Translations under genes and position numbers: made by a program
Part shown: positions 1-37,628 of the stretch, in pieces
How positions within the stretch are numbered: the stretch's first letter is position 1
How the letters are laid out: every line of letters begins with the position of its first letter
Notes under the pieces: generated by a model
The model's database searches: none
Told to the model about the DNA's origin: nothing
What the model saw: the letters and a program-made list of their open reading frames with translations, nothing else
DNA from: Dimorphilus gyrociliatus
Lineage: Eukaryota; Animalia; Annelida
Reading direction: 5' to 3'
DNA: 37,628 bases
NCBI GenBank assembly: GCA_904063045.1
Contig: CAJFCJ010000190.1
Location: forward strand, 1 to 37,628

Positions 1-454
1 AAAAACTCTATGAACCTATGGAAATGAATTGAATTATTTTTTAAAAATCTAACATATTTCCACTGTATTAAGCAAATTTGTCATGATATTGTTATTTTAA
101 ATACAAATTCCTATTCAATTAGTACTCTTGAAAATGTTGCATGTAATTTACAAGTTTTAAAGGTAAACTTTTCATAACAAAACTGTCTAAAAATTTCCTT
201 TTAAAGCTAAAATAAATACATATATATTTTCACTGGGAAATTTAAAATAAAAAATTGTTGAAAATTCTATGGACATAAAATCTGATAGTTATATTTTAGG
301 TCAATTTATTAAACAAATATTAAAACAGAAATAAAATAAATATGAGATATGTATAATCGATAATAAACTGGTAGTTTAAGTCTAATCATAAAATATTATT
401 GTACTTTGTTGTTATGTACTATAGTCAAGCTGCTAACATATTTTTAATATTAGG

Positions 455-880
455 AATTTCACAATATTATTATGGATATGTTTAAAAGTTCCATCAAAAA
501 ACCATGTTTGAGGAAAGAAGTTCAATTTGCTTATTTGTTGCAAATATTATAATGCAAATAGCATTTCATTAATGACTTTTCTTAAAAATCTGTCAGGTGA
601 AAAAGTATGATAAGAAAAAAGTCAATACAATCTGCTTCTCTTGGATGATTTTTTTAAACCCTTTCTTATCAACAGCTTTTTCTCATTAACTTATTTCCCA
701 AATGCATATGCGCTCTTTTACCAAAAATAAAAGAACTGCCAATTTGATTGACACTAGCAGGACATCTTTCATTTTTATTTCTTCTGCTGCAAATCCATAC
801 AGTTCTCTTCTTCATTTTTAATTTTATATTAAAAGGAAAGCCATTTATAAACTAGCAAATCCTTTCCTTTTTCACAACCA
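455..880 (-). mobile_element. Degraded Mutator-like (MULE) transposase N-terminal fragment with FLYWCH zinc finger
   Basis: Manual minus-strand translation across frameshifts gives GKDLLV-NGFPFN...TVWICSRRNKNERCPASV...HMH (FLYWCH pattern), then IFATNKQIELLS and TWFFDGTFK (first catalytic Asp motif of MULE DDE transposases). Several stops and frameshifts. Confidence 0.7.
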
Positions 881-1913
881 TTTTCTATAATTTGAAATTT
901 AGAAGAATGACTATTTTTAAATGTCATTTTGATATTGTTCAACATACCGAGTAAAGACATTTGTCAGACCCTATTTAATCAATTATAAATATTTGAAAAA
1001 TAAAATGTGTGAAACTAATTATTATGACAGAGGTTATATTTAAAACCAGCATTATTTCTTGCATTACAATGTATCTTAAAATATTCATACATTAATTAAT
1101 TGATTCATTAATTATTTTTATAACCTCCTATTTATTGATAAAAGGTTATAAAAATTATAATTGGATCTTACCTCTGACTGAGTGATATTTGGAGAGGAAG
1201 TAGAATTCTGAATGGTAAAACAGAAATTTTTCTAGAAATGATTAAATTTAATTTATAATCCTTAGCAAAAATTAATTTTTGTACTAAAAGGTCAAACTTC
1301 ACCATTGTTGACTTTTTGACAAGCTCCAACTTATCACATATGATGGTTGAATTGAATGTTACCAAAATTGTTACATCTGACCTAATCACTCAGGATGAAT
1401 GGAACCAATTAAAGGCAGAACCATTTCTAGAACTTTTGTAAAGTAACAAATTTTACTTTGGATTGTTGAAACTTTGAAACTGTGAACTTAAGTATATCAA
1501 CCCTATGAATTTAACAGTTGTTAGCTTTGTTTGAGATAAATGCTCAGAATACTCAATACACATCTTGTTTGGACAATATTGGCAATTTTGGGTCTCTGGG
1601 TCTTTGATATTTGACAGAACATTTGTTATATTTGAAATATGAATGTAAATATTATTTATATAATATTTATCAACTATAATTCATAAGTGTACACAAGATT
1701 ATAGAAAAAAATTTTGTACAGGAATATAATTTAAATCATATTGTATTTAAAAATTTTAAAGCATGAGAAGGAGAAGAGAGAATTGAATCATTTAGAATAA
1801 TAACCCTTTCCAAGAATGAATAGTTTTTCTAAAATTCAATCTATTCAGCAAAAAGATTTAAAAAAGTTTAATAGAGAAAAGTTCTTTATTCTTTCCAGCA
1901 ATTCACATGACTC

Positions 1914-2829
1914 TCACTCGATATATAGATAGACACCTATTGACATTTTATATTTTTTGCCACTAGAAAAAATTTTACAATTTCCATTAAGATGTTCAAA
2001 AGCTCTATATGTTGAATTTGACTTCACGATTTCAGCACATTCATCTCTAGATTTATCTTTAACTAAAAGGGCAAATTCCTCAAAATCAAGATAGGAACAA
2101 TTTAAAGCCTGGAAGTGGTTGGGGATCTGCAAAAATTAATAAAAAATAAAAAGAACATTCAACATAACAATTCTTTTGAATAGAAATTATGTAAAAAAAA
2201 TGTGTTTACATGTTAAATCTTTTTCATAAAACATTGAGTAAGGCCTGAATGTAAACGCTGAATGATCTCTTATTTTATGCTTAAGCCAACAAGCTTTTCT
2301 TTTAAAATTGAATGAGAATCCAAGACAATTTTCTATCTTGTTGCATTCATTTGTACATTCCGCAACATTTGCATTTTCTTTCATTGTAATGTCATTTCCA
2401 GCTGAACATTTATATCTTTCCGAATAGTATTTTTCAGCAAGGTCTTTCACAAGAAAAAAATAGATTAAAACTTTTACAAAGAAAAGGAAAATAGTTAGCT
2501 ACTGTTTCTAATTCTTCTAAAAAAAGTGAAATTTTTGCTACTGAAGCCTTTCGGACCAGAAATGAAAAATTTACACACATTCTCATGGATTACATAACCA
2601 AAACAGTTTGGAAATGTAAGACAATTTTCTTCACAAATGGCTGATTCAGAAGTATTAAAACCATTTACAACAACTTTTGGATAGCGATCAGTTACCTCTT
2701 CAAACGCTTTAGTACAATCTTCACCTGTAATAATGAGTTTATGAATTAAAAGCCAAATATAGCTGGTTTTTTTTTACCTTTTCCCAAAGGACAACTTAAC
2801 AAAACACTGAATAGAATAAGTAATATCAT
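1914..2829 (-). CDS. Secreted protein with about 3 PAN/apple domains (4 exons; one apparent 1-nt frameshift in the last exon)
   Basis: Exon 1 2829-2778 encodes a signal peptide (MILLILFSVLLSCPLG). Exon 2 2724-2503 (ICEENCLTFPNCFGYVIHENVCKFF), exon 3 2443-2210 (ECTNECNKIENCLGFSFNFKRKACWLK) and exon 4 from 2126 (DECAEIVKSNSTYRAFEHLNGNCKIF) each give a PAN-like unit. Phase-1 GT-AG introns of 53, 59 and 83 nt. Exon 4 needs a 1-nt correction near 2105. Confidence 0.75.
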
Positions 2830-3379
2830 TTTCTTTTAAAAATTTTTTCAGTCTTTGATAATAAAGAATAAAATATTTTAAAATAAGAAATACTTTTATA
2901 GGAAAATTGAAAATAATATAATATTGATAAAGTTTAGAAAATATTTTAAACACCAGGTTTTTTTAACATCTCATTTCAAAAGCAAAATATTTATTGCTAC
3001 TTTTACTTTCATTGTGTTTGAAAGTGAACTATATAAATAAACCATTTAATACACACATTTGAACCAAACCGAGGGTAAATTTTACATGGTACAATGCAAC
3101 ACATATTTTCACAACATTAGCTATTATAAAAATGAAAAAACTAACTCCAAAAAAAATGTATTGTAAAACATTACAAAGGAACAAAGACTATCCTCCATTT
3201 GGTTCAACTTTATGAATGATCTTAAAAACGCCTGTTGTTCAAAATATTTCTTTTACTTCACTAATATTCTATTATTTTCAATGGTTTATCAGCTAAGTAA
3301 GGTTGAAAAATGAAAATTTTCATTCGGATCGATTTGACAAGACAATTAAATCATACAAAATGAATCATGTTTTTTTAAC

Positions 3380-3869
3380 TTAGATTTTATTAGGATTTCC
3401 TGCTAATCTCCTCAATTCCATCCTTTTCAATTGAAAAAATTCAATCCCAACAACTTAATGAATGAAGCATTCATTTTTTCATAGCTAAATCTATTATTAT
3501 GTAGTATTTTATATGAAAAACTCTATTAGAAAATACTCATAAATCAACGTTTGCAAGTGTTTGGAAGCTTTACCTTTGTTTATGTAGTGGATAGTGAACA
3601 ACTTTTCTTCTATTTTATTCTTAGACTATACTATTATCAACAATTTATCAAGTTATGAGTTTCAAATATATGCAGGAGCTATAATATGATTGAATATCAG
3701 AAAATATGATTTTTACCAAAAGTTCTCTTTGAATGAGTTTGGCAAACAAGTCTGGTTCATCTCTCATTAGTAGATTATTCACAAGGCTTTCTTCTTCGTC
3801 AGATAGAAAAGAGAAAGCGCAGTGAATAAGCAAGAGGAGAGTAATAACAGGAAACAGTGTTTTCTTCAT
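3380..3869 (-). CDS. Small secreted protein / possible peptide precursor (3 exons predicted)
   Basis: Signal peptide MKKTLFPVITLLLLIHCAFS, then an acidic helical segment. In-phase GT-AG junctions (donor about 3716, acceptor about 3626; donor 3573, acceptor 3454) give ...RELL/NKIEEKLFTIHYINK/VVGIEFFQLKRMELRRLAGNPNKI*. An acceptor just upstream of the ATG suggests a 5' UTR intron. Confidence 0.5.
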
Positions 3870-4538
3870 GTTGAATTCATATTAAAGGAGCCTGAAAAAT
3901 ATTTCTGAATTTATAAAGAATAAATTTTGAATAGCAAAAATGTGTTTGTAAAAATTTGTTTGGATGCTTTAGACACTGCTCAACTTGCAATGAAAGAATC
4001 CAATAAAACTTGTTCTGCCTGTTCAAACTAGAGATATATTTAAAAATTAAAAATAGTTTATTCACTACAATTCCTTCAAAACAAATTTTCTTTTGAGAAT
4101 AGTTGACAATGGCCAGAGATGAATTACAAAGCAATATTTCAATGGCATAAAACAGTATTTACAGGCCAACCATACAACCTACAATAATCTGCAACTGGTA
4201 GAAAATGGCTAAAGACTTTTTATTATATATAAAGTAATAAAGATAAGAAAAATTGAAAAAATCAATGTGCTTCCCTAATCTTCTTTTTAATTTATTCAAC
4301 AAAAATTTGTCCTTCTAAAACAACAACTTTGGAAAAGTAGACACAATCTTTTATTATTTATTTTTTTCCAACTTGTACATTTACCTTTTCAACACCTCCA
4401 TTAGGAAATGTAATATCAGTTGGCCAACCATATAGATTTTGATTAGACATTCTCATCATTCAGCTTTAATTACCAGTTAAGCCTTTGGCCGAGTTGTAAT
4501 TCAATTAGCCTTCCTAAATTTTCCATCTTGTTACATCT

Positions 4539-5278
4539 GAGTATGGGAAAACTCGTCCCTGGGAAAAAAGTCGTCCCTGGGAAAACTCTTCCTTTTTTTG
4601 GAAAAAGAGAAATAGAATTGTTTCTATTTTGATAATTTGGGATATGCAACTGACTATAAAACTAGCAAAGATGTAAAAAATGTGATGAGAAAATGATTAG
4701 CCCTGCCTTTCCTTCCATCTCAAGTGATTCCACCTACTTTTTCCACCTTAAAAAGAGAAGTTTTGGAGAAAAATGTATATATAGATTTATATGAATATGT
4801 TGAAAAGACTTGGATTACAAATTCAATTTGAACTGCAGCTAGTTGGTCTGTATTTGGAATGAGCATTCATACTAACAATGATGTTGAGCAATGGCATAGA
4901 AGACTTAATATAAAAGCTATTCCAAATACTTGTTTCTATTTATTAGTTGATTTTTTGAAACATGAAGCATCTTTAATTTCAGTCTTTGAAAGCTCCTATT
5001 AGAAAAGAAATTGAAAAAATATGAAAACAAATTAAGCATTAAGAGGCCGAAAAATATTTTCAGCATATGGGATGAATATAAACAAGGAAAAATAACTGCT
5101 TTGAATCTATTGGAGAAAACTGCCAATATTTATTGTCAATAGAATTCTTTTCAATTCTCTCAATTTCTATCTATTTATAAATATATATTCACATAGATAA
5201 ATGTATCATAACATTCTTTTCAAATTCTCTTACTAAATAAGAGGACGAGTTTTTCCAGGGACAAGTTTTCCCGTTCCC
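4539..5278 (+). mobile_element. Internally deleted Mutator (MULE) element with TIRs, 9-bp TSD and transposase C-terminal remnant
   Basis: Left end GAGTATGGGAAAACTCGTCCCTGGG; reverse complement of right end GGGAACGGGAAAACTTGTCCCTGG. TSD GTTACATCT (4530-4538) / GTTACATCC (5279-5287). Interior translates to LALP-FLPSQVIPPTF...LYEYVEKTWITNSI*TAASWSVFGMSIHTNNDVEQWHRRLN...WDEYKQGKITALNLL, a typical MULE transposase C-terminus. Confidence 0.9.
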
Positions 5279-5516
5279 GTTACATCCTCTTGGTAAACAC
5301 AAATATAAACTAGACAATTTGGCGGTATTATTGGCAACTTGTTATTAAGATAAGAAGATTAGATGTAAAGAGACAACAATATCATTCTGGCAGATATAAA
5401 AATAATAATATTGTTGTAGGTAGTGAATTATTTGGAGATGATAATTTCACAGAAGAAATATAGGAGAAATATTAATGTTTTTATCACACAATTTTATAAA
5501 CCTGGTTGAATTTTTC

Positions 5517-5649
5517 GGAGTTGATGGAAAACGTCCACAAACCAGATTTTTTGAGGTTAGGTTTTGGGTTGAAGAATGATTAGGCAAACCCAAGGGTAGG
5601 TTAGGGTTAGGGTAAAAGCACAGTTTTGTGGATGTTTTCCATGACAGCC
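5517..5649. mobile_element. 133-bp MITE with TTAGGG-like interior (Mutator-type, 9-bp TSD)
   Basis: Imperfect 25-bp TIRs (GGAGTTGATGGAAAACGTCCACAAA / GGCTGTCATGGAAAACATCCACAAA). Perfect TSD GAATTTTTC at 5508-5516 and 5650-5658. Shares GGTTAGGGTTAGGGTAAAAGCAC with the 207-bp copies. Confidence 0.85.
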
Positions 5650-5799
5650 GAATTTTTCACTTAAGATGATCATTTGACTTTGAACATAATGTTTCAGACT
5701 CTTTGTTTCTTGATGAACAAAATAATAATCAATCAACATTGACCTAGAAAAAAGAGCATGTCTTGAAGATCAAACCAAAGTATTAAGTTTTAATGATAA

Positions 5800-6110
5800 T
5801 AATTTTGTATAATTTAGGAAAAGGAAGCATAAAGGGAAATGATCTTTTATTTGATAAGAATTTGTCATATTCAATTTAAACGATTACCAGCACTTCAATA
5901 ACTTGAACATGCATTCCTTTGAAATAAAGTCTTTATTTGAGTACATTAAGATTCAATGGATAAATTGATTTTGTTTACCAGAGGTGTGGTCTGTGTATGG
6001 GGAGGCCATCAGCACCAATTAAGGATCTTCAGGGTTGGCATCACAGGCTAAACAAAAACCCTCAATCTAACTTGATCAATCAAGCAGATCTGATATATAA
6101 ATAATCCAAG
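5800..6110 (+). mobile_element. Second, more degraded MULE transposase C-terminal remnant
   Basis: Across stops and frameshifts: EIKSLFEYIKIQWIN*FCLPEVWSVYGEAISTN-KDLQGWHHRLNK, matching the WSVY..RTNNDxEGWHxRLN motif. Confidence 0.7.
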
Positions 6111-6861
6111 GTGAGAAGAAAATATGTAACCAACAAAGATTCCTTTAGAATTTTTCTAACAACTCAATATCAAATATTTTCTTTCCTATATTAAATTTCT
6201 ATAGTGGACATCCTGTAAATGTTAAAGTTGCCACACCAAAATTTTGTAATTTCTATATTCTATTATTCAAATAACCTTTTAAAATTAAATTACAGTTTAA
6301 GCAAAATCCAAGAACTTGATTTCAGCATGAAAAAAGTAAAATATATTTCCAATATGTTCCATATTATGTATAAACATCATTCTATGGATGGAAGATAGTT
6401 TTATATAAATACTTTGATGAGTTATATCATCATTTATCAGTGGAAGAAGCTAATTTATAGCTTAGTCTTATATGTTATTTATGAAGACATTTCTAAGACA
6501 ATTTAAGTGAGAAAAAGATAATTTCTGATAAATAAGGCACAACACACCTGCTTTTAGACTAATTTATTTACTTTTCTCACCTAATATAATTTGTTAAGTG
6601 AAATTAAAGTAGAAAATAGAGTTGTGTATTTTGTAAAATATTCATAGATTGACATCTGTATTGCTCAAATATAAGTATTGCACAACAGAGTGAAAAATAG
6701 TATCTTTTAGTTATTGATAATGAAGTCTGGTCAATATAACACTTATCAGTTAGTTTTTATACAATATAAAAAGTGTTGTCTGCTATAGTTAATCATTTTG
6801 CAGAATTCACTTTGTATAGAGGACATAAAACAACCATAAATGTTTGTTTATATACTAAACA

Positions 6862-7124
6862 GAACGTTATATACTAACGTTCCGTTCACATTACATGATA
6901 TGAGTGAATGTGTGTTAGTGTGCGAGTGTCAGTGTCTGAGCGTCACTTAAGAAGGGAGTTTGACTTAGCCCAGAGTCGGGACAGTCCAACTTGATGTTAT
7001 GCCACATCGTTGATAACGACGTGGCATGAACGTGGCATGAATGTGGCAATACAGATGAGCACAGTCAAACACCCAATTAAGTGACACTAACAAAGTATAA
7101 AAGGGAGTGAATGTAATAGAACGG
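6862..7124. repeat. GC-richer foldback / nested inverted-repeat element (possible non-autonomous transposon)
   Basis: Outer IR CCGTTCACATTACAT (6882) vs ATGTAATAGAACGG (to 7124). Inner IR 6942-6965 vs 7063-7085. Central hairpin ATGCCACATCGTT-GAT-AACGACGTGGCAT (6999-7027) followed by tandem CGTGGCATGAA-like units. Perfect 8-bp stem GAACGTTA/TAACGTTC at 6862-6882. No TSD found. Confidence 0.65.
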
Positions 7125-7224
7125 TGTGAGAGACCAAAAGAATATCAAATAAAATTTATACGAAATTCTTAGGAATTTCGTGCTATAAGCGAAAAACAAA
7201 ATCTTATAAATATACTATTTATAG

Positions 7225-8195
7225 GCAATTTAGGACTATTAGCTTCTGCTGCTAATTTGCTGCTTTTGACACCTCCATTAACAAAACACTCATCTAAGAG
7301 TCATGCTGATAATCTAATTGCTCTTGGAAAAGGTTTAATTGATTCTGGACATAATGTGAGCATTGTACGACAAGGAACTGTTAGATTGGATGAGCCTGGC
7401 AATATTTCAATGTTGGATGTACATTCACCAGTTTCTGAAGCAACTCTTGAACTTCTTGCAGAAGCTGTAACACAAACTTCAATTGATATGCTATATCAGA
7501 ATATATCTCATATAAATATGGATAAACATTTTACTATTTTTTGGAATGTCTTTACTCAAAAATTTACTGAAAGATATGCAAAAAAGTCTTATTCAATTTC
7601 CAGATATTCAATGGATTTGGTCCTTAAAATGCAATTTAGAAAAAGATTATCCAAACATTCATACTTTTGAATGGATTCCTCAAAAATACCTTTTGTCTAA
7701 ACAAAATTGTATTCTATTCATATCACATGGAGGTTTAAATTCCATTTATGAAACAATGTACTCTGGCACTCCAGTTTTAGTCATCCCAATCCCAACAGAC
7801 AGTATGGACAATTCAATAAGATTAAAAAGACATGGAATGTTGGAAATTCTACATTTTCATACAAAAGATGTCTCATTTCTTGAAGAATATATTGAAATGA
7901 TGGTGAAAGATAACTCATATATGAAAATGGCAAAAAGAGTTTCAGCTCTTTTGAATTCTCAAAACCTAAACCATTAGAAAAGGCTGTTTATTGGATTGAG
8001 CATGTATTAAAGTTTGGTGGCAATCATTTAAGGCACTCTGCAATGGATATGTCTATGTATAAACTATACAATTTGGATTTATTAGCAATTGCAATCATTC
8101 TAAGCTTCTTAATTATTTGGTTAATGAAAAAGCTATTTGTTTTTTCTTTTGTAAAATGTTCTTCAATTTTCTTGAAACATTCTAAAAAAGAATAA
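7225..8195 (+). pseudogene. UGT: UDP-glucuronosyl/UDP-glucosyltransferase with a large internal deletion and frameshifts
   Basis: N-terminus ANLLLLTPP...SH...LGKGLIDSGHNVSI. Signature FEWIPQKYLL...FISHGGLNSIYETMYSGTPVLVIP. C-terminus KAVYWIEHVLKFGGNHLR, a TM helix and HSKKE*. Only about 320 codons versus about 520 typical. The join near 7550 changes frame, there is a second frameshift near 7970, and no ATG exon was found. Confidence 0.85.
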
Positions 8196-9641
8196 AAATG
8201 TTATTTTTCCAGATCAATTTATGGCTTCAAGCATTTCAAATTTTAAATTTTAAACACCAGTTATCACTTGGAAATATTTACTTGAAGAATTAATCTTTTT
8301 TATCTGCAAAAAAACACCAGAGTATTATTGAAGGATTTTGATATTTGATGGTAGAATGGAAAATATTCAGAGCTTGGTAGGAAACTAATGGTATGAAGAC
8401 TATTCACTTCAATAACTTTTACTCTTAAATCTCATATATCTGTGGAATATCCCCCTGCTTATTATTTGGTTATTCAATTAAAACTTGAATGTTGTCTATA
8501 AATAATTTCTTTTTATAAGGAACAATACTTGATTTAAACAATTTATTATTGACTTTGACAGATGCAGACAGTTGCATCATTTATATTCTGAGCAGATTTG
8601 TATTGAGTGCAATTTCTTTCTTTCCAATACTTCCAATCAGATCAAAAGCAGTTTCTCTCTAATTCAGATTTAGAGGACTATGATTTGCACTCATAAAAAC
8701 AAATAATTAGTAAACAATATAAAATAGATTCCAATAGGAATTTTTCAAATAATTTCAATTCGAGTATTCAAATTGTTAAGGATATTGTTCTTCTTAAAAA
8801 ATCTAATACTACTCTGAAATATTCTATCATTTAATATTTGTAATTTTGAAAAGATAAAATGCAGCTAAATTCAAAGTTTATTCAACATTTGTTCAAATAT
8901 TGTTGTTTTTGAAATGGAGAATAATCCAAATATAACTGGACTTCAAATATTTATTAAAACATTAAAATTAATTTCTTTTCACAATTGCAATTTGAATAAT
9001 ACTCAGGCTTAACTATTGAGGATATTTTAAAAATTTTTAGAAATTCTTGTCCTTGACCTTAGATATAGTTTTATAAAATTACTATTTAGATGGTTATAAT
9101 GATTACAGATGATTATTATTATCTATAACAGGCTGATAGAATTATATGATTACGGTCTTACTAAAACTCAGTTTTAATATGCTCTATTTATTCGAAAAGA
9201 TTTATAATTTTACAGTTTATAAGATATATAATTATTAACTCATTACAACCATGTTTTAGTAAGGCCCAATTGCAGTAAATGATATTTTTAATTTTGTTTA
9301 TTAAAGAATAAAATTCATGTTCTTCATGTGATGCTATGGAAATGCATTTGCATTTGGAGAGTATATACTTGAAAATATGTTTCATAAATAAAATTTCAGC
9401 CATTTTGAATATTCTAAATATTCTTGGTAATAAGCCAATTGAATCATTCTTAAAGAAATTTCCATTATTTGTAACACCTATCCAACTGTTGAGTACTTGT
9501 TAGAAAGAAGACATGACTTTCAGTACTTGAGAGAAGATATACATCACAAAGAAACTTAACTGGTAAGAAGTGATTCGATTTCAATACAAATATAGTTCTA
9601 TAAATTCTTCAGTTGCCTCTGAAATTTTCTATCCAATCATC

Positions 9642-11555
9642 TTAATACTTTGCCTTCCATTTAGTATATGGAACTAAATGGAACTCTAATTTCCTGTCAC
9701 AATAGAAGAATCCAACTCTTTCAATTTGAATGAATTCACCAATAGAAACATTATGGATATCATTTTCTAATAGCCAAAGTTGTTCACTTTTTGAATTTAT
9801 ATTAAATTTCTCTTTTAAATCGCTAGTATTTTTATTATCATTTTGTAAATTTTCATATTCATATAATTGGACAGTAACCAGACTATTTGGTGTAACCCAA
9901 CTAATTTCTCTTTCAGATGATTTTCTATTTGAAAAATTTTTTGTAAATGAAATTTCTGTTACAATATCATTTTCAATATTTTTCTCTATAACAAAAACAT
10001 TGCCAAGAGACGATAAAGTGATTTCTTCATTGGATGCTAGATGAAAAGCGTCTTCCTGTGATATGAAGATTTCTGATGAATATACAATTTGTTTAGATCC
10101 AAGAGAAGGATTTTTCTTGTTTCTCAAAACTTGAATTTCCAATTCAACTGCATTTTCATTATCTTCAAGAGACGACGACAGTAATTTACACTTGACATGA
10201 TTTTTTAAAGGAATGCCTAAAATTCTAGGGCTCTTTGGATCAATATACTCTTTATTAAGAGTCCAAAGTTTATCCCATGAAATAGTTGTCATCATTTGAG
10301 AAATTCCCAATGATAAAATATATTCTCTTAAAACCTCCATACATAGTCCTCTTCTCTTAAATCCTCTTAGTGTTCCTAATCTTGGATCATCCCATCCATT
10401 GACAAAACCATTTTCAATATAGAATTTCATTATCCTCTTTGAAACGAGTGTTCTCTCAAAATGGCTTCGTCCATAGGTTTGAATCTCTGGCTTATTCTCT
10501 AACTCCAAATTGTTGATAAACCAATAATATTGTTCATTTCTATCACTATATTCATTTGTCCTCAAAACCAAAGTTATTCCATTCAGCGAATCGATAATCG
10601 GAGAAGCAAAATCAAAAGTTGGATAAATAGAGTGTTTATTTCCAGTTTTTGTTTCGGAAGAAGAATCAATACATTTGAAAATGATTGGATCTCTTAAACA
10701 TGCATTTAAGTGATCAAATGATATTTTGGCCCTAAGACAAAATCTATTTTCAATTCCCTTGAACATTCTTTTAAAAATTTTTATATTCATTTTACAGTCA
10801 GTGTCTCTATTTTTGTTGGATTGCTTGATCCTTCTCTGCCTACAAATATCCTCAAGATTTGTGTCATCAACATAGGCTTTACCATCATTAATCAGCTTTT
10901 TTGCAAATTGATATATTCTATGAAAGTGATCAGAAATCCTAACAAAAGTGTATTTTTGGATTCCCAAAAGCTTTAAATCTTCCAGAATTGCCTCTTCAAT
11001 ATCATCGCCTCCCTTATCATTTGGATTAGTATCATTAAAACAGATCCACATTTGACCATTCCTCGATAAATAATCATTGAAAATCGCTCCTCTAGCATGT
11101 CCAATATGCAAATATCCATTTGGTTCGATTGCAAATCGTGTTACCACTTTCCCAACATTTCCTGTATTGATTTCACCATGACTAATGTTGTTAAATGAGT
11201 TTAAGTATTCTTTATTAATTTCAAGATTTTTCCTATAAAAATCAGCAAGTTGGCGAAATGGAAATTCATCTTCGTTGGAGTCATTAGGAAAAGAGATTGA
11301 ACAGTAAAGAATTCCAAAAATTAAATCTGCAACTTTTTGATCATTTTCTACTAAAGATTCAATAATTTCTTCTAATTTTTCATAAAATTCTCTTAATTCT
11401 ATAGTTGATGATTCACAATTGAATTCTAATAGAAAATTTGGAGCATTTAATTCTTTGATATTTGTCTCAAGAATTTCATATTCTTTCTCCTTAATCTTGT
11501 ATTTTTCCTTTAATAAATAATTTATAAATTTGTCTTTACAATCATTTGTCGTCAT
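9642..11555 (-). CDS. GUS1: Stand-alone eukaryotic-type glutamate--tRNA ligase (GluRS), intronless, microsporidian-like, with divergent catalytic motifs
   Basis: 637-aa uninterrupted ORF: VVTRFAIEPNGYLHIGHAR (HIGH), FNDTNP, CLRAKI, LRDPII, YPTFDFASPIIDSLNGIT, LRTNEYSDRNEQYYWF, LVSKR, GWDDPRLGT, and a C-terminal anticodon-binding region (IQIERVGFFYCD). No WHEP repeats or ProRS fusion. Confidence 0.93.
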   Translation of the reverse strand: MTTNDCKDKFINYLLKEKYKIKEKEYEILETNIKELNAPNFLLEFNCESSTIELREFYEKLEEIIESLVENDQKVADLIFGILYCSISFPNDSNEDEFPFRQLADFYRKNLEINKEYLNSFNNISHGEINTGNVGKVVTRFAIEPNGYLHIGHARGAIFNDYLSRNGQMWICFNDTNPNDKGGDDIEEAILEDLKLLGIQKYTFVRISDHFHRIYQFAKKLINDGKAYVDDTNLEDICRQRRIKQSNKNRDTDCKMNIKIFKRMFKGIENRFCLRAKISFDHLNACLRDPIIFKCIDSSSETKTGNKHSIYPTFDFASPIIDSLNGITLVLRTNEYSDRNEQYYWFINNLELENKPEIQTYGRSHFERTLVSKRIMKFYIENGFVNGWDDPRLGTLRGFKRRGLCMEVLREYILSLGISQMMTTISWDKLWTLNKEYIDPKSPRILGIPLKNHVKCKLLSSSLEDNENAVELEIQVLRNKKNPSLGSKQIVYSSEIFISQEDAFHLASNEEITLSSLGNVFVIEKNIENDIVTEISFTKNFSNRKSSEREISWVTPNSLVTVQLYEYENLQNDNKNTSDLKEKFNINSKSEQLWLLENDIHNVSIGEFIQIERVGFFYCDRKLEFHLVPYTKWKAKY

Positions 11556-11737
11556 GGTAGATTTTATGTTTTAAAAAATAAATGACCTTGTCCCTTACCT
11601 TACTAAATGATAAAATAGGCCTAGAAATATAGAAAAAGTAAAAGTAAACCAGTTTTGGTAGCTACGTGTCTAAAGATCAATAAGTTGGTATATTTTGTTG
11701 CTATAGGCCTCGATTCTTGACTAAACCTACCATTAAG

Positions 11738-11749
11738 AGTCACGTGACT
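11738..11749. promoter_or_regulatory. Perfect 12-bp palindrome AGTCACGTGACT (E-box / CLEAR-type bHLH-ZIP site) about 185 bp upstream of the GluRS ATG
   Basis: Seen directly. GTCACGTGAC is the known USF/TFEB/MITF-type site. Function is inferred only. Confidence 0.4.
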
Positions 11750-11851
11750 GAATTTTAAAACAGATAGGAGGCTAAATTTATAAATAAACAGTCAAAGACA
11801 GTTGATCAAAATGGTTGCTGACAAAAACTGTATAGTCGTACTAATAGATAC

Positions 11852-11995
11852 GGGATGCTGAACAAAACGTTCCCTATTTTGCATTTTTACCCTAACCCTA
11901 ATCCAAACGTGGGTAAAGTTATTTCTGCTTTTTTGTCCAAAACCTTCAGTTTGGCCTTAACATAGACCAAAAAGAATAAAACCTAACCCTAAACT
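11852..11995. mobile_element. Partial/diverged copy of the TTAGGG-containing MITE family
   Basis: GGATGCTGAACAAAACGTTCCCT...TTTTACCCTAACCCTAA resembles GGATGCGACAGAAAACGTCCAC...TTTTACCCTAACCCTAA at 36156. No second TIR or TSD found. Confidence 0.5.
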
Positions 11996-12064
11996 GTAAT
12001 GTCATCTTTATTTTTAGTGGCTTCATCTTCTCCAGTATCATCATTTTTCTCAGAGATTTTATCT

Positions 12065-12340
12065 TTATCCAACTTCTGAAATATTATTATCTTTATTTTC
12101 AGTCAAATTTCCTTCATTGTTTAAATGGTATTGTTGAATTTTTGAATCTGTTAGCCTTTTGATAGTTATAGTACAATTTCTTTTGTAACAGATTTTGCAA
12201 ATTGGTTTGTTTCCATGAATAAAGTTCCCACAAAGACAATATTTCAAATACTTCTGTCTTCCATAGATTCTTAAATCACAATTACTGCATTTTGAAGCTA
12301 TTCTATTCTTTTGATGGAAATGCAGATGATTACTTCAAAT
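12065..12340 (-). other. Cys/His-rich zinc-finger-like coding fragment (PHD/C1-like), probably a TE or gene remnant
   Basis: The frame reads KCSNCDLRIYGRQKYLKYCLCGNFIHGNKPICKICYKRNC, with a stop upstream and no start context. Confidence 0.35.
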
Positions 12341-13615
12341 ATTTTTTTGTGATGATTCAAAGTCAGTTAAAAAAAATTCAAAATGGCTGAAATTTCATTT
12401 TCAAAATATTATATGACAAGTTGACAAGTGAGAAAAATATATTCAGTTATTAGAATTAAAATAATTCTTAGAAATTTAGTAAACTATAGTTTTTTCTAAT
12501 ATTAAATTATTTAAAAGAAATCAACACTTAGATTGAAAATTACACACACATTTTATATTTTTAAAATATTCAAGGAGAGGCAAAAAACTATTCCAACTTC
12601 TTCAAAAGTGGGCCATTGTATCTCATGCCGGCAATGTTCTCCCAAGGCCATTTTCTCCCAAAATTGTTTACTCCCATACTCATTAGAGGGTTTTTGTTGG
12701 GGTTTAATAGAAAATGTAAAGGAAAGGTTACTGTTTTCTTCAAAATTTAATAATAGTTGTTTGTCAAGGAGGTAGAAGGAATCTATAAAAAATTATTTAG
12801 GAATGGTAATTCAAGTACATTTTACCACAAAGATAAAAGCTCTTTGATTAATTAGACATGAATATTGGAAATATAAATTAAATAATGATTAAGAATTGTT
12901 TTGTATGTTGATAAAAGATGGTAATCATATTTTCTTCTATCTTGCAATGAAATTCTTGAAAGCTTTAGAAAAAAAGGCTTAAAAAAGAAAATTCTTCATG
13001 ATTTTAATATTTAAAATTTCATAGGATAATTCCTAATATGAAAAATATTTTTGGCTGTCTTTTCTATATTCTACAATTCAATAAATTATGCAATTCAACT
13101 TATCAATTCTACCTTCAATCCCCAAAAGTTCATGGAATATTTATTGAAGGTCACCTTTACGCAAAATCCGATCAAAGAGAAAATGATTATGGACCTGTTG
13201 TAAAAGTACCAACGTCTAGACTTTATGTGATTAATAAAGTTTGCGAAAAGCTTGGCTATGACTCATTTCACTCTTATCAATCTATATATAGGATACGACA
13301 ACAGAAACAATTCCAGATTGATGTAATTAAATGTTGTGAGCCGTGAGTAAACAATTGAATATGTTGAAAGTAAGAACTGTATGAAAATTCAAATTATTAG
13401 AGTTAAGGGTTAGGCCTATAGCCAACTTTTATTAACATTTCTTTAAGTGGATATTTCTATCCGTATAAAAAACAATGCAAACCCCAAGACCTAACTAAAA
13501 TATATTTGCAGATTCGAAATAATCAGTGGTTCTTTCGATGGATTAAAGTTGAAGTGTATCATGAAAAATTCAACATGTATGAAAAATATTATTGAAATTT
13601 CTTCAATTTCAAATA

Positions 13616-13713
13616 GGCTGTTGAGAAACGCCCATAATTTTTTTATGATTGGGTAGGTCTAAAACTAAGGGTTAGTTGGTAACAAAACCAGAAAATTGTG
13701 GGCATTAATCAGC
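13616..13713. mobile_element. Degenerate short member of the TTAGGG-containing MITE family
   Basis: GGCTGTTGAGAAACGCCCATAATTT and reverse complement GCTGATTAATGCCCACAATTTT flank an AAGGGTTAG-containing core. No TSD. Confidence 0.4.
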
Positions 13714-14801
13714 AAAATCTGAAATTTGTATTTTTAAATTGGAGTTTTGTTACGTAGATTATTTCGCTACGCAAGTAGAAAACAACGCTTATCAATTGTT
13801 TTTAAGGAGAAATGAAAAGAATTTCGCCATTATTAAAAATTCTTTTTTAACAAAGGCAATATGCAACCAAAGCAAATTTATTTGTTGTAGTAAAATCTCA
13901 TTAAAGATAGAAAAAATGGATTTGAATTCATTTCAAACAAACAATCAAACAGCCTTAAACTTGTTGAAATTGAAAGAAATATTTCAACTAGATATTTCAC
14001 TTGCTCTTTTCAAGATTTGAAAGGTAAAAGAAAATTGGATTGTTGACAAAATTTGAATATTTCTCATTTATTTTCTTTTTATTTGAACAGATATTGTAAT
14101 TATTAACAATTCTGTTAATGGAACTTTTTATCACTATTCAAAAATGTTTGGTTCGCCTGTTCCACCATTTTTGCTCATTTCAAAATCATATGGTATTATG
14201 GCACCTGCTTTTGCTGGCGAAATAGAACTGTCGCCAGCGTGCAAAATGATCTGTGATGCAGTATCACGATTTGTAGTTAAACATCAATGTGAGAAGAGAT
14301 GGGCCAATGGCGTCACACATTTTTTTAGCAATTGTCAAAAAAGAAAAAGTGCTAAAATTACAGATTGTCAGCTAACTTCAGCTCTTCACAAAGTTAAATT
14401 ATATGTTGCCAGTGCAGCTTGTAGCAAAATAAGAAATGGTAATGTCTTTGACAATTGATGTACATGTCTAAGAAATCTATTTATATATAATGTGTTTTTC
14501 AAGCATCAATACATTTTGAACAAGCAAAATTTCAACTAACTAATATCTTAGAAGAGAAAGTATCAATTGTAGGAGAAATAAAGATGATTGGTTCTAGTGA
14601 CTATGAAGATACTGAATCCTGGTTTTTGCATTATGATTACGAATCACCTTTGCAACTGAGTCAATTTTGTGGAAAATTCGGATACGATCCTCTATACTCT
14701 TTCATCTATTATAAAAATTTGGTTGAAAAAGCTGATATGGTTTACCTGAAATGTGGCGATAATATACTCAAAAATTGTCTCCTGTAAAAATTAAATTTTC
14801 A

Positions 14802-14931
14802 TTGATAAGGACAACCTGACCCAGATTTCTGAGTTAGTTATATTTGATTAATTCATTTGAACAATGATTAAATTCTAGTAAAATTTGAATCAGCCTATTC
14901 AGGAAATAGGTGACTGAGTTGTCCTCATCTC
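14802..14931. mobile_element. Small inverted-repeat element (putative old MITE) in an intron
   Basis: GATAAGGACAAC vs reverse complement GATGAGGACAAC (11/12). Flanks AAATTTTCA / AAATATTTA match 7/9. Confidence 0.35.
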
Positions 14932-17900
14932 AAATATTTATATAAACATAATTAAGACAAAAATTTGCATTATAGTCAGAAATCAGAAAATGGAGGATCT
15001 ATTATCACAACTTTAAAGTGTTTTAAGAGAAATGTTTCTTGTAAGAGATGTTTTTCTTTTTGTATGCTTATGCTACTTTCTCTATCTTTGGCTGTTACTC
15101 TGTCTTCCTTTTGCTCATCCCCCACTCTCTCTCTTCAACTTTATATGAGGGTTATTATATTCATAGATATCTTTGGCCTCAAAAAAGGCTGGAATGCCTA
15201 TAACTTGATTATGAGAATCAATTTGTCTTCCTACCATATTTATGATACAATAATAAAGAAACAAAATCTTTGTGCTGAGGCGTCATTTTCACTGCAAAAA
15301 TCTAAAATTTCAGTGAATATTAGTGACAAAATGTTTGTGCATTATACCAATAAGACCTGGTATGAATATTCAAACAGAAAAATAAAACTATGGACAAAGA
15401 TTGAATGTTCTTATTTAAGCTTAAAAGGTTTATAATAATAATTCAATATAATTAAATTGAAAAGTTCAAAGGTCAACTGTCTACTGTTCTAGATTTTATA
15501 TTAAAAAAGAAGAGTGAAATTATCAACATTTCTGCGCATCCTTTGTATAATAGTTATAAAAGGTTCACCTATCTAGCTGTATCAAAAACATATGGAATTT
15601 TTCCAACAGCAAAATTTACTCGTGAGAACAGAGTATATGTAACAGCTTTCATGTGTAAACAACTTAACAAGTCATATTCTGCCCGTGTCTCTAACTATTT
15701 TCACTATTCACACCTTAATAAAGTACTTTATTGAAAAATATAATATTTTTTTAACCGAATCTCTATAATCCTTTAATATCGCTTGAGTTGTTTGTATTTT
15801 ATTTTATAGATGAAATTTCCTGCTCTCCGACAATGTAAACTGTTAAAGAATGTTGTAAATTGTGATTTAAGTCCAGTGAATGGTGAACTTTTGTTCTATA
15901 ATCCAGAATGTCAACAAAATGCTCCAGGAAGTAATTAAAGGAAAACATTTCAATGGCTAATATTCATAGATATTCTATTCCTGAAGAATCTAGGTTACAG
16001 AATTTAATTAGCTTGGAGAGTATTTACGTAAATGAAAATCACAGTCATCTGGACGAGTTCATTGGTGAATTTCAGTATAATGAGGCAAATGTCTATATGA
16101 CAATTCATGAAGTGTCATATATTACTGTACAAAAGATTTGTACCTTCTTCGGATTTAATTATGGAACTCTGCTAACTTCCGATATTGGAAACATGCATGA
16201 TTTTATGGAGAAAATTACTTGTTTTGAAAATTCATCAAACATTCATGATTGTGTTTTAAAAAGGGAAATGTAACTGATTTAAAAATTTCTCCAAATCATC
16301 TTCTCTTTCTATTGTTTCTTTTTCGTAGAATACGAAGATATATCTATAGAACTAATATCAAATGCTTAAAGTCTGATAGAAAAGGTTAGATTTAGAGAAC
16401 TAAAAAACAAAAACAAACTTAGCACTAAATATCTTTTCATTTATTTAAATATTTGCAGTTCTTGATTGTAACAAATTTCCCAATGCATTAATAATTGATC
16501 ATATATGTTACTTTATGTTCATTTATCGCCCATTAACACCGCTAATAGATATTGAATATTTTGGATCACTTTGCGAAGAACGAAATTTAACGCTAGCCGA
16601 CTTTCCAACAAGGCGAAAATCCGAAACTTTTTATATTATTTCAGAATTTTTTAATATAAATAAATTGGAAATCTTTGGATGTAAAAAATAAAAAAAAGGC
16701 AACTTTGTTCTATTCAGCCATTTTCTTTTTTCTTTAATTCTATTTCAGATTATAATTTGGAAAATACCAGAAAATATAAAAAAGCTTATATTTCAATGGC
16801 CAAAACAACATTGGATTTTCCAAATATAGCATTTGATAAGACTATGTCCCATTTAAAGATTCGAAAAGAGTATTTCTCAGAAAATGAGAATAAGCATCTA
16901 CTATTAAAGAATAGAGATAGAGATTTACCAAAAATTTGTTTCAAACTTCGAAGGTAACTCAATGAATGATACGATTCCCTTACTCAGAGTATCGTCAAAA
17001 AAATAGGTGGGTGGGTGAGGAATAATGATAAAAATAGAACAAGGTCAAGGGCTAAGTTAGGACTGGGATACATCCATAAAAAATTCTGAGGTATAGCTAT
17101 TTTCTCTCTAGGAAATATTACGAAGATGATTATGATTATTATGATGGTTATGATGATAATGATGGTTATATTTCAGTACAAATTATAGATGCAATTCATG
17201 TTAAATGTCTCCTGAAATCAAAGAAATTTCACATGTTTTTTTGTCAAAAAAAACAAAATAAAGGCTTCTCAGAAAAAATTCCATGTTCTTTTTATGGTTT
17301 AGGCAATAATTTCTTTTTCATATTAAACTCTCCCAGTTGAAGTTTTACTTAGCGAAAATCCAGATTATGAGGCAATTAGACAAAATTATCAATTATTTTT
17401 ATGTAAAACTCATGGTACATTCATTAATCTTGTTTATGTTTGTGATGGAATTCAAGACTGTCTCTCAACTGAAGATGAAATCCAATGTCCCACTGACAAT
17501 TCTCTCCACTATGAATGTCTAGCGAACAATCAAACCATTTCAAATTTCCTTGTTTGCAACTACATAGATGACTGTTTAGACGGATCTGATGAGATCAATT
17601 GCTGTAAGAAGTTTGAAATTTTAAGATTATAGGCCTTTTAGAGGTAGTAACATTTATATTTCTGTCTTTATTTAAATAATAGCATATAGGGAGTGCGAAG
17701 CAGGGTAAGTGTGAATATGTTTAGTTTTTTAGTATATGCACAGAAAAAATTCAACCAAAGAGAAAGACTATGCAAGAATAAACAATGCATTAGTAGTTCA
17801 AGATTTTGTGATTTTGAACGAAATTGCTTTGAAACGAGTGACGAGGATTGTTACGAAAATGCCGATTTAGCATCTCTTCCTCTCAATACGACTAATGTTT

Positions 17901-18217
17901 ATTGTCAGAATGATGAATAATATGTCTGTGATAGGGTATGTAGACCAGCATGGACTTTCCAGGATGGAAGATATGATTGTTGGAATAAGGATGATGAAGA
18001 TGATATGACATCGCAAACAAATGCAAGCTGCTATTTATATTACAATTCGTTAGAATACGTTAGAACAAATCTATTCAAAGTGTACAATTGTTCGTTGTTT
18101 AAATGCAAGAGAGGCGAATACAAATGTCAGCTAGCCAAATATTGTATAGATGTTGATCAATTCTGTGATAATATTCACCACTGCCCTCTTGGTGAAGATG
18201 AAATAGATTGCGGTTAG

Positions 18218-18242
18218 GATCATCATGATCATCATGATCATC
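18218..18242. repeat. Short (GATCATCAT)n tandem repeat at an intron 5' end
   Basis: GATCATCATGATCATCATGATCATC directly after the GTTAG donor. Confidence 0.7.
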
Positions 18243-19552
18243 TCTCTCACTCTAGAATTCTATTTCTCCATAGATAACTTTGCGCCTAAAGGCTTTTTTA
18301 AATGCAGTCACGAAACGTATTAGATACACGAGAGTAAAGTTTGCGATGGAATTGTCAACTGTCTGCATAAAAGTGATGAACTACTTTGTGAAGATATTGA
18401 AAAGCCTCCTAAGAGATATTGTCAAGAATATTTACCTTTTTCTATAGAATGTTTTTTTGACAATTTTCAATCATTTATCAAAATCAATAAATTCTATAGA
18501 AGCATTAAAATTGATGGTAAAATCCATTTTTATAATCTACAACAAACTTATTGGAATCTATTGAATTTTACCATTTTCAATGCATTTATCTATTATGATA
18601 ATGAAGATAGATTTACTTCTAAATCATTTCCAAATGTTGTTTATATCACATTTAAAAAGATACATAAATTTAACACTTCCATGACCTTTATATCACCTTT
18701 AAAATTACTAATTTACCTTGATTTTTCTAATAATCCAATCAGGAATTTAGATTTCTTGAAAATATTGAAAGCAAACCATCTAAATTATTTTGATATATCT
18801 TTTACTAAAGTAGAAAAAATTCTGGAAAAAGATTTCAAATATTTGAAATTTTTGAAAATTTTCAAAATAACTAATTGTAATATTAAAGCTATTGAGAAGT
18901 TATCACTTCAAAAGTTAAATAATCTTTCAATGTTTGATGCTAGTCATACAAACTTCCCAATTTTTTCACTTCAATTAATTGTTGAAGAAATGATCAATGT
19001 GAAGAGTGTTTTTACAAAATATCATTCATTGTGTTGCCATTCAATTCACTGTAAATCGGATGTAAATTTTTATAAAGTTTGTTCAAAATTAATTGGTTTG
19101 GATGTGACTCGTGCCATTATTTGGATATTCTCAATACTTGGTATATTTCTAAATATTACTTTTTTCATATTTGGCCTCATTTCCAAACATCTCAAATCGA
19201 GATATTTAAAATGTCTGCAAGCAGTCAGCAACCTTTTAGTCACACTGAACATGTTTGTTATTGCCATATATGATATCCACTTTGGCGGTTCATACATGTT
19301 GAAGAGTGAAATTTGGAAACACAGCAACATGTGCATGGTACTTGGAGTAAGCATGACGTTTGCGCTACTACTATCATCGTTCAGTATGTTCTTAATTACA
19401 CTGGAGAGATTTCAAGTGTTGAATCAACCTCTTCAAATACCTATACTGTCAACCTATCCATTTGTATGGTTAATGTTAACAGTAGCTGTTTGCTCATTAT
19501 TGAGAGCAACATTTTCAATTTTCTATCATGTCAGTTACTTAAATTGGAAAGC

Positions 19553-19700
19553 AGATGTGACAGAAAACGTTGATGAGTTCAAAGTTTAACCTAAACCATA
19601 ATCCAGCCTTAGCCCTTACTTTTCAACTTGTACTTTCCCAAATTCTTAGTTAACAATACCAAACAAAATTTCCAAACAGTCCACATTTTCTGTCAACCTC
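19553..19700. mobile_element. Diverged intronic copy of the MITE family
   Basis: AGATGTGACAGAAAACGTTGA ... reverse complement GAGGTTGACAGAAAATGTGGA, with a degenerate CCCTAA-like interior. It lies in the intron between the GTCAGT donor (about 19530) and the CTGCAG acceptor (about 19752). No TSD. Confidence 0.6.
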
Positions 19701-20304
19701 TGCCCAAGAGACACTACTCTATACAAATGTATTCATGTATGTTTTACTGCAGAGTACATTTAGTCATTCTTCAATTTGTTTTAATCTCCTGGTTATAAGC
19801 AACATTGAAAAAGGAAGATTATTTATCTCTATCCTATTTATAATACTATTACCAAGCTTAAGTTTTATAACATTGTTCCTTTACTTAAGAATGTTTTGTA
19901 TTGTTAGAAATTCTTATAAAAAGACAAATTTCAATAAACACCCTTCTCTTGCTTCTTACAATGAAAAGAGTACAGGTGTCAAGAAGAATATTCAAAAAGG
20001 TATAATTCTATTAGCCCTTAATAACACTTTCATTTGGTTGCTGGTATCAATTTTGGGTAGGCCTAAATATAGAGTTTAGAAAAGTTGTGTCTAGTATCTA
20101 TTTTTTCACTATCTAGGAATGTTATTGATATTAAAGCAACTCAGTTTAAAAGAAGATATCTATATTTTATTTATGACTGTATTTTTCTCATTACATTCTG
20201 TTGCAAACAATCTCATTTTCTATTCAAATGAAATATTCCAATATTTTAAATTGTTAAAAAGACTTTCAACTGCAGAAAGGCAATTTTCATTCATTTTCAT
20301 TTCT

Positions 20305-20876
20305 NNNNNNNNNNNNNNNNNNNNNNNNNNNNNNNNNNNNNNNNNNNNNNNNNNNNNNNNNNNNNNNNNNNNNNNNNNNNNNNNNNNNNNNNNNNNNNNN
20401 NNNNNNNNNNNNNNNNNNNNNNNNNNNNNNNNNNNNNNNNNNNNNNNNNNNNNNNNNNNNNNNNNNNNNNNNNNNNNNNNNNNNNNNNNNNNNNNNNNNN
20501 NNNNNNNNNNNNNNNNNNNNNNNNNNNNNNNNNNNNNNNNNNNNNNNNNNNNNNNNNNNNNNNNNNNNNNNNNNNNNNNNNNNNNNNNNNNNNNNNNNNN
20601 NNNNNNNNNNNNNNNNNNNNNNNNNNNNNNNNNNNNNNNNNNNNNNNNNNNNNNNNNNNNNNNNNNNNNNNNNNNNNNNNNNNNNNNNNNNNNNNNNNNN
20701 NNNNNNNNNNNNNNNNNNNNNNNNNNNNNNNNNNNNNNNNNNNNNNNNNNNNNNNNNNNNNNNNNNNNNNNNNNNNNNNNNNNNNNNNNNNNNNNNNNNN
20801 NNNNNNNNNNNNNNNNNNNNNNNNNNNNNNNNNNNNNNNNNNNNNNNNNNNNNNNNNNNNNNNNNNNNNNNNNNNN
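20305..20876. other. Assembly gap (572 N)
   Basis: Run of N. Confidence 0.99.
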
Positions 20877-21019
20877 GATTAATGGCTGATGTAAATTTAA
20901 AATCCACGGCATATATTCAACCAATATTCTTCCTCTATATGAATAATAATGTCAAATCTGAAAATATAAAATACAGCAATAAAATAAATAATTTTTTTCA
21001 GGATATTTTATTTTTACAT

Positions 21020-21039
21020 TGACGTCACGTGGCCAGCTG
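21020..21039. promoter_or_regulatory. Overlapping CRE (TGACGTCA) and E-box (CACGTG) plus CAGCTG, about 240 bp upstream of the deaminase ATG
   Basis: TGACGTCACGTGGCCAGCTG seen directly in a very AT-rich context. Function is inferred. Confidence 0.4.
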
Positions 21040-21268
21040 TAAAAAATTTTATACAGATTGTCAATATCTTATTTCTTTTTATATCGTAAAATTTTCTGAT
21101 AAGATCCACAATCTTGAAGAATACACTCTCTAGTTACTGTATTGTACTTTACGCTTGTTCATTTATGCATATAAAATAGACTTGGTCGATGATTGATATC
21201 TTTCAATACTATCTAATATTTTGAAGGCCAAAAGTCTTACATACAAACTATTTCTGCTGAATAAAGAT

Positions 21269-21718
21269 ATGGAAACTACAGACGTTTCTTTTGCGAAAGA
21301 GGCAATTAAAGAGGCCTGTAAAAGTCAATCAGAAGGTGGAATTCCAATTGGGTCAGTTGTTGTAATAGATAACAAAATTGTTAGTAGAGGTCATAATCAA
21401 AGAATTCAGAAGAATAGTTCAATTCTTCACGGTGAAATGGATGCAATTGAAAATTGTGGTAGGCTTAATCATTCGGATTATTCCAAAGCAACAATTTATA
21501 CAACGCTATCTCCATGTTCAATGTGCACCGGAGCAATTTTACTATATAAAATTCCAAAGGTTGTTTTATGTGAAAATGAAAATTTTATGGGTGATGAACA
21601 ACTTTTAAAAAGTAAAGGTGTTCAAGTTGTTAATTTGAACTTACAAGAATCCATTCAAATGATGAAAGAATTCATTCGCAATAAACCAGATTTATGGAAT
21701 CAAGATATTGGAGTATAG
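21269..21718 (+). CDS. FCY1: Cytosine deaminase, FCY1/bacterial zinc-dependent type (149 aa, intronless)
   Basis: EGGIPIGSV, RGHNQR, HGEMD (HxE), YTTLSPCSMCTGAILLY (PCxxC), ENENF, and C-terminal LWNQDIGV corresponding to yeast Fcy1 WFEDIGE. ATG at 21269. Confidence 0.92.
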   Translation: METTDVSFAKEAIKEACKSQSEGGIPIGSVVVIDNKIVSRGHNQRIQKNSSILHGEMDAIENCGRLNHSDYSKATIYTTLSPCSMCTGAILLYKIPKVVLCENENFMGDEQLLKSKGVQVVNLNLQESIQMMKEFIRNKPDLWNQDIGV

Positions 21719-21722
21719 ATTT

Positions 21723-21732
21723 GTCACGTGAC
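21723..21732. promoter_or_regulatory. Palindrome GTCACGTGAC immediately after the deaminase stop codon
   Basis: Seen directly; same motif as at 11739-11748. Confidence 0.3.
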
Positions 21733-21767
21733 TTGTGTTTTGTACTATATATATGGATATTCTAGAG

Positions 21768-21974
21768 GGGGTCGACAGAAAACGTCCACAAATGAGAAAT
21801 TTCAAGACAAAAATTTGGATTGAGAAATGGTTGGGAAGAAGAAGAGAGCAACTGATTTGTAATTAGGAGGGTCTCCTCTAAGGGTTAGGGGTAATGGAAA
21901 AGGTTAGGTACAGCTAAGGGCTGGGTTAGGGTTAGGGTAAAAGCACCAATTTGTGGACGTTTTCTGTCGCATTC
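21768..21974 (+). mobile_element. 207-bp MITE with TIRs, perfect 9-bp TSD and telomere-like G-rich interior (copy A)
   Basis: Perfect 21-bp IR CGACAGAAAACGTCCACAAAT. TSD ATTCTAGAG at 21759-21767 and 21975-21983. GGGCTGGGTTAGGGTTAGGG at 21918-21937. Confidence 0.95.
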
Positions 21975-22285
21975 ATTCTAGAGGACTGCAATAGCGATAA
22001 CAGACCTATTTCATTGGCCTTTGATTAATGCAACAATTGTTGAAATTTTATAATGAAGATGTTAAAAATTTAAAAATGTAAAAATATCAACAAAAAGATA
22101 AAGCATTAAATTATTCAAAAAACTTGTAATCTTGTAATTCCTACTTGTATACATTAATAACCATCGTAAATAATGGAAAACATATTGAACGATGTCATTC
22201 CTAATTAATTGAATTAATATAAAAAATGAACAAATTTTTTTTGTAGTTTGTGTTTTTAGTTTAAACGAAAAAGAACTGTTCAAGT

Positions 22286-23806
22286 ATGATAGGCAATCTC
22301 TTTTTTATCTTATCTCTACTAAGATTCTTACACTACTCTTCTTCAAGACCGAATAGTAAGAAGAAATAAATGCTATTCAGTTTCTTTGTCATAATTTAAA
22401 TTTTTTAATTTAGTTTGTTTCACTGAAGAGATTGATAATTTTAAAGTGGTGGATAATCATTTACAAACAATATTGTCAATATCTGTTGAAGAATGTAAAT
22501 TTCAATGTATTGATAATGCAAATTGCAAGTGAGAAATATAAAATATTTTATTCAGTTTACTACAAGTTTATCTTTTTGTAGGTCTATTAATTACAATAAA
22601 AGTTCATCAGATTGTTACCTAAACTCGGAAGATAGATATTCATCGAGTGGAAATTTTATCGAAGATACTCAAGTTAACTATCTAGGACCGAAATTTGGAG
22701 CTTGCGGTAAAGAATACGAAAAATCAATAGAAATGTATATTTCACTATTAACATTTTCATTTAACAATTCAGATACTGTGATCAATCCAAAGGAATGTGT
22801 AAATCTGTCTAAAACAATGTGTGGTACAACTGATACTGATAACGCTCATTGTAGAGCTTACGGATGCTGTTTTTCAAATGGAAAATGCTATTACGATGAT
22901 ACATATTTACCTGGATTTTTAAAAGTTCGAAGACATTTTAAACATTTCAATACATTAGCGATATTTAGCGCAATTTCCTTAAAAGATTGCGCAAGAAATT
23001 GTCTTCAAAGGTACAGTTGTAACTGTTTCAATTATAACGAGATTACAACTGTTTGTCGATTGACGTCTGAAGCCTGTAAACAAATTAATACAGTGTCTTT
23101 TTCCCGCAATTACACATATCATAGATTGGCATTTAAGTCTCTAACTTGCTACGATGCAGGCTGTTCGCAGCAAACTTCCACCACCGCTCCAGTAGGCGGA
23201 TTACGAGATTGCAGAACCAAATGCAACAACAACGTCAATTGCGAAATGACAATGTTTGTTCCTGATCAAAGATCTAATCAGTGTTATATAGTGACATCTT
23301 CAACATCATTGTGCAATTTTAAAGAAGCAGCGAGTGGAAAATTTATCGTTAAGCATTCATGTTTGATTGGACCAATTTTCGACGATGAAAAACGTACTAA
23401 AAGTCAAAAAATACAAAGAATTACGGACGATGATGATGATAACACTTGTATTACTTTGGAAACGGGTAAAATTTTTAATCTAAGAATTCCTTGGCCCTCT
23501 GTCGATGGAGAATTGACGAACTTTCTTATTCGAATTAAAGGTGACAATTTACAAGAATGTATTAATGTTTCAAAAGGCCTTTCAGCATCTGGAATACTAG
23601 CTTACATTCCGATTGATATTCAACCGAATCCAGTTTTCCTTGGAACGCATCTAGCCTGTAAATTGGTTGATGGAGACAATCATATATCGTGTACATACTA
23701 CTGCATTTGCGAAAGTTATTACTGCGAAGCTGTATATATCAAAGCTTTTGCCGAAACCGAAGATAATATGAAGATATGCCATTATAATCTAACAAATACA
23801 CTGTAA
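22286..23806 (+). CDS. Secreted PAN/apple - trefoil (P-type) - PAN - PAN protein with a Cys-rich C-terminal domain
   Basis: Exon 1 MIGNLFFILSLLRFLHYSSS (ATG 22286, donor GTAAG). PAN 1 spans two exons (SVEECKFQCIDNANC/RSINYNKSSSDCYLNSE). Six-Cys trefoil CVNLSKTMCG...CRAYGCCFSNGKCYY. PAN SLKDCARNCLQRYSCNCFNYNEITTVCRLT. PAN-like GLRDCRTKCNNNVNCEM...CYI. No disruption seen. Confidence 0.82.
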
Positions 23807-24199
23807 GTATCAAGTGACAATGTAACAATCAACTTCAACAATAATAAATATTGTTATAGTAATAAAATATTTGGGTCAGCAGTAAATCTAGGCCAATTGA
23901 AATAATTAAAAAATCACGTCTTATGCGATTATAGTAAAATATTAGAAAAAATTAAATTAAACTTTAAAAAAAGTAAGAATATTTTTGTGGTAATGAAAAC
24001 CATAAAATCGATATATGATTTCTTCATTTTTTGAAACAATGATGGGAAATTCAGTACATAACTTTATTAAAATATTATATGCTTTAAGTTTCTTTCTTCT
24101 TTCCCTGTCAGACTCTTTATTACTATATTGCTATCGTTTATCCAATTTTCAAATGGTTCTTTTTATTGTTATTTTACATCCAATTTTATCAATTGAATA

Positions 24200-25760
24200 C
24201 TGAGGAAAGAACGTCAAATATTACGTTTTCTTTACAACGTACACTTCTAATAAAGATGCACAGAATGAAGGAAATTAAAAGCCCGATTTGGAGGGAATAC
24301 AACAGATTTTTATTATTATATGAGAGTAATATTCCAACTATCTGGCTTACCAAGTTCTGTCTTATGGCTGGTTTCAATTTATAATTTCTCACAATTATAT
24401 TGTTTGTCCCTTTCTACATTCTAGTAGAAATTTAAGATATTTAGACATTTCCTATACAAATTTAACAATTGTAAAAGGAATTATTTTGAAAATTTAAAGT
24501 TTAAACACTTTAAATATTTCAAAATGTAAATTTGAAGAGCAATCATTTAAATATTTAAATAATCTTGATTATCTTTACATCAACGAATCGTATGTTCCAT
24601 TATTACAATTAAGGAATAGTCTATTAGGTTTAGTAAAGATTAGGAGAATTTTTGGGGATAAAAATTCCAGTTTTGCTGTCTAGTATGGAAAAATATTGGA
24701 AAACATGTCAACTGTTCGCCATCTTTACAAACATTGTTCAGTTGCGATAGATTATTAAGTTCACATTTGATAAGACTTATCCTTTGGTTTTTGGGGTGTT
24801 GGTGTATTTGAAAATCTTTTATCATTTATTTTCAATATAAAATTTGCTAAAGAGCTTAAATATTATCAATTACTTTTGAGATTTGGTGATTTTTGTATAT
24901 CTTTCTATATTCTTATCATTGGTATTGTGGATATGCACTTTCCAAATTCCTATCTGGAAAATGACGATACCTGGAGAAATGGCTCACTTTGCCAAAGTTT
25001 AGGTACATTTATGACATTTTCATTGGTGCTATCTACTTTTAGTACACTACTCATCACATTGGAGAAACACCAGGCTGTTGTTTGTCCATTTGACAAATCA
25101 ACTTTTCAAAAATACGTCCCTTTCCTTATTTCTTCATCAATAATCTTTTGCTTGGCTATATCGATAATCCCATTAGCCTATAATCCGGTTAGTAAACAAG
25201 CTAGGATGATTAGCGAATTAACTCAACACTTTAACTTTTAGATAATTTACAATCATACTCCAATCTGTTTTTATGTTCATATGAGGAAAGGAAGAGCAAG
25301 TGATTGGATAGTATCATTCATACTCTTCAGTATAATTACACCATGTATAAGTTTAATAATTGGTTTTTTATATAAATATTACTAGAACTGTTAGAGTATC
25401 TTTTAGAAGATTAAATAGTAGCCAAAAGAGCGATAAAGGGAAAGAATTAAAAATTAGTATTTTACTTGCTACCGTTTCAAATGTTATTGTTGAATAGTTT
25501 TTTCAATTTTAGGTAAAATAAAAATAAAAAATATTTTTGCAATTTTTTCTTTTATGTTTTTTCTTTCTATAAAAAATGAAGGAGTATCTTCTTTTTTCTA
25601 TGATATTGAAATGAGTAATCAAAACATGACTTTAATCATTTCGCTTCTGTTGCCGTTAAATTCAATTTTAAATCCATTTCTGTTTGGGATTAATGAATAT
25701 TTCAGTTATAAAAGGAGATTCAGAGAGGATAGGTTATACCTTTATCATATAGACAAGTGA
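24200..25760 (+). pseudogene. GRL101-like LRR-GPCR fragment (LRRs + 7TM), multiply frameshifted
   Basis: NLRYLDISYT LRR; FCCL...NCSP...SCDRLLSS hinge; LILWFLG; WRNGSLCQSLG; LITLEKH; HTPICFY; LLPLNSILNPFLF. Several frameshifts and stops; no LDLa region upstream. Confidence 0.8.
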
Positions 25761-26153
25761 AACCATCCAATGTATTCTTCTCTAGAAATGAAATGATAAA
25801 AACTGTTAAAAGTATAACAGCTGCAGTAAGGATGACTCATGCTCATAATTTTTCATTCAATGGCCAATTTTCAATAAATTCCTTTTTATGGAAGTAAATA
25901 TTTGATGAATACTTGTTTAGATAAATACATAAAATCTTCTCTTTTTTGTTTTTTTTACGAGCTTTCAACACATAAATACATTTTTAACATTGGAAACATT
26001 TACGATAAGACAGAACGCAATGAACAAAATAGATATATTTTCACTAGGTACATTTTTAAAGAAGCTTCTAGAAAGAAAATAACAGGCAAAAATTACTGCA
26101 GTTATAGAAAGTATAAAAAATTAAGCCTACTTCCAATAAATAAATTAAAATTA

Positions 26154-27749
26154 TTAAGCGAGAACTTGCAAATTTGCATAATTCTTTAAAATATTTTTAA
26201 TATTTTGAATTTGACTGAAAGTTAGTAAACAAAATCTAAAATCAACAAATTTTAAGTTATATCCACAATGAAAAAGACAATTAAAAAATGGTAAAAATTG
26301 ATATTTTATTAGTCTATTCTTTTGAAAATTAACTGTTTCAAGTTTTAAGCAAACTTTGAGCATATTTCTAATAGTTTGAAAATTATTTATAGTCAATTTA
26401 CATTTACTGAAATCAATGTGTTTTATTGTTTTTGATGATTGAGCAAGTCAATCACAAATGTCTATTAATCCATTCTTCATATTTCTATTACCGCTTAAAT
26501 TTAATGTATGAATATTAGGACAATTGTTTATTAGACATCCAATGCTTGAACAGTGATTTTTATTCACATTACAATTCACAAAGCAGATAATTTGAATTGT
26601 ACTCAATGACTGAACTAGTCCATTGCAAATTCTTAAAATTCCATTATTCATATGTGTTGAATAGCTTAATTTTATTTTTTCAATTTTACAACAATTTTTC
26701 AAAAAATTTTCAATGTAGACGCGTTGAATTTCGTTCAATTTTCTTGAACCGAATTGAAAGTTTTTTAATGTGTGCAACGACTGATCCAAACCTTTACAAA
26801 TTTCTGTTAGTTTATCACTCAGCCTACTGTTTCTAATTAGAGAAATTTTCTCAAGTTTTGCATGATTGTCATCCAAATTACAATGAGCGAGAATAAGTCT
26901 TTCTGAACTACTCGATGATTGGACGACGCCTTTGCAAATGTCTATTATACCATTTCCCATATTTTCATTTCTACTTAGATTTAATATTTGAAGCTTTGAA
27001 CAACTACTCAACAATGTTCCCAAATTTTTACACTGATTTTCCAATAGATTACATTTGCGTAAAAAGATTTTTTTTAAACATTCCGATGATTTAATCAATT
27101 TGATAAAGATATTTGATAATCTATCTCCAATCCTATCATTTCCGGTCAAAGAGATTATATCAATTTTTGTACAATTTTCAAACCAATTTTCGATACTACT
27201 ACATTGATTGTCGTCTAAATCACACTAACTTAGATTAATAGATTTCAAACTATTGGAAAATTGGATGAGGCTTAGCGAAGATATTTGATAATCCACTCAC
27301 CATTTTATCATTTCCCATTAATTGAATTATTTCTATTCGTTTACATTTAATTAATATATTTCCAATATATCTACACTGACTTTCGGTTAAATAACAATAA
27401 GGGAAACTAAGAGATTTTAACGTAGTCCATCACAAATATACATTAAGCTTTACTGGTATTCTTTTCCTCACATAGACTGAATTTTTCAATTTTATGACAA
27501 TTTTTCAACATATTTCCAATATTTAAACTTTGTTTATCATTGAGAGTGCAATTTTTAAATTCTATAACTTTCAAATTGACTTTAAGTGACAATTTTATAA
27601 ATGAAATACAAATTTTTGACAATCCATCGTCTATTTCTATATTTTTATCATCTCTTAAATTTAATATTTTATCTTCATATTTCAATATTTCATAACGTAT
27701 ATTCTTATTTAAGAACAAAGGAACCCACTGGAGTGTTAATTGAAGCCAT
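26154..27749 (-). pseudogene. Ribonuclease-inhibitor-like LRR gene, disrupted paralog of 29440-30960
   Basis: Same repeat (CSKLQILNLSRNENMGNGIIDICKGVVQSS). ATG 27749 is frameshifted near 27720, frameshifts and stops occur at 27150-27440, and TGA at 26448-26450 is in frame with the 26154-26396 ORF. Confidence 0.8.
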
Positions 27750-28464
27750 GAGTTTTTTTGTTACTGTTTACTTTTACCACTAACCTTTGGTAAACACGTT
27801 GCTGGGTGGTTATTGCGGCAAAATAACCACCAGTCTATAATTATACACAGTATAAAGACCCTAACTTTAATCTCAGTCGTCGCCTAAATATTAGTTTACA
27901 ACTAATTTATCTTCGTTTTCGTACATTTCACGACAAAAAATGGTATCCAATTCTATTATTTTTGTGCATTTTTGTATTAAAAGCATTGTGACTCGGAAAG
28001 GATACCCCTAGTCTAATTCTCTTGTCAACTTCCTCACGGTTCAAATCAAGTATATCTTAAAACTTCTTATTAAAAACGTACGTTATCATATTAATCAATA
28101 ATTATAACTTCTCGTAGCTATTGATATTTGAGTACTGAATAGCTACGTCAAGAAAATGGACATTTTACCATAGCTATTATTGACAATAAGTTATCAATTT
28201 TCTTTAAAAACTCTTATCCAAGACATTAAAAGTTTGTCCAATGCTTTTTCTAATACAGGTAAACAATTCTATATAGACAAATGACTATTAATATTCTTGT
28301 CGTAGACATTAATTGTATTTTTGAAGACATTCTTTGTGCTTAAACCCATCTTTACATTATTTATATTGTATAGAGGATAAATAGATACAGGACAATCATT
28401 AATAAACAGTATCAATGACTTACAGAGGAGGGTAAGGAATAGACTCACTCTCTATACAAACTCT

Positions 28465-29015
28465 TTATACAAACTTCAGACATTCAAATTTTCTCTTCTC
28501 TTGACAGTTGATTACTTTATGCTTCAGTTTAGAATCTTGTCTATAGCTGGCAATACAATTTCTATTTTCATTGTTTTCATCGCCTATTTTGGATTTCAAT
28601 GTTTGGGATTCAATGTTAATCAATTTTCTTTCATCCTTTGACCATTCAAAACTATAAAACTCCAAGTTTGAATGTCTTCCTCTAATGTAGCTGTGAGAGC
28701 TTGAAAAGTACTCATTGAACCGCCAAATTTATAGAAAGGTATATAATTATAATAGTAGCATCTGTTAAAAGCATCCTTATGATTTGATAATTGATTAACA
28801 ATTATAAATTTAACACCATTATCTGTATACTCATTTGATACTGTTAAACTTGGAATGCTTACCACTTCCGGTAATGGAGTACTTGGAGTGCTTGTATGAA
28901 AATTTGCATACTCTGGATGTAAATTTGAAATTATTCCGTTAAATATTCGAAATTCAACAGATGAATAAATAGAAATTAGAAGAATAAACAAAAATATATT
29001 CGCTCTCTTCTTCAT
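28465..29015 (-). CDS. Secreted single C-type lectin-domain protein, intronless, with one 1-nt frameshift near 28660
   Basis: Signal peptide MKKRANIFLFILLISIYSS and a T/P-rich linker. CTL N-half FIIVNQLSNHKDAFNRC; C-half FEWS...NCIAS...INCQEKRKFEC. One extra T in a T-run joins the two ORFs. Confidence 0.65.
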
Positions 29016-29439
29016 CTCTCAACTACCAACAACGCTTCTTATTTCTAAGCAATTCTAGTATTTAGGATATAATACTTGTTTGACTGATCGATTTTTCATG
29101 GAAAGAATAAGTATTGACATCTCTATCTTAGTGTTCAGCCAATTGTATAGTATGAATTTTAGTGATCTGGCAGGGAAGGTAATTAATTATTAAATGTCTA
29201 TTATAACAATTTACTAAAGAAATTAATTGTAATTAAAAGTTTTCTGGGAAAACTAGTTAACAATGAAAAAATATGTCTACTTCAAGCTGATTGGCTAAGA
29301 GGGATTCTTATGATGGTTTAGACAGATTAGTCGATTAGGATCTAATGTTTCTTTCAGAATAAAACTACTCAGAATAATCCAAAAGTTAAATAGCTAAGTA
29401 GTGTTTAATAAATTTTTTTCATCTGACAGTGTTTGTACA

Positions 29440-30960
29440 TTATATGTCAATTATACTGGGGTACAGTAGATTTCTTATCTTCTCCTTATCTTTTTCACAA
29501 GATATAGACTTCTTCAAATTCATTTTCTTTACAGTTTTTGATAGTCGAAGACAATTGCAAATCTCTAATAATCCAAGATTTCCAATCATCCAATTCCCTT
29601 CAAGATTAATTGTTTCTAGTTTAGAGCAAATTTGAAATAGATTTCCAAGATGGCGGTATTGTTCTTTTTGTATTTTGCACCAGCTTAAATTGATATGCAT
29701 TAAAGTATTCGAAGAGTGGATAAGTCCGTTACAGATACTTTCAAGTCCATTTCCTATATTTCCATTCCAGTCTAGGTTAATAGTTTCTATTTTCCAGTAA
29801 TTTTTCAACAAATTTCCTAATCCGATGCATTGCGTTTCGTTTAAGTCACATGACCAAAGGTTGATACATCTTAAACTATTCTGCGAATTAAGAAGACCTT
29901 CAAATATATCTAATAACCCATTACCCATGTGATCATTTCCTCCTAATTGGACTGTTTCTATTTTTTTGCAATTTTTCAATAGACTTTCAATTTGTCTACA
30001 ATGATTTGGAGTTAATTGGCAATATCCAAAGTTGATAGATTTTAAACTACTGGACGATTGAACAAGCCCATCACAAATGTAGAATAATCCTTTTCCAGAA
30101 AAAGGATTCTTTCCTAGAACTATAGATTCTATTTTGCAGCAATTTTTCAACAGTTTTCCAAGATGTCTACAACAATTTTCATTAAGATCACAATCATGGA
30201 GATTTATCTCTTTTAAATTGTTTGCCGAATGATGCAATCCTTTACAAATGTACTCGATTCCATTTCCCATATTGATGTTATTTGAGAGGATTATTGCTTG
30301 TATTCCAGAACAGTTTTTCAGTAAATATTCAATCATTTTACATTGATGTTCATTTAAATTACAGAAAATGAGACTAATATTTTTCAAATTGTTCGATGAC
30401 GGAATGAGTGCATTACATATGTTTAATAATCCATTTCCCATTTCCTTATTCCAGCTTAGATTTATTTTCTCTAATTTTGAACAGTTGTTCAATAAAAATG
30501 CAATCATTTTACATTCTTGTTCATTAAAATCACAATATTCAAAATTAATTTCCTTTAAATTATCTTTTGATTGGACTAGTCCATTACAAATGCTATTTAA
30601 CGAATTACCAACATTTGCAATCCATCCAAGTTTTATTGTCTCAATTTTTGAACAGTGTTTGAACAGATTTCCCAGACTTTTACACTCTTCTTCCTCTATA
30701 GTAAAACGTTGGAATTCAACAGTCTTTAGAGAACTTGTTGAAAAATTAAGTCCTTCGCAAACTTTTGTTAATCCTTTCATCATATTTCCAATCATGTTTA
30801 GCTGTATTATTTTAATGCTTGAACACCACTTTAACAAATTAGCAAGTATTTTGAATTCCTCTTCATTAAATTTACAATATTTTATACGAATATCTTTTAA
30901 ACTACTTGATGATTTCATAAGTCCTGTATAGATTTTTGATAATCCATTTTCAACGTTCAT
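29440..30960 (-). CDS. Ribonuclease-inhibitor/NLR-type LRR-only protein (506 aa or more)
   Basis: Intact ORF of about 8.5 tandem 57-aa units (e.g. CSKLEKINLSWNKEMGNGLLNICNALIPSSNNLKNISLIFCNLNEHQCKMIEYLLKN). The frame stays open upstream to about 31048, so the true start may be in a further exon. Confidence 0.85.
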   Translation of the reverse strand: MNVENGLSKIYTGLMKSSSSLKDIRIKYCKFNEEEFKILANLLKWCSSIKIIQLNMIGNMMKGLTKVCEGLNFSTSSLKTVEFQRFTIEEEECKSLGNLFKHCSKIETIKLGWIANVGNSLNSICNGLVQSKDNLKEINFEYCDFNEQECKMIAFLLNNCSKLEKINLSWNKEMGNGLLNICNALIPSSNNLKNISLIFCNLNEHQCKMIEYLLKNCSGIQAIILSNNINMGNGIEYICKGLHHSANNLKEINLHDCDLNENCCRHLGKLLKNCCKIESIVLGKNPFSGKGLFYICDGLVQSSSSLKSINFGYCQLTPNHCRQIESLLKNCKKIETVQLGGNDHMGNGLLDIFEGLLNSQNSLRCINLWSCDLNETQCIGLGNLLKNYWKIETINLDWNGNIGNGLESICNGLIHSSNTLMHINLSWCKIQKEQYRHLGNLFQICSKLETINLEGNWMIGNLGLLEICNCLRLSKTVKKMNLKKSISCEKDKEKIRNLLYPSIIDI

Positions 30961-31779
30961 CCTATCGATTTTTAGCGAGTTTCTGCTGTCTTTCCTCTGT
31001 TTAAGATCGAAATAATTAGTAGATTCTTTGGCTGACTTGTATACATTCTATTTAAATATAAACAGTGTTTTATCTGTAGTTATTACTTTTTGTTTTGTTT
31101 TTTCTTACAACCTGGATACATACATGTCTGCTATTGAATTTAGACAAAGAAAACTGGAACGTTTTTTTTAAATATAATTCCAAATACTTAAGGGTGTCCA
31201 TAACTCTTTCTAAAAGTAGAAGTTTATATTAACGTTTATAAATATCGTGGCTATGCTGAGAAAAAGTTGAGTAGTAACCTAATTGAATCTAGGCCTAGTA
31301 TTGAAACTGAACTTGGTGGCAACTGTTAAAAATCTTTATATAAATCATGATAATAAAATGAATTTGTGTAGAATTTTGGTACAATTTTTAGGGAGTGTAG
31401 GCTTATTTGTTCTTACATTAAGTCTTTCCATTATTTATCAATAATGTTATCTTTTTCGCAAGATGCACATAGAGACAAGAAGTATTTATATTTTTCCCTG
31501 CTCTTCTCCATCACACCTACAAAATGGCTGAGAAATGTATTCTATTGCTAGAGAATCTCTATACAAATGGTAAAAATGATGTCATCATGGCATTTGAATT
31601 TGAATATGGTAGAAAACGGCAAGAGCATTGATTGAAAATGTCCAAAGATCTATTTTTTTAAATAAAATATTACGGTCACCTTGAAAATTCTCGCCGCCAT
31701 GCTGTATTTTTAACGGTACACTGTAGGCCTATATTTTTATCATTAAGAGAAAGTGAATTAATGAAGGTACTGTCCCTAA

Positions 31780-32480
31780 AACTTTCTCAACTTACAAGCT
31801 CTGAATGAAAAGCTATTGAGACTTTAGTTATGGGAAAGTATGGATGACACTATAAAGCAGAGAGTAATTATTCAATTACTTGCATCACAACAAGTTATTG
31901 TAATCAATTTCATTACAAGAGATGAATCATGGGTATTCTATCATGTCATTGATTAAAAGAGCTTCTTTAGAACACCATACAAAACTGTCACCACCACAAA
32001 AAAAGGTTAAGGCAAGTAAATTGGCACACAAACCAATGGCTTGTGTGTTTTGGGATAGGGAAGGGCTTATTCCCCTAGAATTTCTAAATTCACATATCAG
32101 AATAAATTCAGAAATTTACTTTAATATTCTAAAGCAATTAAAACAAAGAATTAATAGAATCAGGCCTAATAAAGAGGTGATTTTTTTGCAAGACAATGCC
32201 AGATCTCATACCAGCCTACAAACTAGCCAATATCTTGCAACAACGGGATGGATAATATTGCCTGATTCAGCCTCTTGCTCCATCAGACTGTTATCTTTTC
32301 TGGAAATTAAAGGACCATCTTTGTGGACAGATATTTGAAAATGATAATGAATTGAAAACAGCAGTAAGGGCATTTTTTTGGTCCAAGTTGCATGAATATT
32401 TTGCCAAAAAAATAAAAACTAGGGACCAGGACATTTTGGCCAATTTTATAAAATTTAGACCTAAGATGTTGTGTCTCACT
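31780..32480 (+). mobile_element. Degraded mariner (Tc1/mariner DD34D) transposase remnant
   Basis: FITRDESWVFY, MACVFWDREGLI, IFLQDNARSH and LAPSDCYLFWKLKDHLCGQIFENDNELKTAV across frameshifts. TIRs not identified. Confidence 0.85.
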
Positions 32481-32780
32481 TGAAGCTATTTCTTGTACAA
32501 AATAATTGATAAATGTGATAATGATGATGTTTCATTTTTTAAAGGATTATGGATTACAACTTTAGGCCTTCTTTTCAAGATGAATTTATAGATTGAATGG
32601 AAGAAAAGTAATGAATTGAAATACTAGAAGATATTTATTAATATTCTGAATCAACTGCAGAAATAGATAAATAAAAGTCTTAAAAGAAAAAAGAAAATGT
32701 TTGCAATAGAATTCTGTGTTTGTCAATTTATTGATTATTTATCTTAAATACTTTTTTCAAACAGTTATAGATAGGCAATC

Positions 32781-35700
32781 ATGCAGTTTTTAGTACTGTT
32801 AAAGTTAATCTTGTACAGTTACTTTCCCCTTATGATTATCAGCTTATGCGGATTTCATGAAGATAATTTGAAAATTCACATGTTTAATAGAAGTGCTGTG
32901 AATTATAAACTGGAACCTATTGAGGAGAATGACAACTATATTTATGGTTATTTAAAAGTTGACGTTTCGAAAAGAAATTTATTTGAATTCATAGCATTCA
33001 AAATATTACCCGAATCGTTCTACAACATGATTTGCACTCTGTTAGGTTTTGATTCTATTCATTTCAGTGCAAATATTTGCCAGAAACCCGGAAGTTTGTA
33101 GTTTATCTCACCTAAAAATATCTTTAGTTTTTTATAGTTTTTTCATTCAAGGTCAAATAACAATTCATATTTCAAAAAATGTTAAAACTTGTTGCGTTTT
33201 GTGAGTATTGTTTAAGGGAAGAGGCATTTTCTACTATTTTCAACACTTTTCTCTTAAAGAGAGATCTTTAACTTATATCTCTTACAGCCATATATATAAT
33301 TTAACATATTACAAGTATCTTCGACTTTTCTGCTTGAAATGCTTCAAATTGCGCAGTTCATGTGTGTACTACATTCATTTGCTTTTGCTATTACAATTCA
33401 TACTTCTCAAAAGATATATTCGCCTACGAATTACAGAACGACGGAACACAGCCAACAGCTTACGAGTTAATTATGAGGGAAAATTCAATAAACTACGAAT
33501 TAACCAATGGCGATTTTCAAATTGACAAACAATTTGTTTGCTCACATTCGCAATACATTTTAAAAGAAAATAGTGTTCCTATTCAAAAGAACGACATCAC
33601 TAAACAAATCAGATTATTCAGAAAATTGAATATTAGCTTTATATTTGTAAAAAATATGTTTGAAAATATCTTTTGCAATGACTACGAAATTCAAGGTAAA
33701 AGAATTAATTATAGTTTGAAATTTGAAAAAAATTTCGATCTCGTTTAAAATGAAATCATCAATTTTTTGTATTTAGATATGGCAATTAAACATTTGCCAG
33801 CAATATACCTTTTTAAGCACAAGGATCACGAATTGTCAAATGATGCAACCAGTCTTATGGTATCTTCAAAGACTTATGGAAATTTTCCCTTCCTCTTCAG
33901 TAGAGGTCAGGAGAGGACAAATCTTATGGAAATGACTTGTAAATACAACAACAATCAACTTGTAGACACTACAAAGCCGAAATTCGACCTAGAAGATTAT
34001 TGGACGAAGGTAAGTGATGCTAAAATTGTTTGTAATCTTCACATTTTAAATATAAGGAGAAATGTCAATGCAGAGAATGACATGCGTTGATACGATTAAT
34101 TATCATTTTCAAAAGAATGGAAAATTTCCGGTATTTGGAGAGTGTAAATGGGATAATTCCTATATGAATGGTTGTAAACTTTTTTATACCAAAAGTAGCA
34201 ATTATCAAATCAGATTGCATTGTTTTAAGAATAAATGTAAGTATAGCCATTTCAGAGATATACTATCAACAATTTTGGTATAATATTTGCCCAATAAAGT
34301 TAAGAATAAGAGAAGTTGATATTGTCTGTAGACATTTCGGTTTTGACAAAGGAAAGCTGGTTTTTAAACAAATGAACAGAAATTTACCAGTAGAGTTTCG
34401 TCACTTTCCCCTCAAATTATCCGTCCATCTTCCGATTCACACCTGGAAGAGTGCAACGGGATATATCACTGCCCTTTCTTCGGGCCAAAGAATTTAACAC
34501 AGTACTCCTGTCACACTCCCAAAATCATTGTTATATATAAAGAGTTTTTTCAGACAAGACAAAAATCTACGATCTGCATTGCTGATGAGACCAACATTCT
34601 TTAAAACCGTTATAAAATGCTATAGGAGTATTAGAAATCGTAAAAATTCTCTTCAATAACAGCAACTTTGAAAAAGAGATAATTCAATTTTTTGAATAGC
34701 TAGAAGAAGTGATAAGAATAATTTTTTCCCAATTGACTATCTACAATATGAATATTTTCAAATAAATCATCCATTAACCATTAATGAAACAATGCAATTT
34801 TGTAGAGAGAGAAATCTCTCACTAGCGGATTATATTCATCCGCATGACTTTAGTAAAATCTTTCACATAGTAAGGCTAAAAGCGTTTGAAAAGTATGGTT
34901 ACGATTTTGAACGAGTCAAAGAAACCCTATCAAGGCTATTTTTACCTATTGGTATTTAAAAATCTTTTATTGAATCATTCCTCATTTTGTTTTTCTTTTC
35001 TTTTCCTTCATGAAGGTTTTCAAGAGACTGTTAATTCTAGAAAAATTCCTACAGTTGTTTCATCAACAAACTATCTGTTTGAAATGATTCCGACTCTCTA
35101 CGCTTTTGATTTAAAGTAATTTTGCTTCTACAGTATTTCTCTTCTCTGGTTCTTTTTGTTGTTCCGTCTATCTATCTCTTTCGATTTCAAAATCAGATCA
35201 TTTGAAAAGATTTATGGTTATAAAGGTGGAAAATACGGTATAAGAAAGCAGCACATATTTCATCCATTTTGGTTATGTTACAAACTAAACTTTCCCGTTG
35301 AACAAGTTCGACATCCGGAAATCTTTATATATAATCTTACTATTACAAGGATTGACTGCTCGCAGAGGATATTCATTTCATTCATATGTACAAATCGAAA
35401 ATTTGAAAAAACTACGGAATGTATTGTATTATAGTTAATAATTGTGGCAAATTCAATATCAGTTTCTTTAATTTTACATTTCAAAAAGTCGTAGGGAATA
35501 GGCATTTAGAGGTCAAGTTCACAGGATGTAAACATAAGCATTTTCTTTGTCCAAATAGCCGTACATGTATTAATCCTGGAAATCTATGTGATGGTGATCG
35601 GGATTGCATTGATGGTGAAGATGAACTAGATTGCGAGCAAAATATTCCATTCAAATGCGACAGCGGAGAAAAAATAGCACTGCAGTTCGTTTGCAACTTT

Positions 35701-37628
35701 AATTTTGATTGTATAGACAGCTCTGACGAGGAGAATTGCAGTAAGTACCAGTTTATATTTTACATCTCGAAGAATTTATTAATCCGATTTCAAAAAATTA
35801 GCTAACGACGAATGCCCTGAATACAAGTAATCGACAAGAAAATTTTATTATAAAAAGCATTGATTGTCATTTATTTTCATTCAGATGCAAAAATCGCCAA
35901 TGTATTGATAATGCACAAGTACTCGATAATCACCAGAACTGTTTTGATAATACAGACGAAGGCTTCAACTCCACCTGTTTGTAGTAAAAAATTATGTCTA
36001 TCTTAGGCCCATTTGAATTTATACACACAGATTGTAAGAAGAAGAAAGGATTCAATTGTCATTCTCAATGTATTGAAAAAGAGAAGATATGCAATTTTAA
36101 AGCTGATTGTCCAGGAGAAGTTGATGAATTGCAAATAGGTACATGCAAACTTGGTGGATGCGACAGAAAACGTCCACAAATTGGTGCTTTTACCCTAACC
36201 CTAACCCAGCCCTTAGCTGTACCTAACCTTTTCCATTACCCCTAACCCTTAGAGGAGACCCTCCTAATTACAAATCAGTTGCTCTCTTCTTCTTCCCAAC
36301 CATTTCTCAATCCAAATTTTTGTCTTGAAATTTCTCATTTGTGGACGTTTTCTGTCGACCCCAAACTTGGTAATTCAGCTGAACAATTTCTAAACCGCCA
36401 CTTTTATACAAATACGCGTTGTGACGTCAAATTAAATTCATATGGAAAAATTGAAGCACATTTTCTATTTCCATGGTCAAATAATTTAAATTGTAAAGAT
36501 AAATGCAATTTAGGAAAATATTCTTGTTGGTATACCAACTTTTGCCTATCAATTGAACTAGTCTGTTTTTGAAACTAAAAAGAGAATTTTAATCCAATTG
36601 GAGTTTTCAAGTGTAAAAACGAAAATTATTTCATTTCCCACTCACAAATATGCAATAGTATAGTTGATTGTAGAGGCGGAAATGACGAATTGTTTTGCTC
36701 CAATCAACTAAATTGTCCTTGAGGTTGTCAATGTCGCTCAAACTATTCGATTGAATGTTCAGGAGCGATAAAAGATGGATTTAGAATAGATGACCATAAA
36801 AAATTGACAATTAAAGATTTAAGCGAAGAGATAAGCAGCTTTGATATTTCATATACTATCACATACTTGGAAATTAGTAGAGTATATTTAACAACACTTT
36901 CACCATCCTGTTCCTTTCCCAATTTGTATTACTTGAATGTAAAGGATAATCAAATATCCCATATCAATATGGATGAGTGTAGAATAGAAAAAATTTAAAT
37001 TTTGATTCTAGCAGGAAATCCAATTGATTTTCTCCTTCAGAGACCATTTGAAGTTTATCAAGATTTTTGCATTTTTCGTCATCCCAATACTTCATATTCT
37101 CTCCACCACTTATTTTTACATTGCAATCTCCAAATCTCAGGAATGGAAATTATTAAAATTAACATACTTTCCTTTAATTTGCCGAATTCTTTTCAAATTT
37201 TCCCTCTACCCATTACTTGTTCTTGTTGGAATCCTTTATTCTTATAATAAGGTAACAAATTATTAAAAGGGCCGCCAGACTGCTCTAAAATTATATAAAT
37301 TATACGTTAGATGGAAATCCTTGCATATAAACTACTAATCAATTCTTTGTATTGCGTAACACCAATGATTTATTCCAACTATGTGGCTTTCAAACTATTG
37401 AGCTACTTATATATCAAGATATTTTCTCTACAATATAAACGGTTAGTTGGTTATATAATAATATAGATTTAGGCCTAACATCTGTTTTGTAAAGGAAAAA
37501 AGCATTCGAAAAGTCTATCAACAAACTCATCCGACAAAGTTGTAAAACTATTTCAATTTTTAATTAAATACGAAAGTACATTTCGTATTTTTTCTATTGT
37601 TTTGTTTCAGGATTACATTTTATTAGGA
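32781..37628 (+). pseudogene. Third GRL101-like gene (signal, SRCR-like, CTL, LDLa repeats, LRR, partial 7TM), disrupted
   Basis: MICTLLGF and DIVCRHFGF (SRCR-like); MQFCRERNLSLAD...FICT (CTL); LCDGDRDCIDGEDELDC and VCNFNFDCIDSSDEENC (LDLa); LYYLNVKDNQI (LRR). In-frame stops at 35982-35987 and 36720. A MITE sits in an exon. Apparent deletion from the LRRs to a TM5-like segment near 37030. Confidence 0.78.
36156..36362 (-). mobile_element. 207-bp MITE, inverted near-identical copy B, inserted in an LDLa-region exon
   Basis: Reverse complement matches 21768-21974 at 206/207 by manual comparison. Perfect TSD AAACTTGGT at 36147-36155 and 36363-36371. Confidence 0.95.

Follow-up and report, generated by a model that had tools for sequence, protein, structure and literature searches.

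A glutamyl-tRNA synthetase gene of microsporidian ancestry in an animal scaffold of the annelid Dimorphilus gyrociliatus

Our results indicate that a scaffold of an animal carries a gene of parasite origin. In a stretch of 37,628 nucleotides of Dimorphilus gyrociliatus DNA (contig CAJFCJ010000190.1 of assembly GCA_904063045.1; hereafter, the window) we found an intact glutamyl-tRNA synthetase (GluRS) gene that descends from a microsporidian GluRS, from a lineage related to Hepatospora. It is highly probable that this microsporidian-derived gene truly resides in host DNA. The whole reading that we favour, in which transfer from parasite to host was followed by retention of the gene, its product being a synthetase-like protein that is altered or no longer catalytic, we hold with a probability of about 0.55. 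The exact protein had no match among public gene calls and assemblies, and the gene seems to have been neither annotated nor studied before.

An initial reading of the letters alone (the sequence-only reading) had described an intact, intronless GluRS of 637 residues that ends after the anticodon-binding domain, and this description was borne out by the open reading frame, by Pfam and by contigs free of joints. Translation of the frame gave zero internal stops (Table 1). In the Pfam search, tRNA-synt_1c (PF00749) matched residues 136-439 (E=3.6e-73), followed by tRNA-synt_1c_C (PF03950) at 444-537 and tRNA-synt_1c_C2 (PF20974) at 551-620 (E=3.9e-12 and 7e-11, respectively). All three matches exceed the gathering scores, and the C-terminus lies 17 residues past the anticodon-binding domain. 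No WHEP, ProRS or GST domain was present in the Pfam search of the 637-residue protein, and the short, non-GST-like N-terminus that had been proposed is seen as a Pfam blank over residues 1-130. The motifs quoted earlier as microsporidian-type, EPNGYLHIGHAR, GITLVLRTNEYSDRNEQYYWFINNL, ISWDKLW and FHLVPYTK, are all present, while LHIGHA and LVSKR align with the HIGH and KMSKS-type (xSKR) motifs of the solved GluRS 7wai and 7wrs. Note that the best NCBIfam model was gltX_arch, with 354.5 bits, which does not reach the cutoff of 401.75; glnS scored 254.1. In a tree with bacterial GlnRS as the outgroup the protein fell in the GluRS clade, identifying it as a GluRS rather than a GlnRS.

Table 1. 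Coordinates of the GluRS gene, its domains and the surrounding repeats in the window.
Feature	Position	Strand	Remarks
Microsporidian-type GluRS ORF	9642..11555	-	637 aa, ATG to stop; stop codon 9642-9644
N-terminal domain, aa 1-130	11166..11555	-	No Pfam match; homologues are microsporidian GluRS N-termini only
Catalytic Rossmann domain, aa 136-439	10239..11150	-	HIGH and SKR kept; I143, G156, C172, N174, K294 and F314 are replacements
Two anticodon-binding domains, aa 444-620	9696..10226	-	Pfam; 69-85% of inferred ancestral residues kept
3' flank, transcript-like (3' UTR of at least 268 nt)	9374..9641	-	X2 contig
Candidate poly(A) signals AATAAA, ATTAAA	9287..9302	-	340 and 350 nt past the stop codon
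Inverted repeat, left arm	9377..9413	+	High copy genome-wide, depth spike of about 2,978x; site of contig breaks in each of the four runs
Inverted repeat, right arm	12373..12409	-	84-87% match to left arm; exact 19-nt core AAATTTCAGCCATTTTGAA
Degenerate MITE fragment with TTAGGG-like motif	11850..11995	-	About 300 nt upstream of the GluRS start codon; gene-bearing short-read contig ends inside
Intact MITE reference copy	21770..21973	+	Among animal-type genes
Identical inverted MITE copy	about 36166-36371		Same family as 21770..21973
Degenerate MITE copy	about 5515-5650		Same family as 21770..21973

The proposal that this GluRS is of the microsporidian type was supported by the best matches, by maximum-likelihood (ML) trees, by the AU test, by the N-terminal domain and by indels. 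All of the best named matches are microsporidian, with Encephalitozoon cuniculi matching over the full length (E=1.7e-144) and Hepatospora at 48% identity. Overall identity to microsporidian GluRS is 41-48%, rising to 57% in the catalytic domain against Hepatospora. In every ML tree the protein fell within the Microsporidia (support 98/86), and it was recovered as sister to Hepatospora eriocheir (95/86), inside a five-member clade that also includes the three sister sequences P0001-3 (100/98); these sit on compact, gene-dense contigs, where the neighbours include AlaRS and LSM. Metazoa plus Capsaspora formed a separate clade (100/98). Moreover, a grouping of the window GluRS with metazoan EPRS, named beforehand as a result that would contradict the proposed gene transfer, was rejected by the AU test (dlnL 104.7, p=0.0004), and the protein has no GST, WHEP or ProRS part. 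The N-terminal domain matched Hepatospora (E=3e-24), P0001-3 (E=1e-14 to 1e-19) and E. cuniculi (E=0.01), with no match outside the Microsporidia among the sequences compared, and all three microsporidia-specific deletions and both insertions are present. An early tree, in which the window GluRS had a branch of 1.1 against 0.24-0.35, had suggested strongly accelerated evolution. We have withdrawn this interpretation: the root-to-tip distance equals that of Anncaliia, and once Hepatospora was added to the tree the branches were 0.86 for the window GluRS and 0.67 for Hepatospora. Most of the divergence of the gene may thus pre-date the transfer, so the conservation gradient could reflect selection in the donor.

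The active site of the protein is altered. The conserved set (APEPSG, HIGHAKA, RFDDTNP and YPTYDF) is incompletely kept: the window protein retains 52 of the 62 near-invariant GluRS positions and differs at ten, whereas the 15 enzymes of microsporidia that were compared keep 59-61 (pooled Fisher test, p=8e-5). Six of the changes, P143I, A156G, R172C, D174N, R294K and Y314F, are unique to the window GluRS and absent from Hepatospora, and the residues replaced, which surround the pocket for the amino acid and ATP, are invariant across 101 eukaryotic GluRS. Among other effects, the changes turn RFDDTNP into CFNDTNP, YPTYDF into YPTFDF and APEP into AIEP. D174N affects the first Asp of RFDDTNP and Y314F the second Tyr of YPTYDF, which presumably correspond to the substrate-contacting Asp66 and Tyr211 of E. 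coli GlnRS. Several of the replaced residues, mapped through the alignment, match positions of PfGluRS (7WAI) that are listed as part of the active site or as touching a ligand. The other four of the ten positions first counted as lost, and a TH-to-TL change, are not specific to the window protein, since they are common to related microsporidia. Judged from the sequence, erosion of the active site makes it less likely that the protein serves as a canonical GluRS.

The gene is apparently transcribed, and without introns, as suggested by gene-only coverage in three libraries from two studies (X2, X3 and X4), whose RNA nature is inferred from the coverage pattern. In X2, which comes from another study, a contig of 2,046 nt aligned to 9374-11396 with one mismatch over its full length, and contigs of X3 and X4 cover 9389-11275. 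Neither joints within the gene nor, in X2 to X4, any coverage of the flanks at 8464-9000 and 11568-13100 were seen. Note that the RNA-like contigs do not reach the start codon, from which they remain 160-285 nt away, and that there is hardly any coverage over the first 160 nt of the ORF.

As had been claimed, the gene lies on an animal scaffold. The sole run of N in the window is at 20305-20876, and positions 1-20304 are free of gaps and include the GluRS, the UDPGT and the LRR+7tm_1 ORFs. The GluRS is flanked by a UDPGT (UDP-glycosyltransferase) remnant, at about 7.9 kb, and an LRR-GPCR gene. The neighbours are animal-type and mostly fragmentary, in agreement with the earlier description of broken surroundings: a UDPGT divided between two frames that overlap, LRR+7tm_1, PAN, LDLa, RNI-type LRR arrays and a mariner remnant. 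Repeats, pseudogenes and immune-receptor-like genes abound in this region. MITEs, also described earlier near the gene, were found in the window, and intact copies of the family linked to the GluRS have PAN, LRR, LDLa and mariner genes around them. Two possible mobile units were considered and abandoned. The inverted repeat that brackets the GluRS is unsupported as transposon ends, having no target-site duplication and a conserved core on the inner side, and the idea that two MITE ends, at 5.6 kb and 11.9 kb, had captured a gene pair between them was rejected because these are separate small MITE copies and not the termini of one element. A Pfam search with the small Cys-rich ORF at 12065-12322 gave no match, and a microsporidian link sought for the FCY1-like deaminase was not found.

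The evidence supports integration of the GluRS gene in host DNA, as opposed to a contaminant or an assembly chimera in which the GluRS of a co-sequenced microsporidian was stitched into a host contig through the repeats on both sides. Linkage in the reads is given by assembled contigs, and these break at the repeats on either side of the gene, as a chimera would have it; however, the artefact requires two false joins 2.5 kb apart within one long-read contig. Furthermore, the short-read contig of run X1 (9384-11901) links the GluRS to the host-type MITE fragment, in which it ends after 346 nt of upstream flank, although X1 is probably the source sample of the assembly itself and thus not independent of it. 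The depth of this contig in X1 is 114, compared to 70 and 88 in the flanks, a difference that would suit a chimera; but the respective GC contents are 0.296, 0.251 and 0.258, so depth is ordered by GC and is in effect at parity with the host flanks, which answers the coverage check called for by the sequence-only reading. Strong GC bias is documented in the genome paper, and the assembly had passed four rounds of BlobTools decontamination (PMC7854359). Microsporidian neighbour genes are absent within 10 kb on each side, whereas the relatives have flanking genes at 200-400 nt, and a tblastn search of the window with the 28 neighbour proteins encoded on the contigs of P0001-3 returned the GluRS itself only. 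Codon usage agrees with the host-like ORFs as well: GC3 is 0.22 in the window GluRS, 0.25-0.28 in those ORFs and 0.38-0.54 in the sister microsporidia, and in a comparison of codon log-likelihoods the host model is ahead by 85.6. We therefore regard the chimera as highly unlikely.

If the gene resides in host DNA, it might still be a recent, functionless insertion, in which parasite DNA entered the germline, the frame is open for lack of time, any transcription is a mere by-product and the gene is heading for the pseudogene state of its neighbours. The surroundings full of broken genes and the loss of six invariant catalytic residues fit such an insertion, and few changes need have followed the transfer with a branch similar to that of Hepatospora. 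In simulations with substitutions only, the frame of 637 codons stayed open in 21% of cases at 1% neutral divergence, but in 3.9% at 2% and in 0.05% at 5%; given also the GC content of 29%, an open frame of this length is far beyond chance. The six changes among 62 positions, if neutral, correspond to a divergence of about 10% in amino acids or 4-5% in nucleotides, where about 0.1% of frames survive, or about 8% at the lower confidence bound. If the six active-site changes alone post-date the transfer, neutral survival of the frame is thus unlikely (roughly 0.1-8%). Indels in the neutral model would further cut survival. A recent arrival is also at odds with the fully host-like codon usage, the donor neighbour genes gone without trace, the decayed MITE fragment upstream of the gene and the steady coverage in three libraries from two studies. 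Note that AT-rich microsporidia exist, so host-like GC3 is no proof of long residence. On balance, recent insertion appears rather unlikely to us. At the opposite extreme, the protein could be a working canonical enzyme that still charges tRNA-Glu, supplementing or replacing the GluRS half of the host EPRS. Its full set of domains with the anticodon-binding part, the HIGH and SKR motifs, the 52 positions that are kept, the open frame and the transcript-like coverage all speak for this. Against it stand the replacement of residues invariant in the 101 eukaryotic GluRS, D174N and Y314F among them, together with the NCBIfam score below the GluRS cutoff; moreover, animals that lack EPRS are not known. 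We consider a canonical enzyme quite improbable.

The history that we favour, transfer followed by retention in altered form, would have begun with the passage of a single cytosolic GluRS gene from a Hepatospora-related microsporidian into the nuclear genome of D. gyrociliatus. The neighbouring genes of the donor would since have disappeared, and base composition and codon usage would have become host-like. The host's own EPRS presumably performs the essential charging of tRNA-Glu, and for this reason the transferred copy could have escaped catalytic constraint. Its frame would then have been held open by selection for a role other than standard aminoacylation; it may now be a pseudo-synthetase that binds tRNA or nucleotides, or an enzyme whose chemistry has changed. 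Much as endogenous viral elements have been recruited for defence against viruses, except that the source here is a eukaryotic parasite, the host might even have domesticated the parasite synthetase, so that the disabled, expressed copy, lying in a region with many immune-receptor-like genes, would act against or sense the parasite or have a new tRNA- or nucleotide-binding role. This more specific idea we regard as very doubtful. A possible anti-parasite mode would be competition for the partners of the parasite enzyme or for tRNA.

The closest relatives of the protein, SYEC of Hepatospora eriocheir and ECU02_1210 of E. cuniculi (642 aa), resemble it in length (about 630-660 aa), in the three Pfam domains, the N-terminal domain, the indels and the C-terminal end. 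Unlike a gene of a microsporidian, however, the window gene lies on an animal scaffold, has host-like codons and lacks microsporidian neighbours, and true microsporidian enzymes keep all six active-site residues that are replaced here. Metazoan EPRS, with its GluRS-WHEP-ProRS arrangement, shares with it the class Ic fold, both catalytic and anticodon-binding, and is 38% identical to it over the core, but the window GluRS is intronless, has no GST-like N-terminus, WHEP or ProRS and belongs to a separate, strongly supported clade. Bacterial GluQRS/YadB, a truncated GluRS homologue, offers an analogy for a GluRS fold freed from standard charging, although it has no anticodon-binding domains and its model matches the window protein weakly (E=7.6e-9, far below the cutoff). 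As regards horizontal transfer, the acquisition of PNP and FPGS by Encephalitozoon romaleae and the exchange of transposons between microsporidia and metazoans have been described (PMC3337132, PMC4202319). These cases are like ours in the partners, a microsporidian and an animal host, and in the evidence, phylogenetic incongruence together with genomic context. They differ in that genes moved from an animal or a bacterium to the parasite, or mobile elements were involved, whereas here a gene of the translation machinery would have moved from parasite to host. In a limited literature search we found no prior paper on microsporidian-to-animal transfer of such a gene.

If our interpretation is true, this locus would represent a rare and clean germline transfer, from parasite to host, of an intact gene of the translation machinery, a class usually considered resistant to transfer, in the reverse of the documented direction. 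Its eroded active site and preserved frame would set a new pseudo-synthetase function against a gene caught just before its decay, in a host that is a small and tractable laboratory annelid. Finally, contaminant filters based on fungal similarity would tend to discard loci like this one.

The sequence-only reading had described an uninterrupted GluRS ORF without EPRS modules amid animal-type ORFs, and translation and Pfam confirmed this. The protein carries a class I Glu/Gln tRNA synthetase catalytic domain (aa 136-439, E=3.6e-73) and two anticodon-binding domains (aa 444-537 and 551-620); aa 1-130 match nothing in Pfam, and GST, WHEP and ProRS modules are absent. The archaeal/eukaryotic GluRS model of NCBIfam ranks first for it, under its cutoff, and public gene calls hold no entry for the exact protein. 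Word-indexed and exhaustive HMMER searches both gave microsporidian GluRS as the best named matches: E. cuniculi (44% identity, full length, E=1.7e-144), Hepatospora eriocheir (48% over 81% of the protein), E. romaleae, Nematocida, Vairimorpha, Spraguea and Trachipleistophora. Three related microsporidian proteins, P0001-3, are 45-46% identical to it; alignments to fungal GluRS and metazoan EPRS begin only at residue 130 (36-41%). The P0001-3 contigs are compact and gene-dense, and AlaRS and LSM recur there as neighbours, which is what real microsporidian genomes should look like. Two of them, L001 and L002 (contigs of P0003 and P0001, from public runs), have the local gene order around GluRS in common (AlaRS, an unknown gene of 684-708 aa, LSM), and among full-length sequences their GluRS are the nearest to the window gene.

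Trees were built by maximum likelihood from 104 sequences and, more carefully, from 50 (LG+C20 PMSF). The test proposed by the sequence-only reading, an ML tree with microsporidian and metazoan sequences, placed the window protein within Microsporidia (98/86; 99/98 without Nematocida). It was sister to P0001-3 in the trees without Hepatospora (100/99), and Metazoa with Capsaspora formed their own clade (100/98). Forcing it together with Metazoa cost 104.7 log-likelihood units and was rejected (AU p=0.0004), which sets it apart from metazoan EPRS. Once the partial Hepatospora sequence was included, it paired with the window protein as sister (95/86) within a five-member clade (100/98). Since the window protein sits on a long branch, characters independent of branch lengths were sought. 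The N-terminal 130 residues match microsporidian proteins only (Hepatospora E=3e-24; P0001-3 E=1e-14 to 1e-19; E. cuniculi E=0.01), and the protein has all three deletions and both insertions separating microsporidian from other eukaryotic GluRS. Because this N-terminus and these indels stand alongside the trees, microsporidian descent, as first proposed, is secure, the donor lineage being related to Hepatospora.

The remaining window ORFs are animal-type and mostly fragmentary, and include PAN, RNI-type LRR arrays (as in NLR proteins), a mariner remnant and LDLa. Immune-receptor-like pieces (LRR-GPCR, PAN, LRR arrays, LDLa and SRCR-like fragments), many apparently broken, form a cluster spanning the surrounding 37 kb, and the parasite-derived GluRS gene sits in this fast-evolving neighbourhood. 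Four public sequencing runs, X1-X4, were compared as assembled (Logan) contigs, X2-X4 being read as RNA from their coverage pattern. RNA-like X2 contigs and extra X1 contigs match the UDPGT remnant with 5-7 mismatches per 110-150 nt, and therefore represent expressed UDPGT paralogues elsewhere in the genome. An intronless 165-aa cytosine deaminase of the yeast FCY1 type (E ~1e-37 to solved FCY1 structures; host-like GC3 of 0.217) lies 345 nt past the assembly gap and ~50 nt ahead of an intact MITE. We know of no member of this family in animals; its Atlas neighbours are prokaryotic clusters and show no microsporidian link, and it is a second foreign-gene candidate in the window.

Positions of the GluRS gene and of other features of the window
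Feature	Position	Strand	Remarks
MITE, degenerate copies	~5515-5650; ~11850-11995		
UDPGT (UDP-glycosyltransferase) remnant	7257-7977	+	Split over two overlapping frames
Inverted repeat bracketing GluRS gene	9377-9413; 12373-12409		37-40 nt
GluRS ORF	9642-11555	-	637 codons, ATG to stop, no break
LRR+7tm_1 (LRR-GPCR) ORF	18561-20079		Immune-receptor-like
N run	20305-20876		Single in window
FCY1-type cytosine deaminase	21221-21718	+	
MITE, intact copies	21770-21973; 36166-36371		Identical, inverted, ~205 nt; among PAN, LRR, mariner, LDLa genes
Other immune-receptor-like pieces	22523-23806; 26448-27149; 29440-30960; 35419-35805		

The MITE has terminal inverted repeats GACAGAAAACGTCCACAAAT and internal telomere-like (TTAGGG-like) motifs TTAGGGTTAGGG, and the identity of two of its copies suggests recent activity. 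The repeat bracketing the GluRS gene has an exact 19-nt core, AAATTTCAGCCATTTTGAA, at its two positions only (0.06 expected by chance). It is a very abundant, genome-wide and apparently transcribed motif, because depth there reaches ~2,978x vs ~80x nearby and contigs break at it in all four runs. Its interpretation as transposon ends was unsupported: target-site duplications are lacking and the conserved part faces inward. At 9981, 10782 and 11430, within the gene, partial matches have loose ends; they may reflect low-complexity sequence or additional fragments located in other parts of the genome.

X2, which belongs to another study and carries a different organism label, has one contig of 2,046 nt (9374-11396, 1 mismatch), and coverage in X3 and X4 extends over 9389-11275. 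All three leave 8464-9000 and 11568-13100 uncovered, and there is hardly any coverage of the ORF's first 160 nt. This gene-only coverage, with no joints inside the gene, makes an unspliced transcript probable, its 3' UTR measuring at least 268 nt. Candidate poly(A) signals (AATAAA/ATTAAA) lie 340-350 nt past the stop codon.

Conservation reaches at least 95% in 62 columns of an alignment of 101 eukaryotic GluRS; the conserved residue is present at 52 of these positions in the window protein and at 59-61 in 15 microsporidian enzymes (Fisher p=8e-5 pooled; p=0.04 when compared with the worst microsporidian enzyme alone). Related microsporidia have four of the ten differences in common (S146N, K155R, H301E, L376M). 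The other six are unique to the window protein, whereas Hepatospora GluRS has the canonical residue at every one: P143I and A156G, in the APEPSG...HIGHAKA block; R172C and D174N, turning RFDDTNP into CFNDTNP; R294K; and Y314F, turning YPTYDF into YPTFDF. HIGH, SKR and LRTNEY are retained. Alignment to solved GluRS 7wai and 7wrs gave the same changes plus EG to NG and fsRL to ygRS. The replaced Asp and Tyr correspond to Asp66 and Tyr211 in E. coli GlnRS, which contact the substrate. Several changes also map onto PfGluRS active-site or ligand contacts (Pro317, Ala330, Asp350, Tyr491, Leu540) listed in a docking study, which is a weak authority (PMC12677556).

At sites where the ancestor common to the window protein and P0001-3 could be inferred, the window lineage kept 86% of ancestral residues in universally conserved columns vs 58% in variable ones, so most of its divergence arose under purifying selection. 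This selection may have acted in the donor, since the window branch (0.86) is similar to that of Hepatospora (0.67) and its root-to-tip distance equals that of Anncaliia; a claim of accelerated evolution was withdrawn on these same values.

The gene is very probably integrated in the host genome. A chimera, with the GluRS of a co-sequenced microsporidian stitched into a host contig, would take two wrong joins separated by 2.5 kb, since the gene lies with the UDPGT and LRR-GPCR ORFs in a gap-free 20.3-kb stretch of an assembly built from PacBio reads (PMC7854359). A single X1 contig (2,518 nt, 9384-11901, 0 mismatches) contains the gene plus flanks of 258 and 346 nt and runs at its upstream end into a MITE fragment, joining the gene to a family seen among animal-type genes. 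X1 is the probable source run of the assembly and probably not independent of it, and contigs end at repeats on either side of the gene. The depths of three adjoining contigs (70, 114, 88) follow their GC (0.251, 0.296, 0.258), and these libraries have a strong GC bias (PMC7854359). GC is 25-33% across the whole window, with no step at the gene. Its GC3 is 0.22, vs 0.25-0.28 in host-type window ORFs and 0.38-0.54 in sister microsporidia, and synonymous codons favour the host model by 85.6 log units; since AT-rich microsporidia exist, this alone does not date the transfer. Of 28 proteins encoded beside GluRS in sister microsporidia, none matched the window besides GluRS (tblastn), and the gene has no neighbour within the 200-400 nt usual in its relatives. 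Together these observations make a chimera highly improbable.

A recent functionless insertion would also leave an intact frame, and we consider it unlikely. If the six changes at the 62 invariant sites arose neutrally after transfer, they imply ~10% amino-acid and 4-5% nucleotide divergence, at which the frame stayed open in ~0.1% of simulations (substitutions alone), or ~8% at the lower confidence bound of ~1.6% nucleotide divergence. That the frame stays open although the pocket is eroded suggests selection on a role different from canonical charging; a still-canonical GluRS, a reading that overlaps with the integration core, is distinctly doubtful. Transposons have been exchanged between microsporidia and metazoans (PMC4202319), and a limited search, which does not establish novelty, turned up neither a published case of a coding gene moving from a microsporidian into an animal nor any link between microsporidia and Dimorphilus gyrociliatus. 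The other transfers it brought up, of PNP, FPGS and bacterial transporters (PMC3337132), run into the parasite, whereas this one would run from parasite to host. The reading we favour (roughly 55% for the whole of it) is such a true transfer: the GluRS gene of a Hepatospora-lineage microsporidian would have entered host DNA, from which it would now be transcribed, and its product, altered or non-catalytic, would have been kept as a synthetase-like protein, the essential charging falling to the presumed host EPRS.

Follow-up and report, generated by a model that had tools for sequence, protein, structure and literature searches.

An Fcy1-type cytosine deaminase gene of probable bacterial origin in the genome of the annelid Dimorphilus gyrociliatus

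The annelid Dimorphilus gyrociliatus carries an intact, intronless gene for a predicted 149-aa cytosine deaminase of the Fcy1 type, which is embedded in animal DNA and accompanied by further copies elsewhere in the genome. We consider it probable that an ancestor of the annelid acquired a gene of this type horizontally from a bacterium, a direction and a donor that we infer, and that the gene has since been a resident of the nuclear genome, with a host-like base composition and eukaryote-type flanking signals. At least two duplications would have given rise to the copies present today, namely copy 1, copy 2 and a now-decayed pseudogene. To our knowledge, animals generally have no cytosine deaminase. 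This absence is the basis of the selectivity of 5-fluorocytosine (5-FC) and of CD/5-FC suicide-gene therapy, and a resident and selected annelid gene of the Fcy1 type would be an exception to it. The enzyme family itself is well known; it is the host that is unusual. The window analysed here is the whole stretch of DNA, 37,628 nucleotides long, that constitutes contig C190 in an assembly of 77.9 Mb and 349 contigs. The three copies are located as follows.

21269..21718 of the window, forward strand: copy 1, coding sequence including the stop codon, an intact intronless gene for a 149-aa Fcy1-type (CDA-fold) cytosine deaminase
G000:C210:12753-13202 (L011:4949-5398): copy 2, intact, 149 aa, recognised by 72% protein and 75% DNA identity to copy 1
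G000:C155 about 20052-20251 (L012:5052-5251), minus strand: third copy, a decayed pseudogene

Family, fold and predicted chemistry of copy 1

The open reading frame of copy 1 consists of 149 codons and a stop, begins at the first in-frame ATG (21269) and contains no internal stops. A Pfam search assigned the protein to dCMP_cyt_deam_1 (PF00383, E 2e-24) and returned no match to an amidohydrolase domain; judged by this score, the match to the deaminase family is far beyond chance. The best relative of known structure is Fcy1 of Saccharomyces cerevisiae (PDB 1uaq, 1p6o and 1ox7), aligned over residues 12-148 with an E-value of 1.4e-37 and with the C-terminal lid covered, while TadA (best E 1.8e-21), ADAT2 (3.7e-13) and guanine deaminase (9e-11) give weaker matches. 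An AlphaFold2 (AF2) model of copy 1, computed from a 14-sequence alignment, has a pLDDT of 94.6 and superposes on the yeast enzyme with a TM score of 0.94-0.96 and an rmsd of 0.8-1.8 Å at 43-45% identity; TadA and ADAT2 reach a TM of about 0.78, and the order of the fold search is that of the sequence search. Sequence and model thus both support the assignment of copy 1 to the Fcy1-type cytosine deaminases and not to ADAT2/TadA or the cytidine deaminases. ADAT2 and TadA, the vertically inherited animal relatives, belong to the same superfamily and share the HxE/PCxxC zinc site, but they lack the W-x-x-D-I-G lid that copy 1 possesses and score far below Fcy1 (E 1e-13 to 1e-21). A separate ADAT2 orthologue is present in the worm at C6:3804257-3804688, with an E-value of 8.7e-48 to mammalian ADAT2.

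The worm and yeast proteins (149 and 158 aa, respectively) have the CDA fold in common, together with the zinc ligands, the catalytic Glu, the substrate Asn, the Phe loop and the W-x-x-D-I-G lid. The motifs in copy 1 are G41-H42-N43, H54-G55-E56, P82-C83-S-M-C86 and W143-N-Q-D146-I147-G148, and all 11 active-site and lid residues considered are kept (I27, N43, H54, E56, C83, C86, F106, W143, D146, I147 and G148). Their correspondence to yeast Fcy1 is as follows.

Yeast to copy 1, first part: I33 to I27; N51 to N43; H62 to H54; E64 to E56; C91 to C83
Yeast to copy 1, second part: C94 to C86; F114 to F106; W152 to W143; D155 to D146; I156 to I147

Across 200 collected homologues the mapped residues are invariant or nearly so, and N43 is found in 200/200. 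One departure lies directly before the lid Asp, where copy 1 has Gln and yeast as well as 200/200 homologues have Glu. In a simulation of the yeast enzyme, Glu64, Asp155, Asn51 and Gly63 contact the ligand, Asp155 through a hydrogen bond to the base, and Phe114 and Trp152 form the gate (PMC11000218).

These results bear out most of the preliminary description of this DNA, which had read the same stretch as a complete intronless enzyme of the CMP/dCMP-deaminase fold: the HGE, PCxxC, GHN-asparagine and W-x-x-D-I-G features that it listed are each found, and they mark Fcy1 in preference to ADAT2/TadA or cytidine deaminase, as it had held. Its label 'bacterial-type' is apt only in part. The CDA-fold Fcy1 type is widespread in bacteria and archaea, but the label usually designates CodA, which in Escherichia coli catalyses the same reaction with an unrelated TIM-barrel amidohydrolase fold; the distinction between CodA-type and CDA-fold cytosine deaminases has been described (PMC3239186).

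By analogy with yeast Fcy1, a zinc ion held by H54, C83 and C86 would activate a water molecule and E56 would shuttle the proton, while N43 and the C-terminal lid (W143, D146 and I147), together with F106, would close over free cytosine. The predicted products of this hydrolytic deamination are uracil and ammonia, and the uracil could enter UMP synthesis via the worm's own UPRTase-domain genes, which are multi-exon and located on C1 and C21. Indirect support for cytosine as the substrate comes from a close bacterial relative whose gene adjoins that of a cytosine/purine permease. As regards the worm itself, no match to a cytosine permease homologue (PF02133) was obtained in its genome, and co-transfer of the permease, which had been considered, was set aside. 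Cytosine, in its free form not otherwise known to be salvaged by animals, would be available to this small bacterivorous animal from digested microbial nucleic acids, and we infer that copy 1 converts cytosine to uracil for salvage or detoxification. It would also turn 5-fluorocytosine into 5-fluorouracil. For a laboratory model worm this would mean that 5-FC could be toxic and that Fcy1/5-FC counter-selection would then not be neutral.

Host surroundings and flanking signals

Copy 1 lies inside a gap-free block of 16.7 kb (20877-37628) and has the following neighbours.

18561..20304, forward strand: LRR-7TM receptor-like gene, the upstream neighbour, beyond the N gap; member of a host family of at least 118 copies
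20305..20876: scaffold gap of 572 N, 392 bp upstream of copy 1; upstream linkage relies on scaffolding
21768..21975: 208-nt MITE with telomere-like GGGTTA repeats, 50 bp downstream of copy 1
22523..23806, forward strand: PAN-domain gene (PAN_1), 800 bp downstream of copy 1 with no gap between

The assembly contains a marker of an animal genome, two collagen IV genes arranged head to head on contig C3, and the elements next to copy 1 recur throughout it. An inverted copy of the MITE, 100% identical, is situated at 36155-36362 of the window, and genome-wide at least 40 copies were scored (from 619 candidates), including copies on the Mb-scale contigs C5, C13, C16 and C26. The PAN-domain family has at least 66 paralogous matches, among them members on C5, C10, C15, C18 and C20. 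Since both families occur on Mb-scale contigs, copy 1 is physically tied to the host genome. It is integrated in the animal genome, and contamination or chimerism is very unlikely. No bacterial genes neighbour copy 1. The GC content of the window is 29%, and GC3 amounts to 0.19 for copy 1 and 0.28 for copy 2, against 0.22-0.28 for host genes.

The preliminary description had placed the gene in the animal genome, had noted an N gap about 400 bp from it and had called for linkage to be confirmed on both sides. The first point is upheld by the contiguous host MITE and PAN gene, by the LRR-7TM family beyond the gap and by a repeat of about 300 bp on the contig of the paralogue, C210, that is dispersed in the host genome. 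The gap was correctly located, and linkage is established on one side: downstream, the MITE and the PAN gene stand in the same assembled block, but upstream the run of N breaks it.

Several features of these surroundings deserve mention in their own right. MITE copies that are 100% identical are also present on C54 and C13, and this identity points to very recent mobility of the element. The PAN proteins are cysteine-rich and look secreted, many members contain stop codons and appear to be pseudogenes, and a cluster of the family occupies 2.42-2.62 Mb of C5. The LRR-7TM receptor-like genes are single-exon; of the at least 118 members, many belong to small contigs and several are interrupted by stop codons. 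On the minus strand of the window, units of about 171 nt occur in 8 copies at 62-75% identity between 26676 and 30354, within two LRR-type ORFs (26448-27149 and 29440-30960) that look internally repetitive. An ORF fragment at 7546-7977 on the forward strand encodes a UDP-glucuronosyl/glucosyl-transferase domain (PF00201, E 1e-16) and probably represents a single exon from a UGT gene of the host.

The 37.6-kb scaffold carries a second foreign-looking gene, separated from the deaminase by 10 kb and by the N gap. It is an intact, intronless gene at 9642-11555 on the minus strand for a 637-aa class I Glu/Gln-tRNA synthetase (GluRS; tRNA-synt_1c, E 4e-73) with a GC3 of 0.22. All three deaminase copies reside on small, repeat-rich contigs of 17.8-38 kb. 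The presence of the deaminase and the GluRS gene 10 kb apart suggests that foreign genes settle in the small, repeat-rich scaffolds of this compact genome.

Candidate regulatory elements around copy 1 are of eukaryotic type and were located at the following positions.

21020..21032: TGACGTCACGTGG, a perfect CRE palindrome and E-box composite about 245 bp upstream of the ATG, a candidate host-type cis element
21170..21176, forward strand: TATAAAA, a candidate TATA box and putative promoter element 99 bp upstream of the ATG
21723..21732: the palindrome GTCACGTGAC, a host cis-element motif 5 bp after the stop codon of copy 1

Copy 2 has a counterpart of the TATA element, TATATAA at -83, and TATA boxes are common in D. 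gyrociliatus promoters (PMC7854359); in an AT-rich genome, the reading of the copy 1 element as a TATA box is nevertheless weakly founded. Both ATGs are flanked by A at -3 and G at +4. The window contains the sequence GTCACGTG 3 times, where 0.11 occurrences would be expected. The palindrome GTCACGTGAC, an E-box equal to the CLEAR/TFEB-type consensus, has 376 copies genome-wide compared with 12 for the reversed control, and this 31-fold enrichment argues that it is a real host element. It recurs at 11739-11748 of the window, some 185 bp ahead of the GluRS start, and the CRE/E-box composite that precedes the deaminase by 245 bp includes a partial copy. The deaminase and GluRS genes may share a host regulator. 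Copy 1 is not followed by a recognisable AATAAA or ATTAAA, and polyadenylation may proceed via the MITE or a variant signal. A Shine-Dalgarno sequence is absent from copy 1; scans for sigma-70 promoters and terminators are uninformative in DNA of 29% GC. Taken at sequence level, the eukaryote-type signals around copy 1 are suggestive only.

Duplication, selection and divergence

Copies 1 and 2 are each other's closest relatives in 3/3 trees (SH-aLRT 97 and 99 in two of them; UFBoot/SH-aLRT 100/99), and the simplest reading would be one acquisition followed by duplication within the worm lineage. Two substitutions, Cys101 and Ala9, are specific to this lineage; Cys101, a derived residue common to both copies, stands where 200/200 other homologues have Gly or Ala. 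The similarity between the two copies ends at the borders of the coding sequence, with no flanking homology. Their dS of about 1.08 is near saturation and their dN/dS is 0.17, from which it follows that the duplication is old and that purifying selection has acted since; these values indicate what appears to be a long residence in the host under such selection.

Copy 2 has diverged further, and its branch is 2.7 times longer. In its lid, Val takes the place of the Asp that yeast Fcy1 and 200/200 homologues have (D146V), and five more changes fall in columns with at least 95% conservation (R45S, M57T, G64K, M85L and E102D). Copy 2 is probably altered in substrate or function, as these replacements would predict. 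The C155 pseudogene can be recognised only from about residue 80 to 146, split between two frames, and has lost the P-C-x-x-C zinc motif. It ends in LWNEV like copy 2, and the Asp-to-Val change is accordingly older than the duplication that gave rise to the pseudogene. A bolder proposal, which we regard as speculative, is that copy 1 is active and makes the worm the first animal with a working cytosine salvage, sensitive to 5-FC, while copy 2, kept under purifying selection despite the Val in its lid, has been neofunctionalised to a new substrate within the animal lineage. Copy 2 is followed, some 670 bp downstream (L011 about 6065-6239), by a relative of the MITE with 72% identity.

Relatives, donor and competing explanations

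Among 5.8 billion proteins, a word-indexed search retrieved about 8000 relatives, the best of them 66% identical to the worm protein. The nearest relatives, at 62-66% identity, are encoded in bacterial operon-like neighbourhoods in all of the four best examined. The deaminase genes P0001 and P0002 adjoin rpsF-rpsR-rplI, dnaB, alr and zapD; P0003 adjoins tauE, spoU and flhA; and P0004 adjoins the cytosine/purine permease gene, rho, uvrC and ruvAB. Species-representative prokaryote genomes yielded 563 relatives on scanning, and the best 80 of these, at 55-64% identity, come from Chloroflexota, Bacteroidota, Planctomycetota, Acidobacteriota, Omnitrophota, Campylobacterota, Pseudomonadota, methanogens and Asgard archaea. 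In an exhaustive search of 1.84 billion cluster representatives, carried out with no length filter, 91 clusters were obtained at E <= 1e-30 and none of the representatives was closer than 60% identity. Matches in the protein atlas are to prokaryotic clusters only. Public assemblies searched for the exact sequences of copy 1 (149 aa) and copy 2 (149 and 153 aa) gave no match, a result that carries no information on expression. The basidiomycete representatives identified (Cubamyces, Obba and Lactifluus) are 50-56% identical to the worm protein, other named cluster members are Burkholderiales and Fuerstiella MAGs, and there are no animals among the few matches that carry names. Four long representatives (P0152, P0148, P0160 and P0154) were considered as possibly eukaryotic and set aside: they do not fall near the worm pair, and of their contigs one clearly belongs to a bacterium while another is ambiguous.

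In an unrooted tree of 73 sequences, the worm pair and 17 close matches form a clade (UFBoot 99/SH-aLRT 92) in which the pair is sister to the other 17 (91/85), and the fungal clade (100/92) is placed elsewhere. The fungi in this tree are the three basidiomycete cluster representatives; no ascomycete, ciliate or other protist sequences were identified among the representatives. A first tree of 202 rows had placed the worm pair differently, in a position without resolution. Those members of the sister clade that carry names are MAGs of Burkholderiales and one of a 'Deltaproteobacteria bacterium', and the UvrC protein encoded on the P0004 contig is closest to MAGs labelled Deltaproteobacteria (62% identity). 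On this evidence, the donor would best be called an uncultured proteobacterium, the term being taken broadly. The prokaryotic relatives, annotated as 'nucleoside/cytosine deaminases' in MAGs (e.g. P0001-P0005 and P0028), have the length and the residues of the worm's enzymes, and some of their genes are linked to a cytosine/purine permease gene. The worm genes differ from them in their animal genome, host GC3, TATA-type upstream elements, MITE neighbours, Cys101 and Ala9.

The preliminary description had left the donor as a bacterium or a fungus and had proposed a database search and a phylogeny to find it. Both favour prokaryotes, and the bacterium is now the more likely half of that pair, although in an AU test a tree constrained to a worm and basidiomycete clade was not rejected (ΔlnL 20, p 0.237, 149 columns). 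A bacterial origin appears from these comparisons to be the best-supported reading, but not formally the exclusive one. The test leaves room for a eukaryotic donor, such as a fungus, protist or parasite with an Fcy1-type gene that perhaps arrived together with the GluRS gene. Fcy1 is classically fungal, ciliates have been reported to have cytosine deaminase (PMC3341644), and the second foreign-looking intronless gene is on the same scaffold. Such a donor seems rather improbable to us, given that the maximum-likelihood tree sets the worm pair among bacterial sequences, that identity falls from 62-66% for bacteria to 50-56% for basidiomycetes and 43-45% for yeast, that the four nearest matches examined all have bacterial contexts, and that the N gap and host genes separate GluRS from the deaminase. 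The same indecisive AU test, and the possession of Fcy1 by fungi as the sister kingdom, could also be cited for vertical descent from an opisthokont ancestor, with loss in almost all animals and survival here. This we hold to be highly improbable: every tree sets the worm genes beside bacterial rather than fungal sequences, copies 1 and 2 are intronless, and very many independent losses would be needed. Mammals and fish lack the enzyme according to published statements, our literature search brought up no Fcy1-type gene reported from annelids or other animals, and the D. gyrociliatus genome paper mentions neither the deaminase nor a survey of horizontal gene transfer (PMC7854359).

A bacterial contaminant or an assembly chimera is the least probable of these alternatives, despite the small size of the contig (37.6 kb), the gap just upstream and an intronless gene with bacterial nearest relatives. 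The contiguity with the host MITE at 50 bp and with host gene families in the gap-free block argues against it, as do the host-like GC3, the 72%-identical paralogue and the pseudogene on other host contigs, the lack of bacterial neighbour genes and of a Shine-Dalgarno sequence, and the fact that even the closest database protein is only 66% identical. A different kind of doubt concerns function, in that an integrated and conserved protein might act on 5-methylcytosine, isocytosine, creatinine or another small heterocycle, or be non-enzymatic. KEGG-style annotations of its relatives read 'cytosine/creatinine deaminase', and copy 1 has Gln for the fully conserved Glu next to the lid Asp. However, copy 1 retains every known ligand-contact residue of the yeast enzyme, on which its model superposes closely, and the permease gene beside a close bacterial relative points to cytosine, so that we judge another substrate unlikely for copy 1. 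It would be more likely for copy 2, with D146V and its five further changes. The bacterial transfer of a cytosine deaminase gene, followed by residence and duplication, hence remains the explanation that we favour.

The proposed event has a parallel in nematodes, in which GDA-1 and GDA-2 are CDA-fold guanine deaminases of bacterial origin encoded by the duplicated genes gda-1 and gda-2 (PMC13419446). There, as would be the case in the worm, a small bacterial base deaminase of the CDA fold was retained and duplicated in an animal lineage. The nematode enzymes differ in that they act on guanine and belong to the subfamily of Bacillus subtilis GuaD, and in that they have been shown experimentally, whereas the worm case is a prediction. 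If correct, the annelid gene would be a clean addition to the few metabolically meaningful transfers from bacteria to animals: its integration, its duplication and divergence, and a pseudogene can all be seen. Among the bacterial relatives, P0004 (L014:8613-10426, on a contig of Logan SRR33375180) shows an arrangement in which the permease gene (PF02133) is followed directly by the deaminase gene, resembling codBA with an Fcy1-type enzyme in place of CodA.
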